DNA of 64,000 nucleotides, taken from IMG/VR virus record IMGVR_UViG_3300018962_000001, positions 124,001 through 188,000 of that record. One strand, 5' to 3'. A model generated the notes under the pieces. That model searched no databases and was not told where the DNA came from. It was given only the letters and a program-made list of their open reading frames with translations. This document shows positions 1 through 64,000 of the stretch, in pieces. Every line of letters begins with the position of its first letter. Positions within the stretch are counted from its first letter, which is position 1. The position numbers and the translations under genes are program-made.

Positions 1-105
1 TTCTACGAGGACGGCACCTGGCATCAGCAGCGCGGTCTGTCGGGAGTCAAACGGGACGTGGAACGGTCCTATCGTGGATGGACCGCTGCCGTTGAGTTAG
101 GGTGA
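1..105 (+). CDS. 3' end of a CDS running in from the left edge
   Basis: Frame 1 open from base 1 (FYEDGTWHQQRG...VELG) to TGA at 103-105; same strand as downstream operon. Confidence 0.5.
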   Translation, partial: FYEDGTWHQQRGLSGVKRDVERSYRGWTAAVELG

Positions 106-164
106 ATCCCTAGCAAGGATCTCATCCTCCTGGATCATGGATGTCGGGCGAAAGGAGTGCTCTG

Positions 165-362
165 ATGCGAATCTGGGGGATTGGTTGGCTGGGCCGTCCG
201 TCGTTCTGGGAGGGCATCGCCCGCATTGTCGATCTGGGGGGGACGCTGAGTGATCCCTTGCCCGATTCCGACTATCAGGGATGGAACGCAGATCAGGCGG
301 CTCTTGCCGAGGATTGGCGTGTCGTGCTGGATGATCTGCTGCGGTTCCCACCACACGAGTAA
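165..362 (+). CDS. Small hypothetical protein
   Basis: AAGGAG RBS before ATG 165; operon packing. Confidence 0.7.
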   Translation: MRIWGIGWLGRPSFWEGIARIVDLGGTLSDPLPDSDYQGWNADQAALAEDWRVVLDDLLRFPPHE

Positions 363-372
363 GGAGCGCTGG

Positions 373-612
373 ATGCCATTTCGGCCATCGCCACGTCGTC
401 TGGTCCGCTGGGGATCAGCCGGTGCAATGCACCGGCTCTATGAGTATCTCTTTGCGATCCCGTACCTGGGCATGGTCTGCCCGATCTGTGATGTGCCGAT
501 TGACGATCTCGACACGTTTAAACAGGCCCGGTTCGGCCATCCCGGCGATCTGGTGCATCGGGCCTGTTGGCCGATCTACCTTATACGCTACCCGAAGGAT
601 CATCCACGATGA
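373..612 (+). CDS. Small hypothetical protein with CxxC...HxxC putative Zn site
   Basis: AAGGAG at 361; CPIC and HRAC; ATGA overlap with next gene. Confidence 0.6.
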   Translation: MPFRPSPRRLVRWGSAGAMHRLYEYLFAIPYLGMVCPICDVPIDDLDTFKQARFGHPGDLVHRACWPIYLIRYPKDHPR

Positions 613-1016
613 CACCGATACGACGACTTACCTCGGCTGAGGAGCACCAGGAAGCGCTGGAACGCCTGGGCACACTTGTGGAATCTGATCCGCCCCGCGA
701 TAGCCCACTCGGCCAGGAAGCGTATCTCCTGGGGCTGGTAATCGAGGACTATGAACGCCAGGCGTTCCCGATGCGATTTCCCGATCCCATTGACGCCATT
801 CACTTTCGGATGGAGCAGCAGGGTCTAGGATTGGGCGATCTCGTTCCCATCCTCGGAACACGCGTTGTCGTTTATGAGGTAATGCACCGACAGCGTCGTC
901 TGACTCTCTCGATGATCCGCAAAATCCATGCGGCCCTCAAGATTCCAGCCGAGAGCTTAATCCAACCGTACTTCCTGACTGGAAAGGGTCCATACGATGA
1001 TGCGAGGATCACATGA
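609..1016 (+). CDS. higA: HigA-family antitoxin / XRE HTH protein (no cognate toxin adjacent)
   Basis: Typical HigA pattern: EEHQEAL..L...IEDYE..AFP..PDPIDAIHFRMEQQGL...DL...G....VYEV....RRLTLSMIRKIHAALKIPAESLI. Confidence 0.85.
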   Translation: MTPIRRLTSAEEHQEALERLGTLVESDPPRDSPLGQEAYLLGLVIEDYERQAFPMRFPDPIDAIHFRMEQQGLGLGDLVPILGTRVVVYEVMHRQRRLTLSMIRKIHAALKIPAESLIQPYFLTGKGPYDDARIT

Positions 1017-1324
1017 TCTATGTTGATGAACTCCGTCGCTACTTCCAAGCGCCCAAGCCAGGATCGGAGCGCTGGTTTGGCAATGGCAAAGAGTCCTGCC
1101 ACCTGACCGCAGACACCCCGGAGGAGCTGCATGCCTTTGCCCAGCGACTCGGCCTCCGGCGATCGTGCGCACAAAGTAGTGGCTATACCCTTCACTATGA
1201 TCTCATTCCGCAGAAGCGCGCACGCGCCGTCGCGCTTGGGGCCAGGGAAGTCACCGCACGCGAGCGTGCGCGGATGATCGCGGCGCAGATTGAAAAGGAT
1301 CGCCCTGATGTGTCCGGCGTGTGA
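1013..1324 (+). CDS. DUF4031 family protein
   Basis: MIYVD...SCHLTADTPEELHAFAQRLGLRR...HYDL...RARAVALGA signature. Confidence 0.85.
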   Translation: MIYVDELRRYFQAPKPGSERWFGNGKESCHLTADTPEELHAFAQRLGLRRSCAQSSGYTLHYDLIPQKRARAVALGAREVTARERARMIAAQIEKDRPDVSGV

Positions 1325-1565
1325 GGGGCGGGGGGGATCGGAGGTTATCGCCTGTCCGGGCGCACGGCTCCTGTGGAAGTCCTGCGGGGCATGCGGGGGA
1401 CGCGGAACCATGACCGAGGCCGAGATCGCGGCGTATCACGAGCGGCAGGTGGTTGCGCGGGCCTTGCGCGAGGACCGGCGGCGGCGGCGGCGGACGATCG
1501 CCGAGGAAGCGGCGGCGCGCGGGATGGATCTGGTTGCCTATAGTCGGTTGGAACGGGGGTATTGA
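1308..1565 (+). CDS. DnaJ-type Zn finger fused to truncated HTH
   Basis: CPACEGRG and CGACGGRG (CxxCxGxG x2); C-terminal LREDR...TIAEEA...YSRLERG is XRE-like. Confidence 0.6.
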   Translation: MCPACEGRGGSEVIACPGARLLWKSCGACGGRGTMTEAEIAAYHERQVVARALREDRRRRRRTIAEEAAARGMDLVAYSRLERGY

Positions 1566-2362
1566 TGGAGGGTGGATCGAGTCTCCAGGAAATCCGCGCG
1601 GTGGATCTGTGGATGGCGGTGCAGTATTTGAGTTGGGAACCGCTGGGCGAGGATCGCTACGCCACGCCTGACGGGGAGCGGCGGGCAGATGACGCTCCCT
1701 ATCTCACGAGCAGCTGGGATTGGATGCTTCCACACCTCCCGCCCGGATGGTATGTATTCCGGGTTGAGCGCCTTGATCTGTGGAATGTCTGTGAGCGACG
1801 TTGGCCGTATGCGCCTGATCGGATCTGGGCACAACACTGGAATGGCCCTCTGGCGATTGGCCTTGCCCTCCAAGCGCATGCCCAGGGCCAGATCCATCAG
1901 ATCCCGCTTGATCCCAAGAACCCGTGGCTCTACATCGATGTCGATGGCGTGTTGAACGGTACCTATGAGGGATGGGTCCAACTCCGCCCAAATGCGATCG
2001 GCTTTCTTCGGTGGTGTACGGAGCATTTTAATTGTTTCTGGCTGACACGCTGGCCGAAATCTGAGCGTGATCGGCTGCTGCGGCTCTTATACGCGAGTGA
2101 TTTGATCCCAAAGATCCGAGAAACGCCCTATACCTCCTCAAAAGTTGATGCACTCGACTTAACGCAGGATTTCTACTGGATCGAGGATGGTATTCTGCCC
2201 GATGAACAGGCACGGTTAGACAGCCTGGGGAAAGGCGATCGGTATCTTGCGGTGCATGCCGAAGGCAAAGATGAGCTGGATCGTATTCAGGGCGAGCTTC
2301 GGAAGATTCTCGTCGATCGGATCAAAGAGCGGCTCCAGGACCGACACCGGAGGACGGAATGA
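1565..2362 (+). CDS. Two-domain protein with C-terminal HAD-superfamily phosphatase-like domain
   Basis: LYIDVDGVLN (motif I), FWLTRW (motif II T), SSK (motif III), FYWIEDG (motif IV). Confidence 0.75.
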   Translation: MEGGSSLQEIRAVDLWMAVQYLSWEPLGEDRYATPDGERRADDAPYLTSSWDWMLPHLPPGWYVFRVERLDLWNVCERRWPYAPDRIWAQHWNGPLAIGLALQAHAQGQIHQIPLDPKNPWLYIDVDGVLNGTYEGWVQLRPNAIGFLRWCTEHFNCFWLTRWPKSERDRLLRLLYASDLIPKIRETPYTSSKVDALDLTQDFYWIEDGILPDEQARLDSLGKGDRYLAVHAEGKDELDRIQGELRKILVDRIKERLQDRHRRTE

Positions 2363-2874
2363 CAGACACAGCAAAACCTCGCCATGCCGCAGGAACAACG
2401 GTCGGTGTGGATCGATCCCAAGCGGAGATTAAAAAGCTCCTTCGGGATCATGGGGCAACCGGCATCGCGTTCGGCTGGCGCGCTGATCCTCCGGCGCATG
2501 TGGTGGCGTTTGAAATCGACGATCGCAAGATTCGCTTCGTGCTGACCCTCCCGACACACGAATCCTTTCGTGTGCAATACCGTGGAGCGGTGGCTGCGCG
2601 CGAACGGACGCCAGGGGAGATTCGGAAGGTGGCGGACCAGGAAGAACAACGCCTGTGGCGAAGCCTGGCCGCGACCATCAAGGCTCGTCTCATTGCAATC
2701 GCCGACCATATTGAAACGGTCGAACAAGCCTTTCATGCCTATCTGGTCATGGCGAACGGACAAACGCTGGGAGAATGGTCAGCCCCGCAAATTGCTGCGA
2801 TGTATGACTCCGGCGCGATGCCACCCATCCTACCCGGCCTGCCGGATGCTGCGCCGCCGCAGTTAACGGACTAG
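2359..2874 (+). CDS. Conserved phage hypothetical protein
   Basis: GGAGG RBS, ATGA overlap; TTVGVDRSQAEIKKLL...WRSL..TIKARL...ETVEQAF pattern typical of a widespread phage family. Confidence 0.75.
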   Translation: MTDTAKPRHAAGTTVGVDRSQAEIKKLLRDHGATGIAFGWRADPPAHVVAFEIDDRKIRFVLTLPTHESFRVQYRGAVAARERTPGEIRKVADQEEQRLWRSLAATIKARLIAIADHIETVEQAFHAYLVMANGQTLGEWSAPQIAAMYDSGAMPPILPGLPDAAPPQLTD

Positions 2875-2878
2875 AATA

Positions 2879-2887
2879 TGCTATACT
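2879..2887 (+). promoter_or_regulatory. Extended -10 promoter (TGcTATACT)
   Basis: TG-C-TATACT directly after stop of upstream gene and before a 220-nt non-coding stretch. Confidence 0.55.
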
Positions 2888-2898
2888 ACCCGTGTCTT

Positions 2899-3055
2899 GG
2901 ATCGAGGGGCGTGGTTGACACGCAGGCGGAGTGGCCCGGACCCGGAGCGCGCAGCCGAGTTCGGTGACCCAGCAAGTCGTCACGGGTGACATCCGATAGT
3001 CGGAATCGAGAACCGCGGCTCGTTCTGACCCGATCCTCGCCACGTCCGCGTGGCG
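2899..3055 (+). ncRNA. Candidate structured RNA / leader
   Basis: Closing stem GGATCG(2899)/CGATCC(3031) encloses hairpins GCGTG/CACGC, GTGAC/GTCAC, TCCGA/TCGGA, AGAAC/GTTCT; then CGCCACG-TCCG-CGTGGCG. Confidence 0.4.
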
Positions 3056-3104
3056 GAACGATCTTTGCAGATGCCCTTCTGACGACCAACAGGAGGGCGT
3101 TTGT

Positions 3105-3785
3105 ATGCCAGCGAAACAAGAGCGACGGAAATCTCCCCAACGCACGCCACGGAAGGGCCTGGATATGCAGGCCAAGTTCACCCTGGAAGTCCGGCGTGTG
3201 CTCGGAGCCGAACAGAGTGGCCTGGAAGCGTTGCGCCAATTCAGCCAGGAGGCGCAGAATCCCAGTTTACGGGCGACGCTCGATCATCATGCGACGGAAA
3301 CCGAGCAGCAGATCGAGCGGTTGGAGGAAGTCTTAACGCTGTTGGGTGGGGCCACCAAGCCGGAAAAAGATGCCGTGACGGAAGCGCTGCGCAAGGACAC
3401 GGACAAACTGCTGAAACGCCTGACCGATCCAGCCCTAATCGACTGTGCCGTGTCGGCGGCGGCGGTGCGTGGTGAGCATCTGGAGATTGCCGCGTATCGC
3501 GATCTGGTCCAGGCCGCCGCAACCTTCCATCCTCAGATTCTTCAGTTGCTTCAGGCCAATCTTCAGCAGGAGGAGATGGCGGCATCACTGCTCGAAAGTA
3601 ATGCGCCAGGGCTCCTCCAGGCGATTCCCGCTGAGCTGCGCGGACAGCCGGTGGCACAGCCGTCAGCGGGAGCGCCGTCACAGATCGTCACTGCCGTTCA
3701 AGAAGCGCAGGCTGTGAGCGGTACCGCGTCTGGTGATCCGATTGCCCAGCAGGCCATCGCGGATGCCGCGCAGCGTGCCCCGTAG
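3105..3785 (+). CDS. YciF/DUF892 ferritin-like protein with Ala/Gln-rich tail
   Basis: AGGAGG RBS; AEQ...H..ETEQQIERLE...EHLEIAAY..L...LL..NL.QEE four-helix-bundle pattern. Confidence 0.8.
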   Translation: MPAKQERRKSPQRTPRKGLDMQAKFTLEVRRVLGAEQSGLEALRQFSQEAQNPSLRATLDHHATETEQQIERLEEVLTLLGGATKPEKDAVTEALRKDTDKLLKRLTDPALIDCAVSAAAVRGEHLEIAAYRDLVQAAATFHPQILQLLQANLQQEEMAASLLESNAPGLLQAIPAELRGQPVAQPSAGAPSQIVTAVQEAQAVSGTASGDPIAQQAIADAAQRAP

Positions 3786-3826
3786 CGTGGCCGATCGTCT
3801 TAGCCCCCCGAAAAGGAAGTGCTGAA

Positions 3827-4072
3827 ATGTCCACAGCCGACGAAAAAGAGCAAGCTGCTACGAAAGGGAATGAAGCGTTCCCTGATGGAAAAGTCCAGGT
3901 CGATGCGACGGAGGTGGGTGGCGAACACCGATCGACGAATCAGGCTCCCACGGATGATTATGATCACCGCCCGGCCCAAACGCAGAGTGCGGGAACCGTA
4001 ACAACACCCGCGTCAACGCCCCAACCGCCGCAGCCCGCAACCGAGTCCGGGCCGGAAAGCGTCGGTACCTAA
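3827..4072 (+). CDS. Small hydrophilic low-complexity protein
   Basis: AAGGAAG RBS, ATG 3827; T/P/Q/E-rich. Confidence 0.6.
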   Translation: MSTADEKEQAATKGNEAFPDGKVQVDATEVGGEHRSTNQAPTDDYDHRPAQTQSAGTVTTPASTPQPPQPATESGPESVGT

Positions 4073-4146
4073 CAAGGCTTGACACCGGCTGGGCAATTCC
4101 AGTATACTCATCCTATCTTCCCCAGCCGGGCACCTGCTCCCTGGCC

Positions 4147-4176
4147 CCCGCCGAGTCGCGACTCGGCGGGACTTTT
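4147..4176 (+). terminator. Rho-independent terminator
   Basis: Perfect palindrome CCCGCCGAGTCG/CGACTCGGCGGG followed by ACTTTT. Confidence 0.75.
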
Positions 4177-4189
4177 GTATGGTCATCCC

Positions 4190-4274
4190 TTGACAAGCGT
4201 ATGTATCTGCGCTATGATGGAGCTAGATAGATTGATGGCGCTGTCTTGACAAGCGCTTAAGGATACGCTACACT
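4190..4274 (+). promoter_or_regulatory. Two tandem sigma70-type promoters driving the tRNA region
   Basis: TTGACA-17-TATGAT (4190-4218) and TTGACA-17-TACACT (4246-4274). Confidence 0.8.
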
Positions 4275-4290
4275 ATGCGAGGAATGGTCT

Positions 4291-4506
4291 ATGCCGGAGA
4301 CAAAATTTACCGAAACCCGCGCGTTAGAATGTGTGCTTGCGGATGACGATGAGGGCTTAGCGCAGATTCTTGACGGGATGACGGAAACGGAGTTGGCACA
4401 TCTCGCAAGTGCCTGCCGGTATCTTGGCACCGAGGCAATGGATGTGTGGGCGCGCAAGCGGAATACCGATCGCATCCAGGGCACGGTAGCACCAGCAGCA
4501 GATTAA
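4291..4506 (+). CDS. Small hypothetical protein
   Basis: GAGGA RBS, ATG, directly downstream of promoters. Confidence 0.65.
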   Translation: MPETKFTETRALECVLADDDEGLAQILDGMTETELAHLASACRYLGTEAMDVWARKRNTDRIQGTVAPAAD

Positions 4507-4507
4507 T

Positions 4508-4585
4508 GGGATGGTAGTTCAGCCTGGTTAGAACACTGGCCTGTCACGCCAGAGGTCGTGGGTTCAAATCCCATCCATCTCGCCA
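4508..4585 (+). tRNA. trnD: tRNA-Asp (GTC)
   Basis: Acceptor GGGATGG/CCATCTC, anticodon arm CTGGC-CTGTCAC-GCCAG, T loop GTTCAAATC, discriminator G, encoded CCA. Confidence 0.97.
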
Positions 4586-4704
4586 CCCCAATTGCTGCCG
4601 GTCTGAGGGAGCCTTCGGGCGACATACCTCTGGATTGGGACCTACGGAGGCCTCCTGCCGTGGGCAGACAAGTGGAGGCAATACCTTAGTCGTGCGGAGG
4701 ATGT

Positions 4705-4887
4705 GTGAAAATTCTTGAGCGCGGTACACCGCCGTCCGAGCCGAGCTATGAGGTTCGCTGCAAGGCCTGTGGGAGTCTCATTTGCTTTCAAGAATCCGAG
4801 GCCAAAAAGACGGAGACTCAGTTCTATGGGACATCGATTGAGATCGCGTGTCCGGTGTGCCAGCAGACGATCACCATAACTCTGTAG
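4705..4887 (+). CDS. Small Zn-ribbon protein
   Basis: GGAGG RBS, GTG start; CKAC...CPVC. Confidence 0.75.
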   Translation: MKILERGTPPSEPSYEVRCKACGSLICFQESEAKKTETQFYGTSIEIACPVCQQTITITL

Positions 4888-4910
4888 AGGGAGGTCCGTG
4901 TCGGCACTAC

Positions 4911-4987
4911 GTCCATGTAGCTTAGTTGGATAGAGCATCAGTTTGCGGAACTGAAGGCCGGGGGTTCGACTCCCTCCGTGGACGCCA
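4911..4987 (+). tRNA. trnR: tRNA-Arg (GCG)
   Basis: Acceptor GTCCATG/CGTGGAC, anticodon arm TCAGT-TTGCGGA-ACTGA, GTTCGACTC, CCA. Confidence 0.95.
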
Positions 4988-4990
4988 TGA

Positions 4991-5065
4991 TCGGTCGCAG
5001 CTCGACGGTCGAGCAACACCCTGATACGGTGCAGGCTGCTGGTTCGAATCCAGCCGACCGAACCA
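4991..5065 (+). tRNA. trnI: tRNA-Ile (GAT), atypical
   Basis: Acceptor TCGGTCG/CGACCGA, anticodon arm CACC-CTGATAC-GGTG, GTTCGAATC, ACCA; C at position 8. Confidence 0.88.
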
Positions 5066-5092
5066 AGACAATTCTTTTGTCTGCTACCTGGC

Positions 5093-5117
5093 CTGCCCAT
5101 CCTTTTCGGATGGGCAG
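5093..5117 (+). terminator. GC-rich hairpin after tRNA cluster (terminator or processing/stability signal)
   Basis: CTGCCCATCC-TTTTC-GGATGGGCAG; no U tract. Confidence 0.45.
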
Positions 5118-5138
5118 CGCTAGTTAAAGGAGCGGAAT

Positions 5139-5828
5139 GTGGATCATCCAATCCTATTGTGCTTTCGCTGCAAGGATCGACGCGCCGATGCCGGTGAACG
5201 ATGGAAATGGCGATGGAGCGGATTTTCGCGGGGACCGTGTGCTGACTGTGGACACCGCTACGCAGAGCAATGGGACCCATGTCGACTCCTCGTGGTTGAG
5301 TTTGACAAGGATCTCCACCCGCTCCGAGCAACGGTGGAAACGATCCGGGAGCATGGCCCACATGAGGAGGAATTTGACTGTGCCTGGAGTCGCGCCGACC
5401 AGCGTATGTACTATCATGGTGTTGGTGGTGGTCCAGCCCACTTTGGAAGGGGGAAGACCCCGTATATCGTTGCTCAGTTGCTCTGTGGGCCAGGCTCTGT
5501 CGAATCGACCCCGGATACTCCTGCGGGGATGGGGTTCGCGCCGCATTTCGTCTGGGCAACTCCTGATGTGCGTTTGGACATCCAAAGCCGAACGTGTACG
5601 CGCCTTCCGACTCTGCCCGCTGGCTACGCCGAGATGGAGTTAATTGAGGCCTTTGAGCTTGATACGCGGACCGTGTACTGCCAGATGTGCCAGGATGAGT
5701 ATGCCGATGAGATCGGACGGACCTGTGATCACTTGATCTGGTGTGACCAATGCAGTGCCTGGTCGGGGACGGGAATGGTGCGCGAGGATAGTGGCTGTGA
5801 GCATTATCCTGAAGCGGTGGAATCCTGA
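5139..5828 (+). CDS. Cys-rich (multi-Zn) hypothetical protein
   Basis: AAGGAG RBS; CFRC, CADC, CQMC, CDH, CDQC, CEH. Confidence 0.7.
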   Translation: MDHPILLCFRCKDRRADAGERWKWRWSGFSRGPCADCGHRYAEQWDPCRLLVVEFDKDLHPLRATVETIREHGPHEEEFDCAWSRADQRMYYHGVGGGPAHFGRGKTPYIVAQLLCGPGSVESTPDTPAGMGFAPHFVWATPDVRLDIQSRTCTRLPTLPAGYAEMELIEAFELDTRTVYCQMCQDEYADEIGRTCDHLIWCDQCSAWSGTGMVREDSGCEHYPEAVES

Positions 5829-6238
5829 CTCCAGGCCGCACGGGCCGCCGCCGCCGCCGCCGGGATCGCCGACCGCACGGCCCGGCAGTGCGTCTCCACC
5901 AGGGCTGCGCCGCCGAGAACCGCCAGATGCGCCACTTGATCGCCCCAGATCGCGACGTGGATCGACACCGGATTCGCGGGATCAGTGGTTTGTCGAATCC
6001 GTCGTCGCCACCACTGGAGCGGTACGCGGGTGTCGATCAGGAGATGCGTGAGACCGATCGCGATTGCTACCGGCCAGGAATACACCAGGCGCTGCGCGAT
6101 CGTATGCAGGCCGCTATGCACGTAGGCCGCAGGATGGCGAAGGTCGGTCTTGTTGGTGGCTTGCCATTCGTTCTGCATCATCCAATCGACGATCCAATGA
6201 ATCAGCGTGCCCCAGACAAGCTTCTCGGTTGCGCGCAT
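5804..6238 (-). CDS. DUF3307 family membrane protein
   Basis: HWIVDW..Q, HSGLH, THLLID, DQVAH conserved His/Asp motifs on hydrophobic helices; GAAGGA RBS. Confidence 0.85.
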   Translation of the reverse strand: MRATEKLVWGTLIHWIVDWMMQNEWQATNKTDLRHPAAYVHSGLHTIAQRLVYSWPVAIAIGLTHLLIDTRVPLQWWRRRIRQTTDPANPVSIHVAIWGDQVAHLAVLGGAALVETHCRAVRSAIPAAAAAARAAWSQDSTASG

Positions 6239-6351
6239 GGCGGTGGTCCTTCCAAAACGAGGGGAGCGGTTCCCGACCACGCCCCCCAGCATAGTCGATT
6301 CCCACTCCCGCTTGTATCCTAGCACACCCGGTCATTCCCTGCAAGCATCAA

Positions 6352-6633
6352 TCAGGAGCGCGGTGCGATTCGTCGCAAGATCTCCAGATGCTGCATGTTG
6401 GTTTCCTTGATCCCGCGATACCGCCCAATCTCGTGATTGGCATTGGCAACCATCTGTTCGAGCTGGGTATCAATTTGCTGATTCTCCCATTCCAACCGCG
6501 CGATCATTTCTTCCACCGTTTGGGGATTCCCCGATGGTTCAGGCGATCCGCCAGTCGGTGGGGTATAGGGCGGTGGGTCCAGTCGTTGGGTTGGGCCAGT
6601 GGCCGCCTCTGATCCCGTGGGATTCTGAGTCAT
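6352..6633 (-). CDS. Small coiled-coil protein downstream of tail spike
   Basis: AGGAGG RBS; heptad helix IARLEWENQQIDTQLEQM. Confidence 0.75.
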   Translation of the reverse strand: MTQNPTGSEAATGPTQRLDPPPYTPPTGGSPEPSGNPQTVEEMIARLEWENQQIDTQLEQMVANANHEIGRYRGIKETNMQHLEILRRIAPRS

Positions 6634-6641
6634 GGGTCCTC

Positions 6642-6938
6642 CTAGCGAAGTAAGTGATCGAGTTCTTTGGTGATGACATTCATCAACCCGGTTAATTGCC
6701 CGGCGGCGGCGGCGGGCAGGGGTCGCCAGCTTGGGGGTGGGCCGGACACCACCCCATTTCCTGCGATGGTTGGACCGGGCACCTCACGCCACAACGTAAG
6801 ACTTCCTTGCTCCAGGACACGTCCGCCCTGCTGCGCTGGCTTATCCAGCAACGCATACACCACCGTGATGGTCTGATCCGCCGGATTGATCGTGATCATC
6901 TGAATATCGTACGCGGTGATTGTAACATTTCGGGGCAT
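6642..6938 (-). CDS. Small tail-spike-associated protein
   Basis: AAGGAGG RBS before ATG 6938; position right after spike gene. Confidence 0.7.
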   Translation of the reverse strand: MPRNVTITAYDIQMITINPADQTITVVYALLDKPAQQGGRVLEQGSLTLWREVPGPTIAGNGVVSGPPPSWRPLPAAAAGQLTGLMNVITKELDHLLR

Positions 6939-6948
6939 CCGATCCTCC

Positions 6949-9900
6949 TTATCCCGCGCGCAGGCGCGTGATTTCTGCTTCCAAGGTTTCCACACGCGCA
7001 ATGAGTTCTTTTAAGGCGACCAGCTCGGCCAGCGGCAGCTGCGATAAATCGCTCGTCAGCACCGGCGATCCGTCGATCAGGCGGTGATCGGCGTGGGTTC
7101 CCACCCATTCCGGGGCCACTCCCTGTAGCTCCTGGGCGATAAAGCCCACGGCAGATCGGCCAGCCGTGGTTCCGCCCAGACCATTGAAATCGAATCGATC
7201 AGGATGGGGCAGCCGCTTAATAAACTCAATCCCGTGCTCATAGGGCCGGATGTTCTCTTTCACACGCCGATCGGAGCTGTCGGCAAACGTGCCGCCACCC
7301 GGTTTGTACACGGTCGTGTCAAAGTACACGGCTCCTGGCGTGATCCCAATCTCACGATACCACGTGACGGACTCACCACGATACCCCGTCCCGGTTCGTT
7401 TGCGTGACCAGAAGAATCCCCAGGTTTGGGCATTCGCGTCCACTTCCATCATGGCCGCATTTGGATTGAAGGTTCCGGTATCCGTGCCCCATACACAGAT
7501 CCCCGGTGAGCGGAGCAGGTTGGCTTGGCTTGTTGGGTAGGCATGGAATAATAGCCCGATCGATTGCCCATAGGGATGATAGCCCCACCAGCTCCATCCG
7601 GCATTGCTTGCTGCGTTTAATTCCAGGCAGGGCCGACTGATCGAGGGCGATCCGTTGGCGTGGCGGAACGGACCCACCGAGATTGCGCTCATGCCGGTAA
7701 TAATGCCGGTGCCATTAATAGCATCGACCGTGACTTTTGCTCCTTGCAGAGTGGCCCCTGTTCCATTGAGCGTCACCAACGACGATCCACACACCAGGCG
7801 TGAGTCCGTTGTACCGACCTGAAGGAGTCCCTGATCGCCCACAATATGCGGGGCATTCGTGTACTGATCGCGCGCCAGTACCCGATACCGCGCTTGTCCA
7901 TAGACTCCCGCATGCACCACTTGAATGTAGTGGCCGATCCCGACCGGCGACCCTCCTCCATCGACCTCATGGGTGATGCGATCTTCGGACACCAGCCGCG
8001 CTGCGGTATCATACCAGCGATAGAGGAAGTAATCATCTGCACGGTTGATCGTCATACCTGCCGCACTTAAGATGAGATTCCCGCCTCCGGCCAGCACTCG
8101 ACCTGCCGCGCCGACAAACAGATCCCCGCTTACATTCAGTGACCCGGTATTCGCACTCACTGCCGATAGACTACTGGCCCGAATGGTATCTGACACAATC
8201 AAGTTGCCATGAATCTGCGCGTGGGCGATCTGCCGCAGGGACGGATTATAAAAGTCGTTGCGAACGGTCACTCCGGCATTATAGAAGTTCAAAAACCGAA
8301 GCCGAATATAGCGTGTGTTGGGAAGCATCCGATAATGCCAAAGCACGTTCTTGCCCTGCGGAATTTCCGGCTCCGTCGCACTTTGCCGAAGGAGATACAT
8401 CGCGAGATCGCGCCATTCACCGCCATACACCGATCCATACCACCAGTACGGGTTGAGCTGATCCGCTTCCCAGGTACGATTAATCGCGTGAAACGGCGTG
8501 ATCGCGATCGCTTGTTTATTCTCATCATAGGGCAAGAGGCCCACGAATCGGGTTCCGGTTGCGTCAGGATGATCGGAATACACGCTCAGGGTAAACTCGT
8601 AGGAACTATTCGGATCGACCTCGATCAAATCACTATGGACGATCGCATCACCACTGGTCGTGAGGCGTAACGTCCGCACCGGCACGCCCTGCTTGGTTCG
8701 ATCCATGACCAGAGTGCCCGCTGTTTCCCATCCGATCCAGCCGGTGAGTCGGTTGGTTTGTGAGAAGTTGTTGAGTAAATTGCTGGGTGATCCGAGGACA
8801 AGCTTTTGCGCGGTAATCGTTCCATCTTGCAGATGCACGCCACGCAGCTGCCGCCGTACATCGACCTCATCCAGATAGATGCTGAGGGGCGTTGCGGTGG
8901 TTGCGGTTGTGCGCACCGCGAACGATGCCCAGAGAACACCAGGAGGGACCGTATAGACATATTCGAACAACGTCCACGTTGCCGGGATCGGCACCCCACT
9001 GATGACATCCGACACGCTGGTCCTCGCGGTTGCGGTAATCCAGTCGCCCACGACATCAGCATTGGCTTCTTGCAGGCGTAGTGCGAACTGCCCCGCCCCG
9101 CCGGTGCCCATCACCTTGACGCGCACCGTATAGGTTGCGCCAGGGGTGACCGGAATCTTGCGTGCGCCCACCGCGCTGCTGGTGCTGGTGGTGCATTGAA
9201 TCGATGCTCGACCTTCGGTACGGTAGGTCGTCGAGATCCCCAGGGTGCCTGATCCTTCCACGATCGTCCACCCTTCGGTCCCGGCCTCGCCGGAGGGATT
9301 CAGGATCAGATTGTCACTCCAGGTTCCGATGGCAATCTTGGACGCCGTGATCGAGTTGGCGGCCAGCGCTGCCGCGGTGATCGTGCCGGTCTGAATGGCT
9401 CCGCCATTGATATTCGTAATCCCCCCACCATTCCCGACGACACTGAAAGCCGATCCATCATATTGAATATACTCACTGGCACTTCCGAAACGGAAGGTGC
9501 CATTATTTCGTATATAGACCGGCCAGGTGGTCCCCGTATAATAGCCGAGGTACTCTGCTGTCAGGTTTAACCCAGCCGTTGGCCCCCCGCCCGTCAAGGC
9601 TGCTCCATTGATAGCCGACGATCCCGGCTGAATCGTGACCTGGCCCTTCACGGCGAGAGTCGATCCATCCCAGCTCACGCCGCTCGTCAGTATGCCGTTT
9701 GCGGTTGCTCCAACGCGGAAGATACTGGTATGCGCGGGCACGCCATTGGGCGGGGTGGCTCCCGTGGTTTGCAGCCATACCCCGTTGCCGGACAACCAAT
9801 CCGTCGCCCCTGATCGGATCGCGCCACCACGCGCTACGACCAGGCCCGTGGATTCAAGCTGCACAGCGGGATTCGCCGCTGTGCCGCCAAAGCCGCCACG

Positions 9901-12873
9901 AGTCCACCAGAGCGTTCCTTGATTGTCGATGCGGCCCGTTTCCTGGCTGCCGAAATACCCCGAGATCGCCGACGTGGACATGACAAAGCCACTGCTTGTC
10001 GTCCCAACTCCCGGAGCACTTTCGACAATCAAGCCTTCGGTCAAGGACAGGCGGCGACCCATAAACAGCTGCGCGGCCTCATAGGTTTCGACCCGGATTT
10101 CACTTAAGGTGGTCGCCTGGGCAAAGTGGACGATCAACCGCCGTGTGGTGATATTCCGCACCAAGCGAGTTTCCGGGGCGATGTGGATGTCGCCGAAGCG
10201 CCAGGTTCGCGCATAGCTGGTCCCGATCGCCTGGAGTGGTTCGGCGACATAGAATGCTGCATGCGCTCCAGGGACCGTCTCGGCGACCCGCCGAAGGAGG
10301 ATATTGCCTGGTGTTCCAACGACCGTATGATCACTCGCACTATTGGCAACCAGGGCTGTTAACGTCCCATCAGTCTGCTCAAATTCGATCCACCAGGCGG
10401 GAGTCACCGCCGTTGCCGCGGCCAGGGTCAGTCCCGTGATATTGCGGGCAAGCGGAAACTCGATCGTAAACGACTCGCCAGCGGCGATCGGGATCGCGTC
10501 GGTATCCATCCGGCCATTGACCAGCGCCTCGATGCCTGGGTCGGACGCCGGGCGCAGCGTTGAAAACATGCGGAGCTGCTGCATCGTTGCCAGATCATGG
10601 AATCCGAGGTCGAGCGCCGCAACCATGATCTCCGCTGCCGGACTATACGGGCTTACCCGATTAAACACATCCTGCCAGCGATATTGGACCCGATAAGTCT
10701 GGGCCGCTGGGGCAAAGACGGTGGTGCGGCGATCCGGGGCCGGGATGGGGATCAGCAGATCCGGCGCGAGAATCGCATCACTATTGGGCGCACTCAGAAA
10801 GGGTGCTCCGTCAAAGAGCATCTGCGTGCTGCGAAGGAAGGCGGGCAACGGCTCTGTGACCGGAACACTGGCCGTCATTTGTTTAAAGATCGTCTCGATC
10901 GCGGGCGGGGTGCGGGGGGCTGCCGCGATCGGAGCAACACAGATCCGGGTGACCCACGCGCTGCGGCCCGCCGTGGGACTTGTCTGGGAAAAGACATCGA
11001 TGGATCGAATTGCAACCATCACGGTGGATTCCGGGTAGCGGGCGTGATCCGGCGACTCCGGGCTATCCTGAAGGTTCTCCGCAAGGGTGTATGTTGCGCG
11101 CACCGGCTGGCCCGGCAACCCGACCCGACGCCGAATCACTGCCTGAGACGATCGCCACTCCACCTCATAGCCCATCCAGGCCCGGCGCATCACTGGGGGC
11201 GTCCAGGTGACTTCCAGATCAGGGGTTGCGGTTTGTGCATTGTCCCAGGTGCTGATTAACTGGCTCGGCGGATCGGGCGGCGTTGGGTAGCGATTCACGA
11301 TCCCAACCCAGGCAGAGGTTCCGCCCAAGAAGACATCGCGCCGTCGTATGCGCAGGAATACCTCGCTTCGTAATCCGACCGTCACATGCGTGTCATACCG
11401 ATAGATGATCTGCGACGGATTCCCTGTCAGCAGCCCCGCGTGCAGCAGTTCAGTCTGATCGGCAGACCACCACTCGTACTCAATGCCCCGCCAACTATCC
11501 CGCGCCGCGACGTGATCCCACGTCACCACAATATCGAGGTCGGGTCCAGGTGCGGGTGTTTCGGGCGACCACGAGGTGCGTACTCCGGTCGGGGGACTCG
11601 GCGGCGAGGGATAGAGCACAGTCACGCGCTCCGATTCCGTCCTGCGCCCGAAGGCATCCTGCGCCGCGACGACCAGGCGCAGGTGCGCAACCGGCTGTTG
11701 GTCCGCCGCTTCGCTATCACTGGCATTTTGATCGAGCCGATACGTGTACTGCGGTGATCCTGCTGCAAGATCCACGATTCGCCGCGGGGACCCATCGAGA
11801 TTCAGAATGGTTAATTGATAATTTACAAGGGCCGGAAGGACCGGCTGGCTGTGCCAGCGCAGCGTCAAATCCACCGCGGGATCGGCCTCATCACGCCAGT
11901 TCATCCGGCTCCACAGGGGCGCAGGCAGCGGAGGATAGCGCGCACTAATTGCCGCTGGAGACGAGCGATTCCCATCGTGATCGCGCGTGCGGATGATGAT
12001 CGTCACCGCCGCCGCCGCCGCCGGGCCATCGCTCTGGTTGTCCTCAATCGCATAGGTGAACGTGCTCTGGATTCCGGCGATCTCCACGATCCGGCGCACC
12101 GATCCCTGGAAGTCTTGCACTTCCACGGTGTAGCCTGCGAAGTCGGACGGGATTAAGTCAGGATTCGTCCAGCGAATTGTAAGGCTGGGGTCCGGCAGCG
12201 AGGACGCCTCCCAGGAGGCACTATGCGTAGCCCCAGGCCGGAAATCAAAGCGGACGGGATCGGGCGGTGTGCGATCCGCCGTTGCGATCGCCGTATGTGG
12301 AGTGCTCCACTCGCCGGTTTCGCCAGTGCTTAGGACTGCCTGGACGTGGACCTGATACTCGCCAGGCGGAACGATGATCGTCCCTTGGTGGTCCGACGCC
12401 GGAACCCGGTGATCATGAATCGATCCTGTGGTCGATCGGGCTTGGAGTCGATACTCAGCCAGATGGGCGACCGCGACTCCTTCCCAGAACCCCGTTAGTT
12501 GCTTTACGCCACCCACCACAGCAGGATCACGCCACACGGGCGGCGCAATGCGTGGGGCGGTTGGGCGGGGGGCATACGATGGCGCGGAGCGGCGATCGGC
12601 GGTGGCGACCGCCGCCACCAGGCCCACGATCACGCCATCCCGGATCGTGACGGTTGGTGTTGTCCCCCGCTGCACAGCGGCAGCAAGGTGATCCGTGAGA
12701 TCGCGTCCGGCAATCGGCATCACGAGCGCACTGGGAGATCCCGCCATTCGAACGCGCGCGGTTTGATCATCTCGACTAACGCGATCCACATTCCCTTCGT
12801 GAAAACTCACCGAAGGAGTGGTGAGCGCGGACACCACGCGCCGCTGGATTGCTCGCAGATCTCGATTCGCCAT
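6949..12873 (-). CDS. Central tail fibre/spike: FN3-like repeats, two CBM-like domains, beta-rich shaft, C-terminal peptidase S74 intramolecular chaperone
   Basis: SSDRRVKENIRP...GFIAQEL...LKELIARVETLE (S74 + coiled coil); repeated L.I.W..P....Y.V FN3 units; NLILNPSGE / NLLNN CBM starts; IQTGTITAAALAANSITASKI repeats. Confidence 0.9.
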   Translation of the reverse strand: MANRDLRAIQRRVVSALTTPSVSFHEGNVDRVSRDDQTARVRMAGSPSALVMPIAGRDLTDHLAAAVQRGTTPTVTIRDGVIVGLVAAVATADRRSAPSYAPRPTAPRIAPPVWRDPAVVGGVKQLTGFWEGVAVAHLAEYRLQARSTTGSIHDHRVPASDHQGTIIVPPGEYQVHVQAVLSTGETGEWSTPHTAIATADRTPPDPVRFDFRPGATHSASWEASSLPDPSLTIRWTNPDLIPSDFAGYTVEVQDFQGSVRRIVEIAGIQSTFTYAIEDNQSDGPAAAAAVTIIIRTRDHDGNRSSPAAISARYPPLPAPLWSRMNWRDEADPAVDLTLRWHSQPVLPALVNYQLTILNLDGSPRRIVDLAAGSPQYTYRLDQNASDSEAADQQPVAHLRLVVAAQDAFGRRTESERVTVLYPSPPSPPTGVRTSWSPETPAPGPDLDIVVTWDHVAARDSWRGIEYEWWSADQTELLHAGLLTGNPSQIIYRYDTHVTVGLRSEVFLRIRRRDVFLGGTSAWVGIVNRYPTPPDPPSQLISTWDNAQTATPDLEVTWTPPVMRRAWMGYEVEWRSSQAVIRRRVGLPGQPVRATYTLAENLQDSPESPDHARYPESTVMVAIRSIDVFSQTSPTAGRSAWVTRICVAPIAAAPRTPPAIETIFKQMTASVPVTEPLPAFLRSTQMLFDGAPFLSAPNSDAILAPDLLIPIPAPDRRTTVFAPAAQTYRVQYRWQDVFNRVSPYSPAAEIMVAALDLGFHDLATMQQLRMFSTLRPASDPGIEALVNGRMDTDAIPIAAGESFTIEFPLARNITGLTLAAATAVTPAWWIEFEQTDGTLTALVANSASDHTVVGTPGNILLRRVAETVPGAHAAFYVAEPLQAIGTSYARTWRFGDIHIAPETRLVRNITTRRLIVHFAQATTLSEIRVETYEAAQLFMGRRLSLTEGLIVESAPGVGTTSSGFVMSTSAISGYFGSQETGRIDNQGTLWWTRGGFGGTAANPAVQLESTGLVVARGGAIRSGATDWLSGNGVWLQTTGATPPNGVPAHTSIFRVGATANGILTSGVSWDGSTLAVKGQVTIQPGSSAINGAALTGGGPTAGLNLTAEYLGYYTGTTWPVYIRNNGTFRFGSASEYIQYDGSAFSVVGNGGGITNINGGAIQTGTITAAALAANSITASKIAIGTWSDNLILNPSGEAGTEGWTIVEGSGTLGISTTYRTEGRASIQCTTSTSSAVGARKIPVTPGATYTVRVKVMGTGGAGQFALRLQEANADVVGDWITATARTSVSDVISGVPIPATWTLFEYVYTVPPGVLWASFAVRTTATTATPLSIYLDEVDVRRQLRGVHLQDGTITAQKLVLGSPSNLLNNFSQTNRLTGWIGWETAGTLVMDRTKQGVPVRTLRLTTSGDAIVHSDLIEVDPNSSYEFTLSVYSDHPDATGTRFVGLLPYDENKQAIAITPFHAINRTWEADQLNPYWWYGSVYGGEWRDLAMYLLRQSATEPEIPQGKNVLWHYRMLPNTRYIRLRFLNFYNAGVTVRNDFYNPSLRQIAHAQIHGNLIVSDTIRASSLSAVSANTGSLNVSGDLFVGAAGRVLAGGGNLILSAAGMTINRADDYFLYRWYDTAARLVSEDRITHEVDGGGSPVGIGHYIQVVHAGVYGQARYRVLARDQYTNAPHIVGDQGLLQVGTTDSRLVCGSSLVTLNGTGATLQGAKVTVDAINGTGIITGMSAISVGPFRHANGSPSISRPCLELNAASNAGWSWWGYHPYGQSIGLLFHAYPTSQANLLRSPGICVWGTDTGTFNPNAAMMEVDANAQTWGFFWSRKRTGTGYRGESVTWYREIGITPGAVYFDTTVYKPGGGTFADSSDRRVKENIRPYEHGIEFIKRLPHPDRFDFNGLGGTTAGRSAVGFIAQELQGVAPEWVGTHADHRLIDGSPVLTSDLSQLPLAELVALKELIARVETLEAEITRLRAG

Positions 12874-12877
12874 TGCC

Positions 12878-15800
12878 TTACTCCCGTGGTTGATAGTAGC
12901 GAGCGCGGACCAGGGCGGTTGCATTTTGCTCCTGGAGCCGAACCGTCATTTGTGCGCTCATCGCAGGACTCTGCTCCTGCCGCTCCCAGGAGCGCTGCAC
13001 GCCCATGATATACAGGGGGCCATTGGTATCGTCGAGCGTGTTGGTAACCTCGACCAGATCAAACCGTTCATATTGAAGGGACGGATGCACCGGATACGCG
13101 CGCGGACGGAGACTTCGCTCAATGGTTAACAACTCTTGCCAGGCGCGCTCCCGACATTCGTCCTCATCGCGTAATCCATCAACCGAGATGACCCGCCACA
13201 GGAGTCGTCCGATTCGCTCCGCGATGGTTGGCGAGTACGCTGATCCCCAGATTTGAAGGCCACTTGCGGTTTTGGAGACGACCCGGATGGCGCACGGCAA
13301 CTGGTCATAGGCCACGCTATAGCCGCCCCCCATGATTCGCGCATCGCGCAGCGTTCCAACCGGCGTGTGGGCCAGGGTCCGCCCCACACGCAGCGTTCGT
13401 CCATCGGCGACCATCCAGGCTTGGCGACCCTCCAGCAGCGTCGTCAGATATTTATCGAGCGTTTCCCCTGGCGGAATCGGATCGTAGTTGGCGAGGCCAA
13501 GCCACGGAATGCGTACCTGATAAATCGTCGTCGTTTGATGGGTGCCACCGACCATCCCTAGTCCCGCCGAAAGACCCCAATACCCTTCGGCTACCAAGGT
13601 CTCATCGTAGAAGGTCCGGGCGAGGACGCCATTGGCGTACACGCTATACCACGGTCCATCGACGACAAAGCGAAACCATGTCCGCCCCTCCCCATTCCCA
13701 AAGATCGGCACGAGACTTTCCGACTCGGCAAATCCCACAAAGGTCGGGCCTTCCGGCTGGGGCGCGTTCACATATAAGCGGACACGCGCCCAGCGCGGAT
13801 CAGTGGCATCGACACACCCACCGCCAATGGAGATCGTGAGCAGGGCATACCGTTGTCCGTCCGGACTGGCGCGCGCCAAGATCCCAAATCCGCCGGTCCC
13901 CTCCATTTGCATATCGAGATCGATCACGAGATTCTGCGCCCAGACCCCGCTTTGCAGCCCCCAGATCCGATACATTGGAGCACGCCCAGTATCCACATAC
14001 TGGAGGCGGCCCGGATCGACACGCCAGTGGCTTTCCGCAGGCTGGCCCGCGAGATCGCGTCCGCCCAGGACCGTCCAGCCGTTCAGTGATCCCGAAGCCC
14101 AGCGCTCATCCAGCTGGGCTTCGGCGCGGAGATGGGTAAAGCCGCGTTGCGTCGCGATCCGGTGTAAGAATTCCTCAACGGTGGTTTCGCGCTCGTGACT
14201 CACGACCCGAATCATATCAAAATGTGTTGCGACTGCATAGTCGTTGATCGTAACGGGTTTTTCGGGATCATTGAGATCCTGATGGGAATACAGCGCCGTT
14301 TGGACCTCCAAGGGCGGAATCTCGACTCGAACCGCACAGTTGGCAGTGGATTGCAGCTCTCCGTAGCTCTGTCCATCTGGTCCAGCGAGCAAGACATCCA
14401 AGAGGGGCACCGGGTCCTCAATATTAATATAGGTAAATCCATCGATCTGCACGAGAATGCGGTGCATTTGGTGAGTCACTTCGACCTCATGGAATTGCGG
14501 CCAGGTCGTTTGCGCTCCCTCAATCATCGGCACGGCGCTGGATCGTGCCAGCAGGGTCCGATAGATGTTCTGCCGGAGGTCACGGGTGGCTTTGCCCGTT
14601 TGGGGATCGCGATACTCATACGTTGCTCGGACTTTCCACAGCTCCATCCCGACGCAAGTCCGCCCCCACTTCACAATATAGTATTGTGAGAAGTCGCTGG
14701 ATGCGCCGAACACAATGCCGACTGTTTGACGACCTCCCAGATCGGGATCTTCTGGCATCACCGTGATCGCATGATGCGGATGCATGGTGCGGACGTTCAC
14801 CGCAATGGTGACCCGCCCTGCCAAGCCGGTGGTAAATCCGAGCCAGTGGACACCGGGTTCCATGCCCCCCTCGTCGTGGGAAGCGGTCGTAATATACTGT
14901 TCGCCGTGCGCTTGATCATTAACCCAGCGCCATTTTGACTGGGCCACCGGCACCAGTGCTTGCAAATCCGATTCGGTATCAAAGCGATAGGTGACGCGCT
15001 CTCCCGGATCGGGCACCACAATGGCGCGATCGGTTTGGCCGTGCCGGATCTGATTGCTATAATCCGTGGCTTGTACCTGAAGGGTCCCCGCCACGTTCGC
15101 AACATCCTGGGGTCCGACCTGATCAATATGTCCTTGAAACACCCGCACAAGCTCGGTGTCTCGCCAGACTGATTCGCCGGTTGTGTACGCGCTCACCTGG
15201 GAGCCGTGTTCGAGCTGGGCTGCGTCTGCGAAAAAACTCTGGTGGAGATCCGTGACTCCGGTAAATCGCACAAAAAAGGCCGCGTGCGTCCGATCCGGCT
15301 GATCTGCCCGAAACGGGGCGGACACTCGTCGCCAGGTGCCAACTGCCTCGGCGACCAAACCGACGAGCAGCACCTGCGCCGCCGCCGCCACCGCGCCGCC
15401 GCGATACACGGCATGCAGCTCGATCGTCCCGGTGCCGGGAACTGTCTCATTGCGGACATGGATCGAGAAGGTATCGGTGACCGCAGGATCGATCGGCTGA
15501 TCCGTCACTCCGACCTGAAGAAACGTGGTTGGTTGGACCGCGATCACATGCAGCCCAACCACGCCGTCATAGGCCGCGTGGGCACTTCGCTCCAGATGAG
15601 AGGCCGAATCCCCCGTCGTCCATCCGACCGAATCTGACTCGACCGAAGGATTCCGCAGCCGGTTGACCAGCGTGCCCTGGCCGACATAGCCCGCCCGGAT
15701 CTCCAATTCTCCCCCATAGCGAACAAGGGGATGATCGTGATACAGGCGCAGCTCATTCTTCAGCGTAATATCTCCCTGTGCCGCCGCCGTTGGGTTTTCG

Positions 15801-17158
15801 GGTTCATCGACCCGAACACTGCGAACATGCGCCGTTACATCCAGTGCGGGGCCTTCAATCCCGCGCAGGGGATCACCGAACAGGCTCGTTGGTTCGGTGC
15901 GCCAGAGGCTATCATTCCCGACCAACCAGAGTGCCTTGCGCCACAGGATCGGCGTGCCCCAGTTATAGGGCGCTCCTTCATTGACGGGATCATAGCCGGG
16001 ATCACCCGGTCCTGCGCCGCTGGACTCTCCAATATAGTAGGCATCTGACCAATCTCGCCCATTGGTGCTGTAATACAGCACGCCGTGCCGGGCATGCACA
16101 AAATCGCTATCACTCAGGATACGACGGCCTGCGAGAACGACCTTATCTCCGATCCGACTTGCCCGAAACCCACGAATCTCATCTTGCTCAGGCTCAGCGA
16201 AATCGATAGCCTCGACGGGATAATGATCGGAAAACATGCGATTTTCATAGAGCACGGCAGCGGGTCGTCCCGCCAGATCATCCATATACACCAGCACACA
16301 GCTCCCGCGATCAGGGTCAACGATGGCCGCCGTAAACTGAAATTCTCCATCCCAGAATGCCTGCGAGGAGACCAACCGGGCACGAGTGCTACTCTTAATA
16401 TGCCGAGTCCGTTGCCAATAGGCGTTCGGACGGGACACGCCCTGGGAGTCCGTGCCGGAAGGGAAGAGTTGCCAGGCATGGAGATCAATCCACATGGTGC
16501 CCGGATCGCCATTGGTATGTCCGGCGTGTTGGCGCGAGGCAGCAAACAGGAGATCGGGCCGCGGCGCGGCCAGCGCCGTAAGATTCCAGTGACGACTCCC
16601 GTCGAGGCGCACTGGGTTAAGCCAGGACATCCCCGGTCGGGTTGGGTGCCGCATCGAATCTTGATACCAAATCGCGCCATCGTGCTGGCTAATCCAGAAA
16701 CAGCGGAGCCAGTGCCCAACCGAGGCTGAAAAGGCAGCGACCGCTTCGCGCGTCCCTTGCAACATGGTTGCGTTGGGGACGCGCGACCACTGCTGAAGCA
16801 GCGAAAGGACGCTGGTCTCGGCAGCCGTTCCAGGCACCGTGTTTAAAAAGATCGGTCCTTCCCGCCAATAGCGTTGGGGAACCCCAAAACTCCGCACCAG
16901 CGTATCGTCGGGAGTGACGCACACAGAGCCGGTGGTTCCACCTCCATGAATGGCGTCCGCTCCTTGCCACCCATAGGCCGCCCCAGGACTTCCAGCGGCT
17001 TCCATGCCGGTTGGAATGACACCGGCTCGGCCCGTCCGCGAATAAATGCGATTCCACCGCAGAACTGTTGGGTTGGGGCGGATAACCGCCTGGACTCGCG
17101 GCGTTTGAATCGCCGCGGAATCGGCGCGGAGAAAGTCGAGACTCAGATCCGTGCGCAC
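12878..17158 (-). CDS. Tail tip / baseplate hub protein with inserted CBM-like and lectin-like domains
   Basis: 1426 aa; LDVTAHVRSVRV...GDITLKN...ELEIRAGY and VFQGHID...ATD hub motifs split by an NRLRNPSVE...DAAQLE CBM; hub-like C-terminus. Confidence 0.8.
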   Translation of the reverse strand: MRTDLSLDFLRADSAAIQTPRVQAVIRPNPTVLRWNRIYSRTGRAGVIPTGMEAAGSPGAAYGWQGADAIHGGGTTGSVCVTPDDTLVRSFGVPQRYWREGPIFLNTVPGTAAETSVLSLLQQWSRVPNATMLQGTREAVAAFSASVGHWLRCFWISQHDGAIWYQDSMRHPTRPGMSWLNPVRLDGSRHWNLTALAAPRPDLLFAASRQHAGHTNGDPGTMWIDLHAWQLFPSGTDSQGVSRPNAYWQRTRHIKSSTRARLVSSQAFWDGEFQFTAAIVDPDRGSCVLVYMDDLAGRPAAVLYENRMFSDHYPVEAIDFAEPEQDEIRGFRASRIGDKVVLAGRRILSDSDFVHARHGVLYYSTNGRDWSDAYYIGESSGAGPGDPGYDPVNEGAPYNWGTPILWRKALWLVGNDSLWRTEPTSLFGDPLRGIEGPALDVTAHVRSVRVDEPENPTAAAQGDITLKNELRLYHDHPLVRYGGELEIRAGYVGQGTLVNRLRNPSVESDSVGWTTGDSASHLERSAHAAYDGVVGLHVIAVQPTTFLQVGVTDQPIDPAVTDTFSIHVRNETVPGTGTIELHAVYRGGAVAAAAQVLLVGLVAEAVGTWRRVSAPFRADQPDRTHAAFFVRFTGVTDLHQSFFADAAQLEHGSQVSAYTTGESVWRDTELVRVFQGHIDQVGPQDVANVAGTLQVQATDYSNQIRHGQTDRAIVVPDPGERVTYRFDTESDLQALVPVAQSKWRWVNDQAHGEQYITTASHDEGGMEPGVHWLGFTTGLAGRVTIAVNVRTMHPHHAITVMPEDPDLGGRQTVGIVFGASSDFSQYYIVKWGRTCVGMELWKVRATYEYRDPQTGKATRDLRQNIYRTLLARSSAVPMIEGAQTTWPQFHEVEVTHQMHRILVQIDGFTYINIEDPVPLLDVLLAGPDGQSYGELQSTANCAVRVEIPPLEVQTALYSHQDLNDPEKPVTINDYAVATHFDMIRVVSHERETTVEEFLHRIATQRGFTHLRAEAQLDERWASGSLNGWTVLGGRDLAGQPAESHWRVDPGRLQYVDTGRAPMYRIWGLQSGVWAQNLVIDLDMQMEGTGGFGILARASPDGQRYALLTISIGGGCVDATDPRWARVRLYVNAPQPEGPTFVGFAESESLVPIFGNGEGRTWFRFVVDGPWYSVYANGVLARTFYDETLVAEGYWGLSAGLGMVGGTHQTTTIYQVRIPWLGLANYDPIPPGETLDKYLTTLLEGRQAWMVADGRTLRVGRTLAHTPVGTLRDARIMGGGYSVAYDQLPCAIRVVSKTASGLQIWGSAYSPTIAERIGRLLWRVISVDGLRDEDECRERAWQELLTIERSLRPRAYPVHPSLQYERFDLVEVTNTLDDTNGPLYIMGVQRSWERQEQSPAMSAQMTVRLQEQNATALVRARYYQPRE

Positions 17159-17162
17159 ATGC

Positions 17163-20100
17163 CTATCCTTTCAAGATATACCACCGATGTAAGCAGGCCG
17201 TCCCTTCACTGACCGCCAGCATTGCCAGCGGCACCTCGCTCAGAGTCACCGGCCACGGAATCGTTCCGACACTCACCATCCGTTTGCGATTCTGCCAGAT
17301 TTCGAGTCGTGCCCCCCCAGGCCGCGCCGCCAGCACGACGAGATAGCGGCCTGCCACACGACCGTCGACACTGCCCGCGACTCGTGCTGTCTGGCCGGTT
17401 GGATCAGCGGGGTCCACCCCCCATAGGAGAAAGCCCTGCGTTCGCCATTCTAACCAGATCCCGGCGCTGCCAAATCGTCGGTCGCGGGAGCTTGGGAGGG
17501 ACAATCCGATTTTGCCGGTTGCCGCCCCGCGCACGGCCTGAATCGTTAGATCGGCGACCAACGTGGGCTGGAATCGTGTCCCCGCTGCGCGTTCCCGAAT
17601 CGACGTACTTGCGAGGTGCGAGCCGTTCCCCGTCAAGACGATTCCAACATCCGGCTCATGGTCCACAACCCCCTGGATCGTATACAGCGGAGCAGGCAGA
17701 TCGCTATAGGCGAACGCCCCCGTGGCTGATCGCCAAAAGACATCGGCCAGGGCTACGTCATGGCGGACGCGCCAGGTCGTTTGATACTGATCGGTTCCGC
17801 GCGCATAGTGTCCCCGAACGCTGTGTGCGCGCAGCTCCGGCGTTTCGACCGCCACGCGCGTCCCATCCAGTAAAATCATGGGAAGAACGCCTGGGAGGGC
17901 CAGGAGACGCGGAAGGACTGCCGCCGTCGCCGCATCCGGCGGATAGGGTTCAACGGTCAGCGTTGTCAGATGGACGGCGCTCCGTTGGGCCACCGTTCGG
18001 CCACTCGTGGTTTCGGTAGCCTGAACCATGCCGCCACCAAAGCCGCGCTCAATCGTCCCTGCGCGGGTGTATAACGCCACCCCGCCCAGGAACAGCATAT
18101 TCCTGGGCACCTCCGACTCTGCCGGAAGGGTGGCTCCCGGTACCGGCGGCGACCACGGCGAGGGGCCACTTGGCCCCACGGTACGAATCTGGTACCAGTA
18201 CACACTTCCGCGTGGGAGGGGAACGTGATCCCACTGATAGGTGCGCTGCGTCGGATCGATCGGCAGCTGCGCGACGGGAGTCCACGTCAGCGCAGCTAAG
18301 GCATACGCGATTTCAAACCGCTGGGCAGTCGGGCTTGCCTGGGGATCGAAGGTCCAGTGGACTCGAATCCGATCAGCAAAGCCGCTCTCCGTCCGTACCG
18401 ACTCCGGCGGCGGCGGCAGGACCGGCAAGGAGCCACTGACAAAGGACGACCACGGAGACACGCGCATGCCACTGACGGCGCGAACCGCATACGTCACAAC
18501 GGTTCCGGGAGGCACCTGCGGATGCACCAACATCGGATGCGTCGCAGGCACGGATGGGAAACGGTACCACTGGCGGCGGTCAATGGTCCAGATCAGCTCA
18601 TTACTTTCTACCAGCGGCGTTGGATTGGTCCACTGGACCACGAGATCCGGTGCTTGCGGAATTACCACTAGATCAACGGGAGCTGCGAGCGACACTTCTT
18701 CGTGCCGGACGAGCGCGGCATGCTGGGTGGGGCGTCGCCCCGCTGCTCCGAGCAACATCGGCACCATGCGCAGGAGGACATGGTTTCCAGGGCGTCGTGG
18801 AATCACCGCCCCACCCTGGGCCAGAGTATGCAGGAAATCAAGTCCGGCGACAGCGGGGTGGCGATTCCACCCCGGACTTCCGCCCAATGGATGCCGCAGA
18901 CCACTGATCGTTGCCGCCGCTCCTGCCATTCGCACGGGCATGGCTCCCCCAAGCGGATGGTGGCGATCGAAGGCGGCGGTGGGTGCGCGGGGTGCGGCTG
19001 GGACCGATCCGCGTAGACTCACCTGGACCTGAAGCAGTGCGGCCCCGCCCTTCGCGGCTGCATGCTGGTGCCCCTGGATCGCGTGGCCGACTCGCACGGA
19101 GGCCGCCCCGGTAGGCCGGTGGCCGAAACTCGTCCCTTGGAGTGACGCGGCGGGAATCGCGGGCGTGCTACTCAGGAGCGCCACGGGCCGGACACGGCGG
19201 GCCGCCGCTGCCGCCCATAAGGTCGTCACTCCCCCACCCCAGGTAAGGCCACCCTGGATCGGGACGATCGCGGTCCCGTCCCGGCGACCCACGGTGCGCC
19301 GCAGGAGCCGCCCCTGGAGTCCCATACTGGCAGGAACCATACGGCGCAGGAGGGTACGGCGCAGGAGGGTTGTTCCCGGTGCTCCTGGGAGTGTAGGAAG
19401 GGCTACCGTGCGCCACTTCTGGCGATGAACGGCCAGGGCTGCTAGAATCGAGTGTGTGCCCGTGCGTTGGAGCACCACGCGCCGGAGCACACTTCCCTCC
19501 ACGCCCACCGTTGCTGCCACACCGCGCGCACGCCCCGTTCGCCACCCCACGGTGATGAGCAGCGCCGCCCCGGCCTGCTGGAACCGAGCACGGCCCACAC
19601 GGTATCCCAGGCTGGTCGTATTCGGGGTGGTCGCCGCAACAGCCCGCGGGACCGCCACACGGATCGTCAGATCCGTGGCGGCGCGACTCCGGCTCAAACT
19701 CGCCCCGGTAATGGCATGGGTCGTCATGAGGGCATTCACGTTATCGTAGGCGAGGGTATTCGGGGCACTTAGCGCTCCACCCGTACTGACATACGAATCG
19801 AATCGCACTCTGGTCGTGGCAAGCTGGCCCGCCGTGTAGAATCCTTGCCAGGCCAGATTCCATCCTGGCGGGTTCGTCCAGGTCGTGCCATCCGGCGAGA
19901 ACTCAGCATAGATCGTCCCGCCGGTTTCCCGAATTCGTGCCCAGCGATTAGCATTCAAGTCAAGCGGTGCGGAGGCAATCGTGGTATCCACGCCTGCCAC
20001 ACGCCGCTCAAAACTTAATGTCGCCCCAATGATTCGGATCTGAATCCAATGGCTTGAGTCAAAGCGGAGCGTGATTTGGTTGCGTTGCCGACTATCCAGC

Positions 20101-23100
20101 GTGCCGAAGTCCGTAAATTGCCAGTGCAACCCGGATTCGGTGAGATCATAGGTCCCAGCACTCTGAAGCACCGGGAAAATGCCCGGCGCACTGGTATCAA
20201 ACGCGATCTGGAGCACTTCCTGCTGGGTAATGGTCGCCCCCATCGCTGCCGTCATCGCCCAGCGGGTGGAATCGATCGTCGTCCCGGTAAAGCGATCGAC
20301 CAGATCACTCAATCGCCGAGATTCGAGTCGTCCTCCAAGACTAAAGGCCGTTTCCGACGCCTGGAGGTGCCCACTCACGCCAAAGCTCAGATCCTGAAGT
20401 GCCCGCAGCTGGCCGCTCACCAGAAATGACGCATCCAGTTGTTGCAGGAGCGCGGCCTTGATTTCGACCGCATGGAGCACCCAGTAGGTTGCGGCAGCAA
20501 AGGTGCCATCCAGAGTCACCTGCCCTGGCACCGGAACATCCGCGTACTCAATCGACACACTGGAGTTTGCGGATGCCGAGCTGGCTCCGGCGCGATGATT
20601 CAGGCGCAGGGGACTTTCGCCCTCACCCACGGCGAAGGTCGCATCCCGTGTCCCAACAATGGCAAGCGCACGCGCCTGGGCCGAGGTCGTCGATAACGCC
20701 ACACTTGGCGTGGTTTCTTGGGCCGTATCCTTCGTCGTCACGGGAACGCCGAATGCGCCACTCCCGCCGCTTCCCGTCGTGGCCGCATTGGTAAGCGGGA
20801 CTGCGAGAATAACCGCCGAGTCGGACACCGCACTGAGGGTGGCAGTGGTTGGCCCGGTGGTTGGCGCAGCGCCAATACCACGAAACACGGCGAGCTGCGA
20901 TCGTCCGCCACCATCAAAATCGTGAGTGATCCGAGTCCAGGTGATTCCATTCCCGGCCACCGAGTCGATCGTGAGGGGGACTTGCCGCCGCGCAACCACG
21001 GCGACCAGAATGGGCGTATTCGACGGCGGGGACCAGGTGCTCGTGGCGACCGTTTGCGCGGCAAGCGCTGATCCCACCACCTCGGTGCCGAATCCCAGCG
21101 GCGCAATCTGTGGCGGAGCTTGCAGCTTTGCTCCCACGCTGAAGCTGCACTCTCGTTCCTCAACGGTCATGATCGCAGGTTGAATCACCAGAACCGAGGC
21201 CGCCGCCGCCGCCGCATACGTGAACCCCGATGTTTTCACGCCACTGGGGGAAAGAGCACTGAGGTGTTGTGATGCGGTGGCGAAGCTGATTTGGACGCCG
21301 GAGGTTTTTCCCTGTGCCTGGATCGTCATCTCGCCTGGTGGGGTGATCGTATTCAGCGCGCCAATGGAGGAAACAAAAAGCAATAAGAGTCCATCGGCGA
21401 CATCTGGTTGGAGTGACGGAGCAAGGATCTGGGATTCGGTCGACAGATTGGTTGAGCCATCGATCACATTGACCAGGCTGGAACGGTCCACATTGTTGAG
21501 GGTATAGATCGTTCCCCCACTCGGGACCGCTTCTTCAAGGGTAAAGGTAAACGGCTGCGCTCCACCCGCCGGGGCGTAGCGTCCAAACACCGCGTCGGCG
21601 ACCGAATAGTCTTTGTTGGTTCGGATCAGGAGACTCCACCCTTCGGGCGGCGTAATCTCCACGCGCGGTAACGTCCCTGTATTACGAATGGCAACATGCG
21701 CAATCAGCGCCTGATCCGCGAGGGTCTGTGCCACGCTCGTGAGCGTGATCGTCCCCGCAGCGGCTTGGGGTGGCGTGACGCCCACCCCGACAATCGAGAT
21801 CGGCTTCGATTGCACACGCTGTCCAACGTGCAGCATGCCGCCAAGCGGAACCAGGAGCGAATGTTCGCCCGTGGTCGTGCCTGCTGCAATTTTGCCCCCT
21901 ACCGTAAAGGACCGATCCACAACCGTGATCCCGGCACTCGCTGCTAAGACCGAGATCGATCCCAGGAGATAGGAATCATCGGCTTGTTTTCCGTTCTGAG
22001 CGAGCCGGAGATTCGGGGCTTTGCCCGCCTGATCCACGATGACCACATGCAGGTTATACGATCCAGCGGGAACCGTGAGCGGTATATTGATGGTATCAAG
22101 GACGGTCACCGGCGCTTCGCCGGTGGGCAGCAGTTTCGTGAGATCGAGACTCGATGCGGGACTTTGCCACGTGACCGTTCCCGTCGAGGGATGGCGGAAT
22201 TGGTAATAGATTAGCCAGCGGAGAAAGCTGCGGCTCACGCCCAGGTTCTTCCACTCGCTGGTGATCGTCGTTTGTTGCCCTGCACGAATCGTGGTCCCTC
22301 GGATGCCAGTCATCGCATAGCGATACCCCGACGTGGACATACAGAGGATAAAGTTCTGCTGTTCTTCAAGCGTTAAGTTGCTATATGCCTGTGAGATGTT
22401 GCCATTCATCACCGAATCGACGCCGTAATAGCGGATGTGATCGAGGGTCAGGGCATAGTTCTCGCTGCCTCGGTACCATTCCCCGGTAAACGGCGCATCA
22501 TAGATCTGGGTCCGCAGCAGTGCCCATAGGGTACGACTCGCCCCCATTTTGCGGCGGAGGTCAAAATGCTCGATCTTGCCGAGGCTTTCGCGTCGCGCGC
22601 CGACCCAGGGATAGGTCGATCGGGCATATTCGTAGGAATAGGTGTCATCGGTCATGATGTACACAAACGTGTTTGGAAACATCGCCACCAGTTGATCGAT
22701 GACATATTGCTTGGTCGCGTTCGTTGCAAAATACGGGGCGTTGCCCGGAAGATACCCCTCCCCAAATTGTCCATACCAGAACAGATCGATCGCCTCGAAG
22801 TTCACATTCTTATCGTAGCGAGTCGCAATCGCTTGAAAGCAAGCGAGCAACCGTTCCAAGAAGTAGGCATGATTCCAGTTCGGACACCACAGGTCGCCGA
22901 GCCACGCGCCATACGGGGAAACCGTGAGGTAGCCGGGCACTTTTGATCCGGTATAACCGCCCCCACCCATCGGGTTTAACCCAAACTGGAAACGTCGCCC
23001 TTTCTGGGTTGCCCACCCGACCCAGGTATCCAGCGAGGACCAGTCATACACGCCCTGGCTGGTTTCAAAGTCATTCCAGAACCGCCGTCGATACGAGACG

Positions 23101-23870
23101 CGCCCCGGCATCGCAACGACCTGCGAACTAAACCATTCAACCGAGCCACGCATGGGATTGGGAATCTCATTGGCGGCAACCGTGGAATACGGGATCAGGG
23201 TGGGAGTAAACTGAAATGCGGGGGACGGCGGAACCGTGCCGGGCGCGAGCCGCAGGACAACCATTTGCCCGATATTGGTCGCCGCCGCCGCCGCCGAGGC
23301 GGTTAAGGAGGCAATCGTGCTGGCATTCAGGATCGTGCGATCGGCGACGGAGACGGTCAGGCTTAGGTTGGCGGCACGTGCTTGGGGAGTCCAGGTAGTC
23401 GGATCGGTGATCGTGGTTCCCGCAGCGGTCGCCGTAAAGACGAGGACATGGACATCCGCCACCTGGGGGAGCGTAACCCCAGGAATCGCGATCCCCGTGC
23501 TGGTACTGGTAAAGACGCCGGTGGAGTCGAGGACGGGAGCGGTCGGATCGAGTCCACCCAGACAGGCAATGGCACCCGCAGCTTGGTACTTGGTGTCAAA
23601 GGTTGCAAGATGATAGCGTGGCTCAGTCGCCGTCACCTTACGGATATACAGCGCCGAGGCGATCGTCGATCCCGACTGCGTACGTCGGATGGGCGTCCAG
23701 TTGGGCAGCGTGATCGTCACCGTGGCACTGGTGACCGCGATCTGCGCGATCAGCCATTCGCCGGGCACGGCATTATACGGAGTCACGAGGAGGAGAAAGT
23801 CGGCGAGCGCCGCTCCCCCACTCGTCGTTCCGTTGTGATCGGCGAGAATGCCGCGCCGGACAATTGGCAT
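17163..23870 (-). CDS. Giant (2235 aa) tail appendage protein: beta-sandwich repeats, glycoside-hydrolase-like (GH42-like/DUF4832) domain, LamG-like domain, periodic spacer, FN3 pair, Dit-like C-terminal region
   Basis: PNPMRG...WNDFETSQGVYDWS...WYGQFGEG...GYRY...WKNLG TIM-barrel + DUF4832 pattern; WARIRETGGTIYAEFSPDGTTW; YAVRAV and YQIRTV FN3 motifs. Confidence 0.8.
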   Translation of the reverse strand: MPIVRRGILADHNGTTSGGAALADFLLLVTPYNAVPGEWLIAQIAVTSATVTITLPNWTPIRRTQSGSTIASALYIRKVTATEPRYHLATFDTKYQAAGAIACLGGLDPTAPVLDSTGVFTSTSTGIAIPGVTLPQVADVHVLVFTATAAGTTITDPTTWTPQARAANLSLTVSVADRTILNASTIASLTASAAAAATNIGQMVVLRLAPGTVPPSPAFQFTPTLIPYSTVAANEIPNPMRGSVEWFSSQVVAMPGRVSYRRRFWNDFETSQGVYDWSSLDTWVGWATQKGRRFQFGLNPMGGGGYTGSKVPGYLTVSPYGAWLGDLWCPNWNHAYFLERLLACFQAIATRYDKNVNFEAIDLFWYGQFGEGYLPGNAPYFATNATKQYVIDQLVAMFPNTFVYIMTDDTYSYEYARSTYPWVGARRESLGKIEHFDLRRKMGASRTLWALLRTQIYDAPFTGEWYRGSENYALTLDHIRYYGVDSVMNGNISQAYSNLTLEEQQNFILCMSTSGYRYAMTGIRGTTIRAGQQTTITSEWKNLGVSRSFLRWLIYYQFRHPSTGTVTWQSPASSLDLTKLLPTGEAPVTVLDTINIPLTVPAGSYNLHVVIVDQAGKAPNLRLAQNGKQADDSYLLGSISVLAASAGITVVDRSFTVGGKIAAGTTTGEHSLLVPLGGMLHVGQRVQSKPISIVGVGVTPPQAAAGTITLTSVAQTLADQALIAHVAIRNTGTLPRVEITPPEGWSLLIRTNKDYSVADAVFGRYAPAGGAQPFTFTLEEAVPSGGTIYTLNNVDRSSLVNVIDGSTNLSTESQILAPSLQPDVADGLLLLFVSSIGALNTITPPGEMTIQAQGKTSGVQISFATASQHLSALSPSGVKTSGFTYAAAAAASVLVIQPAIMTVEERECSFSVGAKLQAPPQIAPLGFGTEVVGSALAAQTVATSTWSPPSNTPILVAVVARRQVPLTIDSVAGNGITWTRITHDFDGGGRSQLAVFRGIGAAPTTGPTTATLSAVSDSAVILAVPLTNAATTGSGGSGAFGVPVTTKDTAQETTPSVALSTTSAQARALAIVGTRDATFAVGEGESPLRLNHRAGASSASANSSVSIEYADVPVPGQVTLDGTFAAATYWVLHAVEIKAALLQQLDASFLVSGQLRALQDLSFGVSGHLQASETAFSLGGRLESRRLSDLVDRFTGTTIDSTRWAMTAAMGATITQQEVLQIAFDTSAPGIFPVLQSAGTYDLTESGLHWQFTDFGTLDSRQRNQITLRFDSSHWIQIRIIGATLSFERRVAGVDTTIASAPLDLNANRWARIRETGGTIYAEFSPDGTTWTNPPGWNLAWQGFYTAGQLATTRVRFDSYVSTGGALSAPNTLAYDNVNALMTTHAITGASLSRSRAATDLTIRVAVPRAVAATTPNTTSLGYRVGRARFQQAGAALLITVGWRTGRARGVAATVGVEGSVLRRVVLQRTGTHSILAALAVHRQKWRTVALPTLPGAPGTTLLRRTLLRRMVPASMGLQGRLLRRTVGRRDGTAIVPIQGGLTWGGGVTTLWAAAAARRVRPVALLSSTPAIPAASLQGTSFGHRPTGAASVRVGHAIQGHQHAAAKGGAALLQVQVSLRGSVPAAPRAPTAAFDRHHPLGGAMPVRMAGAAATISGLRHPLGGSPGWNRHPAVAGLDFLHTLAQGGAVIPRRPGNHVLLRMVPMLLGAAGRRPTQHAALVRHEEVSLAAPVDLVVIPQAPDLVVQWTNPTPLVESNELIWTIDRRQWYRFPSVPATHPMLVHPQVPPGTVVTYAVRAVSGMRVSPWSSFVSGSLPVLPPPPESVRTESGFADRIRVHWTFDPQASPTAQRFEIAYALAALTWTPVAQLPIDPTQRTYQWDHVPLPRGSVYWYQIRTVGPSGPSPWSPPVPGATLPAESEVPRNMLFLGGVALYTRAGTIERGFGGGMVQATETTSGRTVAQRSAVHLTTLTVEPYPPDAATAAVLPRLLALPGVLPMILLDGTRVAVETPELRAHSVRGHYARGTDQYQTTWRVRHDVALADVFWRSATGAFAYSDLPAPLYTIQGVVDHEPDVGIVLTGNGSHLASTSIRERAAGTRFQPTLVADLTIQAVRGAATGKIGLSLPSSRDRRFGSAGIWLEWRTQGFLLWGVDPADPTGQTARVAGSVDGRVAGRYLVVLAARPGGARLEIWQNRKRMVSVGTIPWPVTLSEVPLAMLAVSEGTACLHRWYILKG

Positions 23871-23872
23871 GC

Positions 23873-24271
23873 CTATGCTTCTCCGGTCGTCAGTTTCAGA
23901 TCACCGTTCGGATAGATGTACAGACGCACCGCGCGGACGCTGGTGATCTCAAGCTTGTCCGCAACGAGGCTCTGGGTCACCGTTCCCTGCATCACCTGGA
24001 GACTTTTCTCAACCACCCATGTTTTCGCCCAGCGTTCGTCAGCCGCCACCTCCAGGATGATCCGGCGGTGCGTTAAGTAGATGGGGGTGAGCACGATACG
24101 TCGCAGGGCCGACTCGCGCACCACGTCGATCGATTGTTCAACCCATCGATCGTGCTCCCAGCGATATTGGGAAATCGTGGTCCCATCCACCAGATCCGCG
24201 TTCCAGATGTACCCCCCGCGGAGATTCTCGACGCCCACCTGAGCCACCAGATCGACAACCGATAGATCCAT
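23873..24271 (-). CDS. Hypothetical protein co-encoded with putative fibre subunits (possible assembly factor)
   Basis: AAGGAGG RBS; YIWNADLVDGTTISQY; tight operon spacing. Confidence 0.7.
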   Translation of the reverse strand: MDLSVVDLVAQVGVENLRGGYIWNADLVDGTTISQYRWEHDRWVEQSIDVVRESALRRIVLTPIYLTHRRIILEVAADERWAKTWVVEKSLQVMQGTVTQSLVADKLEITSVRAVRLYIYPNGDLKLTTGEA

Positions 24272-24280
24272 CCAGCCTCC

Positions 24281-24787
24281 TTAGGTTTCGTCATACCGAT
24301 ACGTCAGCGTATAGTTTGGAAGCACCCCGGCGGCGGCGGCGGCGGTCACGCCCATTTGCGCATGCACATAATCTTGTGTGCCAACGCCGGTGCTGGCACT
24401 CAGCACCGTCCCCGCATTCACCACAAGGGGACTGGCGGCGGTATAGGAGGCCGCACTGACTCCATTGGAAATCCGCGTGGTTTCTTCCGCCGCATTGGGC
24501 TGGCTATAGGTCGAAGTTGTGCGGAGATACAAGGTTACGCCGGTTGCCCAAGCCCCTGATCCAAACAGCCGCAGATTGCTAATGCTGCCACTTGGCGCGG
24601 TGGTCGCTTCCATCTTAAAATACTTCGACCAGGAAAAGACCTCCCCCTGTCCCGGTATCTGCACGGGAACCGTTGCGACATCGGTGGTCGGATCACTATC
24701 ACCTTTATGAAACCGCCCACCAGCAGCCAGCGCGGTCCCTGCCGCCACCGCACCGTGATAGGAAAGTGCCCGCGTGGTTGCTGGCAT
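24281..24787 (-). CDS. Small beta-sandwich virion structural protein (putative fibre subunit, ends YRYDET)
   Basis: AAGGAGG RBS; all-beta Ala/Thr/Gly-rich; PVQIP...SWSKY...ISNLRLF...DYVHAQM...LTYRYDET. Confidence 0.7.
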   Translation of the reverse strand: MPATTRALSYHGAVAAGTALAAGGRFHKGDSDPTTDVATVPVQIPGQGEVFSWSKYFKMEATTAPSGSISNLRLFGSGAWATGVTLYLRTTSTYSQPNAAEETTRISNGVSAASYTAASPLVVNAGTVLSASTGVGTQDYVHAQMGVTAAAAAGVLPNYTLTYRYDET

Positions 24788-24798
24788 GGAGAGCCTCC

Positions 24799-25428
24799 TT
24801 AGCCTTCATAGAGCGCCAGTGCGCCGGGGGCAATCGACGGCGCACTATCGCCCGCGTTGATCGTGCGTGGCAAGCCCAGCAGCACGCCTGCGGAGTCCGT
24901 GTGCCCGGTTGCTCCAGCACCGCGCGTCACGGTCCACACGGTGGTTCCTTGCCCGGCGGTCACCGTCAGTTGCTCATCGTCGATCGTGATGGTATAGCTC
25001 CCGGAGGTGGGAAAGCCACTCGCAGACGCGACGGTGATCGTCGTCGCCACGGCAGTGATTGCGCCGACCAACAAGGTGTACGCGCCGACCGGACCACCTT
25101 CCCAATAATTGCCCCCCACCGCCGCATCCCAGATTCCAAAGAAGGCCACCGTTCCCCAGTTCGCGCCGGTCGGCACCGGAAACGTAATGGCATTCACATT
25201 CGTAATGCGCTGCACCTCATTCCCCACGGCAACGGGCGCAAACCACGAGGCATCGCCAACCGGCACCGCCACGCGGGCATAGCCTCCTCCGGACACCTCA
25301 TTCGCGCCGGTATCTCCTGGATCGCCGGTATGGAGGGATACATACACGGTGGTTGGTTTTGCCAGGGTGGCCGATCGGTAGCGATGATTCAGGAGGGCTG
25401 CCTCCAAGTAGTTCGACTTTCCAGCCAT
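24799..25428 (-). CDS. Phage minor tail/fibre subunit (SNYLE...VSLHTGDPG...EVSGGGYAR family) with inserted small beta domain
   Basis: Family motifs SNYLEAALLNH, LHTGDPG, EVSGGGYARV, ITFP, WGTV.FFGIWDA..GGN, RTINAGD. Confidence 0.85.
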   Translation of the reverse strand: MAGKSNYLEAALLNHRYRSATLAKPTTVYVSLHTGDPGDTGANEVSGGGYARVAVPVGDASWFAPVAVGNEVQRITNVNAITFPVPTGANWGTVAFFGIWDAAVGGNYWEGGPVGAYTLLVGAITAVATTITVASASGFPTSGSYTITIDDEQLTVTAGQGTTVWTVTRGAGATGHTDSAGVLLGLPRTINAGDSAPSIAPGALALYEG

Positions 25429-25433
25429 ACGGC

Positions 25434-25742
25434 TTAGACTCCTTCCATGACAATTTCAAGGATCTCCAGCGTCAGCGTCACCGGGCGCTGCGGGTCGGGG
25501 ATCGCAACCGGCGTGATCGCTCCTGCCGGAAGGTGGATTCCAGATGGCAAGGTGATCGGGAGCGGCATGCCACCCATCGCCAGCAGCAGGGCGGATTCTT
25601 GGGCGGGTGTTTCCACCACCACACCGATTTGCCAGCGCCGTGCCGCCTGCCAGATCTGTCCCCCGCCGAGTTGTTGGGTTTCCGATCCGGCAACCGTGTA
25701 GAACGGGGTCGATCCGAGATAGAATGGGCTTAATAGTACCAT
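25434..25742 (-). CDS. Small distal-tail (Dit)-position protein
   Basis: Immediately after tape measure; similar to the C-terminal region of 17163..23870. Confidence 0.55.
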   Translation of the reverse strand: MVLLSPFYLGSTPFYTVAGSETQQLGGGQIWQAARRWQIGVVVETPAQESALLLAMGGMPLPITLPSGIHLPAGAITPVAIPDPQRPVTLTLEILEIVMEGV

Positions 25743-25754
25743 CCCCTGGACTCC

Positions 25755-28700
25755 TTAAATATATCCAGCGGCACGCAGATCGCGCAAAAAGCCTGCCCAG
25801 GCTTCTTCTTGCCGGGCATCAATCATCCGGGCAATTTGATCAAGGGTATAATTGACGCCCTCAATCTGGTAGGTCGGAGCATAGGTGATGGGCGGCAGGT
25901 TCAGCCGGGTCGCCACGGCAGCCAGCGCGGGCGCTGCTGTTTGTGCCCGGAATCGGTCAAAGGTCGCAGCGCCGCCACCAAGCGAACGGTCGAGCAATCC
26001 ATGCTCCAGCTCCTGTGTCAATGCGACTAATTGATCCTCCATCGCCGCCCGCAATCGCGCGAGTCGTTCGCGTAACCGATCGACGGGAACGACGACCTCC
26101 GGCCCAGCCTCGCCCAATAAGTAATTGGTACCAGTATGCGCCCCGATCCCGGTCACCGGCTCCCGAATGACGCCACCTGTGGCATACCCAACCCAGCCAC
26201 CACCACGCATCACCGACTGGACCCCAGGCAGATCACGAATATGGCCGTACCGGCGTTTAATATAATTAATCGCGGCGATCAGGTTTTCAATGGGATCATA
26301 GATGTCTCCGGGATTGCCAAGATCCCGTCCGTTCGCATAGCCCAGATCTCCGGTATAGGCACGGGCGGATGCCCGTTTGTTGGCATTAAAGGTTTGCGGA
26401 ATCGTTTGAGCCAGGCCGCGCGATGGATACCCCGCGCGAAAATTCGAGTCCCATAGATTGATAGATCGGGGATTCCAGCCTGACTCATACTTGCCAAGAA
26501 TGGACAGCCCCTGAAGCCAATCGCGGGTAACCGCAGCCCCTGCCAGTGCCTCGCTGATCCACGATCGCGCTGGCCCCGGTGTGCCCGGCCAGTACTCGCC
26601 ACCCCGTGGGTCCGGCGTGTCTTGAGTCACGCCCCGCAGTTCGCGGAGGAAGGCCGCGAGTTCCAGCTTGGGATCAACCCAATTGCCCCGTTTGTCACTA
26701 ATCTGATAGTGGAGGTGATCGACCATTTCCCCGTCGCGGTAGGGCGTATGCCCGACGTTGCCGATGTCATAGCCCCGCTCGATCTGCTGGCCCGCGCGGA
26801 AGTTGGCTGGATCAACGAGGTGGGCATAGTAGTGTTCGCGACCCGATTGCCCGCGAATTTGAATATAGTTTCCACCGAATCCGTTCCAGCCCTGATAGGA
26901 AACGACGCCGCTCTCCAGTGCTCGGATGATCGTCCCTTCATCGGCGAGAATGTCGATGCCCTCGTGTCTCCCGGTGGTATCAGGACGCGCATCCCCCCAC
27001 CACGATACGATCTCCCGGCTGCCGACCATAAACTCGGCAGCGTCATAGACATCGGTCCCGACCTGGGCATCCTCAAAGGCACGCAGTAAGCCTTCGACCA
27101 GCGCGAGTGCCCACTCTTTCACTTTGCCGAAGATCGCCGTGCCCACACCAGCAAAGGCATCACCAGCAAAGTCGAACGACTCGAATCCCACGGCGCTCAG
27201 CCCACGATCCAGCACCCACCCCGCACCTTGACTGATCCAGTTAATGACATCGCCGATCGCGTCGCCAATGCCAAGTTCATAGGCCGGGTAGTTCCCCGGT
27301 AGCAACCCACGCCGCCGCAGGCGCGCGGTCTCCTGATGCGGGAGGACCGTTGAGCCGCGCGGCAACATAACGATTTCCGGTCCCTTTTCTCCCACAATGG
27401 CCGGGCCACCTGGATGGTACCCCCGCCGCGTGCCCCGCGCATATTGGGGAATGGTCGGAAGATTAAAGGTATCGGGAAGCGGCGCGGCAGCACCGAGCTT
27501 CTCGGCAATCCAATTGATCGCGTCGCGGAATTTGTTGACAAAGAACTCAAACCCTTTAATGGCAGCATTAAGTCCCGACGATCCATCCGCCGGGCCGATG
27601 GCCGTGTTTGCCATCTTTTTCATAATGGTGCCGATCTCGTTAGCAGCTCCCACGAACGGGGCGAGAATGGCCTCCTTGATCTCGCTGATTCGGTCGCTCA
27701 TCCCTTTCCAGGCGCGATAGCCTCCATTGAGCACGCCATTGCCCCGGTCATCCCAGGTGCCGACAAAATCACGCATCGCGGTTTTGCCACCCTCGACGAG
27801 ATTCGCAAAGAGTCCCAGCACGCCAGGGCCACCAACGGTGTACGTTCCCACCAAATTGTTCCGAATAAGATTCGGAAGATTAACGACCAGTTGTGCCACC
27901 TGGCCGATTAAGGAGTCGCCGCTGGTATCACTCAGCCCAATCCACTGCTTCACGGTGCGACTGGTATCGTTGATTAACCCCCAGAATAGCCCAAGGACGC
28001 CGCCGCCGCCGGACGCATAGCGCCCGACCAACTCGCCGATGAGTCGGAAGAATCCATTCGCGAGGCGTTGGATCGTGCCTAACATCGATCCGGCAGCAGA
28101 ATCCGATCCGACCCAGGCAATCAGCGCATCGAGGCCTTCATTGACAAGCCAATACAGCCAGCCCAGTACCCCGTTCTGCCCGGACGCATACGTGCCAACC
28201 ATCCATCTGATCGCAGCGAGATAGTCATCCGCAAGCGTGCGGATCAGACCGAGCATCCCCCCCTGTTGGTAGGCTCCGATCCATCGCTCAATATTTGTTA
28301 GCGCGGTATCCACCAGCGTTGCCAGGAGTCCAAGCAGACCGCCGCCGCCGGGAGTCCACGTGCCGACCATCCAACGGATGGTCTGAAGCATGGCATCCGC
28401 GAGACCCTGGATTTTCGCAAGCCCCCAGTCCCATAAGTTCTGGAACCACCGCACGATCCCGTTGACCATATCGGGAATAATCGAGTGCCCAACCAGATCC
28501 ACCCACAGCTGGTAAAAGGCGTTTTTCACCCCTTCCCACAAGCCAACTGCCAGGCCGATCACCGTGGTCACTGCCCCGGTGAAGATCGATACTACACTGT
28601 CAATAATCCCCTGGACAAAATCGCCAACCGCTTGCCAAAGCGGCTGCCAATCGCCGGTATAGAATCCGTAGATGATTCCCGCAACAATCCGCACCACCCC

Positions 28701-31700
28701 GGTGATCACCGTCGCGATTAGTTGAATCACGCCAAGGAAGACCTCAATGATTCCGCCAAGCCCGACGATCACGCCCGGCAGCACCCCGGACAGCAGATTG
28801 ATGATGAATCCCAGGACATAGAGAAACGTCGTTCCCAGAATCGTGCCCACCGTCACCAATACCGCAGCGATACCTCCTAAGATGGGCATGAGCGACCGCA
28901 GGGTATTGAAAAAGATGGTGACCAGAGGACTCAGCACCTGGAACGCGGTTTGGAGATTCGCCCAGAGGCGTCCGAACGCTAACCCAACCGCTCCCACGGC
29001 ACGTTGAAAATCATGAAAGAGCGGTTGCAGGAAGGCGATGAATCGACTCCAGGTCGGCGTGACCGTGGTGTTCCAGTACTGAACAAACTCGGCGACGCGC
29101 CCCTGAATATTGCCCCAGTTCTTCAGCCACGCCACCGTTAACAGCCCGATCACCAGCGCGATCGCGCCAATCGCGAGGGTGACGGGGTTGATCGCGACCG
29201 CTAAGGCTGAGAAGATGGCTGGCCCGGTGCGGAATAGCCCCAGGAGGTTGCTGACAGGATTGGTCAGCATGGTGAGCGGGTTCAATGCCCGCCAGATTGC
29301 GCTGAACACCGGTCCCAGCCGTGATCCCACGGCTGCCAGGACCGGGAAGCGCGTGCCGAGGGCCGTAAATAGGCCCGTAACCGTGTTGACAGGGTGGATT
29401 AACAGTTGGAATGGATTCAGGATTCCGCGCAGCGCAGGGGCTAGGGGACCAAGGTAGGTTGTCACCCCTTGGATTCCAAGATGAATCGCACCGCCAACGC
29501 GGAAGACGGCAAAGGCCGTCCCAATCCCCGCGACGACACTGAGAATCGTCCCGCCATTGGTTTGCAAGAAGGCAAAGAAGGGCTGGATTTCGGCCCGCAC
29601 CCCTTGCATCGTCGCCCGCAGATTGGCAAACTCATCGGGGAGTTGACCGAGTCCGCCGAACTCGGATTCCCAATCCACCCGTGCTTCGCCCCCCGCAGGC
29701 ATCGGAGGCAGCGGGATGTCGGGAGCCGTCATGCCAAAGAGGGCAGTGACAAATTGGACAACCGCATTGCGGGCTAAGTCGATTCGCTCCTTAGCCGTAT
29801 CAATCGTGGTGCTGAATGATTGCCATGCTTGTTGGCCTTGGGCCAGGCCAGTCGTGATATTGTCGGTGAGCTGCGTGATCGCCTGGGTCGCGTCACCAAA
29901 GGTCGATTGTTGTCCACGAGCCGCTTGATCGGCTGCTTTTTGCGCCTTTTCCTGAATGTTCAGGATCATCTGCTCAATTTCTGAGTACTCTTGTGATCCC
30001 TCGGCATAGCGACTGCGAAGGCCCATCAACAGCTCAAGGGCTTCGTTATATCGTCCTTGATCCGTCAGGAGGCGCGCTTGGGCCTTGATCTGCCGCTCAT
30101 AGGCGTTTTCTGCCTTGATCCCCGAACTTGCGATCGAACGATCCCGCTGGGCTTGCAGACGCTCAATCTGCGCCTCGATGTTGAGCCACTCTTTCGATCC
30201 CTCGGCAAAGTGCGACTGTCGCTCCCGCAGCTTCGCAATCGCTCCATCATAATCGCCGGTTGCCTTTTCCAGATTGGCTTGCGCGGCGATCTGTTGATCC
30301 ATCGCCTTCGCAGCCTTGCCGGTTGCCTCCTCCTGCAACCGTGCCCGGCGTTCTTCGAGCACCTGGATCTGGCGCAGCGTGTCAAAGTACTCCTTGCTCC
30401 CCGGCTCCAAGCCCGCCAACTTTTCGCGCAAGATGGCGATCTGCCCGTTGGTGTCCTCCAGTTCCAGGTTGTATTTTTCCTGGGCGGTTCCCACCTTGGC
30501 AGCATCGCGGGCGGCGTCCTCCGCTTGCTGGCGTTGGAGATTGGCGATCTGCTCCATGATGCGGTAGCGCTCTGCCGGATCAGTGGTTCGTTCAAGCTCC
30601 TCGTTAAGCAACGCGATTTTGCCGGGCGTATCCGCAATGGCGAGCTGGTAGTCGAGGAGGGCTTTTCGCTGCCGTTCCTGTTCTTCCGTCGCTTCACGCC
30701 GGGCTTGATTGAGTTCTCGCTCCGCTTCCAGATATTCCAGTGTGCCGGGGGTCAATTCACTTAAGCGTTGCTCTAGGATCGCGGTCTTTTCCGCCGCCGT
30801 CGCCGTTTCGAGGGCATTGCGGCGCTGCGCCTCGGCCAAGGCTTCCGCTTCTTTGCGCGACTTTTCTTCAGCCGCCGCCTGAAGCTGCGCCAACTGGGTC
30901 CGCAGCCGGTATCCTTCTTCAGACTCTTCGCCAACCGCCGCGATCCGGTCGCGCAACATTTGCTGGCGTGTTGCATCATCGGCAATCGCGTATTGATAAT
31001 CCCACTGTGCGTCCGCTAAGCGCTTGAGCCGATCTTCTTCCTTTTTGGTCCCACTTTCGCGTTCATCGGCCAGGCGATGCTCCAGGTCATAGATCTGCGC
31101 GAGAATCTTGTAGTATTCTTCACTTCCATGCTCAACATTCGCAAGTTCACCGCGCAGGATCGCCAGTTTCCCGGCAGTATCGGCAATATGGAAGTTGTAG
31201 TCGCGCTGGGCTTTCGCGCGGCGGTTGGCTTCCAAGACCGCCTCGCGTTCCCCCGGCGTCATGCCCGGCAGCAGCCCAAGTTTGCGATCTTCATTGATCT
31301 GGCGTTGAATTTGCAGCACCTGCTCCATGAAGCGGAGTTCCCGCTCTTGGAGGCGGTCGGCGGCGGCAAATCCGGCCAAACGGTCGGCGACCACCTGCTG
31401 CTGCTGTTTCAAAATCTCAAGCTGCTGCTGGAGTTGGGTCTTTTGATCGTCTTGGGCCTGTTCCTGGGCCTCCAACATCGCCAGCTGATCGCGCGCGGCA
31501 CGTTGTTGCGTAAAGGTGCGTGCGTTGCGCAGGGCACGTTCTGCCGAGCGTGTTGCTTCTTGGAGACGGCGGCGGGCGGCGGGATCATCCAAGGCCCGCA
31601 GCTTCGCTTGCACCTCATCGATCTGTTGGGTAAGAACGGCCTGATTCAACCGCTCTTGAATACGTAGGAAGATGTCGCGGTTTTGTTCGCCGAGGCGCGA

Positions 31701-33398
31701 CTCGATCTGCATCAATGATTCGGCACTGATCCTCCCCGTTTGATTGATGGAGTCGATCGCCTGCGCGACCAGTTGCGTGATCCCCGGATCTCCATTGGTG
31801 CCCACGGAGATGCGAATCGCTTCCTCAGCACTAATTTTGCCCGCCGTAACCAGCGCCGTCAGCCGATCTTGAACCTCCTCGGCGATCGTCGTCAGTGCGC
31901 CAAAGTCCGAATCGTCCCACTCAAGATAGGCCCGGAGGACCGGACTAAACCACGTGTCAATGGTCGAGAGCGGCCCTTCTCGCGGCGGCGAGAAACCACG
32001 CAAGAACGCTTCGATCCGGCTAGTGATTGCCAGGATTGCCATCTCGACGTAGCTACTGGCTCCTGCTAACATGCCATCGGCGAAGGCTGCAATGCTGTTC
32101 ACACCGCCAAGGAACAGTTCACGCGACAGGTTCTGAATCAGGCGAAGAATGAGTCCACTTAATCCCAGCAGGAGATTCGTAATCTGGGTGGCAGCCGTGC
32201 CGAAATCGCCGCTAAACAGGGAGATCAAGGCTCCCCGGAGCGGCGCGAGCGCGGCCAGCACCTGCGCTGCAAACTGGCCGTATCCTCCCACGACCCGATC
32301 CACAAAGGCCAGCGCTGGGGCGGTTGCCTGGCTGAATCCGGTTGCCATTGCCTGAACCGTGCTGATAGCGAGGCGCATGCCTGCGGCAATGCCCTGCCCC
32401 AGCGTGGCGGCGGCGGCGAATAACGCCGGGTCTTTCAGTAAATTTTCGAGGCCAACCAACTGCTCTTTGATGACATCAAAGATTGGTGCTCCGAACACGC
32501 TGCGCAGCATGAACCAGCGGTCAGAAATATTCGACAGAATACCGTCCATCGATCGGGCGGCAAGTTGGGCGGCACCGCCGAACTTCTCGGCAAGAATCTC
32601 GTTGAGGGCGGTGAGCGCCTGATCCGCCGTGCCGAGATACGTTCCCTGCGCATCGAACTTGAGTCCCTTCATCTCAAGATCGGAGCGAGTCGCAATCGCA
32701 AGCTCTCGGAGGCGGCGGAAGGCATCGCCGAAGTCACCCGTTCCAACACGAGCAATCGCGAAGGTGACTTGTTCCAATTGGCTGCTTAAATCACGGATCG
32801 CCGGACGAGTGACGACCGCTGCGTTGGCGACGTTGAGGAGAAATTCTTGCGTGCGCGCGCCAGCAACCTGGAGTTGCCGATCCGCTTCCACCAGCGCGGG
32901 CAGATCAAACGGGGTTTGCACATTAATCGCCTGCAATTCGGCAAGGCGACTTCGGGCGCGCGCGAGCATCTGCGCTGTCGTATCGCCTTCCTGTCGCAGC
33001 AGGGTCATGTAGGAGATGATGCTGTTTTCGAGTTGCTGGTTGGGACCAACCAGCCCGGAGAGTGCTGCCGAGGCAATCCGGCCTAACTCACGGAATCCAA
33101 AGGTCAACGCGCCCACGCGCGTGATCAGGCCGACCATCCCCCCGCCTAAGACGTTGATCGACGATGACAATCCTGACGAGGTTTGCTGGGCACGGACGAA
33201 CGTGTCGCGAAGCACGGAAGCCAGGGTTCGGGCTGACGCGGTAAGTGAACTCATGGATCGCGTGCTCGTCTGCGTGTTGACGTTAAACCCCTGGAGCTGT
33301 GATCCAAGCGCTTGAAGATTTGACCCGATGGCGCGGAGGGCGTTCAGCGCCGACTGGGCATTGCCCGTAAAATTTAAGAGAACCTGAATTTGATTCAC
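25755..33398 (-). CDS. Tape measure protein with C-terminal M23 peptidase and lytic transglycosylase domains
   Basis: GGAGG RBS + GTG 33398; TPFDLPAL..A..QL and GILSNISD TMP motifs; long amphipathic repeats; HEGID/YAHL/HLH (M23); ESGWNP..IN.WDSN, GLAQ, DPIENL.AA..YI..RYG (SLT). Confidence 0.95.
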   Translation of the reverse strand: MNQIQVLLNFTGNAQSALNALRAIGSNLQALGSQLQGFNVNTQTSTRSMSSLTASARTLASVLRDTFVRAQQTSSGLSSSINVLGGGMVGLITRVGALTFGFRELGRIASAALSGLVGPNQQLENSIISYMTLLRQEGDTTAQMLARARSRLAELQAINVQTPFDLPALVEADRQLQVAGARTQEFLLNVANAAVVTRPAIRDLSSQLEQVTFAIARVGTGDFGDAFRRLRELAIATRSDLEMKGLKFDAQGTYLGTADQALTALNEILAEKFGGAAQLAARSMDGILSNISDRWFMLRSVFGAPIFDVIKEQLVGLENLLKDPALFAAAATLGQGIAAGMRLAISTVQAMATGFSQATAPALAFVDRVVGGYGQFAAQVLAALAPLRGALISLFSGDFGTAATQITNLLLGLSGLILRLIQNLSRELFLGGVNSIAAFADGMLAGASSYVEMAILAITSRIEAFLRGFSPPREGPLSTIDTWFSPVLRAYLEWDDSDFGALTTIAEEVQDRLTALVTAGKISAEEAIRISVGTNGDPGITQLVAQAIDSINQTGRISAESLMQIESRLGEQNRDIFLRIQERLNQAVLTQQIDEVQAKLRALDDPAARRRLQEATRSAERALRNARTFTQQRAARDQLAMLEAQEQAQDDQKTQLQQQLEILKQQQQVVADRLAGFAAADRLQERELRFMEQVLQIQRQINEDRKLGLLPGMTPGEREAVLEANRRAKAQRDYNFHIADTAGKLAILRGELANVEHGSEEYYKILAQIYDLEHRLADERESGTKKEEDRLKRLADAQWDYQYAIADDATRQQMLRDRIAAVGEESEEGYRLRTQLAQLQAAAEEKSRKEAEALAEAQRRNALETATAAEKTAILEQRLSELTPGTLEYLEAERELNQARREATEEQERQRKALLDYQLAIADTPGKIALLNEELERTTDPAERYRIMEQIANLQRQQAEDAARDAAKVGTAQEKYNLELEDTNGQIAILREKLAGLEPGSKEYFDTLRQIQVLEERRARLQEEATGKAAKAMDQQIAAQANLEKATGDYDGAIAKLRERQSHFAEGSKEWLNIEAQIERLQAQRDRSIASSGIKAENAYERQIKAQARLLTDQGRYNEALELLMGLRSRYAEGSQEYSEIEQMILNIQEKAQKAADQAARGQQSTFGDATQAITQLTDNITTGLAQGQQAWQSFSTTIDTAKERIDLARNAVVQFVTALFGMTAPDIPLPPMPAGGEARVDWESEFGGLGQLPDEFANLRATMQGVRAEIQPFFAFLQTNGGTILSVVAGIGTAFAVFRVGGAIHLGIQGVTTYLGPLAPALRGILNPFQLLIHPVNTVTGLFTALGTRFPVLAAVGSRLGPVFSAIWRALNPLTMLTNPVSNLLGLFRTGPAIFSALAVAINPVTLAIGAIALVIGLLTVAWLKNWGNIQGRVAEFVQYWNTTVTPTWSRFIAFLQPLFHDFQRAVGAVGLAFGRLWANLQTAFQVLSPLVTIFFNTLRSLMPILGGIAAVLVTVGTILGTTFLYVLGFIINLLSGVLPGVIVGLGGIIEVFLGVIQLIATVITGVVRIVAGIIYGFYTGDWQPLWQAVGDFVQGIIDSVVSIFTGAVTTVIGLAVGLWEGVKNAFYQLWVDLVGHSIIPDMVNGIVRWFQNLWDWGLAKIQGLADAMLQTIRWMVGTWTPGGGGLLGLLATLVDTALTNIERWIGAYQQGGMLGLIRTLADDYLAAIRWMVGTYASGQNGVLGWLYWLVNEGLDALIAWVGSDSAAGSMLGTIQRLANGFFRLIGELVGRYASGGGGVLGLFWGLINDTSRTVKQWIGLSDTSGDSLIGQVAQLVVNLPNLIRNNLVGTYTVGGPGVLGLFANLVEGGKTAMRDFVGTWDDRGNGVLNGGYRAWKGMSDRISEIKEAILAPFVGAANEIGTIMKKMANTAIGPADGSSGLNAAIKGFEFFVNKFRDAINWIAEKLGAAAPLPDTFNLPTIPQYARGTRRGYHPGGPAIVGEKGPEIVMLPRGSTVLPHQETARLRRRGLLPGNYPAYELGIGDAIGDVINWISQGAGWVLDRGLSAVGFESFDFAGDAFAGVGTAIFGKVKEWALALVEGLLRAFEDAQVGTDVYDAAEFMVGSREIVSWWGDARPDTTGRHEGIDILADEGTIIRALESGVVSYQGWNGFGGNYIQIRGQSGREHYYAHLVDPANFRAGQQIERGYDIGNVGHTPYRDGEMVDHLHYQISDKRGNWVDPKLELAAFLRELRGVTQDTPDPRGGEYWPGTPGPARSWISEALAGAAVTRDWLQGLSILGKYESGWNPRSINLWDSNFRAGYPSRGLAQTIPQTFNANKRASARAYTGDLGYANGRDLGNPGDIYDPIENLIAAINYIKRRYGHIRDLPGVQSVMRGGGWVGYATGGVIREPVTGIGAHTGTNYLLGEAGPEVVVPVDRLRERLARLRAAMEDQLVALTQELEHGLLDRSLGGGAATFDRFRAQTAAPALAAVATRLNLPPITYAPTYQIEGVNYTLDQIARMIDARQEEAWAGFLRDLRAAGYI

Positions 33399-33410
33399 GG
33401 TTGTCCCTCC

Positions 33411-33439
33411 TTGCCGAAGGGACGAACGTGATCTACAGT
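33411..33439 (+). promoter_or_regulatory. Sigma70-type promoter for orphan pentamer RNA
   Basis: TTGCCG-17-TACAGT, 11 nt upstream of the GGNNN tract. Confidence 0.55.
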
Positions 33440-33450
33440 GCGGTGAACGC

Positions 33451-33530
33451 GGCCTGGATCGGCCTGAGACGGCATCGACGGGCAAGGCACGGTTGGGCTA
33501 TCCGTGGCTAGGTATGGTTGGGCGTGGCGC
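33451..33530 (+). ncRNA. Orphan (GGY-NN)16 pentamer-tract RNA, candidate guide
   Basis: 16 in-register pentamers, 13 starting GG; flanked by promoter and terminator. Confidence 0.65.
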
Positions 33531-33559
33531 AGCACCTCACATGTGTGAGGTGCTGTTTG
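33530..33559 (+). terminator. Rho-independent terminator
   Basis: CAGCACCTCAC-ATGT-GTGAGGTGCTG-TTT. Confidence 0.75.
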
Positions 33560-33688
33560 ATTCTTGGGATGCCAACGGTGCCCCATCCGAGCCTCGCACG
33601 ATACGGATCATGTGTCGGATGGGCGAGCACGGGGGAATGGTGGCCCATATAGGAGAAGTCGGGGCAGATGCGCGGACTTCTGCCCCGT

Positions 33689-33717
33689 AGTATAGCAAAG
33701 ACCAGCGGCGTCGTCTA
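33689..33717 (-). promoter_or_regulatory. Promoter re-starting transcription towards tape measure gene
   Basis: TAGACG-17-TATACT with extended -10 TG; followed by hairpin CGGGGCAGA...TCTGCCCCG. Confidence 0.65.
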
Positions 33718-33906
33718 GGATGGGTCGGTGGGGGACTCCCACGGGAAGGGAATCCCATTGGCGAGAAAATACTTCCGCCAAAACTCGGTGTCGAAGGGAT
33801 GGCGATCCGGCGGCGGCGGCGTGAGATGGCGCGTCTTAATGGCTGCCGCGATTGCCACCAGCGAACGGTAGATCACGGCCCAGAACAAGCGATCGGCGTT
33901 CTTCAT
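33715..33906 (-). CDS. Small hypothetical protein
   Basis: AAGGAGG RBS before ATG 33906 (MKNADRLFW...). Confidence 0.65.
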   Translation of the reverse strand: MKNADRLFWAVIYRSLVAIAAAIKTRHLTPPPPDRHPFDTEFWRKYFLANGIPFPWESPTDPS

Positions 33907-33916
33907 TGTTCCTCCT

Positions 33917-34924
33917 TTAAGGAGCAGTGCGCTCCGCTGCTTCGATGGTGTGAATCCCGGTGAGAAGTTGATAATACGCCAAGCTTCCAGGCTGAAATAA
34001 GAGCAGATAGCCTTGGAGCAACTCTTTCCGCGTGGCACGCGCGGGTTCTAAGGTGATGCGTGCTCGAATCAGCGCCATCCGTTCGTCATCCGTCAACTGC
34101 GGATCGGCCAGCCGATCTTCAAGCAGCAGGATCTTCTGGACGCGCGCAGCGGCAGCGAGGGCCATTGTGGTCGGCGAGATGATCGAGTCGGAGTCGTCCT
34201 CCGGTGGCGTATAAGGCCGGGGGGCAGCTAATCGGGTGGTTGGCCCCGTCGCCGGACGCAGACGTTGATAAATCTCGACCCACGACAGGCCCAACCGCCG
34301 GAGTGCGAGGATTTCCGCACGCCGGTTCGGCAGATTCTGATAGGCCACCGACTGACGCAGATCCTCCCAGAGCGGCTGAATCTCGCTGAACCACTGCTGA
34401 CGGCGGAGAACATCCTGTGGCCCCGGATCAAGCACTCGCACCTCCTCCGGCCAGAAAGCAATCGCCTGATCGATCTGGAGATTAATGAGTCCCAGTGGCA
34501 CGCCCGCAGCATCGCACTCAACACCATCTTGATCGATCCACGGCTTGTGCGGTGATCGCCGGATGAGATGGGGTTTCGTTCCCTGGATGACCGGGAAGAT
34601 CGCCGGATCGAGTGGGGGGACAAAGGCCGCATGCGACGTGGGATCATCCACGCGGGCCAGATCTGGGATCGTGTGCCCACACCCGGAACAAAACTTCGCA
34701 CCGGGTTCGATTCCACGATACCCACAGCGGGTACACTGATTTGCTGCGCGCGCGCGCTGTAGGCACTGATTTGCGAGCAATGTCCGGGACCGAAACTCTG
34801 CCAGATCAGATCGATAGAGCAGGGTGGTCCGGTAGGCTGCATACAAGGTCGCCATCAGGACTCCTACCTGAACTCCCTCACTCGAAAGATGGAATAGGAG
34901 ATCCACGAACCAATCATTCATCAC
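33917..34924 (-). CDS. Membrane-anchored Zn-ribbon protein
   Basis: N-terminal hydrophobic helix; CTRCG...GAKFCSGCG; coupled to upstream HTH gene. Confidence 0.7.
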   Translation of the reverse strand: MMNDWFVDLLFHLSSEGVQVGVLMATLYAAYRTTLLYRSDLAEFRSRTLLANQCLQRARAANQCTRCGYRGIEPGAKFCSGCGHTIPDLARVDDPTSHAAFVPPLDPAIFPVIQGTKPHLIRRSPHKPWIDQDGVECDAAGVPLGLINLQIDQAIAFWPEEVRVLDPGPQDVLRRQQWFSEIQPLWEDLRQSVAYQNLPNRRAEILALRRLGLSWVEIYQRLRPATGPTTRLAAPRPYTPPEDDSDSIISPTTMALAAAARVQKILLLEDRLADPQLTDDERMALIRARITLEPARATRKELLQGYLLLFQPGSLAYYQLLTGIHTIEAAERTAP

Positions 34925-35136
34925 TCCTCCCGTTCCTCCGGCGGCGGCGGCGCGAACAATGCCAGCAACGGCACACCGAGCGCGGCAGCCATTTTGTCAA
35001 GCGATCCGATCGTTAACGTCTCGACGTGGCGATTATGCCAGGCTTTGCGAACCGTCCCCACCCCCAGATCGGCCCGTCGTGCCAGCTTCGAGATATTTAA
35101 CGCCTGGGCGGTGGCGATAACAGCTACTTGAAACAT
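34921..35136 (-). CDS. Cro/C1-type (XRE) HTH regulator
   Basis: LNISKLARRADLGVGTVRKAW...TIGSLDKMAAALGV; AAGGAGG RBS. Confidence 0.85.
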   Translation of the reverse strand: MFQVAVIATAQALNISKLARRADLGVGTVRKAWHNRHVETLTIGSLDKMAAALGVPLLALFAPPPPEEREE

Positions 35137-35176
35137 TCGATCCTCCTTCCTCGTGTGGAGCGCGCATCATTGTGCA

Positions 35177-35260
35177 TTGACAGACCGCATATCTATGTTA
35201 TACTGTCATTATAATGTATAGTATATAGAGTATAGCATACAAAACCTATGCTACATTATA
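35177..35260. promoter_or_regulatory. AT-rich divergent promoter/operator region between HTH gene and pentamer array
   Basis: TTGACA-16-TATACT (35177-35204); near-palindrome TATACTGTCATTATAATGTATAGTATA; inverted repeat TAGCATA-N7-TATGCTA (35233-35253). Confidence 0.7.
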
Positions 35261-35309
35261 CTCCCACTCCCGGCAGAATGCTAGACATTCGACAGATGAA
35301 TTCGGACAT

Positions 35310-35710
35310 GGTTGGGTGTGGATTGGCTAGGCTAGGAGAGGCACGGTGAGGTCTGGCACGGATGACTCTGCACTGAGTCCAATCCCTTCGGGGTATCTGG
35401 GTATGGCATGGGAACGGTTGGGTCCGGTAAGGATCGGCTGGGAGCGGCAAGGTGTGGCAAGGTCGGGCTGGGCCGGGCAACGCAGGGCACGGATGGCGGT
35501 GTATTCCGCCACCATTCCCCACCAGGGGAATACGAGGATGGCTGGGCGCGGGCATGGCGAGGCGTGGCAAGTCGAGGCTGGGCCGCGCTAGGTGCGGCAA
35601 GGCACGGATGATCGTGGATTCGATCACCATCCCTCACACGAGGGTTATTTGGCTCGGATCGGTCAGGATTGGCTAGGTCAGGTGGGGCTGGGTGAGGCTT
35701 GGTTTGGTAC
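35310..35710 (+). repeat. Array 1: four (GGY-NN)n pentamer units, the first three each closed by two hairpins (candidate guide RNA array)
   Basis: Tracts of 10, 16-18, 11-13 and 12 pentamers at 35310, 35400, 35540, 35651; conserved GGCAC-GGATG-stem-TGNAYT-stem end. Confidence 0.9.
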
Positions 35711-35720
35711 AAGGAGCAGT

Positions 35721-36359
35721 ATGATGGCATCCAACATGATTCAAGCGACGGTTGAGATCCAGGGAACGAAGCCACTGTTGTGGCACGCCTTTACGCCCGA
35801 CAGCATTCCGGCGGACGGCAAGAAGGAAAAGACCGGGGTGGCGGGTAACGATCCCCAGGAATGGCGGCGATCCTTCCTGGCGGATCACGAAGGCCGCTTG
35901 TTTGTGAACCCGGAATACATCTTCGGCTGCCTGCGCGATGGCGCGCGACACACCAAAAAAGGCCGTGGATCGATTATGTCGAATGTGGCGGCAACGCTTC
36001 AGATCGTGGACGAGCGGATCTACACCGATCGCTATTTCCCACGCAACGGCGCGACTGGCCCCTTTGATCCGGCATCGGCGGATCGCCCGCCGATCGAGAT
36101 CACCGAGCCGGTTTATCTCGACGTGCGATCGGTGAAGAACCCGTCCACGAAAGGTCGGAACGTCCGCTACCGGGTGGCGGCGAGTCCAGGGTGGCGGGCG
36201 AGCTTTACGATTCTGTGGGACAAAACCATTGTCAGCCGCACCGAGATGGAGGCGGTCATTACTGATGCGGGCCGACTCGTCGGGCTGGGTGATGGCCGAT
36301 CGATCGGCTTTGGTCGATTCATGGTGGTGCCAGGGTCCATCACGTTTACCGAGGTCTAG
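35721..36359 (+). CDS. Stand-alone RAMP / Cas7-like RNA-binding protein (Vipr-like)
   Basis: AAGGAG RBS; VEIQGTKPLL (beta1), LFVNPEYIFGCLRDGA (alpha1), C-terminal Gly-rich loop GLGDGRSIGFGRF, all RAMP hallmarks; no other cas genes. Confidence 0.85.
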   Translation: MMASNMIQATVEIQGTKPLLWHAFTPDSIPADGKKEKTGVAGNDPQEWRRSFLADHEGRLFVNPEYIFGCLRDGARHTKKGRGSIMSNVAATLQIVDERIYTDRYFPRNGATGPFDPASADRPPIEITEPVYLDVRSVKNPSTKGRNVRYRVAASPGWRASFTILWDKTIVSRTEMEAVITDAGRLVGLGDGRSIGFGRFMVVPGSITFTEV

Positions 36360-36369
36360 AGTCTTTCGA

Positions 36370-36427
36370 GGCGAGGCATGGTGAGGTGAGGTATGGGGTG
36401 GTTGGCGAGGTACGGCCTGGCAAGGAG
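36370..36427 (+). repeat. Pentamer tract (unit 5) forming the leader of the HNH gene
   Basis: GGCGA GGCAT GGTGA GGTGA GGTAT GGGGT GGTT GGCGA GGTAC GGCCT GGCAA GGAG. Confidence 0.85.
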
Positions 36428-36434
36428 TTTGAAC

Positions 36435-36752
36435 ATGGGCATGAAACGACAACCTCCGAAGATCTGGGAAGGAACCCGCAAACGAATATTCGAACGCGAT
36501 CGGGGGATCTGCCAATCTCCCCTGGCTCCACCCCTGTGTCAAGGGAAACGCGGCGAGTTAACGCTTGCCACGGCGCATATCGACCACCGGCGAAGCGGTC
36601 GGTTTGGCACGAATGCGGATAGCAACCTCCGGGTGCTCTGCCGCGCGTGCCACGTCCTCCGCGACGATCCGCGCCACCGAGGCATGATCGGCGGAGCCTT
36701 GCGCGACGGGATCATCCCTCCCCATTGGCGGGAGCTAACCTGGGGAGAGTAG
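36435..36752 (+). CDS. HNH endonuclease
   Basis: RKRIFERDRGICQ...C...AHIDH......GTN.DSNLRVLCRACH. Confidence 0.9.
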   Translation: MGMKRQPPKIWEGTRKRIFERDRGICQSPLAPPLCQGKRGELTLATAHIDHRRSGRFGTNADSNLRVLCRACHVLRDDPRHRGMIGGALRDGIIPPHWRELTWGE

Positions 36753-36974
36753 ATGGGTCGTCCAAGGCACAGAACGGGTGCCGTGCGCCAGCTGCCGTGG
36801 CGCAGAGTCGTCACGGCAGCACGTGATGGCGGAATCATGGGGGCGGTGCTGGGAGGGGTGTTCTTTGGCCCTTCTGGCGCGCTGGTGACCAGCTTAGTAG
36901 GAGCGGTGGCAGCGGCGGCGGTTCGCTGGTATCGAAGCGTCAAGGCGAGAGGTCGCATGGGAAGGCATGGATGA
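36753..36974 (+). CDS. Small glycine-zipper membrane protein
   Basis: GGAG RBS, starts at HNH stop; GGIMGAVLGGVFFGPSGALVTSLVGAVAAAAV followed by basic residues. Confidence 0.6.
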   Translation: MGRPRHRTGAVRQLPWRRVVTAARDGGIMGAVLGGVFFGPSGALVTSLVGAVAAAAVRWYRSVKARGRMGRHG

Positions 36975-37325
36975 TCGTGGATCGATCCCACTTCTCGGTT
37001 GGGCAAGCGAGGGTCTGGCAAGGACAGGCAAGGCTTGGCTCGGCAGGGTCGGGTTCGGCTGGGCAAGGATACTGGTGTTTCCAGTACCATCGATTGGGTG
37101 TGGCGGGGCGGTGGTAGGGTGGGGCTTGGCTTGGTCCGGCACGGCAGGGATGATGGTGTCTCCATTCCACCTCATGGTCGGGCGAGGAGGGGCGAGGCAG
37201 GGCTAGGCGGGGCAAGGTGAGGCCCGGCAAGGTTCGGCACCGATCCTCGTGTCATCGAGGCCACCACGGGGTATGCCGAGGCGTGGTAAGGTGAGGCTAG
37301 GCTGCGGTGAGGTCCGGCGAGACGG
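36943..37325 (+). repeat. Array 2: one degenerate plus four (GGY-NN)n units with single hairpins
   Basis: Tracts at 36997 (14), 37097 (10), 37176 (13), 37270 (about 11); hairpins TACTGG-TGTTT-CCAGTA, ATGG-TGTCT-CCAT, CCTCG-TGTCAT-CGAGG. Confidence 0.9.
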
Positions 37326-37327
37326 GG

Positions 37328-37358
37328 AACAGGACGGGTGCTGGTCACCCGTCCTGTT
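37328..37358. terminator. Strong hairpin between convergent array and tail chaperone gene
   Basis: AACAGGACGGGTG-CTGGT-CACCCGTCCTGTT, 13-bp perfect stem. Confidence 0.7.
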
Positions 37359-37830
37359 GATTCTCCGGTGCCTGGTCGGCGAACTCATCAACCTTGTTGG
37401 CACGTTTGTAGGCTTGCCAGAAGGCTGACTGCATCGGCGGCGGCGGCGGCGGGGCGAATGGATCTTGATAGACCTTCTCAAACGGCGGCAGCGCCTGCGG
37501 TTTCTTGCCACCGAACGCGGGTCCAAGGACGCGGGCCAGGGCGGTTTCGAGGGCCATAATCTGACTCATTTGCTGGTCCCAGCGATTCCGCGCGACCTGC
37601 TGGTACTCGCGATGGAGTCGCCGCCACCGCCAGCCCAGCACCTCCTCCAGGGGCAAATGCCGGGTTGCCACGATCTCGGTCACCATGTCGTCGATCAGGG
37701 TGCCAATGGCTCCTATGATGTCGAAGGCGAGTTGACCACCGTTGCGCCAGCTGGTGGTGGAGTCTTGGCCGGTTGTTGATTGCGCTTGCCCCACAGCTCC
37801 ACCGCTTGCCGGGCGAGCGTGAAGTTTCCC
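37345..37830 (-). CDS. Tail assembly chaperone, -1 frameshift extension (gpGT-like T part)
   Basis: Open in the -1 frame from slippery site 37830; LPLEEVLGWRWRRL resembles gpT-type motif. Confidence 0.8.
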   Translation of the reverse strand, partial: GKLHARPASGGAVGQAQSTTGQDSTTSWRNGGQLAFDIIGAIGTLIDDMVTEIVATRHLPLEEVLGWRWRRLHREYQQVARNRWDQQMSQIMALETALARVLGPAFGGKKPQALPPFEKVYQDPFAPPPPPPMQSAFWQAYKRANKVDEFADQAPENQQDG

Positions 37831-38378
37831 AGTGCCGCTGCCAAGTCTTCGGACTGCCGGATGCGCCAGGCCAGTGCCTTCACAATCGGCGCGACCTTTA
37901 CATCGTCCTCCGACAGCTGCCGGAAAAACAACTCCGCCTCTTTCTTCTGGTGATCCTTGCCACCGAACAACACGATCGCGGCAATCCGCAAAAAGTGTTG
38001 CACATTGATGGTTGCAAGCAAGGCGAAGATCGTGGCTTCAAATGGCTGCGCCGACTGGACCTTGCCGTTCACCAGCGCTGTAAACGCACTGCCCAGCTGC
38101 CCGGCGAGGTATTTTTCAGCCCGCAACGACACGTCCCCAATCACATTACACAGTGCCAAGATCGCGTGAATATCGGGTTCTCCGATCTCAAAGACTCGTC
38201 CGCCAAAGGTGACTCGATAGTCCACCACTTCCTCGACCACCGCCTCCGTAGGCCCGTCCTCGGCAGCTGGTGGAAACAAGGGTTCATCGGGCGCAGCGAT
38301 CGGTTCCGATCCCCAGAGCGATTGGTCGTTGGGCAAGGGAGCCTGGCCCCCCAGGTCGAAGCTATTGCCGTCTGCCAT
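37713..38378 (-). CDS. Tail assembly chaperone (gpG-like)
   Basis: Directly after major tail gene; acidic N-terminus; contains slippery site. Confidence 0.8.
   Translation of the reverse strand: MADGNSFDLGGQAPLPNDQSLWGSEPIAAPDEPLFPPAAEDGPTEAVVEEVVDYRVTFGGRVFEIGEPDIHAILALCNVIGDVSLRAEKYLAGQLGSAFTALVNGKVQSAQPFEATIFALLATINVQHFLRIAAIVLFGGKDHQKKEAELFFRQLSEDDVKVAPIVKALAWRIRQSEDLAAALGNFTLARQAVELWGKRNQQPAKTPPPAGATVVNSPSTS
37824..37830 (-). other. Programmed -1 ribosomal frameshift site G GGA AAC
   Basis: X XXY YYZ heptamer in frame with gpG ORF; -1 frame continues without stop to 37345. Confidence 0.85.
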
Positions 38379-38390
38379 AGCGAATCCTTC

Positions 38391-39056
38391 TTAGGTAAGC
38401 TCAAACAAGAGTCCGAAGTCCGAGCCGTCCGTGACGCCGGGATCGGGCAGGATGTTAAAGCTAAACTCGTTCGTGGTCGTGCCACGCGATTGAATTTGGA
38501 AGTCTCCGGCGGAGGCGATCCGCGCTTTCCGCAAGAAGAACATGCGAATCTTGCCGGTCACATCATTTTGCTGGAGCACCACCAGCGGGCGCTCGATCAA
38601 GGCAGATGGCGCACCAAGCCCTACCCGTCGCTGCGCAGCGTTGGCGGGCGTCCCGCTCGGGTTTGCGGAAATCGCGGTGATCGCGCCGAGTGCCCACAAC
38701 CATTTCATACGGTCGAGACTGGTATCCATACTGGTCCCGCCGAGCGTCATGGCAAAGTTATTCGGACGACCGCCGCGCAGCGGATAATCGCGTTGATCGA
38801 TATTGATGCCGTCTTGTATATCAAAGCTGCGACCGAGCGTAATTCCATCCTCACTGGTCGCCCCGAAGTCATGATAGCCATCTTCCAGGGCGTAGCTCGT
38901 CAGATTCAGGATGTCCTCAATGTAGCGCGGCACCGCCTGAGTCGGCACCGGCGTTTCCGGCGCGACCGCGGCATAAACGAGGCGTGCCCCGCCTTGCCAG
39001 ATGCGCGCATCTGCGCTGGCATCAATACTAATGGCACTAACCAGTTGCGTTGCCAT
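38391..39056 (-). CDS. Major tail (tube) protein
   Basis: RIWQGGARL...DFGATSEDGITL...FSFNIL tube-protein pattern and position. Confidence 0.85.
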   Translation of the reverse strand: MATQLVSAISIDASADARIWQGGARLVYAAVAPETPVPTQAVPRYIEDILNLTSYALEDGYHDFGATSEDGITLGRSFDIQDGINIDQRDYPLRGGRPNNFAMTLGGTSMDTSLDRMKWLWALGAITAISANPSGTPANAAQRRVGLGAPSALIERPLVVLQQNDVTGKIRMFFLRKARIASAGDFQIQSRGTTTNEFSFNILPDPGVTDGSDFGLLFELT

Positions 39057-39069
39057 CTACTCCCTCCTT

Positions 39070-39579
39070 CTAGTCCGTTGAGTCGGTGCCACTGGTCCGA
39101 CTTCCGCGACTTCCTGCACCAGTGGCACGGGGGGGAGTTCCAGGCGTGCTACCCGGTGTGGGATCGGCGGCGGTGCTCGTGTGGACCGTACCGGGTGCGT
39201 CCACACCGCCCTGCCCAACGCTTCCGCCGCCGCCGTGTGGCGTGGTTGCGCCCGTCGTCAGCGCGGCCCCCGACTGGAGATGCGCACTGATCTCCGCGGA
39301 GTAACGCTGCTCGGCAAGCCGCCGCTGTTTCGGCGACAACCCCCGCAGCGCTTCGTCCCGGCTGGGCGGCGGCGTCGCTTCCTTGATGTGAAATTTAAAG
39401 TCAGGATGCCCGCGGAGATACTCGGCCATGTCGCCATCCACCGGAACGGCGACACCCCGCGCAAAGGTCAGGTCATCGATCTCGACCGCATCGGCGTAAA
39501 AGTGTCGCCCGGCCACGAACTCAGCCAGGTAGCTTGTGGGCTGATCCTGGGTGGGCGCATCATCTTGCTGCTTTGGCAT
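39070..39579 (-). CDS. Hypothetical neck/tail-region protein with disordered C-terminus
   Basis: ATG 39579; TFARGVAVPVDGDMAEYL small domain; G/T/P-rich tail. Confidence 0.65.
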   Translation of the reverse strand: MPKQQDDAPTQDQPTSYLAEFVAGRHFYADAVEIDDLTFARGVAVPVDGDMAEYLRGHPDFKFHIKEATPPPSRDEALRGLSPKQRRLAEQRYSAEISAHLQSGAALTTGATTPHGGGGSVGQGGVDAPGTVHTSTAADPTPGSTPGTPPRATGAGSRGSRTSGTDSTD

Positions 39580-39583
39580 CGCA

Positions 39584-40093
39584 TTATCCCATCGTTCCCA
39601 GCGCATCGCGCGCCACCTGCCGCAAACGAGCGATCGTCTCGGCCTGCGTCCGCTGCCACGCGCGTTCAATAAATGGATTGGGCCGAGTACCGGGATGATT
39701 GACCTTCCGAAAGAAGTAGATCCCCCCGGTCCCAAACGGCGCATTCGGCCATTCAAACGCCAAGGCCCGGCCACGGCGCGATCGAATGACGTGAGGCGGT
39801 GATCCTTCCACGACCAGCGGGATCAGATCGGCATGCGGGCCTTCGGCAATGATTTGTGCTTGTGCCCGACCTGGCCCGAGCGAACGAATCCGATACGTGA
39901 TCGAATCGGCCATGTGCGGATCGGCCCGATTCGCCTCAGTTCGCACACCGCGCGGCGCTTCGGCACGCAGCGCCTCCACGACTCGCTCGGCTTCTTCCCG
40001 CAGCCGTTGGATCTGGGCACGCTCTAAACTGCTGGAATACCGGGCATAGCGACCTTGCGCATCGCGGAGTCCCGTCGTCGTCAGGGTAATCAT
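39584..40093 (-). CDS. HK97 gp10-like tail completion protein
   Basis: AEAP....HMADSI...VVEGSPPHVIR...ALAF...VNHPGTRPNPFIERA. Confidence 0.85.
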   Translation of the reverse strand: MITLTTTGLRDAQGRYARYSSSLERAQIQRLREEAERVVEALRAEAPRGVRTEANRADPHMADSITYRIRSLGPGRAQAQIIAEGPHADLIPLVVEGSPPHVIRSRRGRALAFEWPNAPFGTGGIYFFRKVNHPGTRPNPFIERAWQRTQAETIARLRQVARDALGTMG

Positions 40094-40623
40094 CGCGTGT
40101 ACCTCACTTGCAGGCCGATCGTGGTTGATCCTCCGGCGAGCAGGCCCAACTCCGCGCCAATGTTCGGGCCGGTGTCCGGGCGCAGGCTCGATGCTTGGCC
40201 TTCGTCCACCGGCGGCGTGATCGACATGATCTCGTAGGGCCAGCGTGGCTCTGCGGCGAGGATCGTTTCCAGCAGGGCTTCGCCATACCGCCAGCCCATC
40301 AGGGTTGCTTCTCGTACAGTTGGTCCCAGGACCTGCCATTCCACCAGCACGCTGTGGAGCGCCAGCGCAATCTTCTGACTTGTCTGGCCCGGTAGCGGCG
40401 ACCGAGGCGCAGCGATCACGGCTACGCGCGGAAAGTCGTCGATAAACAAATCCAGCACGTTCTCCCGAAAGCCGAACGTGATCTCGGCAGGCGGGGGGAG
40501 CACAATCGGCTCACGGGCTGCCCAGCGCGTTTGCACCGTGCTCAGCCAGGTAGGCAGATCCGCGCGAATGGCCTCCTCGACGGCCCGCGCCACATACTCG
40601 GTTTGCAGCGCTGGTGTTGCCAC
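40090..40623 (-). CDS. Putative tail terminator protein
   Basis: Position, size, FPRVAVI motif. Confidence 0.65.
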   Translation of the reverse strand: MATPALQTEYVARAVEEAIRADLPTWLSTVQTRWAAREPIVLPPPAEITFGFRENVLDLFIDDFPRVAVIAAPRSPLPGQTSQKIALALHSVLVEWQVLGPTVREATLMGWRYGEALLETILAAEPRWPYEIMSITPPVDEGQASSLRPDTGPNIGAELGLLAGGSTTIGLQVRYTR

Positions 40624-40994
40624 TAGCTCGGTCCTCCTCGATTCCGGCGAAGATGAATGTCCAGGCGATACACGATCCCCATCCCACCCTCGTCGTTGAT
40701 TCGCCGGATACCATATTCGCCTTCTGTGACCATCCGATCATGCACAACCGTTGCTTTATCAGCGGTCGTGACCACGGGAATCCCGGTGGGAACGAGCGCT
40801 GCCGGAACGTACACCAAGAAATCCACATCATCATGATCGGGATCAGTCTGAATCACCGCCGCGAGATCCTGCCACTCCGGAATAGGCACCCAGGTTCGCG
40901 TTTCGTGAACAAAGCGCCAGATCGTGACCGTTCCATTAAACGCTTCGAGGTCTTGGAGCAGGCCGAGGGCATCCTCATCCGAAATCAGGCCCAT
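40623..40994 (-). CDS. Putative head closure (stopper) protein
   Basis: Position, all-beta 123 aa, VTIWR...EYGIRRI. Confidence 0.6.
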   Translation of the reverse strand: MGLISDEDALGLLQDLEAFNGTVTIWRFVHETRTWVPIPEWQDLAAVIQTDPDHDDVDFLVYVPAALVPTGIPVVTTADKATVVHDRMVTEGEYGIRRINDEGGMGIVYRLDIHLRRNRGGPS

Positions 40995-41482
40995 TCATCC
41001 TCCCGGACACCACCCAATGGGATCGGCGTCACGGACGCTTGGCGTCCGGCAACATGGTTGAGATGGATTAACGCCAGTTCCCAGGAGGCATCGGCTTCCA
41101 CGATCAGGCCGCGCTGCTGCATGGCAACCGCTGCCCCATACACTTTGTTATCCAGCAGATCCTTAAGATGGGCGAAGGTTTGGGATCGGGCCTTGCTCAT
41201 CGCCAGCCCACCGCCCATTTGGACATTCACCTGCGGCACGGCCTTCCGAAGAAAGCGCAGCAGCGCGAAATAGGTCGCCGCCCACTGCACGTCATCCACC
41301 GAGCTATAGTGCAGGCCGGGGATTAACTCAGCAGGCGGCGGATGAATTCCACTAAACAACCGCAGGGTTGCGTCGAGGACGGGCTTATAGCCATCGGGAT
41401 CGTCGCGATCCGACAGCTTAAGTTCAGCAGTGACCGCTGAAAACTCATTCCGTAGCCAACTCAGCAATTCCCCACGTAGCAT
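40985..41482 (-). CDS. Putative head-tail adaptor
   Basis: Helical 165 aa, position after capsid; SKARSQTFAHL motif. Confidence 0.6.
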   Translation of the reverse strand: MLRGELLSWLRNEFSAVTAELKLSDRDDPDGYKPVLDATLRLFSGIHPPPAELIPGLHYSSVDDVQWAATYFALLRFLRKAVPQVNVQMGGGLAMSKARSQTFAHLKDLLDNKVYGAAVAMQQRGLIVEADASWELALIHLNHVAGRQASVTPIPLGGVREDEWA

Positions 41483-42036
41483 TAGCGCCTCTGCTGCTTG
41501 GTCGCGATCGGGACGCCATCGGCGTCCACTTCCACGCCACCGACGATATAGACCGGGCCGCCAGGTCCAGCCTGGTCTAAGCCCAGCCCGGCCAGTTCCG
41601 CAGCGGCACTCGCCGCCTGGGCGGATCGCAGGATTGCCTCACTAATCACGATCTGGCCGCCGCCGTGGGCCGCCGCCGCCGCCGACTGGGCTGCCTGAAC
41701 ATCCTGCGCCAACGTCCGTTCGCGCTGCGTTTGCTGCTGGATCGAGACCTGCGTGGTCGCCTGGGCTGCTTCCTCCGCGCGCGGCGCGCGCACTTCGCCC
41801 GTCGTTAGCTCTTTGCCATCCGGCGGATTCTGCGCCAAGGTGTCTGCGAGCGCCTGCTCCCGCGCCAAGCGTTCTTTTGTCGCCGCACGTAGCTCCTCGC
41901 GCCGGGCTTCCTGCTGCTCCTGTTCCTGGCGGGCTTGGGCCTCGGCGACCTCTTTCGTGGTCTGATCCGCGACCTTCGTGGCTTCCCGGTCCAGTGCCGC
42001 ATCCCGCTTGGCCTGCTCGTCTTTCTTCTCAGCCAT
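41482..42036 (-). CDS. Hypothetical Ala/Gln/Glu-rich protein after major capsid
   Basis: AAGGA RBS; coiled coil; C-terminal GGPVYIVGGVEVDADG. Confidence 0.7.
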   Translation of the reverse strand: MAEKKDEQAKRDAALDREATKVADQTTKEVAEAQARQEQEQQEARREELRAATKERLAREQALADTLAQNPPDGKELTTGEVRAPRAEEAAQATTQVSIQQQTQRERTLAQDVQAAQSAAAAAHGGGQIVISEAILRSAQAASAAAELAGLGLDQAGPGGPVYIVGGVEVDADGVPIATKQQRR

Positions 42037-42078
42037 GATCGGTTCCTTTATGCCGTGCGCCCGGAGGCGCGATTCGGC

Positions 42079-43140
42079 CTAGATCGTTGGAGCCGTATAG
42101 GTTGCGCCCCCAACATAGAGGACGGCCCCGTTCGTCCTATTCCAGACCCCGATCCCAAACTCCCTGTCCATCGTCTGGGCGCGCAGTGGATAGTGCTCGT
42201 GGTCGGCAGCAATCGTCAGATCCCCGGCGAGACCACCATCACGGGTGCGCAGCACCAGCGGTTTCAGCGGCGAGGCGGCATCGAAGCAGAAAAGGTAGCC
42301 GGATGGAACCCACGGCTTCACCCACACCTCCGCTGGCCCGAAGATCCCGATGGCGCGGTTATACATCGTGCCCATATCGAGAGTCCGACCCGGTGCGGTT
42401 CGCTCGTTGGCTCCCGGCTGAATCCGCATATCGAAATAGGGCGTGAAGTTCGAGAATGCCCGGAACGTGGCTTCCGACGCGCGATTGATATACAGCCGGA
42501 CCCCTACGCCAAACCCGTGCTCGACCACCGTCTCAACCACGTTCAGCGCTGCCGCTTCGGTCAGCGTGGTGGTTGCGAGGTAGTGGGTATGTGTGCTTGA
42601 ATCAAACGGCTGCCCGTAGGGATCGTTGGGGATGGCCGTCCCATCCGCATTGACCAACGCCCGCAGCGGCACGTTGACGTTATCCACCAACCGATCGATG
42701 TAGGCAAGGTTGTTCGTTGGGGTAAATAACGCACGCTTAATCTGCCGTTGGATATTCCGAATATCCGCCGTGCGGGCCGCGACATATTGTGCGTCCAGCT
42801 CGGCGACGGTTCGGTTCATCATGTAGAGTCGCGTCCATTGAATCGAGTACTGGAACAGGCGCATCGGAAAGCCCACGGTAACACCGGCGGCGATCTTCTG
42901 CGCGTCTGCCGTGCCGTACTCGTCAACTTCGACCATCTCGCCCTCGGCCACGCCACCGTAGCGGCGCTGGCGATCGACGGTCGGATCGACCAGATCCCCG
43001 ATCATTTCGCGCACAATCATATTGTGGGCATCGAGGTTGGCTTGAATCGCGGCGAACGCACGGTCCTCCCCAAACTGCGCAATCGTCTGATTGGCGGCCT
43101 GGGTGTCAAGGACCTGTAAGGTACCGTATGAGGTTGCCAT
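42079..43140 (-). CDS. Major capsid protein (HK97 fold)
   Basis: 353 aa after scaffold and decoration genes; GGGAGG RBS; HTHYL, FGIGVWNRTNGAVL, YTAPTI terminus typical of lambda-E-like capsids. Confidence 0.85.
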   Translation of the reverse strand: MATSYGTLQVLDTQAANQTIAQFGEDRAFAAIQANLDAHNMIVREMIGDLVDPTVDRQRRYGGVAEGEMVEVDEYGTADAQKIAAGVTVGFPMRLFQYSIQWTRLYMMNRTVAELDAQYVAARTADIRNIQRQIKRALFTPTNNLAYIDRLVDNVNVPLRALVNADGTAIPNDPYGQPFDSSTHTHYLATTTLTEAAALNVVETVVEHGFGVGVRLYINRASEATFRAFSNFTPYFDMRIQPGANERTAPGRTLDMGTMYNRAIGIFGPAEVWVKPWVPSGYLFCFDAASPLKPLVLRTRDGGLAGDLTIAADHEHYPLRAQTMDREFGIGVWNRTNGAVLYVGGATYTAPTI

Positions 43141-43152
43141 TGCAGATCCTCC

Positions 43153-43551
43153 CTAGTATGAGCGCATCGTATGGATGCGCGTGCCGTCGAGCGTTCGTCC
43201 AACCGGCACGGTGCCACCCGTCGAGGCCACCGTATCATAGCCACCCGGCACCGTGCCGGACAGGTACAAGAAGATTCCGGGCGTTAGGCCCGCGCCATAG
43301 CGCACGTTCACATCGTAGTTCAACGTGCATGCTTCACCAATGGCCGCTGCCTGTAACGCCATACCGTCCACCACGGCGGCGGCATTGGCCGCCGCCCCGG
43401 ACGAGCGGTAGATCCGCCCGTCCACTGCGGAGATATAGCACAGGTCACCGGCAGCGATCGGCTCGCCTGCGATCAAGCCCGTATAGCGATTAACGGCGGG
43501 CGGGACCACATGCGAGAGGGTTGGAACCCCACTTTTCGCGATAGCAGCCAT
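43153..43551 (-). CDS. Capsid decoration/cement protein
   Basis: AGEPIAAGDLCYI...GMAL.AAAIGE...LTPG..LYLS...G beta-tulip pattern. Confidence 0.8.
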   Translation of the reverse strand: MAAIAKSGVPTLSHVVPPAVNRYTGLIAGEPIAAGDLCYISAVDGRIYRSSGAAANAAAVVDGMALQAAAIGEACTLNYDVNVRYGAGLTPGIFLYLSGTVPGGYDTVASTGGTVPVGRTLDGTRIHTMRSY

Positions 43552-43566
43552 AATGCTGAGACCTCA

Positions 43567-44370
43567 CTACAGGGAATACATGCCTGTCTGGTGCAGGCGT
43601 GCGCGCTGTTCATCGGTCGCTTGCTGCGAGGCCGATGGCTGCGCACTCCCATCTGGTTTCGGGGGGCGCGGATTACCGGGCGGGATTGGGGTCATGAGTC
43701 GCTGGGCAAGCGATCGTGCTTGTTTCGCCCACTGGACCCGCTGCTCCAGGGCAGCCGCTCCGGGGTCGAGCACTTTCACTTCAGTCGGCCATTCACCCGT
43801 TTCCGTGTCGATTAATTCATTGACCATCGCGGCATACCGCTCGGCCTGGGCACGCGCCGTGGCGAGTTCGCCCTGCGCTTGCTCCTGCTGCACGGTCAGC
43901 TGGGTCGTCAGTTGCGTGGTCTGGGCTTCCAACTCGGTGACTCGGCGTTTGTGATCACCGATCTCGCGTTCGCGTTTATCGGCGAGCTTTTGCCACTGTC
44001 GTTGTTTTTCAGCTTCCTCCTCCTCGGCTTTGCGCGCGGCCTCCGCGGCCTCCGCTGCTGCCGTCGCCGCCGCCGCCGCCGCTTCCTCCTGGGCCACCCG
44101 TTCCTGGGTTTCGCGGTCCAGAATTTGTTGCCGCAAGCGCGCCGCTTCCGCCTCCGCATCCTGCTTGGCCTTGTTCACTTCGTCAAACCGGGCCTTGGGG
44201 ATCATATGGTCCGCCGGGGCAGGCGTTGGTGCGGGGCTGGGCGTTGGTGCAGGATCGGTCCCCGTAGGCGCAGGATCACCGTCACCCGGCGCAGGATCAG
44301 TCGTGAATGACCGGGTAAGGAGGAATAACGACCACAGCGCCAATTGTGGGAGCATGAATGTGCCAAACAT
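43567..44370 (-). CDS. Capsid scaffolding protein
   Basis: DPAP repeats, IPKARFDEVN, QWQKLA coiled coil; GGAG RBS before ATG 44370. Confidence 0.85.
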   Translation of the reverse strand: MFGTFMLPQLALWSLFLLTRSFTTDPAPGDGDPAPTGTDPAPTPSPAPTPAPADHMIPKARFDEVNKAKQDAEAEAARLRQQILDRETQERVAQEEAAAAAATAAAEAAEAARKAEEEEAEKQRQWQKLADKREREIGDHKRRVTELEAQTTQLTTQLTVQQEQAQGELATARAQAERYAAMVNELIDTETGEWPTEVKVLDPGAAALEQRVQWAKQARSLAQRLMTPIPPGNPRPPKPDGSAQPSASQQATDEQRARLHQTGMYSL

Positions 44371-44474
44371 ACAGGAATCTCCGGTACGATCCGTTTCGAG
44401 TTTTTCGTGCAACGCCACGGGATCAATACTGCTAGGATGGGGGGATTGAGCAGCTGCTTCAGCGGGGGAGGTTA

Positions 44475-44520
44475 AACAACAACAGCGCTCGAACTACCTC
44501 GTGAGGTAGTCTGAGCGCTG
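44475..44520 (-). terminator. Terminator-like hairpin in scaffold leader
   Basis: CAGCGCTC-AG-ACTACCTC-AC-GAGGTAGT-TC-GAGCGCTG then TTGTTGTTT. Confidence 0.65.
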
Positions 44521-44556
44521 ACGAAACCGTGCTCCGCAGCTATACGTAATGCCCAT

Positions 44557-44585
44557 AGTATAAGGACCGCTGGTGCTGGTGTCAA
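44557..44585 (-). promoter_or_regulatory. Near-consensus sigma70 promoter for capsid operon
   Basis: TTGACA-17-TATACT. Confidence 0.8.
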
Positions 44586-44599
44586 TAGCGGGGGTTGAC

Positions 44600-44854
44600 T
44601 CAGGCGGGATCTCGCCTCGATTCTGGGTCGGAATCGAGCAGCGGTGAGCTGGAATCATGGCGCAGCCGCTGACGATCCGCGCGGCGTTCCGTTCGCGACA
44701 GCACGCTATGCGGGAGTCCCAAATAGTCCTCCAGGCTGGTCAACAGCAAAATCAGCGCCTGACGTGCCGCCATGCCGAGTCGATAGTGATCTCCTTGGGC
44801 ACTTGGCCGGAGCGGTACCGGAGATTTCGTGGGCGAATCGTGAGCCATACCCAT
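44600..44854 (-). CDS. Small hypothetical protein
   Basis: GAAGGA RBS; helix MAARQALILLLTSLEDYLGL. Confidence 0.6.
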   Translation of the reverse strand: MGMAHDSPTKSPVPLRPSAQGDHYRLGMAARQALILLLTSLEDYLGLPHSVLSRTERRADRQRLRHDSSSPLLDSDPESRRDPA

Positions 44855-44867
44855 TCCTTCTTGCTCC

Positions 44868-45233
44868 CTACAGGGGATTCAGATCTTCGATCACTCGAAT
44901 GGTAAAATAATCGTCGGTTGGAATTGTGAGTCGCTGATCTGGCGACCCATACTGGACCTCGATTTCGGCGAGATAATCCCCCGGCGGGAGCGCGGTCTCG
45001 CCCGGAAGCCACTGAAACTGAAAGCGCGTGGTTACCCGCCCATCATACGTTCCGGTTTCCGCCGTTCCAGGACGTTGAATGACCAACACCCCCCGCTCAT
45101 TCCGCACGAAAAACCAGAACACGCCATTGAGTGTTGGGAGGGGCGTGCCATCCGCCTGCCACAGATCGGCCCGAAACGGCGTGAGTGTATCATTGCGCTT
45201 CTGATAATGAACCAGATTTGACCCGCGATTCAT
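44868..45233 (-). CDS. BppU N-terminal-like Ig-fold anchor protein
   Basis: KRNDT..F...L...G...QWLPGET..PGDYLAEIEV.Y...TIPT...I.V; GGAGGTG RBS. Confidence 0.8.
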   Translation of the reverse strand: MNRGSNLVHYQKRNDTLTPFRADLWQADGTPLPTLNGVFWFFVRNERGVLVIQRPGTAETGTYDGRVTTRFQFQWLPGETALPPGDYLAEIEVQYGSPDQRLTIPTDDYFTIRVIEDLNPL

Positions 45234-45237
45234 TGTG

Positions 45238-48200
45238 TCACCTCCGTACCTGGGCGCGTGTTCGGCTGGGGAGCACCATGCTGCGACAACGATGGCTGAC
45301 CACTGCTGCGCGCATCCGCAGATCACGCACGACGGCGCGAATTGGGAGCGCGAGCGTCGGGATCGCGCCCTGAAGATCGCCTGCCACGACCGCAAAACTG
45401 AGCACGGCGTGGCCGATCGATCGACTCAGCACCTGCCCGGCCCGCAGGGAAGCCTCCACGCTGAGCACGACCAACAGCGCACGCTGTCGGTGCGCTGTCG
45501 CGCCTGGCCCGACATCAAGCGCGATTCCGGCAGTCACCGATCGATACCCCGCACGTCGGGTGCCAGCAGCAATGATACTCGGTGCTGCGCTGACCAGGCT
45601 CCGAGCCACCGTGCTTTTGGCATGGAGGCTTCCCGTTCCAGCGGCGGTGCTGGTGAGCTGCCGCTGGGAATCTCGTCGCACCTGGGCGGTCATCAGATCG
45701 AGGACGCTTATCGCAATCGTATGCCCCCGCGCACTGATTCGATCGACGGTCCCCTGTACCGGGCCATGCCATCCACCAGGCCGGTGCGATTCTTGTGCCC
45801 GCGCGCCGGTGATGGTGGTGGCATGATCCACCTCGCCGAACCGAGTAGCCCCACCCCGACGCAGCACGTGGGCTTCCCCAACGACCCCCGCCGACACTCC
45901 CTGCCGGACCAGTGCTTGCCGGGCCAGCTGGAGACCGGTCTCCAGCGGAACGCCGAGACCGCGCACGGTGCTTGCCTGCGACCCAATCACAGCCTCAGCT
46001 TCCGCGTCCACCGTCCCGCTTCGATCGCGTCGACTCCACCGTTCAGCAAAGGTGCTCCCCGGAATAACGAATCCCGCATGGCGGGCACTTTGCCCCCCCG
46101 GACTCACCAGCGGGACCGCTGCCAGGCTGTCGCTCACGGCCCGAATCAGGCGTTGATCGCCACGCAGCCACGCCACCGCCAGCGCCCCCCACGGAGCTGC
46201 GCGACCAAAGCCCCGTCGCGTCGCGCTGGCCGGGTCGATCCCTTGGCTCACTGAGGGCGCGCGCGCGAGGATCTGGCGGCCTCCGGTTGTCGCGACCGGA
46301 GCAATTGCCTCTGCCACCCACTGGATCATGGTTGTGACTCGATCCCCGATCGTGGTTGTGACGATGGCGATCGGAGCCGTGCGGCGCTGGGCAAGGATGC
46401 GCGTCCCAACACTCATGACTCCCGTACCCCAGCCTGGCACACGGCGCACGGCCTGATGGGCCGCGAGGCCGATCGCTGGAAGATTTGCAGTTGCCGTTTG
46501 GCGAGACGCCGCCGTTCCCGCAGCGATGCCGGTGCCGATCGGCATCACTTGACTACGCAGGCGGGTTAACGCTTGGGCAGTGCGTAGCAGGCCGATCCCT
46601 GGCAGGTCCAGTAGCACGCCCCGCAGCGCCTCACGGCGCTGGGTAAGTCCGGCGGCGGCGGCGGCGATCGCCATGATCCCCCGGCGAATCGTTTGCTGTC
46701 CGCCCAGCGCGAGGGTGCTGCCGGTTCCCGCCGCGATCTGGCGCTGGGTCATGGTGCGATACCCAAGCCCACTGTTCGCCGCCTGGGTGCTGCCGATCCC
46801 GCGCAGGCCGTGGGTCATACGACTCGTGGTCATGGTGATGGGGACGGGCACCGCTGGGACCTTCAGTGCGTGTCCGCCTTTTGCCAGAGGGACCCCGATC
46901 TCGGTGGCGATTGCCACCGAGCGCGTCACCACTTGGCCCGCAGCAACGGTTGTATAATCGAGGTGATAGTCGTCAACATCAAAGATTTGCTGGGTTCCCG
47001 CAGGGACATTATCGATCTGCAAGGCGGCAACAATCCGGGGTGAGTTCCACATATCCACCACGCCCGGATAGCTTTCGTTCAGGACAAACAGCACGCCATC
47101 CGAAAGAAGCCAGCGGTAGGTAATCTGGTCATTCGCGATGTCCACAACAAACTCCAGGCGATGCCATACATCTGGGTCTAGCTCCTGCGTGAATCCATAG
47201 GCTTGCTCCGTTGAGGGCCGGTTGGCATCCCAGCCACGAGTCGCGCCAAACGGTCGCCAGTGCCGCGTTGGCGCGGTGATGATGTACGTAAAGGCAGCCT
47301 CCAAGCGCCGTCCCTGCTGGTACACCGAAAACGGAAACTCGACGGCTTGCGGGGCATTGACCGTGCCCGCATAGCGCCAGTTGATCCGGTAGATCCATCG
47401 CACGGCATCGACCCACGGAAGATCCTGGTACCGATACACATTGACATAGACCGGCTCACTCCCCGTATTGACCCCACCTGAGGTGGTGATTTCGATTTGA
47501 TAGATCTGTCCATCGCCCGATGGAGCCGATGCGTCCGCGACGATTCGATGGGTCTGCGTCATCGTATAGCCGGGCGACCCATCATTCGGGTTGAAGGTTG
47601 TGAGCGCGCCGTGAGTCCAAAATGCCTCGGTGTAGAGTTTCCATGCACTCAGCGCCGCCTGATCCAGCGGACCAAAAAATCCCTGGCTGCTACTGTCTCG
47701 CCGGGTCAGCGCTCCACTTGCAGGGAGGTTGACCCCTCCAGCGCGCTGGAGTGCCCGCCGCCCAATAGGCAGAGCGGCACTGTTTGCGAGGGTTGTGACT
47801 GCCTGGCGGCGTGCGGCGATCGTCCGCCAGATGCCGCGACTTCCGGGCAGCAACACACTGAGTTGTTTCGTGGCCTGGCCGCGCAGGCTTAACGCGGCCA
47901 GGGCTGGCCCGACCCAGGAGCCAGCAAGATGGGCACCTATGCGACGGACCAGCAGGCCGTTAACAGGGATGATGTGGTCCACCCCGCGCGGCTGTCCGAT
48001 CCTCCGCCCAGCACTCGTCTCCAAGGCGATCGAGGTCGTGGCAGCGCGCGTGATCGCGTTGCCAGCCGCAGGCGGGGCATTTAGATTGTCAAAGCTCGCG
48101 GTGTAGGCAGCGGCAGCGGCTCCCGCCGAGGACGTGCGTGCCCCAAATTGGACATATACCGACTCCAGCTCCGCGCCGGTGAGGATGGAGGTACTTTTCC

Positions 48201-50298
48201 ACGCGGTTGTCCCATCCGGCAAGGCATCAGGATGACTCCAGGTCAGCCCGTCTGCCGATACATCTCCATACAGAACCCCCGCCGTTTCCCGAATCCGCCA
48301 CCATCGATGGGCTGCCTCCTGGTAGCTGATCGTAATCGCTCCAATCCCGGTTTGCTGCCATTCCAGCGCCTGGGTATTCCCGTTATACTGAATCCAGACC
48401 GCATCCGCACTGGGATTGACGACCGCGGTTGCTTGCACCCGCAGCAGCACCCGCACGTTCGTTGTTGCGACTAAGGGGAGCACTTCCACGTGAATCGCTT
48501 GGCCGGTCAGGCGATAGGCGCTCGCAGAGGTGTAATAGCCGTAGTCACTCCCTGCTCCGGCGGAGGAAAGACTGATCTGAAGAACGGCTCCCGTTTCTGT
48601 CAGCGTTGGGGTTGCTGTCTTGTGGACGGTCCACATCGGACTCGCCACCGTGTCACTAAACGTATCGACCAGGCTTCCAAGGTTGGCGGTACTACTCATC
48701 ATCTGGATCGTCGGTTCGACGCCAACACCCACCGCCGGACCGATAAAGGCACCGCGCGCCACCGAGTCGATCGAATTTACTCCCAGAGACGCATTCCCGC
48801 TGATCAGCGCTCCTCGGCCAGTGCTTCGGATCGGTGCGGGTCCTGCCGTGGCGGGTATCGCGACGGTGCTGGATCGTGGATAGGCGGATCGATCGCCAAG
48901 TCCTGATGTGTTTGGCGAGGCAATCGTGCTGGCACGGCGAATACTAACGCCCACGCCAACACCGGGGGTGACACTGACTCCGACCGTTGGCTGACGGATG
49001 ACCGCCGTGGCTCCGGCGGCGGCCTCCTTATAGGTCACAATACCGCCAATCCAGGTTGCCGTGGCCGACAGGGTAAAGCCCACGGTTTCCGCTGCCCCAC
49101 CCACAAGGTCGCGGGTCCCCACGGTTAACGCGGCAGTCGTGGCGTCAGGATAACTCCCGCGACTCGCGTATGGACTGGCAACGCTGACCGACGCGACGGT
49201 CGCCGCATTCGCCAGCAGGCCGATCGCGAGGCGATTGCCACTGCCAAGGGCGGCACTGGTCGTCGCACTCGCAGCAGTCCCCATCCCGCCGCTGAACCCC
49301 GTGCGATCAACGGGATTGGTTGTGGCAATGCCAACAAACTCAAATGCGATGATCGAAAGATTGCCGGACCCAGCGCCACGCTGCACGGTGATCAAGGGAT
49401 TCGTGGTTGTCTGATTGTTTGCGTAGCGCCAGATCTGAATTTCATCACTCCCGCTAACCTGAACAAAATCGCGCGTGAAGCCGAGACCGCTGTTGTAGCT
49501 GACACTGGTAATCTCACTGGTTCCCGACATGCGATTATTCAGGGCGACGATCAGGGACGATCCTGATCGCGCGGCTTGCGGGAAGGAAAGGTTAAAGGTC
49601 GTGGTCGAGATTCCCTGGTTCCGGGCGGATTGGCAGAGGCCAAACGCACTGGGGGTCGCTGGGACGAGAAACACCGTGAGTCCACTATAGGCTCCGCTTC
49701 CCGCGTCATGCGATCGTGATCCGGTGACTCCTTCGGCAAGATCGTAGCCATACGCGACAAACTGGCGGCAATGAGCCGTGGTGGTCCCACCACTATTTTG
49801 ATCGGTCTCCTTGAACATCCGCCAATCCGCGGTGTACGTCGTGCCGGGCACCGCGCTCGTCTCTACCGTTAACCGCATCGCGCCGCGATAGCCAAGCCCT
49901 GCCCCATTGGTGGCAGCCGCATCCGTATGGGTGGTTCCGGTGGTACCACTGTACGACAAGAGACCGACCGCGCGCGCGCCCGCCGTGGTGAGCACGCCAG
50001 AGATCCCGCAACATGACCAGACACCGCGGCCCGATGTTCCCCAGGAAATGACGGGCGCGGCGGCGTTCCAGGCCGCTGAGAACAGCGCGGTACAGGTGGC
50101 GTTCGTCGAATCCTGGACCTGGCCTTCCTTGGTCCATCCGGTCGTTGCCGTTGTCACGGTGATGGCCGTGCTCGTTTTGATCGACACAAACACCCACAGC
50201 GTATCCTCGCTTGTCAGTGCAGGCGAGGATGGCAACGTGGGCGTTACCGACGCGGCGCTGAAGGTGCCCGTGGTTTTGTTTTTATGGCGAATGGGCAC
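45238..50298 (-). CDS. Giant (1686 aa) virion appendage protein: beta-sandwich, LamG-like and jelly-roll domains separated by 20-aa periodic spacers
   Basis: WWRIRETAGVLYGDVSADGLTW LamG-like motif; 5+6+26 twenty-residue units starting with Arg. Confidence 0.8.
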   Translation of the reverse strand: MPIRHKNKTTGTFSAASVTPTLPSSPALTSEDTLWVFVSIKTSTAITVTTATTGWTKEGQVQDSTNATCTALFSAAWNAAAPVISWGTSGRGVWSCCGISGVLTTAGARAVGLLSYSGTTGTTHTDAAATNGAGLGYRGAMRLTVETSAVPGTTYTADWRMFKETDQNSGGTTTAHCRQFVAYGYDLAEGVTGSRSHDAGSGAYSGLTVFLVPATPSAFGLCQSARNQGISTTTFNLSFPQAARSGSSLIVALNNRMSGTSEITSVSYNSGLGFTRDFVQVSGSDEIQIWRYANNQTTTNPLITVQRGAGSGNLSIIAFEFVGIATTNPVDRTGFSGGMGTAASATTSAALGSGNRLAIGLLANAATVASVSVASPYASRGSYPDATTAALTVGTRDLVGGAAETVGFTLSATATWIGGIVTYKEAAAGATAVIRQPTVGVSVTPGVGVGVSIRRASTIASPNTSGLGDRSAYPRSSTVAIPATAGPAPIRSTGRGALISGNASLGVNSIDSVARGAFIGPAVGVGVEPTIQMMSSTANLGSLVDTFSDTVASPMWTVHKTATPTLTETGAVLQISLSSAGAGSDYGYYTSASAYRLTGQAIHVEVLPLVATTNVRVLLRVQATAVVNPSADAVWIQYNGNTQALEWQQTGIGAITISYQEAAHRWWRIRETAGVLYGDVSADGLTWSHPDALPDGTTAWKSTSILTGAELESVYVQFGARTSSAGAAAAAYTASFDNLNAPPAAGNAITRAATTSIALETSAGRRIGQPRGVDHIIPVNGLLVRRIGAHLAGSWVGPALAALSLRGQATKQLSVLLPGSRGIWRTIAARRQAVTTLANSAALPIGRRALQRAGGVNLPASGALTRRDSSSQGFFGPLDQAALSAWKLYTEAFWTHGALTTFNPNDGSPGYTMTQTHRIVADASAPSGDGQIYQIEITTSGGVNTGSEPVYVNVYRYQDLPWVDAVRWIYRINWRYAGTVNAPQAVEFPFSVYQQGRRLEAAFTYIITAPTRHWRPFGATRGWDANRPSTEQAYGFTQELDPDVWHRLEFVVDIANDQITYRWLLSDGVLFVLNESYPGVVDMWNSPRIVAALQIDNVPAGTQQIFDVDDYHLDYTTVAAGQVVTRSVAIATEIGVPLAKGGHALKVPAVPVPITMTTSRMTHGLRGIGSTQAANSGLGYRTMTQRQIAAGTGSTLALGGQQTIRRGIMAIAAAAAGLTQRREALRGVLLDLPGIGLLRTAQALTRLRSQVMPIGTGIAAGTAASRQTATANLPAIGLAAHQAVRRVPGWGTGVMSVGTRILAQRRTAPIAIVTTTIGDRVTTMIQWVAEAIAPVATTGGRQILARAPSVSQGIDPASATRRGFGRAAPWGALAVAWLRGDQRLIRAVSDSLAAVPLVSPGGQSARHAGFVIPGSTFAERWSRRDRSGTVDAEAEAVIGSQASTVRGLGVPLETGLQLARQALVRQGVSAGVVGEAHVLRRGGATRFGEVDHATTITGARAQESHRPGGWHGPVQGTVDRISARGHTIAISVLDLMTAQVRRDSQRQLTSTAAGTGSLHAKSTVARSLVSAAPSIIAAGTRRAGYRSVTAGIALDVGPGATAHRQRALLVVLSVEASLRAGQVLSRSIGHAVLSFAVVAGDLQGAIPTLALPIRAVVRDLRMRAAVVSHRCRSMVLPSRTRAQVRR

Positions 50299-50300
50299 CG

Positions 50301-50612
50301 TCAGGCTCCAAGATCATCAAATCCGTAGGAGAACTCGTCGCTAACCGTATTGACGTTAAACAGCCCCGCACCGATCGGCGGGGTGCTCGCTATGGGACTG
50401 CCGGTCGTGGGATGGCGTGGACTGGGGGGCACCTCATAGGTCCACCGCCGCCGCCGCCGGACGTTGGCGGCCCAGAACCGCAGGGTGTTGGGCGTGAGGT
50501 TCGTAATCACGATTCCGTTTTCGACATTCGCGCCGGTCACCGTGTCATACGAAACAAGGACTCGAATCAACCCCTGCTCGTATTCAGCCACCAGATCCGT
50601 CACCACAGCCAT
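50301..50612 (-). CDS. Small beta-rich hypothetical (structural) protein
   Basis: AAGGAGG RBS; operon position. Confidence 0.7.
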   Translation of the reverse strand: MAVVTDLVAEYEQGLIRVLVSYDTVTGANVENGIVITNLTPNTLRFWAANVRRRRRWTYEVPPSPRHPTTGSPIASTPPIGAGLFNVNTVSDEFSYGFDDLGA

Positions 50613-50627
50613 GATCCCTCCTTCGCG

Positions 50628-51272
50628 CTAGTTGGAGATGGTCCAATCCACGCGCAGGGTGTCATTGGTGGCTAAGACGGCATTCGACGAGAAATTGTCC
50701 TCCGCATACAGCACCGATCCCGCCACTGTCGCCGAGTCAAATAATCCGGCTCCATACGCCGTGGCCGCGCCGGTGGCGGTATAGGTGTACTGGACAAGCT
50801 GGCTGAATTGTGCGCCGTTGGTGGCGGGAGCCGTGTAGTTGCCCGTAATCACCGTTGCCGCCGCACGCGCGAGGCCCAGGGTCGTGAACTCGTTGGTGGT
50901 AACCCCCGCCGAGGTTGACCCGAGCGACAGATTGGCTTTCGATTTGGTGAGGGCAGCGCTGGCAACAGCGATAATCTTAAACTGGTTGGTATTGACCGCC
51001 CCCGGCGAGGCTCCGCCCCCAAAGATCTGAAGCGCCTGACGATTCGCACCCGAATCGACGCGCTCGTTACAGGACAGATCGACCCAGAGGGTGTCCCACC
51101 TCAAGATCTGCCCCGCCTCCATCACAGGTCGCCGTTGCACGGCGACGACCAACCCAAATTCTCCCGGCTGCCGGGTGGCTTTCCGGCCACCAGGGTAGAT
51201 CCGCATGGCATCCCAGGAGGCCGGGCGAAAAATGCGTCCCAGCAGGGGATGCGTATAGAGCACCTGCGTCAT
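50628..51272 (-). CDS. Beta-sandwich virion fibre subunit (N..V..G...IAV...E....GLAR...GLFD...GS.L....F...L...DTL.V.W family)
   Basis: AAGGAG RBS; motif pattern typical of phage minor tail/fibre proteins, related in pattern to 24799..25428. Confidence 0.75.
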   Translation of the reverse strand: MTQVLYTHPLLGRIFRPASWDAMRIYPGGRKATRQPGEFGLVVAVQRRPVMEAGQILRWDTLWVDLSCNERVDSGANRQALQIFGGGASPGAVNTNQFKIIAVASAALTKSKANLSLGSTSAGVTTNEFTTLGLARAAATVITGNYTAPATNGAQFSQLVQYTYTATGAATAYGAGLFDSATVAGSVLYAEDNFSSNAVLATNDTLRVDWTISN

Positions 51273-51940
51273 GACCCGGACTCCTTCTGCTGTGTGGCGG
51301 TGGCATCGCTACTCAGATCCTCGCCTTGGCGGGACCGTTCGGCACGAGCGAGCGTTTCGGCGGCCTGGTCGGCTTGCTGCCGGAGCTGTTCCTCCGGCGG
51401 CGGCGCAGTCTGATTCGTCGGATTGAGATTCATCGCCCGAAACCCGTCCCCCTTCCGGTATAACCGCTCCTGGCTGGGATCAACGTCCCAGGATCGTCCA
51501 TGTGGATCAGTGACCGTGACCGGGGTGGACCGGGGACTCGTCTGGTACTGGCGGAGCGCACTATCCCGCAAGATCGTCCACTGGGCGACCAGGGTATTCA
51601 CCGCAACCTCCGCCGCCGCCAGTGCGCCTTCATCTGCCGCATCGACGACTCCGTCGTCTTCCACGCCTTTGAGAAAGGTGGTAATCGCGGTTCGTGCGCC
51701 ATCAAAAACCGGCTTTAAGTCACGGGCCAGGGTTTTGAGGTCAGCCCGATAGGGATTCCAGCCCTGCGCCTGGAGCGCGGCCACGGCTGTTTGGGGGGCT
51801 TTAATACAGATTTCGCCGCGCGCATCCCAGAGATCAACGAGCACATCACCATTGACCTCAACCGTGGTCGCTGCCTGAGAGGCAAGCTGAACAGCCCCGC
51901 CACTTTCGACGGTCGCGCCGATGGCTTGTGGATCAGCCAT
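51269..51940 (-). CDS. Hypothetical protein, first gene of structural operon
   Basis: AGGAGG RBS; ATGA overlap with next gene. Confidence 0.75.
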   Translation of the reverse strand: MADPQAIGATVESGGAVQLASQAATTVEVNGDVLVDLWDARGEICIKAPQTAVAALQAQGWNPYRADLKTLARDLKPVFDGARTAITTFLKGVEDDGVVDAADEGALAAAEVAVNTLVAQWTILRDSALRQYQTSPRSTPVTVTDPHGRSWDVDPSQERLYRKGDGFRAMNLNPTNQTAPPPEEQLRQQADQAAETLARAERSRQGEDLSSDATATQQKESGS

Positions 51941-51976
51941 ACGTATCCTCCTGGTGTCGGTGGGGGGCGTGCCTAC

Positions 51977-52004
51977 AGTATAGCATCTGCCACGCGGTTG
52001 TCAC
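51977..52004 (-). promoter_or_regulatory. Promoter of structural operon
   Basis: GTGACA-16-TATACT with extended -10 TG. Confidence 0.65.
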
Positions 52005-52034
52005 ATGGTCCGTGCAAACTCCGATCGATGCCCC

Positions 52035-52063
52035 TTGACATACGCTGATACATGCGCTAAGCT
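52035..52063 (+). promoter_or_regulatory. Phage-motif sigma70 promoter
   Basis: TTGACA-17-TAAGCT with shared spacer motif. Confidence 0.75.
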
Positions 52064-52090
52064 GGGAGCAAGCAAGGGAGGTACCGGACA

Positions 52091-52486
52091 ATGAGGGATC
52101 GTGAACTGCTGAACCGGGTCCGCGAAATATTAGCCCGCATCGGATTGAAGCCGACGCACCAGCAAAGCGGCCTGGATACGCGACGGATCGATCCGACCAT
52201 GCTTGCCAGGAGCGGCGGGCGCATGCCGTATCGGATGAAACCACAGCACCGCGCCGGGTATCGACTCGCCAACCATGTCCTCCGAGTTGCGGATCAGCAC
52301 CAGCACACGATGCGGATCGTGTGGCAACCGGAGTCGGACAACTACGCAGCGACCACCATGCCCCAATACCAGTATGTGTTGGAGCGTGCCCGTGCCGCCT
52401 GCGAATCCGCAGGCGTTCGGGTCATCACCGATACGCAGTATCCATATGATCTCATTCTTTTGCCCACTGAGGAGGATCGCCCATGA
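52091..52486 (+). CDS. Hypothetical protein
   Basis: GGGAGG RBS; first gene after promoter. Confidence 0.75.
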   Translation: MRDRELLNRVREILARIGLKPTHQQSGLDTRRIDPTMLARSGGRMPYRMKPQHRAGYRLANHVLRVADQHQHTMRIVWQPESDNYAATTMPQYQYVLERARAACESAGVRVITDTQYPYDLILLPTEEDRP

Positions 52487-53205
52487 CTCGATCGATTGGC
52501 CCTGGATGGAATGGCTACGCCACCATCGATAACCTGGAGGCCATTGCCACGGCCATCAGGACGCTTCTCGCCGGACGCCGCTATGTATTTATCGCGGTTA
52601 ACGAATCGTATCCCTACCGAGTCGACGCCCGCACCGGCCAGCGACTTAGCCCGGAAAAAGCCACCTCGCGCCAGTCCCTGCGAGTCTGGTATAACGATGA
52701 CGTGAAGCACCCGGCGACCGCGCGCTTTGGCGGCCTCACCGCGATCGATACCTATGGAACCTGGGGAATTACGACCAGCGCGCGGGACACCATGAAAGTT
52801 AATGAGCTGGACACGTTGCAAACCCCTTACATCAGCTTCGATGGGCGCGGGGAGCACGCGAAAATCCAGATCCGGCACTACAATGGCATGAGCGAGGTGT
52901 TAAACTGGACCATCGCCGTTGAAGCCGAGCCGGATGCCGATGCGACTTGGTGGCCGCGCCTGTCGCCGGAGCGGGTCATGGAGCGGCTTACGCAGCAGCG
53001 AGTCAACGTCACCGCCTGCTATATGGACGGGGGAACGCATCATCCCTATTGGGTGATCGCAGGCTATACCAGCGGCGGCGAATTTGCGGTGCTATACGAC
53101 GATACCACCTGGAGCGTTCGGGGTGATCGATCGATGCAGCCGGTGGTTGAGGAGTGGCTCGCGCCGATCCTGGGTGGGCGAGTCTATCGGGAACGCCCGG
53201 TATGA
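52483..53205 (+). CDS. Hypothetical protein
   Basis: GAGGAGG RBS; ATGA overlaps. Confidence 0.75.
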   Translation: MTRSIGPGWNGYATIDNLEAIATAIRTLLAGRRYVFIAVNESYPYRVDARTGQRLSPEKATSRQSLRVWYNDDVKHPATARFGGLTAIDTYGTWGITTSARDTMKVNELDTLQTPYISFDGRGEHAKIQIRHYNGMSEVLNWTIAVEAEPDADATWWPRLSPERVMERLTQQRVNVTACYMDGGTHHPYWVIAGYTSGGEFAVLYDDTTWSVRGDRSMQPVVEEWLAPILGGRVYRERPV

Positions 53206-53513
53206 GCCCTCATACCCCTGGCTACTTTTACGCGATCCGGTGTGTCTGTGGGTGTATTCACGGCTGGATCACCCACCCTGCCGTTCGCAAAGTGACCCGC
53301 GAATCGCGAACGGCGATGGAAACTGTCTGGTACTGCCCGGCATGCGGTCGCCAACATCGCACCACCGATGGTACCTGGCTAGGCCAACCTCGCAAAGCCT
53401 ATGAGGAAATCACGGACGAATCGCAGCTGCCCACACAAGGCAGTCGTGGTCATGGGCCAAGGCGGATACGGAACGGGCAGATCTTCGAGGTTCCTGAGGA
53501 GGATAGCTGGTGA
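53202..53513 (+). CDS. Zn-finger hypothetical protein
   Basis: CVCGC and CPACG; ATGA overlap. Confidence 0.7.
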   Translation: MSPHTPGYFYAIRCVCGCIHGWITHPAVRKVTRESRTAMETVWYCPACGRQHRTTDGTWLGQPRKAYEEITDESQLPTQGSRGHGPRRIRNGQIFEVPEEDSW

Positions 53514-53950
53514 GTGATTCATTGGTGTCGGAGGGAGCGTATCGGCATCCGCGTGGCGTCTATTTTGCGCACGAGTGGGATGCGTGGCGCAAGCGCGTTG
53601 TCGCCGCCCAGGAGGCCGTGAGTGCCGCCAATCGGGCAGCAGAGCGTGCTACGGAGGAGTATGATGCCGCGATGGCCGAGTATGCCGAACGGCTGGTGAC
53701 GCGCTGGGCCACATATAGCGCGGGTGGGGTGCTGCCAGATGTCATCTATGCCCGGCTGCGGCAGGAGGGACATCCCGGCCAGCTCATTGCCGATAGCATC
53801 TGGTGGGTCTGGCGGCGACTCGATCGCGAGTTTTATGCCATCGAGCATATTACGGACGATCAGGCGCGGACAGGGTATGAACAGCTCGATCAGTTTCGCA
53901 CGTGGTGGTCGATCGCCAATCGCTGTGCCGAACAGGAAGGCACCGCATGA
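53510..53950 (+). CDS. Hypothetical protein
   Basis: GAGGAGG RBS; GTGA overlap. Confidence 0.7.
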   Translation: MSDSLVSEGAYRHPRGVYFAHEWDAWRKRVVAAQEAVSAANRAAERATEEYDAAMAEYAERLVTRWATYSAGGVLPDVIYARLRQEGHPGQLIADSIWWVWRRLDREFYAIEHITDDQARTGYEQLDQFRTWWSIANRCAEQEGTA

Positions 53951-54426
53951 TTCTGCAAGTTGGGAATATGTGGGATATGTGGGATACTGCCGACCTGTTT
54001 CTCATTACGACCAACAGCACGATCAAAAAGAACGGCGCGCTCGTGATGGGTCGCGGGATTGCGCACCAGGCACGCGACCGTTTTTCAGGGATCGATCATA
54101 CGTGGGGCCAGCACATTGAGCAGCTGTGTGGACATCTCGGAGTCTATGGCCTGCTCATCAGCGCCGCGTGGCCCGACAAGAAGATTGGGGCGTTCCAGGT
54201 CAAACAACATTTCCGCGATCGGGCAGATCCGGCGCTGATTGCCGCCAGTGCTGCTCGCCTGCGGGCGTGGTGTACGACTCATCCCCAGGCCACCGTGCAT
54301 CTCAACTTTCCCGGCATTGGGAATGGTCGTTTAGATCGATCGGTCGTCCTGCCCCTGCTTCATCGCTTACCGGATTCGGTAACGGTCTGGGAATTGCCCA
54401 AGGAGACTCACGATGACCCGGCCTGA
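53947..54426 (+). CDS. Macrodomain (ADP-ribose binding/hydrolase) protein
   Basis: GNMW...LITTN...GALVMGRGIA...F.VK.HF...FPGIGNGRL; TARG1/DarG-like macro pattern. Confidence 0.85.
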   Translation: MILQVGNMWDMWDTADLFLITTNSTIKKNGALVMGRGIAHQARDRFSGIDHTWGQHIEQLCGHLGVYGLLISAAWPDKKIGAFQVKQHFRDRADPALIAASAARLRAWCTTHPQATVHLNFPGIGNGRLDRSVVLPLLHRLPDSVTVWELPKETHDDPA

Positions 54427-54754
54427 TTCCCCCATTGTCACCATTTCCGGCGATGTCAGCAGCCCGACAGAGGGGTCGGCTACCTATGCCATCGGAGCAC
54501 TGCGCGGTGGGCCGGTTCGCCGGGTCTTTGTGTATGGTCCCGGCGAAGGGATGCCGCCCATGTTTGAAATGATCGGTGTCGTCCGTGGGCGCACCCCTGG
54601 GGACGCAATCGCGACGTGGCTCCAAGATCGCTTTCGCGAGGCCAGGGAAATTCACGCCAGCATCTTCTGGCATCCGAAAAATGTCCAGCTGCGCCGATTT
54701 GTGTACGATGTTCATATCCAGATTGCGGGAGAAGAACGCGATGCCACGATTTAA
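54413..54754 (+). CDS. Hypothetical protein
   Basis: AAGGAG RBS. Confidence 0.7.
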   Translation: MTRPDSPIVTISGDVSSPTEGSATYAIGALRGGPVRRVFVYGPGEGMPPMFEMIGVVRGRTPGDAIATWLQDRFREAREIHASIFWHPKNVQLRRFVYDVHIQIAGEERDATI

Positions 54755-55049
54755 CCGCTCCAAGACCTTATTCCGGGTGTATCGATTGCTGTGCATTCCC
54801 TTGCCCCAAGGCGGCGGCGGCACGAAGTCTGCCGCAACGACCGGCTATGTATCCTTTAGCGAAGATATGCGCCATGCCTTGCCGCTGATTCAGGACGTGA
54901 TCCGCCAGTGTTATCAAGGCGAGGATTACCAGGGATCGGTAGAGGAAACGTTAACCAAACTGGAAGCCTGGCATGCCGCGCGTACCCGTGCGAATTGGGA
55001 TTTTGCCGGGTCTGGGTGGAAACAACGGGTGTCGGAGGACGGCCAATGA
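54741..55049 (+). CDS. Hypothetical protein (paralogue of next gene)
   Basis: GGAG RBS; similarity to 55046..55309. Confidence 0.7.
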   Translation: MPRFNRSKTLFRVYRLLCIPLPQGGGGTKSAATTGYVSFSEDMRHALPLIQDVIRQCYQGEDYQGSVEETLTKLEAWHAARTRANWDFAGSGWKQRVSEDGQ

Positions 55050-55309
55050 CGATTCAAGAAGCACTCCAACGACTCGGACGGGTGATCCGCATCCCGATTC
55101 ACAATGGCAGTAATCAGTATGCTGCCGACCTGATGTATGCCCTGCCAAAGATCGAAGCGGTTATTGATGAATGCTCTCGCAACACCCCCGATATGGAGAT
55201 CATCGAGCAAACACTCCAGCTCATGGAACGCTGGCACGCCATCCGCGTCGAGGAGGGGTGGAGCTACCTGGGCGCGGGCATTGTGGGCGTGATCCGGCGC
55301 GCTCCCTGA
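55046..55309 (+). CDS. Hypothetical protein (paralogue of previous gene)
   Basis: GGAGG RBS; ATGA overlap. Confidence 0.7.
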   Translation: MTIQEALQRLGRVIRIPIHNGSNQYAADLMYALPKIEAVIDECSRNTPDMEIIEQTLQLMERWHAIRVEEGWSYLGAGIVGVIRRAP

Positions 55310-55383
55310 TATTATTTCCGGTTGTGGCCCTCCGAGACGATTAACAGAGTGGGAGCCTTTTCCCGTCGTAGGAGTGTCACGAT

Positions 55384-55692
55384 ATGCCACGGAAACCAAT
55401 CACGGAAATCCTGCGCGAAGTAACGGAGCAACTGGAGCGCGAAACCCCGGAAGAACGCGAGGCGCGGCATCGCGCGCAAATCCCTGGCGATCTGGTGTGT
55501 GAGTGGTTGATCCAGAAAGAGGACGAGCGGCAGGCACGCGAGTCAGGGACTCCCATCCCGACCCTGCGCCTGCACACCTTTGTCACCCGGTTATACCACC
55601 ACTACGGCCAGGAGGTGGCCCATGAGGTCGTCGAGTTGATCCTGCTCCATCACCAGATGACCGACTATGAAAGCCTCGAACCCGAAGTCTAG
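55384..55692 (+). CDS. Hypothetical protein
   Basis: AGGAG RBS. Confidence 0.7.
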   Translation: MPRKPITEILREVTEQLERETPEEREARHRAQIPGDLVCEWLIQKEDERQARESGTPIPTLRLHTFVTRLYHHYGQEVAHEVVELILLHHQMTDYESLEPEV

Positions 55693-56057
55693 GTTTCGTC
55701 GCGGGGGCGCGTCTCGCCCGCCCGCTTACATGCCAGGAGCTGGCGCGCGGTATCAGTTGGCATCGATTCGATATGGAGATCATCGCCCACGACAACCGTG
55801 GGCGATCGTTTCGTCCATCCCGCCACCAATGCTTCACCGAACGACTGCGCAAACGCCGCCGCCGCCGGATCATCGGCATCGAACCCGATCAGGACAATGG
55901 CGCGTGCCGACGAGACCACCTCGCGAATAGTTGTCCGCAGCCCCAACTGTTCTTCAAGCCACTGAATGCGCGCGTAGCAGCGCTCCAGATGGTCGTGTGC
56001 AGCCCGTTCTCCATCGGTTAAGGGACGGGCATCGGGCGGCCAGGTTGCTTCACTCAT
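55689..56057 (-). CDS. Hypothetical protein (lone - strand gene with own promoter)
   Basis: GGGAGG RBS; TTGCAC-16-TATACT upstream at about 56092-56119. Confidence 0.65.
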   Translation of the reverse strand: MSEATWPPDARPLTDGERAAHDHLERCYARIQWLEEQLGLRTTIREVVSSARAIVLIGFDADDPAAAAFAQSFGEALVAGWTKRSPTVVVGDDLHIESMPTDTARQLLACKRAGETRPRDET

Positions 56058-56136
56058 CGAATTAATCCTCCCTGATAGGCATACCAGGAGCAGTATAGCG
56101 ACCTTTGGAATCTGTGCAATCTGCGCGATGTGCCTC

Positions 56137-56165
56137 TTGACATTCGCGTGTATATGCGCTATTCT
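56137..56165 (+). promoter_or_regulatory. Phage-motif sigma70 promoter
   Basis: TTGACA-17-TATTCT with shared spacer motif. Confidence 0.75.
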
Positions 56166-56224
56166 ACCCTCATCGGAACCGCGTGACGAAGAAACGGGCC
56201 ATATACGAAAGGACAGGAAGCCAC

Positions 56225-57304
56225 ATGGACAACATTCTCGGCGATCGCTTCATTATGCACGGGACGGATGAACGGGACAAAGCCTGGCACCGCAAGGGAA
56301 ACACCTTCACAAAGGATGTCATGTCAGCAATGGAAGCCTACGAGCGCCTGGGGCGCATGCCGGTTCGCCTGGTCCCACTGCAAACCGCGCCGGAGATCGC
56401 GCCTGATGGCAGCACCATCCCTGGGATCACGATCCCGAATCGGGCGATCATGCGCGGCCCGATCCCGGAGGACCAAACGGATGTGTGCTTCGGAGTCGTC
56501 GGGCCGGAGTATGTCCTCATCACCCCGGAGCAAGTCGCCCGTATCTGGGACGAGGTTTCAGGGCAGGGTCGAATCGAAACGATGGGCTTTCTGGGCCAGG
56601 GCGAGCGTCTGTTCGTCACGCGCAAGGAACGCCCGCTGGAAATCGACGGCGACGAGGTGGAGATGTACACGGTCCTCGACTCGCCGATGCAGCAGGGCTA
56701 TAGCGCCCAGATCTTGATCACGCCCTGGCGAGTTGTCTGCCAAAATACGCTGATTGCAGCGATCGAAGGGGCACGCGAACGCTGGCAAATTGCCCACAGC
56801 GAGGGGGCACATATCAAGCTGATGGAATGGCTCTCGCTCGCCTTCGCGCGCACCGACGAGAAGGTTAACAACATCAAGACCGCCTTTGAAGCCCTGGCTG
56901 CCGGAGGCTCCTGCACGATCGAGGAGATCGAATACGTCGCGATCCAGACCTATCCCGATCCGAAAAAGCCCCGCCGCAACTGCCCGCCCGCGCAGTACAC
57001 GCAGCGCATGGAAATCTTCGAGGACGTGCTGACTCGGCAGCGCAACCGGCGCGCGGCGGCGATCGAGTTTGCGCAGGGGAAGGGTGCAGGGCTGGCGGAT
57101 CGCGCGATCACCCCCTGGGTCATCTATAATGCAATGGCCGAGCACGCCCAATACTGCTCATCCACACGGGGCAAGATCGGTGCGGACACGTTGTTCGGAG
57201 AGCGGGCAAAGTGGATCGCGAATGCCTTTAACGCATCGATGGATCTGGTGACGGGCAAGCGGCACGCGACTCCCGAAGTCGAAATGGCCGCGCTCGCCAA
57301 CTAG
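56225..57304 (+). CDS. DUF932 (TIGR03299-like phage/plasmid) protein
   Basis: AWHRKG, GVVGPEY, IETMGFL..G.RLFV, TPWRVVCQNTL, TPW..YNA..E. Confidence 0.88.
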   Translation: MDNILGDRFIMHGTDERDKAWHRKGNTFTKDVMSAMEAYERLGRMPVRLVPLQTAPEIAPDGSTIPGITIPNRAIMRGPIPEDQTDVCFGVVGPEYVLITPEQVARIWDEVSGQGRIETMGFLGQGERLFVTRKERPLEIDGDEVEMYTVLDSPMQQGYSAQILITPWRVVCQNTLIAAIEGARERWQIAHSEGAHIKLMEWLSLAFARTDEKVNNIKTAFEALAAGGSCTIEEIEYVAIQTYPDPKKPRRNCPPAQYTQRMEIFEDVLTRQRNRRAAAIEFAQGKGAGLADRAITPWVIYNAMAEHAQYCSSTRGKIGADTLFGERAKWIANAFNASMDLVTGKRHATPEVEMAALAN

Positions 57305-57372
57305 AATCGCTCTGGGGGGAAGCAACCTCTCGCTTCCCCCACCGTATCTCTCCTTAAGAGAAAGGAATCGCT

Positions 57373-57954
57373 ATGTTAAGCTTCATGCACCGCTGGATTG
57401 GCCTGCTGCTCGTACTCCTGATGCTGGCCGCTTGCGGCACGAACAACGCCCCGCCACCACAAAGTGATGCGCGCGGGACGAGCTGGAATGTCTCAACCTT
57501 CGGCGGTGATCTCGCCGTCGATGTCGATCGCGCCTACTACCGGATTGAAGGCGAGGTGATTGGGGAGCTGCGCGATCTGGAGCGCTATCGCAGCAGCAGT
57601 TCCTTTACTGCCGTGAATGGGGTTGCGTCCGGCTCCAGTTGGAGTGAAACAGACGGAAAAGGGTTTGTCCGGGTGCGTGTCTCTCGGATCGAACCCGCAG
57701 CGCCCCATATCGGCACGGTCGAGCAAGTGCTCCTGCTCAAATCCACGGATAGCAAGATTAAGGCGGTCTTGCCCGGCGATCGGGTGACCTTTATCTGCCG
57801 GGCGAATTTTGAAGCGGTTGCCCCCGTCCTCGTCGATCAGGTGTACACCGCCGAGGATAAAGAGCAAGGCGGCGTATGGGAATTCGATTACTGCCGTATG
57901 GACACGCCGCAGCTGGGCGTTCCCGACCCCACCCCCACCATCCCCAAGGAGTAA
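57373..57954 (+). CDS. Lipoprotein
   Basis: Signal peptide with lipobox LAAC; AAGGA RBS. Confidence 0.8.
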   Translation: MLSFMHRWIGLLLVLLMLAACGTNNAPPPQSDARGTSWNVSTFGGDLAVDVDRAYYRIEGEVIGELRDLERYRSSSSFTAVNGVASGSSWSETDGKGFVRVRVSRIEPAAPHIGTVEQVLLLKSTDSKIKAVLPGDRVTFICRANFEAVAPVLVDQVYTAEDKEQGGVWEFDYCRMDTPQLGVPDPTPTIPKE

Positions 57955-58023
57955 CGACTCAATCCACACACGGAAGGGGGGATCATCACGATCCCCCCTC
58001 GGCTTGCTGAAAGGAAGAACGCG

Positions 58024-58761
58024 ATGCCTAAATATCACACGGCACACGATACGCTGCGCACCAAGAACCAGCTTCACGTGGTAGGGCACTGTCCAATCTC
58101 GCACAAGCGCCAGTTTGCTGCCTTGGAACCGGCGACCAGCGAGGCCAAGCGACTCAGCGACGAGTCCGGGTATGTCATCCTTCCCTACCAAGCAGTGTGT
58201 TGCCCGTATTACCACGTCGGCAAGCAGCGGTGTCCCCGTTGTTCGGGGTATCTGAAGCTGGCAGGCCATGTGTGCCCCAATCCTGATATGACCGTGCCAC
58301 CACGCGGCTTCGATCTAGCCGATCTTCCCGCGATTGACTCCGAGTATGCTGCGCTGGGCGCGCAGCTCACGGCCCTTTCACGCGATCTCGCGCAGATTCG
58401 CCAGGGCATTCTCGATCCGGCGCTCCGGGCGGGCCAGCCCGTGGCGGTGTATCGGGCAATGGCAATCGCTGAATGTGAGCGAATCAAAGATCGCCGCCGG
58501 GAGCTTCAGCCGATTCGCCATCGCCTCCATCAGTTTCGCGACTATCAGGCAAAAGTCGCGCGGATCAGCACGTGGAGCGCCGATCCCCCGGATCTCGCCG
58601 ACACCCGTGATCTCCTCATGCAGATTCGGACCTATTTTGCCATCCGTGAGATCGAGGGCGATCTCACGCCTGTGGAACAGGCACTCCGAACGGCAATCTC
58701 ACGCTGGCTTGTGGCAAATCAGCCCCCCGACCCACTGGAAGCTGCCGATGAAGCCCCTTGA
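58024..58761 (+). CDS. Hypothetical protein with Zn-binding motifs and coiled coil
   Basis: CP..HKRQF, CCPYYHVG, CPRC...HVC. Confidence 0.7.
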   Translation: MPKYHTAHDTLRTKNQLHVVGHCPISHKRQFAALEPATSEAKRLSDESGYVILPYQAVCCPYYHVGKQRCPRCSGYLKLAGHVCPNPDMTVPPRGFDLADLPAIDSEYAALGAQLTALSRDLAQIRQGILDPALRAGQPVAVYRAMAIAECERIKDRRRELQPIRHRLHQFRDYQAKVARISTWSADPPDLADTRDLLMQIRTYFAIREIEGDLTPVEQALRTAISRWLVANQPPDPLEAADEAP

Positions 58762-58786
58762 CTTGCGCGCCGGAATACGCTAAGAT
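58758..58786 (+). promoter_or_regulatory. Phage-motif sigma70 promoter
   Basis: TTGACT-17-TAAGAT with shared spacer motif. Confidence 0.7.
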
Positions 58787-58814
58787 GAGTGAGTAGCAAG
58801 ACAGGAGCGCACGT

Positions 58815-59468
58815 ATGACATATCCACTCACGCAGGAGGGACCGGCGGCGGCGGGCCGGTATCTGACACGCGAGGAAGCCCGGCAGATCTACCACCAGTA
58901 CGACTCGGAGCATACCGCCCTGAAGGGTCAGATCGATCGTCTCAGCGAGTGTGTGCTGGCACGCGAGATCGCTGAAGGGGCAGCGGCGGCGGTTCGCTTT
59001 GCCGATGATCTGACCTCTGACCCGTGGACCGGATTCTTTCTGTCGGTTGCGGAGCAACCGACGCGGTTTCCCGGCGTCTTTTGCAATGCCCGCTGCGAGG
59101 CAGAGGGACGAATCGCGTATCCCGACAAGTCCGATGCCGCGTGGCATGGCGCGCAAACGGGACATTGCCATGCCCCGACCTGCGGCCAATGGGATGTACG
59201 GCACGAGGCTCCGTTATGGAGTCCCCAGAACCCCATCTATCTGATCGTGCGGCACCGCAGCGCGGCGCTGGACTATCTGGATGGCTATGCCGTGATCGCC
59301 GCGCGCGTGGGAGCCTTCCTGATCGCCGCTGTGCGGCCCCAGGATGCCGTCTATTGCCGCGACCGCATGATCAGCGGTATCCGGGTGCTGGGCGCGCGCG
59401 AGTTCTTTCCCACGCTCGCCACGGCGGTCACGGTGGCGGCGGGGCTGGATCGGTTTGAAAGAGTCTAA
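58815..59468 (+). CDS. Hypothetical protein
   Basis: AGGAG RBS. Confidence 0.7.
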   Translation: MTYPLTQEGPAAAGRYLTREEARQIYHQYDSEHTALKGQIDRLSECVLAREIAEGAAAAVRFADDLTSDPWTGFFLSVAEQPTRFPGVFCNARCEAEGRIAYPDKSDAAWHGAQTGHCHAPTCGQWDVRHEAPLWSPQNPIYLIVRHRSAALDYLDGYAVIAARVGAFLIAAVRPQDAVYCRDRMISGIRVLGAREFFPTLATAVTVAAGLDRFERV

Positions 59469-59469
59469 C

Positions 59470-59787
59470 ATGGTACAGCCATTTACCGAGAAAACTCCTG
59501 CCCACACGATTGCGCAGGAACCATTGTCGGAGCAGCGCCAGAGTGATCAAAGCATTGTGATTGTTGCCGCGCGCCGCCTCCTGCGAATCTCGCCCTATCC
59601 GTGGACCTTTCGCCGATGTACACCGGGAAGTCAAGTCGTCGAGTTTCAAGCCCTGATCCCAGGGGACGGCGTGATTGCGACCTATTACCCGTTTACACGG
59701 CTCATCACCTTCGCGTTCATGTCCGGGTTACAGGCGCGGATTGAGTTTACCGCGCCGCTGGAGCCGGACTCAACCGGCACTAGCTAA
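59470..59787 (+). CDS. Hypothetical protein
   Basis: AAGGAG RBS before ATG 59470. Confidence 0.7.
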   Translation: MVQPFTEKTPAHTIAQEPLSEQRQSDQSIVIVAARRLLRISPYPWTFRRCTPGSQVVEFQALIPGDGVIATYYPFTRLITFAFMSGLQARIEFTAPLEPDSTGTS

Positions 59788-59800
59788 AAGGAGCGTGTGC

Positions 59801-60211
59801 ATGTCGACTCAGGATGATCTGATCCCACCACGATCCAAGGAGCGATTCCTGGTTCAGTTTGAATCTACCCGTGAGGAAGTGGACGCCCTGCTGCGGTTGC
59901 TCGCTTGCGCGCCATCGATTGTGTCGATCGTCGATCCCGACAGCTTCCATCTTCTGCGCATCGAACCAGCCGTGCATAGCGCGCTCCTCCTCCCTCTGCC
60001 GCTGGATGGGCCGACCGTGCCATCCTTGGAGCTGTATCAGCTTGAAATGCAGCTCGCGCAGGCGCGGCAGAACGCCTGGGAGTCGCTGACGCGCTCGGTA
60101 GCGGAGGCGGATCGCAACGCCGCCTTCGAGGCGCTGGAACGGGCGCGAGTCGCCTACGATCAAGCACTGGGGCGACTTCCAGGCCGCGAAGCACCTGAGG
60201 AGTCCCGATGA
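59801..60211 (+). CDS. Hypothetical protein
   Basis: AAGGAG RBS before ATG 59801. Confidence 0.7.
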   Translation: MSTQDDLIPPRSKERFLVQFESTREEVDALLRLLACAPSIVSIVDPDSFHLLRIEPAVHSALLLPLPLDGPTVPSLELYQLEMQLAQARQNAWESLTRSVAEADRNAAFEALERARVAYDQALGRLPGREAPEESR

Positions 60212-60681
60212 AACCACCCCTGTTTGACGAGCCGCCCCCAGTTGACGAGCCGCCGCCGGATCTCAGCCTTGCACTCCGGCAGGTGGCGGCCTGGGAGCAG
60301 ATCGCCGCCGCCGCCGCCGGGAGGGTTGCCATTCTCCGGGCAATCTTCGTTCTTCTCATCCTGTATATCTTGATGTACGGGTACTTCCTCTCTCCAAGCG
60401 CCGACGATCTGCGCATTCAAACCCTGCCCGGCGCAACCTGCGTCTGGATTGAAGGCCAAATGCGACTTACGATGCAGTGCGTCCCGAATGGTCGGGCCAC
60501 GATTCCATCACAGGAGGAGACCCCCGATGACTCTGTCCCGATGGGGCGAACTAACCACCGTTCAGGTAGCCTACTTTCGCACGGGCGATCACCCCTGGAC
60601 GGCGCTGGACGGACCGATTGCCACGAGCGCAGAGTCGGACTCTGCGCTCGTGGGGACCGTCATTGCCGGGTTGTCGATTGA
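60208..60681 (+). CDS. Single-pass membrane protein (3' end overlaps next gene by 155 nt)
   Basis: GAGGAG RBS; TM helix AIFVLLILYILMYGYFL. Confidence 0.55.
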   Translation: MKPPLFDEPPPVDEPPPDLSLALRQVAAWEQIAAAAAGRVAILRAIFVLLILYILMYGYFLSPSADDLRIQTLPGATCVWIEGQMRLTMQCVPNGRATIPSQEETPDDSVPMGRTNHRSGSLLSHGRSPLDGAGRTDCHERRVGLCARGDRHCRVVD

Positions 60682-61540
60682 GCCATTTTCGACCGATGAG
60701 CTGGAGCGGCTCGTCGACGCAGCGGAGATGCCCGCACCCTCCGAAGCCAGTCCTCTGCGACTGTGCGGCTGTTGCGGGGCGGTATTAAGCGGATCGCCGC
60801 CGTTTGATCCGGTCTGGTGGCAAGGTGGCGAACTCTGGTGGTTGGCCGACCAAGACTATGGCACCGTGGAAACCGCCTGGGACGAGGCGACCGGCCTGCT
60901 GTTGTGCGACGCGGCACGATTCGAGATCGCGGCGATCGCCTGGGGATCGACCGATGAGCCAGGAAACGGTCCCAGCTATCTCGCCACAGAGATCGGGAAT
61001 GTCAGTATGCGCGACCTGTTTGCGCCGTTTCTCGGGGATCTGAAGGTCGCTGCCGATTGGGTCCGCTGGCGGCGCGGTGAAGGGCGCGATCGGTTCGTCA
61101 GCTTCGTGGTCTTGTGGGAATGTTCCCAGGAGATCGGAGGCGGCTATTTTGGCGATGATTGGGAGGTGGCGGTGGATTTCGTCGGGATTGTGCGGCCCAC
61201 ACGCACCGGCCTCGATGTGATCCCTCCCGCCCAGTACGATACACGAGGAGGACCGCAGATGCAAATTACAACCCAGCGCCGATCCGGCGATTGGATGGCG
61301 TGCCTGGATGGGGATCTCACCAAGTTTGAAACCGGACGGACGGAGGAGGAGGCGGTTGGGACGCTGATTCGGACTCGTGCCGCCGAAGTGCCCGATCATA
61401 CCGTGATCCAAACGCAGCTGACCAACTGGCGGGCAAGCCGGGCGGGCGTGGCGGTGCTCGGAGCGGAGGCGATCGCCTCCGGCAGCGTCCAGATCCGGCG
61501 GCTTCCTCCCGAATCGGGTGGAACTGGAGCCCCACGATGA
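60527..61540 (+). CDS. Hypothetical protein, probable fusion of two genes
   Basis: AGGAGG RBS before ATG 60527; second in-frame GAGGAGG + ATG at 61259. Confidence 0.65.
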   Translation: MTLSRWGELTTVQVAYFRTGDHPWTALDGPIATSAESDSALVGTVIAGLSIEPFSTDELERLVDAAEMPAPSEASPLRLCGCCGAVLSGSPPFDPVWWQGGELWWLADQDYGTVETAWDEATGLLLCDAARFEIAAIAWGSTDEPGNGPSYLATEIGNVSMRDLFAPFLGDLKVAADWVRWRRGEGRDRFVSFVVLWECSQEIGGGYFGDDWEVAVDFVGIVRPTRTGLDVIPPAQYDTRGGPQMQITTQRRSGDWMACLDGDLTKFETGRTEEEAVGTLIRTRAAEVPDHTVIQTQLTNWRASRAGVAVLGAEAIASGSVQIRRLPPESGGTGAPR

Positions 61541-61893
61541 GCACCGAGACTCCCGATTCCTTGGATCTGTTGCGCCATTGGCCGACCCCGTGGACCGTTC
61601 GCCCCGTAACCCGGTATCACATTGGACTCTATGATGCCGTGGGAAAGCTGGTGCTATCCGCAGAAACGAGTCACCAGACCTTGCTGCTCAGTCTCATCGC
61701 TACCTGTGTGAATCAGGCCGCGGCAACGAAGGACCTGATCGCCGCTGCGCGCGCGCTGTCGGCGGATTGGGAGCCGTTCACCGATGATCAGGAACGGCTG
61801 GTCGTTGCCCCGCCGTATATCCGGGCTGTCCAGCGGGCGGTCGCCCGCTACGACGGCAAACCAACCTGGCCCTATGAAGGAGGTCCGGCATGA
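61537..61893 (+). CDS. Hypothetical protein
   Basis: GGAG RBS; ATGA overlaps. Confidence 0.7.
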   Translation: MSTETPDSLDLLRHWPTPWTVRPVTRYHIGLYDAVGKLVLSAETSHQTLLLSLIATCVNQAAATKDLIAAARALSADWEPFTDDQERLVVAPPYIRAVQRAVARYDGKPTWPYEGGPA

Positions 61894-62177
61894 CCCAGTG
61901 CAGTCATCAGCGGGCCGTGGAACACCACCAGTACAAATCCCTGATTCCACGCTTGGATCAAGGACACCTTTTTACCGAGCGCGTGCCCTGCCCGGATTGC
62001 GCGCTCCCCGTTACCCTGATCCCGCAATATAGTCGTCCGGTTCCTCATCTGTTGGTCGTCACCGACGACTACGCGATCACGGCGGATTTCGCGTTCTACG
62101 GCGGCCAGCTCTATCAGACGGTGCAAACCGAGCCACGGACCTATCCGCCGCCGTACGAACGGGAGGTGGGTGGATGA
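61890..62177 (+). CDS. Hypothetical protein (CxH...CxxC)
   Basis: AAGGAGG RBS; ATGA overlaps. Confidence 0.7.
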   Translation: MTQCSHQRAVEHHQYKSLIPRLDQGHLFTERVPCPDCALPVTLIPQYSRPVPHLLVVTDDYAITADFAFYGGQLYQTVQTEPRTYPPPYEREVGG

Positions 62178-62536
62178 CGATCTCGTTTCCGAATGATCCA
62201 CAAGCCTTCTTTCTCCACCTTGCCAACTATTGTGACGGGCCGGTCACGGCGGTAACCCTGAGCTTCCACGCCGATCCGGTGGCCTTTGGGTGGCGAATCT
62301 CGGCAAATTACTATCCTGAGTCCCGGCGGCTGATGCGCGACCACTTTTATCTCACCGCTGATCCGCAGATGGATCGGTTGATCCAACTCAGCATTGAGGG
62401 GCGCATCATTGAGGCCGTGCCAGGCGGGATTCCAGGGCCGGATGGTGATCCGCCGTATCGCCTGTGTGCGGGGATTATGCCCGATACCGATTCCCGGTCC
62501 AACCCGCTGCGCCTGGAGGACCGACATGGCGCTTAG
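62174..62536 (+). CDS. Hypothetical protein
   Basis: GGAGGT RBS. Confidence 0.7.
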   Translation: MTISFPNDPQAFFLHLANYCDGPVTAVTLSFHADPVAFGWRISANYYPESRRLMRDHFYLTADPQMDRLIQLSIEGRIIEAVPGGIPGPDGDPPYRLCAGIMPDTDSRSNPLRLEDRHGA

Positions 62537-62822
62537 CCCGGATCTGGTGTGTGCGATTAATACGTGGTTTGCCTTTCGGCGAACTCCGCGATGGATCAAT
62601 CACGAAGGCCGGAGTCGCCGGGCTGGTGGTCGCGCGGTGCAGATTCTGACCTGGCCGGATGACCGGACCAAGCAGATGATCGAGGAGCATGTCATCACCG
62701 TGGCCGCTGCGCACGGGATCGCGGTCACGATCCGGCAGTCGGGCATGCTGCTGCTGGCGTGCGGCGATGATCGCTGGATCATCACGGAGCCGATTCCTCC
62801 GTGGGAGGACCGAACGCAATGA
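62526..62822 (+). CDS. Hypothetical protein, paralogue 1 of 3
   Basis: GGAGG RBS; MALS..L..AINTWFAFRRTP. Confidence 0.75.
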   Translation: MALSPDLVCAINTWFAFRRTPRWINHEGRSRRAGGRAVQILTWPDDRTKQMIEEHVITVAAAHGIAVTIRQSGMLLLACGDDRWIITEPIPPWEDRTQ

Positions 62823-63286
62823 ATCTCAGTATGAACCTGCTGGCCGCGCTAAACACCTATTTCGCCTTCCAGACCATGCCACACCAGCACGGCACGGTCC
62901 AGGTGGTTGGATGGCGCGATGACCCCACGCGCCAGCGGGTCTGTGCCGCGCTGACGGCTACTGCCGAGGAGGATGGGTGGCGGATCGCCATCCGTTCGGA
63001 CGGTATTGCCCTGTTTCGTGATGACGAGTCCCATCTCATCACCGGCCCGATCGAGATTCCACGCCACGCGCCCGGACGGATTCCTACCCGGCTGGCGGAG
63101 TATCTCTGGACCTATACGTGTCTGTGTTTGGGTGATCCGCGCATGACCGGGCCAATTGCCCTGTTTGCCCTGTCGGTGGATGCCGACGCCCACCGGGAGC
63201 AGCTTGCCAGCACGTATCACCAACGCGAGGTGGTGCTCCTTGGCTTCGACGACTGGTGTGATCGTTTTGAAGGAGGATCGGTCTAA
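62819..63286 (+). CDS. Hypothetical protein, paralogue 2 of 3, with C-terminal extension
   Basis: GGAGG RBS; MNLS..L.AALNTYFAF. Confidence 0.75.
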   Translation: MNLSMNLLAALNTYFAFQTMPHQHGTVQVVGWRDDPTRQRVCAALTATAEEDGWRIAIRSDGIALFRDDESHLITGPIEIPRHAPGRIPTRLAEYLWTYTCLCLGDPRMTGPIALFALSVDADAHREQLASTYHQREVVLLGFDDWCDRFEGGSV

Positions 63287-63546
63287 TGCGCCTGAGTGCT
63301 GCGATGAAAGCCGCGATTAATACCTATTATGCGTTCCGGCGGACCCCAACCCGCGTGGCAACACTGGAACGTGGTGGATCGCTCTACAACGTCGGCTGGC
63401 CCGACAGTGCGACCAAGGAGCGGATCTGCCAACACGTGTGTGATGTTGCCGCTACGCACGGGATCAGTGTGTCGATTGTGCCGGGGACCATCTTCCTCCG
63501 GCGTGGCACGCAACGCCTGCAAGTGAATGGACCAATCGAGCCATGA
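63286..63546 (+). CDS. Hypothetical protein, paralogue 3 of 3
   Basis: AAGGAGG RBS; MRLS..M.AAINTYYAFRRTP. Confidence 0.75.
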   Translation: MRLSAAMKAAINTYYAFRRTPTRVATLERGGSLYNVGWPDSATKERICQHVCDVAATHGISVSIVPGTIFLRRGTQRLQVNGPIEP

Positions 63547-64000
63547 GTGACCACCGAACCCTGCGCAGCGATGGGACGCTGCGCTATGCTGATGGAATCT
63601 ACCGACTCGCGCAGTTCGAGGGCGGCGACCCTGACGGCGAGTGGTGGAATCAACGAGTTGATCCGTATCTAGGAAAGCGGGTGGAGGTGGAGCTGGACGA
63701 CGGGATTCAACTCGGAAAATTGGCCGTGTCTGATCCACGCACGGGCGACTTCCTCTTTTATATGTTTCGCGATCAGGACGTTGGTCCGCCGCCGCCGCCA
63801 CTGGATACCCAGGTGGCGGAAGATGGCGCGGTGTATTATTCCTGGCGCTGGTGGATGCCGGAAGCCCCCGCTTCAGTCTGGCGGCGCTGGATCGGCAAGG
63901 TGGTGCATCTCCATGATGATCCCGACGCGCCCCAGGATCGAGTTCAGGTCGTTGATCCGGCGACCGGCACCACCCTGTGGTGGGCGCTCATCGTGCCACT
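63543..64000 (+). CDS. Hypothetical protein, truncated by window edge
   Basis: ATGA overlap at 63543, frame open to window end (MSDHRTLRSDG...). Confidence 0.65.
   Translation, partial: MSDHRTLRSDGTLRYADGIYRLAQFEGGDPDGEWWNQRVDPYLGKRVEVELDDGIQLGKLAVSDPRTGDFLFYMFRDQDVGPPPPPLDTQVAEDGAVYYSWRWWMPEAPASVWRRWIGKVVHLHDDPDAPQDRVQVVDPATGTTLWWALIVP

What the first reader, a model, noticed from the sequence alone, without database searches (positions are those of the whole stretch)
18690..21925. Three different repeat codes in the 2235-aa protein, matching three small subunit genes
Seen: type A is about 8 Arg-started 20-aa units (about 19707-19225, e.g. RAVAATTPNTTSLGYRVGRA, RFQQAGAALLITVGWRTGRA), the same type as in the 1686-aa protein 26 kb away. 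Type B is 7 units of 21-23 aa starting (L/I)xG (about 19143-18690: LQGTSF.., IQGHQH.., LRGSVP.., LGGAMP.., LGGSPG..). Type C is six 13-14 aa units xDxSFxVGGxLxA between globular domains (about 21925-21826, 21158-21117, 20441-20320). The genome encodes three unrelated-looking or divergent small beta-sandwich proteins (50628..51272, 24799..25428, 24281..24787). Inference: each code recruits its own subunit, giving a segment-programmed heteropolymeric fibre. 23873..24271 could be a chaperone for one of them.
Basis: partly seen in the sequence, partly recalled or inferred. Interest (0 to 1): 0.78.

Follow-up and report, generated by a model that had tools for sequence, protein, structure and literature searches.

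The report
Bead-on-rope phage fibre proteins
Two giant proteins of a 205-kb phage carry stretches of 20-21-residue repeats that look like the "rope" on which small bead proteins dock in the chain-like fibres recently solved in a few phages; here two repeat types sit on one protein and each travels with its own bead family, while the third proposed code-subunit pair does not hold up.

Summary
- Type A: strict 20-aa Arg period, z 6.3.
- Type B: about 21 aa, weaker, z 2.8-3.6.
- Type C: the SFxVGGxL motif occurs 5 times against 0.01 expected.

The 209-aa protein belongs to the GP4 fibre I gp80 family (PF23140, E 3e-32). The 214-aa protein is probably a divergent gp80/whisker fold. The 168-aa protein is unrelated to both.

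Gene neighbourhoods support two of the three proposed pairings.
- Type A with the 214 family: 9 of 9 further 214-family loci encode an Arg-type 20-aa array downstream, against 3 of 80 gp80 loci.
- Type B with gp80: the three closest gp80 relatives examined sit next to 21-aa HPLxG/NPLSG arrays. Cross-scoring is reciprocal: each repeat type fits only its own profile.
- Type C with the 168-aa protein: not supported. The 168+132 gene pair occurs in about 14 other loci without type C arrays.

So the 2235-aa protein is most likely a rope for a two-bead chain-like fibre. This kind is already known from GP4, Bas63 and A1002, the last with two bead proteins on one rope. The single complex prediction gave no answer, so docking itself is not shown. 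I rate this a new variant of a known kind.

The parts
17163..23870 (-). P, a 2235-aa multidomain protein and proposed rope of a two-bead chain-like fibre. It is encoded after the tape measure gene and four small genes.
19227..19706 (-). Type A array: 7-8 Arg-type 20-aa units (aa 1389-1548). Proposed docking sites for dimers of the 214-aa bead.
   Evidence: Lag-20 Arg periodicity, z 6.3. It fits the unit profile of 214-linked arrays (z 3.6-3.7) but not the gp80-linked profile (z -0.2).
18690..19148 (-). Type B array: about 7 units of 21-23 aa, HPLxG-type (aa 1575-1727). Proposed docking sites for dimers of the 209-aa gp80-like bead.
   Evidence: Lag 21, z 2.8-3.6. It fits the profile of the L033 HPLxG array (z 3.0, 0 of 300 shuffles reach it) but not the type A profile (z -1.0).
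21810..21920 (-). Type C pair (aa 651-687) at a domain boundary. The ortholog in L005 has the same pair at aa 672-710.
21114..21155 (-). Type C single unit (aa 906-919).
20304..20438 (-). Type C triple (aa 1145-1189). The homologous stretch of Q carries Arg-type 20-aa units instead.
18135..18671 (-). fn3-like region (aa 1734-1912).
   Evidence: Weak match to the tail fibre chain 9l9p_S and to an fn3 domain.
17166..18110 (-). Conserved C-terminal domain of about 315 aa. It is the only part shared with the L005 ortholog and is the proposed virion anchor.
   Evidence: 35-38% identity to the L005 1474-aa protein, E 1e-43. No family was identified.
24799..25428 (-). 209-aa bead: gp80 fold (PF23140) with an inserted domain of about 75 aa.
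   Evidence: Pfam E 2.9e-32. PDB 8jou_a E 7.5e-13. Alignment A3.
50628..51272 (-). 214-aa bead, a divergent gp80/whisker-like fold (aa 70-213).
   Evidence: AF2 model pLDDT 78. Best PDB matches are GP4 gp80 (Z 6.8) and the Bas63 and Sf14 whiskers (Z 5.9). hhalign E 0.009-0.014. Atlas neighbours carry PF23140.
45238..50298 (-). Q, a 1686-aa second rope protein. It has Arg-type 20-aa arrays at aa 441-530, 745-870 and 1160-1660, at least 35 units in all.
51269..51940 (-). 223-aa protein. Its family lies directly upstream of the 214-family gene in 10 of 10 loci. Role unknown.
   Evidence: jackhmmer
24281..24787 (-). 168-aa beta-sandwich protein of a large uncharacterised phage family. Not gp80-like. 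A link to type C is not supported.
23873..24271 (-). 132-aa protein, the conserved gene partner of the 168-aa family.
   Evidence: HMM hits beside the 168-family gene in about 14 of 18 distinct loci.

Best explanation
P (2235 aa) and Q (1686 aa) are rope proteins of chain-like, bead-on-a-string fibres of a siphophage-like jumbo phage. Tracts of 20-21-residue units stay extended, and each unit offers beta-strands that complete the sheets of a dimer of a small gp80-fold bead protein.

Arg-type 20-aa units (type A in P, all arrays in Q) take the 214-aa bead. HPLxG-type 21-aa units (type B in P) take the 209-aa gp80-like bead. P would therefore carry two consecutive blocks of different beads. These blocks lie between its conserved C-terminal anchor and fn3 domains on one side and its distal globular domains on the other.

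Type C hairpin motifs are most likely short structural linkers between domains. They expand into a 17-unit stalk in the ortholog. They are probably not a third docking code.

Shown here: the repeats, the family membership of the 209-aa protein, and the gene neighbourhood rules. Inferred: docking itself, the number of beads per unit, and where the proteins sit in the virion.
For: - **The 209-aa protein is a gp80 family member.** PF23140 Gp80 at E 2.9e-32. It matches the solved GP4 fibre I chain 8jou_a at E 7.5e-13.
- **The 214-aa protein resembles gp80 and whisker proteins.** The model's top PDB matches are GP4 gp80 (Z 6.8 over 119 residues) and the Bas63 and Sf14 whiskers (Z 5.9). The profile comparison gives E 0.009 across three colinear motif blocks. 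The gp80 HMM hits it at E 0.0025 within the genome.
- **The literature establishes the mechanism.** gp80-fold dimers dock by sheet augmentation on a rope, and A1002 carries two bead proteins on one rope (PMC13730344; PMC12609058).
- **Type A travels with the 214 family.** All 9 further 214-family loci (L009-L011, L035-L040) encode an Arg-type 20-aa array downstream, against 3 of 80 gp80 loci (Fisher p 3.5e-10).
- **gp80 genes travel with 19-23-aa arrays.** 48 of 80 gp80 loci have such an array, often within 25 nt of the gene. None of 19 168-family loci has one (p 5.6e-7).
- **The closest gp80 relatives of the 209-aa protein sit by arrays like type B.** L033 has 11 HPLxG units (z up to 14.5). 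L032 and L034 have similar HPL/NPLSG units.
- **Cross-scoring is reciprocal.** P type A fits only the 214-linked profile. P type B fits only the L033 profile.
- **The inventory is small.** Arrays and beads are single-copy, and arrays occur only in P and Q in the whole genome.
Against: - No structural evidence of docking exists for these proteins. The complex prediction gave no answer.
- Type B periodicity is modest, and its profile match (z 3.0) rests on 11 units from one locus.
- The homology of the 214-aa protein to gp80 is remote: hhalign probability is under 5%, and Z 6.8 lies in the range that can reflect a common fold.
- The 214 gene lies 26 kb from P, next to Q. P's type A units might instead take the adjacent 209-aa bead, or none.
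- The loci compared are not phylogenetically independent.
- GP4 gp79 being the rope is my inference from its repeats. It has no sequence match in the PDB.
- No Gp77 collar is present, so the attachment point is unknown.
Confidence: 0.6

Rival explanations
1. All three codes are real docking codes. Type C hairpins act as donor-strand-like motifs that recruit the 168-aa subunit, with the 132-aa protein as its chaperone or adaptor. This would give a three-subunit programmed fibre.
For: - The 168 and 132 genes sit directly upstream of P. In the ortholog locus L005 they sit directly upstream of a protein with about 17 tandem type C units.
- Foldseek ranked chaperone-usher pilins first for the 168-aa model (FimG, probability 0.99-1.0, E 2.6e-3).
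- Type C has alternating hydrophobic residues around Gly, as donor strands do.
Against: - The 168+132 pair occurs in about 14 other loci with no type C array. Type C arrays are confined to P and its single ortholog.
- The 168-aa model is poor (pLDDT 57).
- The second-look aligner scores pilins no better than viral jelly rolls (Z 5.4 against 5.7).
- This pairing was not put through a complex prediction.
Confidence: 0.1
2. The repeat tracts are self-sufficient fibrous folds: a beta-solenoid with 20 residues per turn for types A and B, and a triple beta-spiral-like trimeric shaft for type C. The small proteins are unrelated virion parts.
For: - Strict 20-aa periodicity without insertions or deletions over more than 500 aa in Q is typical of solenoids.
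- The type C pattern (xPLxIGGxLxx, 14 aa) resembles the roughly 15-residue shaft repeat of the adenovirus fibre. That comparison is from my own knowledge and was not tested.
- In the ortholog, type C forms a long stalk in the position of types A and B.
Against: - Array type is tightly coupled to bead family in gene neighbourhoods. This would be unexplained for types A and B.
- Solved ropes have the same unit length of about 20-24 residues per dimer (PMC13730344).
- For type C this reading remains open, and it is part of my best explanation.
Confidence: 0.15
3. Types A and B are both generic gp80-family docking sites with no bead specificity. P carries only the adjacent 209-aa bead and Q only the adjacent 214-aa bead.
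For: - Each rope gene has one bead gene just upstream.
- P's type A tract is homologous to Q's middle tract, but its units are more degenerate.
Against: - Arg-type arrays are almost absent from 80 canonical gp80 loci (3 of 80), and they are universal in 214-family loci.
- Types A and B score reciprocally with different profiles.
Confidence: 0.15

Closest known systems
Ralstonia podophage GP4 fibre I: gp80 dimers on a rope protein (PDB 8JOU; Zheng et al., J Mol Biol 2023, cited in PMC13730344 and PMC12609058)
   Same: - The 209-aa protein is a sequence member of the gp80 family (39% identity).
- The bead gene lies next to a gene with tandem units of about 20-21 aa. GP4 gp79 has about 11 such units.
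   Different: - In GP4 the rope is a separate small protein of about 325 aa, there is one bead type with five dimers, and the fibre anchors on a 15-fold Gp77 collar.
- Here the ropes are embedded in proteins of 1686-2235 aa.
- There is no Gp77 in the genome.
- There are two array types.
- The phage is a jumbo siphophage-like virus.
Pseudomonas podophage A1002 chain-like fibre: nozzle-rope gp39 with gp40 and gp41 dimers (PMC13730344, 2026)
   Same: - One rope polypeptide is fused to a virion-anchoring domain.
- It has consecutive blocks of docking sites occupied by two different bead proteins of low mutual identity but the same fold.
   Different: - In A1002 both bead genes flank the rope gene and there are 11 sites.
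- Here one bead gene lies 26 kb away beside a second rope protein, and about 15 units are predicted in P and at least 35 in Q.
- Occupancy is inferred here, not seen.
- No sequence similarity to A1002 proteins was detected.
Bas63 and Sf14 collar-whisker complex (PMC12609058; PDB 9MT4, 9C39)
   Same: - Whisker monomers are the next-best structural matches of the 214-aa model (Z 5.9).
- The rope is a domain of a larger protein.
   Different: - Bas63 has only two whisker dimers per rope domain, attached to the neck of a myophage.
Anabaena myophage A-1(L) bead-chain neck fibre (PMC10966104)
   Same: - A beaded fibre built from many copies of a small protein.
   Different: - The beads are trimers joined head to tail, with no rope polypeptide and no gp80 fold reported.

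Membership tests
Pfam PF23140 (GP4 fibre I protein gp80) | Sequence match above the curated cut-off of 27 bits | tested here: met
   The 209-aa protein scores 112 bits, E 2.9e-32. The genome search gives 113.5 bits. The 214-aa and 168-aa proteins have no Pfam hit.
Chain-like fibre (rope plus gp80-fold dimers) | Bead subunit with the gp80/whisker fold | tested here: met
   Met for the 209-aa protein by sequence. For the 214-aa protein the evidence is only moderate: 8jou_a Z 6.8, whiskers Z 5.9, hhalign E 0.009.
Chain-like fibre (rope plus gp80-fold dimers) | Rope: an extended polypeptide with tandem docking units of about 20-24 residues | tested here: met
   Period 20 for type A and 21 for type B. 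Arrays of the same kind lie next to bead genes in other phages.
Chain-like fibre (rope plus gp80-fold dimers) | Bead dimers physically docked on the rope by beta-sheet augmentation | tested here: inconclusive
   Complex prediction returned no answer (score 0.00, controls not run).
Chain-like fibre (rope plus gp80-fold dimers) | Bead and rope genes travel together | tested here: met
   9 of 9 further 214-family loci have Arg-type arrays. 48 of 80 gp80 loci have arrays of 19-23 aa. 0 of 19 control loci have any.
GP4-type fibre I specifically | Rope anchored on an Ig-like Gp77 fibre-tail adaptor (PF23148) | tested here: not met
   No PF23148 match in the 204,685-bp genome at E up to 10.
A1002-type two-protein chain-like fibre | Two blocks of sites on one rope, each occupied by a different bead protein | not testable with these tools
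   Two array types lie in tandem (aa 1389-1548 and 1575-1727), and there are two bead families with matching neighbourhood preferences. Occupancy needs a structure or biochemistry.
Donor-strand-complemented pilin-like subunit (for the 168-aa protein and type C) | Incomplete Ig fold, plus a donor-strand motif that co-occurs with the subunit | tested here: not met
   The fold match is not specific: pilins score Z 5.4 against 5.7 for jelly rolls, on a model with pLDDT 57. Type C arrays are absent from the other 168-family loci.
Triple beta-spiral shaft (for type C) | Repeat of about 15 residues with alternating hydrophobic residues and a Gly/Pro turn, in a homotrimer | not tested
   The pattern resemblance rests on memory only. 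No trimer prediction or structure was available.

The most novel reading that the evidence does not exclude
Phage fibre stalks may be written in a small set of orthogonal peptide-repeat codes, each read by its own co-evolving bead family. The candidates are Arg-type 20-mers, HPLxG 21-mers and possibly the 14-residue type C hairpin. Under this reading a single polypeptide would program the order and number of different beads, with type C recruiting the uncharacterised 168-aa subunit together with its 132-aa partner as a third, pilin-like system.
Probability: 0.1. Interest if true: 0.8.

Novelty: new variant of a known kind. Interest (0 to 1): 0.55.

Why it matters
Chain-like fibres have been seen in only a handful of solved phages, and always as a special case.

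The comparison here suggests a general rule readable from sequence. A gp80-family gene is usually accompanied by a protein with a 20-21-residue array. A large undescribed sister family, the 214-aa type, has more than 140 clusters at 90% identity. In every locus examined it is preceded by a 223-aa-type gene and followed by an Arg-type array.

If docking is confirmed, several things follow:
- Bead number and fibre length could be predicted from the repeat count.
- Many "hypothetical" low-complexity giant phage proteins could be annotated.
- The array-bead pairs would offer modular parts for building fibres of defined length and composition.

Tried and rejected
- **Complex prediction.** I ran 214 x2 + 209 x2 + a type B peptide + a type A peptide as a 2x2 specificity test. 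It returned no answer and I do not use it.
- **BLAST self-comparison of P** found no internal repeats. A short-unit HMM could not find units in P or Q. Periodicity tests and in-phase profiles were needed instead.
- **Direct sequence and profile comparison of the three small proteins.** Pairwise BLAST gave no significant matches. The 168 family shows nothing against gp80 or the 214 family, even with deep profiles.
- **Pilin-like reading of the 168-aa protein.** This was a Foldseek lead. It was not upheld by VIA-align, PHROGs or the PDB profile search.
- **Searches for relatives of P's C-terminal anchor** in viral contigs found none. Its fold and family remain unidentified.
- **GP4 gp79 against the PDB** gave no sequence match, so its role as the rope is inferred.
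- **The cut upstream gene in L005** could not be shown to be the 102-aa homolog (E 0.72). Absence of a gp80 gene there is therefore only positional.
- **Phage GenBank searches** with the major capsid protein and with the rope region found nothing.
- **The 132-aa protein.** Atlas features point weakly to F5/8 type C domains, at chance level.


Full report
**Setting.** The window is bases 124001-188000 of a 204,685-bp virus record that CheckV rates complete. On the minus strand it holds, in order:
- a major head protein (42079..43140, phrog_3990);
- a Neck1 / tail completion protein (39584..40339);
- a weak major tail protein match (38391..39056);
- a 2576-aa tape measure protein with M23 and SLT domains (25755..33485);
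- four small genes of 102, 209, 168 and 132 aa;
- the 2235-aa protein P (17163..23870);
- a 1426-aa protein;
- a 1991-aa fibre with CBM, fn3 and an S74 chaperone domain.

Upstream of the head genes lie a 223-aa gene, a 214-aa gene, a 103-aa gene and the 1686-aa protein Q (45238..50298). This is a siphophage-like jumbo phage. One 214-family homolog is named from Kouleothrix (Chloroflexota), which hints at the host clade.

**The observation.**
- Type A (aa 1389-1548) has Arg periodicity at lag 20 (z 6.3) and lag 40 (z 3.4).
- Q aa 1130-1686 shows the same period (z 7.8-8.5) with an almost invariant Arg every 20 residues and no insertions or deletions over about 25 units.
- P 987-1525 aligns with Q 310-867 (E 3e-23), so the two proteins share a globular domain, a linker, a second domain and the first array.
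- Type B (aa 1575-1727) is weaker, with lag 21 at z 3.6 and 2.8.
- The type C strict motif occurs five times against 0.0125 expected.
- Its period of 14 is unmistakable in the ortholog of locus L005, which has about 17 tandem units.

**The small proteins.**
- The 209-aa protein is PF23140, the GP4 fibre I protein gp80 (E 2.9e-32). It matches the solved chain 8jou_a. The alignment shows a complete gp80 fold with an inserted domain of about 75 aa.
- The 214-aa protein has no Pfam hit. Its AF2 model (pLDDT 78) has as best PDB matches GP4 gp80 (Foldseek rank 1; VIA Z 6.8, 119 of 136 residues) and the Bas63 and Sf14 whiskers (Z 5.9).
- Further support for the 214-aa protein is weaker. Profile comparison with gp80 gives E 0.009-0.014 over three colinear motifs. 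Its nearest named Atlas clusters carry PF23140. The gp80 HMM finds it at E 0.0025 in the genome. I regard it as a probable distant gp80/whisker relative.
- The 168-aa protein shows nothing against either family, even with deep profiles. Its model is poor (pLDDT 57).
- Foldseek placed chaperone-usher pilins first for the 168-aa model. The second-look aligner scores them no better than viral jelly rolls.

**What is known.** In GP4, five dimers of gp80 are strung on a rope protein. In Bas63, a rope domain of the collar protein carries two whisker dimers. In A1002, the rope part of a nozzle protein carries 11 dimers, with dimers 1-7 of gp40 and dimers 8-11 of gp41, each dimer completing a beta-sheet with the rope (PMC13730344; PMC12609058). 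GP4 gp79, encoded next to gp80, has about 11 Gly-rich units of 20-21 aa. I infer that it is the rope, although it has no sequence entry in the PDB.

**Comparative test of the codes.**
- *214 family.* All 9 further loci (L009-L011, L035-L040) encode, within a few kb downstream, a protein with long Arg-type 20-aa arrays of up to about 55 units, such as RALSSTIAQSATLARSAARA. A 223-aa-type gene lies directly upstream in 10 of 10 loci, counting the window.
- *gp80 family.* Of 80 viral loci, 48 have a same-strand ORF with a 19-23-aa array, often abutting the gp80 gene. Only 3 of these arrays are Arg-type.
- *168 family.* None of 19 loci has any such array (Fisher p 3.5e-10 and 5.6e-7, loci not independent).
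- *Closest gp80 relatives of the 209-aa protein.* L033 has a 284-aa protein made of 11 units of the form HPLxGxxxGxGxxxAxRVRLx. L032 and L034 have HPL/NPLSG units. P type B reads HPLGGAMPVRMAGAAATISGLR / HPLGGSPGWNRHPAVAGLDFL.
- *Profile cross-test.* P type A fits the 214-linked profile (z 3.7) and not the L033 profile (z -0.2). P type B fits the L033 profile (z 3.0) and not the type A profile (z -1.0).
- *168 and 132.* The two genes are a tight pair in about 14 of 18 loci. Type C arrays occur only in P and its ortholog.

Two of the three proposed pairings are therefore supported by neighbourhood. The third is not.

**Mechanism.** The best reading is that P is anchored through its conserved C-terminal 315 aa, the only part shared with the L005 ortholog. 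Moving outward from the anchor it would carry:
- two fn3-like domains;
- about 7 type B units bearing dimers of the 209-aa bead;
- about 7-8 type A units bearing dimers of the 214-aa bead;
- globular domains joined by type C hairpins.

Q would be a second and much longer rope for the 214-aa bead. A1002 has about 27 angstrom of rope per dimer. If one dimer sits on each unit, the beaded part would be roughly 40 nm in P and over 90 nm in Q. That estimate is inference. Type C most likely forms short beta-hairpin linkers. In the ortholog, a 17-unit type C stalk replaces the type A, type B and fn3 region.

**Limits.**
- The single complex prediction (both beads as dimers, plus type A and type B peptides) returned no answer and counts neither way.
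- The attachment site is unknown. There is no Gp77 collar, and the anchor domain matches no family.
- The homology of the 214-aa protein to gp80 is remote.
- Type B statistics are modest.

**Verdict.** The architecture has direct precedents, above all A1002, so this is a new variant of a known kind. The new elements are:
- the Arg-type array with its own bead family and 223-aa companion;
- ropes embedded in giant multidomain proteins of a jumbo siphophage-like virus;
- the sequence-level rule linking array class to bead clade.

Noticed in passing
window 24281..24787 and 23873..24271 (minus strand): The 168-aa protein belongs to a large uncharacterised phage family. The family has 757 representative clusters at E<=1e-3, uniform length of 165-190 aa, and no Pfam, PHROG or PDB match. 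It is almost always encoded beside a partner of 125-215 aa, the 132-aa family. The pair appears next to fibre, lysis or head genes in different phages.
   Followed up: partly
window 51269..51940 (minus strand): The 223-aa protein family lies directly upstream of the 214-family gene in 10 of 10 loci, forming a conserved module with the Arg-type rope. Its role (assembly factor or adaptor) is unknown.
   Followed up: partly
window 24799..25428, aa ~108-186 of the 209-aa protein: The gp80 fold is interrupted by an inserted domain of about 75 aa that matches phrog_12150 and phrog_4406. Relatives lack it. Locus L032 instead has a tandemly duplicated gp80 of 277 aa.
   Followed up: partly
window 48709..48978 (Q aa 441-530): There are four more Arg-started 20-aa units at the position where the homologous stretch of P has the three type C units. 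The two repeat kinds appear to be interchangeable as inter-domain modules.
   Followed up: no
L005:1195-5619: The ortholog of P shares only the C-terminal 310 aa or so. It carries a GH5 cellulase domain, a Laminin_G_3 domain and about 17 tandem 14-aa type C units. This shows wholesale swapping of the distal modules on a constant anchor.
   Followed up: partly
window 25755..33485 (minus strand): The tape measure protein is 2576 aa and has M23 peptidase and SLT domains near its C-terminus, which implies a very long tail.
   Followed up: no
L041-L120 (viral contigs with gp80 genes): The arrays beside gp80 genes come in several distinct unit flavours, for example AIQLVGAVGITLAPAGSLTT, ALASDLSASGTVTADLTLPAD and GSITGSTTVSSDSFRIRTAT. 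All have a period of 20-21. This suggests many co-evolving rope and bead lineages.
   Followed up: partly
L010:20020-20373: A 117-aa protein with a weak Gp77 match (the GP4 fibre-tail adaptor) follows the 1661-aa Arg-type rope protein in that locus. The window's genome has no Gp77 match.
   Followed up: partly

What the first reader, a model, noticed from the sequence alone, without database searches (positions are those of the whole stretch)
35177..37358. Candidate non-CRISPR RNA-guided system: lone Cas7-like RAMP + HNH nuclease embedded in (GGY-NN)n pentamer RNA arrays
Seen: a 212-aa protein with RAMP hallmarks (GTKPLL, P.YIFG.LRDGA, terminal GLGDGRSIGFGRF), with no cas1/cas2/cas5/cas6 and no CRISPR repeat-spacer array. 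It is surrounded by ten non-coding tracts of up to about 18 pentamers (one is degenerate). In each pentamer positions 1-2 are almost always GG, position 3 is mostly C/T (sometimes A), and positions 4-5 vary freely and differ between tracts. The unit is transcribed from one AT-rich promoter and ends at a strong hairpin. Established: Cas7 RAMPs polymerise along guide RNA with a fixed nucleotide step. Inference: one protomer clamps each GGY and presents NN, so each tract is a guide whose information is the string of dinucleotides, read against a gapped target. This fits my recollection of the recently reported phage VIPR family (Vipr RAMP + GGY/NN RNAs, every third target base skipped, anti-phage competition). 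That match is from memory and needs checking. Decoded NN strings: U1 (35310) TG GT TT TA TA GA AC GA CT AC; U2 (35411) AC TG CC AA TC TG GC AA GT AA CG TG CG AA AG AC; U3 (35551) AT GA GT AA GA TG CG TA GC AA AC; U4 (35651) TC TC CA TT TA CA GG TG GA TT TT AC; U7 (36997) TG AA AG CT AA CA AA TT TC AG CG TC TG AA; U9 (37176) CG GA GG GA AG TA GG AA GA CC AA TC AC.
Basis: partly seen in the sequence, partly recalled or inferred. Interest (0 to 1): 0.97.

Follow-up and report, generated by a model that had tools for sequence, protein, structure and literature searches.

The report
Phage VIPR system with HNH nuclease

Summary
On the + strand, 35310-37320 carries nine runs of at least 5 perfect GG-phased pentamers (longest 14). 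500 dinucleotide shuffles gave a mean of 0.14, and the other 60 kb of the window has 0 on + and 1 on -.

The 211/212-aa protein is a real Vipr:
- It matches the solved SUSP1 Vipr chain (E 8e-6 alone, 3e-10 as a family profile).
- It folds as a Cas7-type RAMP.
- It keeps 4 of the 5 published GGY-contacting residues.

An HNH gene with an intact catalytic core follows vipr in 41 of 50 related viral loci. The cassette lies between the tail genes and the tape-measure gene of a 204.7-kb viral contig.

This locus is a new member of a known kind, most like the HNH-bearing type.

New here: read with the published 1-nt-skip rule, guides V2 and V7 both land, antisense and with the skipped base at the codon wobble position, on the segment encoding the HExxH site of Peptidase_M78 (ImmA/IrrE) genes. 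No perfect natural target was found. Three other guides gave only chance-level hits or none. Transcription, RNP assembly and nuclease action remain inferred.

The parts
33481..33556 (+). V0: outlying vrRNA-like unit. Ten pentamers (one degenerate) run into a 12-bp hairpin followed by a T-rich tail.
   Evidence: hairpin z = -3.1. It resembles the solo or orphan vrRNAs described in 10.64898/2026.10.15.759431.
34921..35136 (-). Divergent 71-aa Cro/CI-type HTH gene; possible regulator of the cassette promoter.
   Evidence: Pfam HTH_26, E 1.6e-5. It is not conserved next to vipr in the 49 other loci. Inverted repeats at 35194-35260 overlap the promoter and leader. The regulatory role is inferred.
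35177..35204 (+). Predicted sigma-70 promoter of the cassette.
   Evidence: TTGACA, 16 nt, TATACT with TG; 11 of 12 matches. It lies in an AT-rich stretch. This is a consensus match only.
35310..35399 (+). V1: 10 GGY-NN repeats (35310-35359) plus a 3' tail (GGATG, hairpin, second small hairpin).
35400..35535 (+). V2: 2+16 repeats (main phase 35411-35490) plus a two-hairpin tail. Its predicted target is the HExxH-coding segment of Peptidase_M78 genes.
   Evidence: tail z = -3.5
35536..35650 (+). V3: 11 repeats in phase from 35551 (two degenerate) plus a two-hairpin tail.
35651..35710 (+). V4: 12 repeats with no tail, ending 10 nt before the vipr start codon.
35724..36359 (+). vipr: a 211-aa RAMP (212 aa if started at 35721).
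   Evidence: PDB 36pp_D SUSP1 Vipr, E 8.4e-6 and 3.4e-10. AF2 pLDDT 83. The top 50 listed Foldseek hits are CRISPR effector-complex chains. More than 2000 homologues. phrog_4652, function unknown.
36370..36428 (+). V5: 12 repeats (one 4-nt unit) with no tail. The last repeat (GGAGT) supplies the Shine-Dalgarno sequence of the HNH gene.
   Evidence: The same arrangement occurs in about 17 relatives.
36435..36752 (+). HNH nuclease (vap-type accessory gene), 105 aa.
   Evidence: Pfam HNH at its cut-off; PHROG HNH families at 1e-8. It lies downstream of vipr on the same strand in 41 of 50 loci. C26, C35, D50, H51, N60, N64, C69, C72 and H73 are at least 90% conserved.
36753..36974 (+). 73-aa glycine-zipper-like hydrophobic ORF. 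Its start codon directly follows the HNH stop codon. It is unique to this locus.
   Evidence: Only weak Pfam Gly-zipper hits. Absent from the 49 other loci. Called as a gene.
36944..36996 (+). V6: degenerate remnant tract plus a tail hairpin that begins at the stop codon of the 73-aa ORF.
36997..37095 (+). V7: 14 repeats (one degenerate) plus a short one-hairpin tail. Its predicted target is the HExxH-coding segment of HTH-Peptidase_M78 genes.
   Evidence: 60, 62-66, 72-75, 87
37096..37175 (+). V8: about 10 repeats with two 1-nt phase slips plus a short tail.
37176..37279 (+). V9: 13 perfect repeats plus a tail.
37280..37358 (+). V10: 5+3 repeats, then a 13-bp hairpin (37328-37358) that ends the unit.
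   Evidence: z = -2.3

Best explanation
The locus is a phage-encoded VIPR (Viral Interference Programmable Repeat) cassette of the nuclease-bearing kind.

One promoter (35177) most likely drives, in order: three tailed vrRNAs, a tail-less tract, vipr, a tail-less tract, the HNH gene, a small membrane-protein gene, and five more vrRNA units.

By homology to the solved SUSP1 system, Vipr protomers polymerise one per pentamer. They bury each GGY and present each NN, and the filament reads double-stranded DNA as NN-x-NN-x, with one base skipped per repeat.

Here at least two guides (V2, V7) are complementary to the sense strand of the most conserved stretch of Peptidase_M78 (ImmA/IrrE) genes, the codons around the HExxH zinc site. 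The skipped base falls on the wobble position. These genes are anti-repressor proteases of prophage and ICE switches, and HTH-M78 partners of HigB-type toxins. The cassette is therefore most likely a weapon of this large phage against resident mobile elements or toxin-antitoxin modules.

The conserved HNH partner most likely cuts the DNA held by the filament.

Shown here: homology, fold, repeat statistics, synteny and the target signature. Inferred: transcription, processing, RNP assembly, DNA binding, cleavage and the biological role.
For: Homology and fold:
- Match to the solved SUSP1 Vipr: E 8.4e-6 for the single sequence and 3.4e-10 full length for the family profile.
- In those alignments H22, R151, D191 and R193 line up with SUSP1 H17, R138, D177 and R179. 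The structure paper shows those residues contacting G1, G2 and Y3.
- AF2 model: pLDDT 83, pTM 0.78.
- Foldseek: the top 50 listed PDB hits all come from type III Csm/Cmr or type VII CRISPR effector complexes, E 4e-7 to 3e-5.

Repeats and synteny:
- The tracts are far beyond chance.
- Same-strand tracts lie beside vipr in most of the 50 viral loci.
- An HNH gene is downstream in 41 of 50 loci, with its catalytic and zinc residues conserved.
- The tail hairpin changes stem sequence between units (GACTC, GGCGG, GATCG, ACTGG, CCTCG) while keeping the pairing and the flanking GGAUG...ACC.

Target signature:
- The V2 8-NN seed with 1-nt skip gave 30 viral loci. At least 18 read, antisense and wobble-skipped, as QRFTLAHE inside Peptidase_M78 ORFs, and the match extends to 24-26 of 32 guide bases.
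- The same seed with a 2-nt skip gave 9 loci, no shared family, and at best 22 of 32.
- The best V7 hit (24 of 28) is again at the HExxH of an HTH-M78 gene.
- V7 homologues found by protein search gave 22-24 of 28 with skip 1, against 18-19 with skips 0, 2 and 3, and a maximum of 21 in 1000 permutations of the guide.
- No self-target exists in the window, as the paper reports for its systems.

Viral context: major head, neck, major tail, tape measure and tail fibre genes surround the cassette, and the contig is an IMG/VR viral genome of 204,685 bp.
Against: - No perfect or near-perfect natural target was found. 10-NN seeds of V2 and V9 gave 0 viral hits, and a 10-NN V2 seed gave only two chance hits in metagenomes.
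- V9 and V4 seeds gave only chance-level hits, so 3 of the 5 guides tested have no interpretable target.
- The M78 loci for V2 were picked by a skip-1 seed, so that part of the skip test is partly circular.
- The residue equivalent to SUSP1 W178, which stacks on G2, is a glycine here.
- V4 and V5 lack tails, so they may not be guides.
- There are no expression data.
- The HNH role is inferred from synteny only. An HNH could instead process RNA, or simply be a selfish endonuclease that travels with vipr.
Confidence: 0.85

Rival explanations
1. It is a VIPR system that only represses transcription, as the characterised type II systems do. On this reading the HNH protein does not cut targets: it matures the polycistronic vrRNA transcript, or is a homing-type selfish endonuclease that hitch-hikes with vipr.
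For: - Only repression has been shown experimentally for VIPR.
- The window has no ribozyme between units, so some enzyme must cut the array.
- HNH genes are common free-standing selfish elements in phages (PHROG hits).
Against: - The HNH gene has been kept directly downstream of vipr, on the same strand, in 41 of 50 loci across 37-62% HNH identity. Its active site is intact and it has a clade-specific conserved C-terminal extension. Hitch-hiking homing endonucleases do not keep such a fixed partner.
- The preprint itself reads nuclease vap genes as target destruction.
Confidence: 0.2
2. The guides act on RNA rather than DNA. V2 and V7 are both antisense to the mRNA of their predicted targets, so the filament could bind transcripts of M78 genes.
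For: - Both interpretable guides pair with the sense strand.
- The structure paper shows that Vipr-vrRNA can form a duplex with single-stranded RNA.
Against: - Two of two guides in one orientation has a chance probability of 0.25.
- With RNA, the published filaments mostly stall and form no triplex. Published targets lie on both strands, and repression works on either strand.
- HNH enzymes are typically DNases (established knowledge).
Confidence: 0.08
3. The M78 matches are fortuitous, and the real targets are other phages or satellites absent from the collections. On this reading the locus is still a VIPR, but nothing can be said about what it attacks.
For: - The best matches are 81-86% of guide bases, not perfect.
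- By my own calculation, 80% NN identity is reachable by chance for short guides in a collection of about 100 Gb.
- Three other guides gave nothing.
Against: - Two independent guides hit the same domain family at the same catalytic motif, in the same orientation and codon register.
- V7 exceeded all 1000 permutations and all other skip lengths.
- The V2 seed returned 30 loci against 6-14 for the other skip-1 seeds that gave only scattered hits and 9 for its own skip-2 control.
- 56 guides from related loci do not hit the M78 loci above chance.
Confidence: 0.25
4. The pentamer tracts are not RNA genes. They would be coding sequence or a plain DNA repeat (for example a G-rich structural or recombination element), and the RAMP-like protein is unrelated to them.
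For: A gene caller placed an 81-aa ORF over V1-V3, and open frames cross the tracts on both strands.
Against: - A 5-nt period cannot be a reading frame.
- The tracts are strand-specific and co-oriented with vipr in most of the 50 loci, with NN differing between loci.
- The homologous SUSP1 tracts are transcribed and bound by Vipr.
Confidence: 0.02

Closest known systems
VIPR type II systems of Escherichia phage SUSP1 and a Pseudomonas fulva prophage (bioRxiv 10.64898/2026.04.26.720920 and .720927)
   Same: - A homologous Vipr protein (E 3.4e-10 by profile, full length).
- vrRNAs built from GGY-NN pentamers with a structured 3' tail.
- vrRNAs both upstream and downstream of the genes.
- Phage-borne, with no self-targets.
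- The target signature follows the 1-nt skip, with the skipped base at the codon wobble position.
- Predicted targets are regulators of other mobile elements.
   Different: - The accessory gene here is an HNH nuclease, not the DNA-binding vap1.
- There are about ten units, against four in SUSP1.
- The tail is a simple covarying hairpin flanked by GGAUG...ACC (a pseudoknot was not tested).
- The residue equivalent to W178 is glycine.
- Two tail-less tracts serve as leaders of vipr and HNH.
- There is an extra small membrane-protein gene.
Nuclease-bearing VIPR types III and V of the same preprint
   Same: - Vipr plus a predicted nuclease. An HNH vap is illustrated in fig. S21 of the preprint, which shows type II, III and VII representatives; that the HNH example is the type III one is my inference from the text.
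- The two-gene core is the same.
- One relative of this locus (L023) has a hammerhead-like ribozyme right after its tract (36.3 bits against a cut-off of 37). The preprint describes this for types I and V.
   Different: - The preprint describes these types as enriched in defence islands and repurposed for host immunity. This locus sits inside the tail-gene block of a 204.7-kb viral contig, and 50 relatives come from IMG/VR viral contigs.
- The preprint mentions single-vrRNA systems, whereas this locus has ten to eleven units.
- The window has no hammerhead.
- The exact type could not be assigned, because the paper's classification tables are not held.
Cas7 backbone of class 1 CRISPR effectors (Csm3, Cmr4, type VII Cas7)
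   Same: - RAMP fold with a G-loop and thumb (Foldseek E 4e-7, TM about 0.5).
- Polymerises along the guide with a fixed step and flips bases at each step (established).
   Different: - No CRISPR array and no other cas genes.
- The step is 5 nt with three guide bases buried, not 6 nt with one flipped.
- The guide is a genomically fixed tandem repeat, not an acquired spacer.
Solo or orphan vrRNAs of satellites and SUSP1-family phages (bioRxiv 10.64898/2026.10.15.759431)
   Same: V0 (33481-33556) is a stand-alone vrRNA-like unit with its own terminator-like hairpin, separated from the cassette by two genes on the opposite strand.
   Different: It lies in the same genome as a complete VIPR system, so it need not be a decoy or hijacking RNA. 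It has no GGAUG-hairpin tail.
TIGR-Tas systems (named in bioRxiv 10.64898/2026.10.21.760802)
   Same: A non-CRISPR RNA-guided system encoded as a short-period tandem array.
   Different: The period is 18 nt, against 5 nt here, and the effector named there (FpTasA) is a different protein. Here the protein is a Cas7-type RAMP homologous to SUSP1 Vipr. The locus is not a member.

Membership tests
VIPR system | Vipr protein homologous to an experimentally characterised Vipr | tested here: met
   phmmer against PDB 36pp_D (SUSP1 Vipr) gave E 8.4e-6. A profile of 35 homologues gave E 3.4e-10, covering profile positions 8-191 against chain residues 5-190.
VIPR system | Small RAMP fold: one RRM core, a glycine-rich loop and a thumb | tested here: met
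   AF2 pLDDT 83, pTM 0.78. The top 50 listed Foldseek PDB hits are chains of type III Csm/Cmr or type VII CRISPR effector complexes. The G-loop GLGDGRSIGFGRF lies at residues 187-199. The protein is 211 aa, leaving no room for a second RRM.
VIPR system | Residues that hold GGY in SUSP1 Vipr (H17, R138, D177, W178, R179) | tested here: met
   Four of five are conserved and invariant or nearly invariant in the family: H22, R151, D191, R193. The W178 equivalent is G192, so G2 stacking must differ.
VIPR system | vrRNA genes: tandem YNNGG/GGYNN repeats (at least 4, typically 9-16) with fixed GGY and hypervariable NN, beside vipr | tested here: met
   Ten units of 7-18 repeats. GG in 99 of 103 pentamers and Y at position 3 in 91 of 103, with NN variable. 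Shuffle control. Same-strand tracts lie beside vipr in most of the 50 loci.
VIPR system | Conserved structured 3' tail after the repeat tract | tested here: met
   Seven units carry GGAUG, a 5-6 bp hairpin (loop starting UG) and ACC. The stem sequence differs between units while pairing is kept. V1-V3 add a second hairpin. V4, V5 and V10 lack this tail. A pseudoknot was not tested.
VIPR system | Minimal locus: no CRISPR array and no other cas genes; one accessory (vap) gene | tested here: met
   No direct repeats of at least 22 nt within 120 nt anywhere in the window; TRF result. The neighbours are phage structural genes and an HTH gene. HNH is the conserved partner in 41 of 50 loci.
VIPR system | Targets read with a 1-nt skip, with the skipped base usually at the codon wobble position | tested here: met
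   Computational signature only, and for 2 of the 5 guides tested.
- V2: 30 loci with skip 1, at least 18 at one M78 motif, 24-26 of 32 bases. With skip 2: 9 loci and at best 22 of 32.
- V7: 24 of 28 with skip 1, against 18-19 with other skips and at most 21 in 1000 permutations.
- V9 and V4 were at chance level, and a 10-NN V9 seed gave 0 hits.
No perfect target was found.
VIPR system | vrRNAs transcribed, processed to about 100 nt and bound by Vipr as a helical filament | not testable with these tools
   This needs small-RNA sequencing, pull-down or cryo-EM. Only a predicted promoter and an end hairpin are available.
VIPR system | Encoded mainly by viruses or proviruses | tested here: met
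   The cassette lies between the major tail and chaperone genes and the tape-measure gene. The contig is IMGVR_UViG_3300018962_000001, 204,685 bp.
VIPR type III (as far as the preprint text describes it) | HNH-domain vap | tested here: met
   Pfam HNH and PHROG HNH families, with the catalytic core conserved. That HNH equals type III is my reading of the text and the fig. S21 legend.
VIPR type III (as far as the preprint text describes it) | Placement in the Vipr phylogeny, vrRNA architecture, and defence-island context | tested here: inconclusive
   The classification tables are not held. The context here is a phage tail module, not a defence island. The locus has ten to eleven units, not one. 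About 13 relatives do show the simple vipr-HNH-tract layout.
Ribozyme-interspersed vrRNA array (VIPR types I and V) | Hammerhead ribozyme between successive vrRNAs | tested here: not met
   No Rfam family at E up to 1 in 34800-37800, apart from a spurious miRNA hit on the end hairpin. A near-threshold Hammerhead_II exists in relative L023.
Class 1 CRISPR-Cas | CRISPR repeat-spacer array plus cas gene set | tested here: not met
   No array. There were no PADLOC hits for vipr or the 73-aa ORF; the HNH gene hit only HNH (ZorE) models and the HTH gene hit only mad1 weakly, none of them cas. The fold resemblance to Cas7 is homology at superfamily level only.

The most novel reading that the evidence does not exclude
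A nuclease-type VIPR carried by a large phage aims several guides at the one stretch of Peptidase_M78 genes that cannot easily mutate: the HExxH codons, read with the wobble base skipped. That would give the phage a broad-spectrum programmable nuclease against resident prophage anti-repressors and HigB-linked HTH-M78 antitoxin modules, which would make it a counter-defence use of VIPR as well as inter-phage warfare. In addition, the tail-less tracts that end in the ribosome-binding sites of vipr and HNH (a layout recurring in about 17 relatives) would let Vipr occupancy set how much nuclease is translated.
Probability: 0.25. Interest if true: 0.7.

Novelty: new member of a known kind. Interest (0 to 1): 0.42.

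Why it matters
VIPR is months old as a concept, and only its repressing type II has been studied at the bench. This locus offers three things.

- It is a compact, phage-borne, HNH-armed example (vipr 211 aa, HNH 105 aa) with ten natural guides. That makes it a good candidate for testing whether nuclease-type VIPRs cut the DNA they bind.
- It qualifies the published picture that nuclease types are host-defence derivatives. This one sits in a phage tail-gene block, and 50 relatives come from viral contigs.
- The predicted convergence of two guides on the catalytic motif of M78 anti-repressor and antitoxin genes gives a concrete hypothesis about what such a system attacks. It can be tested with ordinary plasmid-interference and reporter assays in laboratory E. 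coli.

Tried and rejected
- 10-NN exact seeds of V9 and V2 (20 specified bases, 1-nt skip) in viral contigs gave 0 hits.
- A 10-NN V2 seed (NN7-16) in metagenome contigs gave two hits. Neither extends, and L082, the one checked, has stops in the wobble-skipped frame, so both look like chance.
- An 8-NN V9 seed gave 6 loci, at best 21 of 26, not significant.
- An 8-NN V4 seed gave 25 heterogeneous loci with no common ORF or family.
- No guide matches the window itself under skips 0, 1 or 2. The skip-3 matches are the vrRNA genes themselves.
- 86 guides from all loci held at that point (the window's own included) against those loci and the window showed no skip preference. 56 relatives' guides against the M78 loci were at chance level.
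- A protein search for an exact V7 target peptide gave at best 13 of 14 codon classes (P0204), but its DNA matches only 23 of 28 because Ser is coded TCN there.
- There is no hammerhead or other Rfam family in the window's tails, and none at gathering score in 38 relatives.
- The apparent similarity of the sequences after the V0 and V10 hairpins is limited to about 12 nt, so I dropped it as a cassette boundary.
- Pfam and PADLOC do not recognise Vipr.
- TRF does not detect the tracts, because only 2-3 of 5 positions are fixed.

Full report
**1. Observation**

The + strand between 35310 and 37320 holds nine runs of at least five perfect GG-phased pentamers, the longest with 14.
- 500 dinucleotide-preserving shuffles of 35177-37358 gave a mean of 0.14 such runs, never more than 2, and never a run longer than 7.
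- The other 60 kb of the window has none on + and one on -.

Allowing single degenerate repeats and 1-nt phase slips, the region parses into ten units, V1-V10. Over 103 pentamers:
- positions 1-2 are GG in 99;
- position 3 is C or T in 91, A in 10 and G in 2;
- positions 4-5 vary freely.

Three ORFs sit among the tracts: 35721/35724-36359 (212/211 aa), 36435-36752 (105 aa) and 36753-36974 (73 aa). A near-consensus sigma-70 site lies at 35177-35204, in a stretch of 44-46% G+C. A 13-bp hairpin closes the unit at 37328-37358.

**2. The protein**

Pfam and PADLOC do not know it. It does match the PDB chain 36pp_D, 'SUSP1 Vipr protein': E 8.4e-6 with the single sequence, and 3.4e-10 over its full length with a profile of 35 homologues.

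The alignment puts H22, R151, D191 and R193 opposite SUSP1 H17, R138, D177 and R179. The cryo-EM paper shows those residues holding G1, G2 and Y3. The tryptophan that stacks on G2 is a glycine here.

An AlphaFold2 model (pLDDT 83, pTM 0.78) finds only chains of type III Csm/Cmr and type VII CRISPR effector complexes among its 50 listed PDB matches, E 4e-7 to 3e-5. The family has more than 2000 members at about 60% identity in metagenomes.

**3. The literature**

- bioRxiv 10.64898/2026.04.26.720920 describes Vipr, the GGY/NN vrRNAs with a structured tail, the 1-nt skip rule, seven types and vap1-6, including predicted nucleases.
- 10.64898/2026.04.26.720927 gives the structures.
- Two October 2026 preprints add satellite competition with solo vrRNAs, and a language-model survey that found 99 VIPR-like clusters.

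**4. Relatives**

A scan of viral contigs returned 50 loci. One is the window's own contig, IMGVR_UViG_3300018962_000001, 204,685 bp.
- Most have same-strand GGNNN tracts directly beside vipr.
- A homologue of the HNH gene lies downstream on the same strand in 41 of 50. Its D-H...N...H core and four cysteines are at least 90% conserved.
- The 73-aa ORF and the divergent HTH gene are not conserved partners.

Two layouts recur among the relatives:
- vipr, then a tract, then HNH. The tract ends in or just before the HNH ribosome-binding site. About 17 loci show this, including the window.
- vipr and HNH adjacent, followed by a tract. About 13 loci show this.

**5. Tails**

Seven units end with GGAUG, a 5-6 bp hairpin whose loop starts UG, and ACC.
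- The stems differ in sequence between units but keep pairing.
- V1-V3 add a second hairpin.
- V4 and V5 have no tail.
- No hammerhead or other Rfam family is present in the window.
- One relative, L023, has a Hammerhead_II at 36.3 bits, just under the cut-off of 37, right after its tract.

**6. Targets**

No guide matches the window itself. Exact 10-NN seeds found nothing useful.

*V2.* An 8-NN seed with the 1-nt skip returned 30 viral loci.
- At least 18 of them read, on the opposite strand with the skipped base as the codon's third position, as QRFTLAHE followed by LGH. This is the HExxH site of Peptidase_M78 (ImmA/IrrE) proteins.
- The match runs beyond the seed to 24-26 of 32 guide bases.
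- Pfam confirmed M78 in all seven ORFs tested.
- The same seed written with a 2-nt skip gave nine unrelated loci and no extension.

*V7.* A seed gave 14 loci.
- The best one (24 of 28) is again just at the HExxH of an HTH-M78 gene, reading RHDRLDNFWFCLLH.
- Homologues fetched by protein similarity scored 22-24 of 28 with skip 1, against 18-19 with skips 0, 2 and 3, and at most 21 in 1000 permutations of the guide.
- In two genomic places this M78 subfamily sits directly after a HigB toxin gene.

*Other guides.* V9 and V4 seeds gave only chance-level hits.

The skip rule and a target class are therefore supported for two guides, and no exact natural target was recovered.

**7. Context**

On the - strand, the major head (42082-43140), neck (39587-40339) and major tail (38394-39056) genes lie on one side of the cassette. 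The tape measure (25755-33398/33485) lies on the other side, with a tail fibre beyond it. The + strand cassette, together with the HTH gene and a 335-aa ORF, splits the usual tail-chaperone and tape-measure junction.

**8. Verdict**

The locus is a VIPR system of the HNH-bearing kind, carried by a phage. It is a new member of a kind already published.

What is added here:
- the phage context of a nuclease type;
- the large array;
- the simple tail;
- the leader tracts ahead of vipr and HNH;
- the predicted M78 targets.

Transcription, RNP assembly, DNA binding and cleavage are all inferred.

Noticed in passing
window 33481-33556 (+): An eleventh vrRNA-like unit (V0) with ten pentamers running into a 12-bp hairpin followed by a T-rich tail. 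It lies 1.7 kb upstream of the cassette, beyond two genes on the opposite strand, and overlaps the upstream end of the longest tape-measure ORF. It may be a solo vrRNA with its own terminator.
   Followed up: partly
L023 4987-5052 (identical in L024): A Hammerhead_II ribozyme at 36.3 bits (gathering score 37, E 6e-4) starts right where a 17-repeat tract ends, in a Vipr+HNH relative. L010 has a similar CGAAAC...CUGA-like tail. Ribozyme-processed arrays therefore occur inside this HNH clade, although the window has none.
   Followed up: partly
window 36370-36434 and 35651-35723; relatives L003, L007, L011, L015, L017, L028, L035: Tail-less tracts end in, or a few bases before, the Shine-Dalgarno sequence and start codon of HNH (often ...GGCAAGGCAAGGAGA) and of vipr. 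If Vipr coats these tracts, it would cover the ribosome-binding site.
   Followed up: partly
L146 and L147, 7702-9221: The HTH-Peptidase_M78 subfamily matched by guide V7 is encoded immediately after a HigB_toxin gene, beside a Y1 transposase, in a chromosomal setting. Sources name it HigA antitoxin.
   Followed up: no
window 36753-36974 (+): A 73-aa hydrophobic, glycine-zipper-like ORF whose start codon directly follows the HNH stop codon. It is found in none of the other 49 loci. Its 3' end overlaps a degenerate vrRNA remnant and tail.
   Followed up: partly
window 35346-35591 (+): The public gene call on this contig places an 81-aa protein across V1-V3. It is almost certainly a false ORF created by the stop-poor GG-rich repeats. 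Many similar ORFs appear on both strands of the tracts.
   Followed up: partly
window 35194-35260: Several inverted and direct AT-rich repeats (TATAGCATA/TATGCTA type) overlap the predicted promoter and leader, next to the divergent Cro/CI-type HTH gene (34921-35136). They are possible operator sites.
   Followed up: no
L043-L048: A more distant, HNH-less Vipr clade (38-43% identity) has tracts immediately upstream of vipr. Their repeats often carry A at position 3 (GGAAA, GGAAC) and end in GGTTT followed by a T/A-rich run, so the repeat consensus differs.
   Followed up: no
window 4508-5065 (+) and 6949-23870, 45238-50298 (-): A cluster of three tRNA genes (Asp, Arg, Ile) and four very large ORFs (1991, 1426, 2235 and 1686 aa). 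The first is a tail fibre with fn3, CBM_4_9 and Peptidase_S74 chaperone domains; the other three have no Pfam match.
   Followed up: partly

What the first reader, a model, noticed from the sequence alone, without database searches (positions are those of the whole stretch)
35551..37299. Two distant units share the NN string while the scaffold triplets drift
Seen: U3 (35551-35580) ggcAT ggcGA ggcGT ggcAA gtcGA ggcTG and U10 (37270-37299) ggtAT gccGA ggcGT ggtAA ggtGA ggcTA share 11 of 12 dinucleotide bases (AT GA GT AA GA T). They differ at 5 of 18 triplet bases and diverge completely afterwards. Inference: the dinucleotides are the constrained, information-bearing part. The two units may be descendants of one guide aimed at related targets, or recombinants showing how new guides arise without a Cas1-Cas2 adaptation module.
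Basis: partly seen in the sequence, partly recalled or inferred. Interest (0 to 1): 0.7.

Follow-up and report, generated by a model that had tools for sequence, protein, structure and literature searches.

The report
Two VIPR phage guides share half
The two units are guide RNAs of a VIPR system, a phage RNA-guided DNA-targeting system first described in 2026 preprints, and they share their first five and a half "letter pairs" more than chance predicts. The pairs do carry the targeting information, but why these two guides overlap remains unsolved.

Summary
Window 35551-35580 and 37270-37299 agree at 11 of 12 NN bases and differ at 5 of 18 scaffold bases. After that they agree at 4 of 12, which is chance level. 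Locus-wide shuffles give P about 0.003 for a run of 11 matches, and 0.01-0.02 for at least 11 of 12.

The thing itself is already described. It is a VIPR locus (bioRxiv 10.64898/2026.04.26.720920) in a complete 205-kb biocrust phage:
- a promoter;
- four GGYNN tracts;
- vipr, a 211-aa RAMP protein;
- one more GGYNN tract;
- an HNH accessory gene;
- five more units;
- a terminator.

The protein's best AlphaFold DB matches include all five founding Vipr entries.

The claim that NN carries the information is supported, both by the literature and directly here. A neighbouring guide (36997-37061) decodes by the published one-base-skip rule to the antisense of the conserved motif HDRLDNFWF-x-L-x-H of ImmA/IrrE regulator genes. 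It matched at least 120 bacterial genomes where about 17 were expected, and 117 of 120 were in the wobble frame.

The "descendants or recombinants" idea is unproven. No target was found for either unit. The free scaffold position (Y3) is no more alike than in random pairs, which argues against a recent copy. Twenty-eight related loci show no similar sharing. This is a new member of a known kind.

The parts
35177..35204 (+). Sigma-70-like promoter of the VIPR operon (TTGACA, 16 nt, TATACT, with TG). It faces away from a Cro/CI-type HTH gene at 34921-35136 on the minus strand.
   Evidence: 11 of 12 consensus matches; HTH_26.
35305..35399 (+). vrRNA unit A1: 12 GGYNN pentamers ending in ggcAC ggaTG, followed by a tail.
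35400..35539 (+). vrRNA unit A2: 3 pentamers, a one-base register slip, 16 pentamers, then a tail of two hairpins (35491-35513 and 35514-35531).
It has two leading pentamers and an extra G. The guide body of 10 units is at 35551-35600. The tail-embedded units ggcAC ggaTG follow. Hairpins lie at 35606-35628 and 35631-35644. The shared block is 35551-35580.
   Evidence: Tail-embedded units are taken as non-guide by analogy with C1.
35651..35710 (+). Tract A4: 12 pentamers without a tail, running straight into the vipr ribosome-binding site (aaggag, 35711-35716).
35724..36359 (+). vipr: a 211-aa RAMP protein with a glycine-rich loop (GLGDGRSIGFGRF).
   Evidence: no Pfam hit; phrog_4652; 1473 homologues. 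(model pLDDT 86.6). (Csm3/Cmr4/Cas7 fold, E 4e-9). (matches all five founding Vipr AFDB entries).
36370..36428 (+). Tract B1: 11 pentamers between vipr and the HNH gene, ending in the HNH ribosome-binding site.
   Evidence: The same layout is seen in L001 and L002.
36435..36752 (+). HNH endonuclease gene, the vipr-accessory (vap) gene of this clade.
   Evidence: PF01844 and HNH PHROGs; a homologue lies directly downstream of vipr in 44 of 56 related viral loci.
36753..36974 (+). 73-aa ORF with a glycine-rich hydrophobic stretch. It is unclear whether this is a real gene. Its 3' end overlaps the degenerate unit C0 (36944-36996).
36997..37091 (+). vrRNA unit C1: a guide body of 13 units (36997-37061), two tail-embedded units, and a hairpin at 37067-37088. 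The guide is antisense to the ImmA/IrrE motif HDRLDNFWF-x-L-x-H.
37092..37175 (+). vrRNA unit C2: 4 pentamers, a one-base slip, 8 pentamers, then a tail.
37176..37269 (+). vrRNA unit C3: 13-14 pentamers and a tail hairpin (CCTCG/CGAGG).
It has 7 pentamers, one extra C, then 5 pentamers. The guide body is about 37270-37320. Its tail is the operon's strong terminator hairpin (37323-37367, -31 kcal/mol, z -4.2). The shared block is 37270-37299.
33481..33566 (+). Solitary vrRNA-like unit O0, outside the operon: about 10 pentamers plus a terminator hairpin. Its 3' flank (CTGTTTGATTCT) resembles that of C4.

Best explanation
The region is a VIPR (Viral Interference Programmable Repeat) locus of a 205-kb phage. 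One promoter drives an operon holding about ten vrRNA units, the RAMP gene vipr and an HNH accessory gene.

How it works, from published work on other VIPR systems:
- One Vipr protomer binds each pentamer.
- It buries G1, G2 and a pyrimidine at position 3.
- It presents N4 and N5, which pair with double-stranded DNA while every third target base is skipped.
- Specificity therefore lies wholly in the NN string, and position 3 is free to toggle between C and T.

U3 (A3) and U10 (C4) are two such guides. Each has ten guide units counted from a GGGYAT hexamer. They share the tail-distal (5') five and a half units and differ in the tail-proximal half, where R-loops nucleate in the studied system. 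They must therefore bind different sites.

The most likely reason for the shared string is that the two guides are matched to two related targets carrying the same 17-bp gapped motif, for example one conserved protein motif in two diverged homologues. NN would then be held by selection for target match while the scaffold is unconstrained at Y3. Whether the pair arose from an old common ancestor or independently cannot be told.

Shown: the locus anatomy, the RAMP fold, family membership, the above-chance sharing, and the code working for guide C1.
Inferred: expression and processing, the targets of A3 and C4, and the reason for the sharing.

My odds: VIPR identity and NN as specificity, about 0.95. 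Sharing is not chance, about 0.8. Related targets rather than an in-register recombinant, about 0.55 against 0.2.
For: Locus and family:
- GGYNN tracts occur only on the + strand around the gene.
- The same module (vipr, tract, HNH, tract) appears in phage contigs of 35-68% GC.
- The protein has a RAMP fold. Its top AFDB matches are X1U2U4, A0A0F9A1L0, A0A1F4YLN4, A0A661D0E2 and A0A2D6XG06. These are the founding Vipr entries listed in the paper's Methods.
- There is no Cas1 in the complete genome.
- Tails form a GG-A-6-bp-stem hairpin with compensatory stem changes: UGGCGG/CCGCCA, UGAUCG/CGAUCA, UACUGG/CCAGUA.

The code:
- Literature.
- Here, 18 specified bases of C1 hit at least 120 genome stretches where about 17 were expected. 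Of these, 117 of 120 lie antisense in ImmA/IrrE genes with the skip at the wobble position, and 118 of 120 match at least 80% of 26 NN bases.
- A viral contig also matches at 24 of 26.

The sharing: P 0.003-0.02. Both blocks start at the same landmark.

Against a recent copy: Y3 identity is 3 of 6 in the shared block, where roughly 0.4 per position is expected from the composition.
Against: - No target was found for A3 or C4. Searches covered the phage's own genome, 54 related loci, IMG/VR exact seeds, a metagenome seed, the 120 ImmA loci and 406 genomes.
- Collection scans accept exact seeds only, so imperfect targets would be missed.
- Significance rests on one pair and a window chosen after the fact.
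- C4 looks atypical. It has a terminator instead of the usual tail hairpin, a mid-guide extra base, and two off-consensus scaffolds. It may be a decaying or non-functional unit.
- No RNA data exist for this phage. Expression and the ends of the units are inferred.
Confidence: 0.6

Rival explanations
1. In-register recombinant or partial duplication. Because every unit carries GGY every five bases, unequal crossing-over or replication slippage between guide cassettes could have joined the 5' half of an A3-like guide to a different 3' half. That would create a new guide without any Cas1-Cas2 machinery.
For: - The identity stops abruptly after unit 6. The 3' halves agree at 4 of 12, which is chance level.
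- Both guides have the same length and the same starting landmark.
- The 3' units of C4 (GA CC GA GG AC) loosely resemble those of neighbouring C3 (GA CC AA TC AC), at 7 of 10.
- In-register change does occur in this family. A whole-unit insertion or deletion separates the orthologous arrays of L184 and L186. Arrays are entirely replaced between L006 and L196 although their Vipr proteins are 90% identical.
- The VIPR preprints do not address how guides arise.
Against: - Y3 in the shared block is no more alike than random (3 of 6), so any exchange is not recent.
- The C3-C4 resemblance is not significant (about 0.7 expected by chance).
- 28 other loci of the family show no excess of within-locus NN sharing. 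Their P values look uniform and the smallest is 0.033.
Confidence: 0.2
2. Coincidence. The shared run is a chance match among many short, compositionally biased NN strings, picked out after the fact.
For: - The NN composition is skewed: TG, AA and GA make up 36% of units.
- In shuffles the best six-unit pair already reaches 9-10 of 12 as a rule.
- The window length was chosen post hoc.
- No functional correlate (a target) was found.
Against: - Only 0.27% of shuffles give a run of 11, and 1-2% reach 11 of 12.
- The blocks begin at the same structural landmark in both units, which the shuffles do not credit.
Confidence: 0.17
3. Not guides at all. The GGYNN tracts would be protein-binding or structural repeats, such as a TRAP-like triplet-repeat leader, G-quadruplex-forming DNA, or packaging or replication iterons. 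Under this reading the NN similarity has no coding meaning.
For: - The period-5 G-rich tracts resemble TRAP sites and two-tetrad quadruplex motifs (my own knowledge).
- Tracts A4 and B1 lack tails and run into ribosome-binding sites, which could be regulatory.
Against: - The adjacent protein is a RAMP whose closest structural matches are the founding Vipr entries.
- The one-base-skip decoding of C1 gives a conserved protein motif in the wobble frame in 117 of 120 hits. No structural-repeat model predicts that.
- The strand bias is strict.
Confidence: 0.03

Closest known systems
VIPR systems (Vipr RAMP, vrRNA and vap) of Escherichia phage SUSP1 and a Pseudomonas fulva prophage. Sources: bioRxiv 10.64898/2026.04.26.720920, 10.64898/2026.04.26.720927 and 10.64898/2026.10.15.759431.
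   Same: - A small RAMP protein of about 200 aa next to tracts of GGY/NN pentamers.
- Ten to thirteen guide units followed by a structured 3' tail.
- Units both upstream and downstream of the genes.
- A two-gene vipr-vap core, phage-borne, with no Cas1.
- At least one guide obeys the one-base-skip rule with the skip at the codon wobble position, and hits a lysogeny-type regulator gene.
- No self-targets.
   Different: - The protein is too diverged for BLAST against isolated phages and is only 22% identical to X1U2U4.
- The accessory gene is an HNH nuclease, not the DNA-binding vap1 of SUSP1.
- The tail is a simple bulged hairpin or a terminator, not the SUSP1 pseudoknot. A pseudoknot was not tested here.
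- The array is large (about ten units).
- One-base register slips (hexamer units) occur inside tracts.
- Two tail-less tracts run into ribosome-binding sites.
- The paper ties nuclease-bearing types to host defence islands. This one sits in a complete 205-kb phage and in 44 other viral contigs.
- The exact type (I-VII) cannot be assigned without the paper's tree. Type III is my guess, from its HNH example.
Class 1 CRISPR-Cas backbone proteins (Cas7 family: Csm3, Cmr4, type VII Cas7, gRAMP)
   Same: RRM core, glycine-rich loop and thumb. Foldseek E values are 4e-9 to 1e-7 against Csm3 and Cmr4. The protein polymerises along a guide RNA and flips bases out at a fixed period (literature).
   Different: - No CRISPR repeat-spacer array.
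- No Cas1.
- The period is 5 nt on the RNA with 3 bases flipped out, rather than 6 with 1.
- The guide is not contiguous.
- TM-scores are only about 0.5.
TRAP (trp RNA-binding attenuation protein) binding sites in Bacillus: triplet repeats with 2-3-nt spacers
   Same: A conserved triplet plus a two-base spacer repeated about 11 times in a transcript leader (my own knowledge).
   Different: In TRAP sites the spacer carries no information and the protein is an unrelated 11-mer ring. Here the spacer dinucleotides encode a DNA target.

Membership tests
VIPR system | A Vipr protein: a single-RRM RAMP with a glycine-rich loop and a thumb, related to the founding Vipr entries | tested here: met
   - The model has pLDDT 86.6.
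- PDB search gives 193 RAMP matches at E <= 1e-3.
- AFDB ranks 2-5 and 10 are X1U2U4, A0A0F9A1L0, A0A1F4YLN4, A0A661D0E2 and A0A2D6XG06. These are the five entries named in the paper's Methods.
- The motif GDGRxIGxGRF is conserved across the family; several of its residues are invariant in the alignment.
VIPR system | vrRNA genes: tandem YNNGG/GGYNN pentamers, 9-16 per guide, flanking vipr on its strand | tested here: met
   - About 137 pentamers in 11 units, all on the + strand. G1 is G in 94%, G2 in 93%, and position 3 is a pyrimidine in 84%.
- Guide bodies have 10-16 units.
- The same tracts occur in about 40 of 54 related loci.
VIPR system | A conserved structured 3' tail after the repeat tract | tested here: met
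   A GG-A-6-bp-stem hairpin with compensatory changes in A2, A3 and C1, variants of it in A1, C2 and C3, and terminator hairpins in C4 and O0. A pseudoknot like that of SUSP1 was not tested.
VIPR system | An adjacent vipr-accessory (vap) gene with a DNA-related function | tested here: met
   An HNH gene at 36435-36752. A homologue lies directly downstream of vipr in 44 of 56 related loci.
VIPR system | NN strings match natural DNA targets with one skipped base per unit, the skip falling on codon wobble positions, and there are no self-targets | tested here: met
   - Met for guide C1.
- No self-target for any guide.
- Not met, or not found, for A3 and C4, the two units of the finding.
VIPR system | vrRNAs are expressed, processed to about 100 nt and bound by Vipr. 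The complex then binds DNA and silences the target. | not testable with these tools
   Only DNA runs hold this phage. A near-consensus promoter and a terminator bracket the operon.
CRISPR-Cas (class 1) | A repeat-spacer array and the adaptation genes cas1 and cas2 | tested here: not met
   No Cas1 in the complete 204,685-bp genome, with a control that found it in 7 of 14 reference genomes. No long direct-repeat array was found, only pentamer tracts. Cas2 was not searched.
TRAP-like attenuation leader | Triplet repeats bound by a ring protein, with spacers that carry no information | tested here: not met
   The spacer dinucleotides of C1 decode a conserved protein motif in 117 of 120 genome hits. 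The neighbouring protein is a RAMP.

The most novel reading that the evidence does not exclude
The A3/C4 pair, together with the whole-unit insertion or deletion and the wholesale array replacement seen between close relatives, is a trace of how VIPR guides are made. The GGY scaffold every five bases would act as built-in micro-homology, letting guide halves be shuffled in register between cassettes. This would be a recombinational way of generating new specificities without an adaptation module. The VIPR preprints do not address how guides originate.
Probability: 0.2. Interest if true: 0.65.

Novelty: new member of a known kind. Interest (0 to 1): 0.4.

Why it matters
VIPR is a newly described kind of RNA-guided DNA recognition, and how its guides originate and turn over is not addressed in the three preprints read here.

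This locus adds four things:
- A large, clean example from a complete environmental jumbo-size phage, in a clade whose accessory gene is an HNH nuclease. That shows nuclease-linked VIPR is also phage-borne.
- A guide whose wobble-skipping code lets it match one conserved ImmA/IrrE protein motif across more than a hundred bacterial species.
- An internal calibration: the two tail-embedded units are not part of the guide.
- One statistically supported case of two guides sharing half their code.

The last point is the finding itself. It is a lead on guide evolution, not a result.

Tried and rejected
- The nearest Vipr homologue among 5.8 billion proteins is 67% identical, and the nearest among the IMG/VR loci fetched is about 63% identical.
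- The only other sample holding this phage carries an identical sequence, with no variant letters.
- Surrogate pairs elsewhere in the family gave too few changes to decide. L184 against L186 has 2 Y3 changes, 1 N4 change and 1 whole-unit insertion or deletion. L005, L194 and L195 against L191 and L192 have 1 N4 change. L006 against L196 have entirely different arrays.

Target searches for A3 and C4:
- Own genome: best scores equal the shuffled-guide maxima.
- 54 relatives' loci: nothing.
- IMG/VR with A3 units 1-8 gave 6 hits, and with units 5-12 gave 5 hits. All extended at chance level.
The best was L166, at 22 of 24 if a two-base skip is allowed at the extra C. The skip falls on codon position 1, and about 0.1 such hits are expected by chance, so I treat it as chance.
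- Metagenomes with A3 units 1-9 gave 11 hits. L202 matches 22 of 22 consecutive NN bases, but it lies antisense in a cellular aminotransferase-like gene with the skip on codon position 1, and the chance of such a hit is about 0.15-0.2. I treat it as chance.
- The 120 ImmA loci: only C1 hits them.
- Five genomes with the best C1 targets, and 401 further genomes (the class of a Caulobacter hit, presumably Alphaproteobacteria), with up to 2-3 mismatches allowed: none.
- Exact-seed scans are insensitive to imperfect targets, so these negatives are weak.

Other checks that led nowhere:
- Guides C3 and A2 in IMG/VR gave chance-level extensions.
- The A3/C4 string was not found among 151 arrays (1344 units) of other loci.
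- tblastn of Vipr against 50,697 isolated phages gave no hit.
- Rfam found only three tRNAs in the window.
- Minus-strand ORFs across the tracts (35256-35630 and 36539-37165) were rejected as coding. A period of 5 is incompatible with codons.
Full report
**The observation**

I read 34800-38200 directly and parsed the pentamers. Window 35551-35580 reads ggcAT ggcGA ggcGT ggcAA gtcGA ggcTG. Window 37270-37299 reads ggtAT gccGA ggcGT ggtAA ggtGA ggcTA. Three scaffold differences are C/T changes at position 3, and two are at position 2.

The next six units agree at 4 of 12 NN bases, which is chance level. So "diverge completely" is fair statistically.

This is the best pair among the 3066 in-register six-unit window pairs of the locus. 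Shuffling NN among about 137 pentamers reaches 11 of 12 in 1.0-1.9% of trials. A run of 11 consecutive matches occurs in 0.27% of trials. The sharing is therefore above chance, though moderately, and the window length was chosen after the fact.

Both blocks begin at a GGGYAT hexamer (82% identity over 38 nt). Both guides also have ten units before the tail-embedded ones.

**What the region is**

GGYNN runs occur only on the + strand and cluster at 33.5 kb and 35.3-37.3 kb. The layout, in order:
- a near-consensus promoter at 35177-35204;
- units A1-A3, each a pentamer tract ending in ggcAC ggaTG plus hairpins;
- a tail-less tract A4 running into the ribosome-binding site of a 211-aa gene (35724-36359);
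- tract B1 running into the ribosome-binding site of an HNH gene (36435-36752);
- a 73-aa ORF;
- units C0-C4;
- a strong terminator.

The 211-aa protein has no Pfam family but 1473 homologues. Its predicted structure (pLDDT 86.6) has the Cas7/Csm3 RAMP fold. The same module (protein, tract, HNH, tract) recurs in viral contigs of 35-68% GC. The HNH gene lies directly downstream of vipr in 44 of 56 loci. The window lies in a complete, linear 204,685-bp virus record from a biocrust metagenome.

**It is a known kind of system**

A literature search found three 2026 preprints on VIPR systems. According to them:
- A phage-borne ancestral RAMP (Vipr) polymerises one protomer per pentamer on vrRNAs of 9-16 GGY/NN repeats with a structured 3' tail.
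- G1, G2 and a pyrimidine at position 3 are buried in the protein.
- N4 and N5 pair with double-stranded DNA while every third target base is skipped. That skipped base is usually the codon wobble position.
- Accessory vap genes vary, and there is no Cas1-Cas2.

Membership is strong. The best AlphaFold DB cluster matches of my model, after a 55%-identical fragment, are X1U2U4, A0A0F9A1L0, A0A1F4YLN4 and A0A661D0E2, with A0A2D6XG06 at rank 10. These are precisely the five founding entries listed in the paper's Methods. No Cas1 is present in the genome.

The tails fold as a GG-A-six-base-pair hairpin with compensatory stem changes between units.

The clade is distant from the studied ones. There was no tblastn hit in 50,697 isolated phages, and identity to X1U2U4 is 22%. 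Its HNH accessory gene suggests the paper's nuclease-bearing types, probably type III. That is my inference, because the type tree is not available. The paper links those types to host defence islands, whereas this locus and its 44 relatives are viral.

**The code tested here**

None of the guides matches the phage's own genome above shuffled-guide levels, as published for other VIPRs.

Guide C1 (36997-37061, 13 units) gave one outstanding hit among 14 exact-seed hits in IMG/VR. It matches 24 of 26 NN bases in a 63%-GC viral contig. The site is antisense to an HTH plus Peptidase_M78 (ImmA/IrrE) gene, with the skipped base on the wobble position.

I expect about 17 by chance. Of these:
- 117 of 120 lie in the antisense wobble frame of ImmA/IrrE genes, at the motif LRHDRLDNFWF-x-L-x-HE;
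- 118 of 120 match at least 80% of the 26 NN bases.

So the NN string of C1 is a wobble-free antisense copy of a conserved protein motif, next to the catalytic HExxH of a family of lysogeny-switch regulators.

It also calibrates the units. C1's last two pentamers, which sit in the tail hairpin, never match. By analogy, the guide bodies of A3 and C4 are ten units each.

By analogy with published targets, C1 would silence an anti-repressor-type gene of resident prophages or other mobile elements, or, with the HNH nuclease, cut it. That step is inferred.

**Why do A3 and C4 share half their code?**

In the studied system R-loops nucleate next to the tail and grow towards the 5' end. A3 and C4 differ in the nucleating half and share the distal half. 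They must therefore bind different sites that have a 17-bp gapped motif in common.

I could not find those sites. The searches covered the phage's own genome, 54 related loci, exact seeds in IMG/VR and the metagenome collection, the 120 ImmA loci and 406 bacterial genomes. They gave only chance-level hits. Two superficially striking matches, L166 (22 of 24) and L202 (22 of 22 consecutive), have the skip on codon position 1, and their estimated chance expectations are 0.1-0.2. Exact-seed scans miss imperfect targets, so these negatives are weak.

Several facts bear on origin:
- Position 3 of the scaffold, which the protein lets toggle between C and T, is identical in only 3 of the 6 shared units. 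That is no better than random pairs, so a recent duplication or gene conversion is unlikely.
- The pattern fits either an old split with NN held by selection, or two guides independently matched to related targets.
- An in-register recombinant remains possible. The identity ends abruptly. Close relatives elsewhere differ by a whole-unit insertion or deletion (L184 against L186). Arrays are wholly replaced at 90% Vipr identity (L006 against L196).
- Within-locus sharing is not a family habit. 28 other loci give uniform-looking P values. The A3/C4 string occurs in none of 151 other arrays.

**The proposed rate test**

No diverged orthologue of this locus exists in the collections. The second sample that holds the phage has an identical sequence. 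The few changes in surrogate pairs number 2 at Y3, 2 at NN, none at G1 or G2, and one unit insertion or deletion. These are too few to compare rates.

**Verdict**

- The thing is a VIPR locus and so already a described kind. This is a new, distant, HNH-linked, phage-borne member with an unusually large array.
- The interpretation that NN is the information is right.
- The evolutionary reading of the pair is open.

Noticed in passing
window 36997-37061; L223:12322-12365; L248-L367: Guide C1 is an antisense, wobble-skipping copy of the conserved ImmA/IrrE (Peptidase_M78) motif HDRLDNFWF-x-L-x-H. It matches at least 117 genes in genomes of many phyla, plus one 63%-GC viral contig. Its two tail-embedded units never match.
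   Followed up: yes
window 33481-33566: A solitary vrRNA-like unit lies outside the operon: about 10 pentamers followed by a terminator hairpin. Its 3' flank resembles that of C4. It overlaps the nominal TTG start of the 2576-aa minus-strand ORF.
   Followed up: partly
window 35651-35716 and 36370-36428; L001:6726-6805; L002:1556-1650: Pentamer tracts without tails run straight into the ribosome-binding sites of vipr and of the HNH gene, here and in relatives. Vipr binding to its own mRNA leaders could regulate translation. This is speculation.
   Followed up: no
window 35410-35415, 35550, 37112, 37305; also L006, L184, L196: One-base register slips (hexamer units, often GGGNNN) interrupt the tracts, mostly two to four units from the 5' end. 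They recur in other loci of the family. Their effect on targeting or processing is unknown.
   Followed up: partly
window 37216-37240 and L010 from 4083: Five 3' units of guide C3 (GA CC AA TC AC) are shared with a guide of an unrelated phage contig. That is 10 consecutive NN bases, equal to the maximum seen in 60 shuffles. It may point to a common conserved target.
   Followed up: partly
L184 and L186 (arrays about 370-500 nt after vipr); L006 and L196: Orthologous arrays from Vipr proteins 95% identical differ by a whole-pentamer insertion or deletion plus three point changes. At 90% protein identity the guide content is entirely different, while the tail-adjacent sequence is kept.
   Followed up: partly
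window 36753-36974: A 73-aa ORF with a glycine-rich hydrophobic segment abuts the HNH stop codon (TAGATG). The degenerate unit C0 overlaps its 3' end. It is unclear whether this is a real gene.
   Followed up: no
window 6949-33485 and 45238-50298 (minus strand): Five very large ORFs of 1426-2576 aa. The 2576-aa one carries Peptidase_M23 and SLT domains. Three of the others had no Pfam hit, and the 1991-aa one (6949-12924) was not scanned. Tail genes lie at 38391-40339.
   Followed up: partly
window 4508-5065: Three phage-encoded tRNA genes: Asp-GTC, Arg-GCG and Ile-GAT.
   Followed up: no
L202:813-848 and L166:8891-8927: Near-perfect gapped matches to A3 (22 of 22 consecutive NN bases) and to C4 (22 of 24, allowing a two-base skip). 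I judged both compatible with chance, because the skip falls on codon position 1 and 0.1-0.2 such hits are expected. They are worth re-checking in an exhaustive search.
   Followed up: partly
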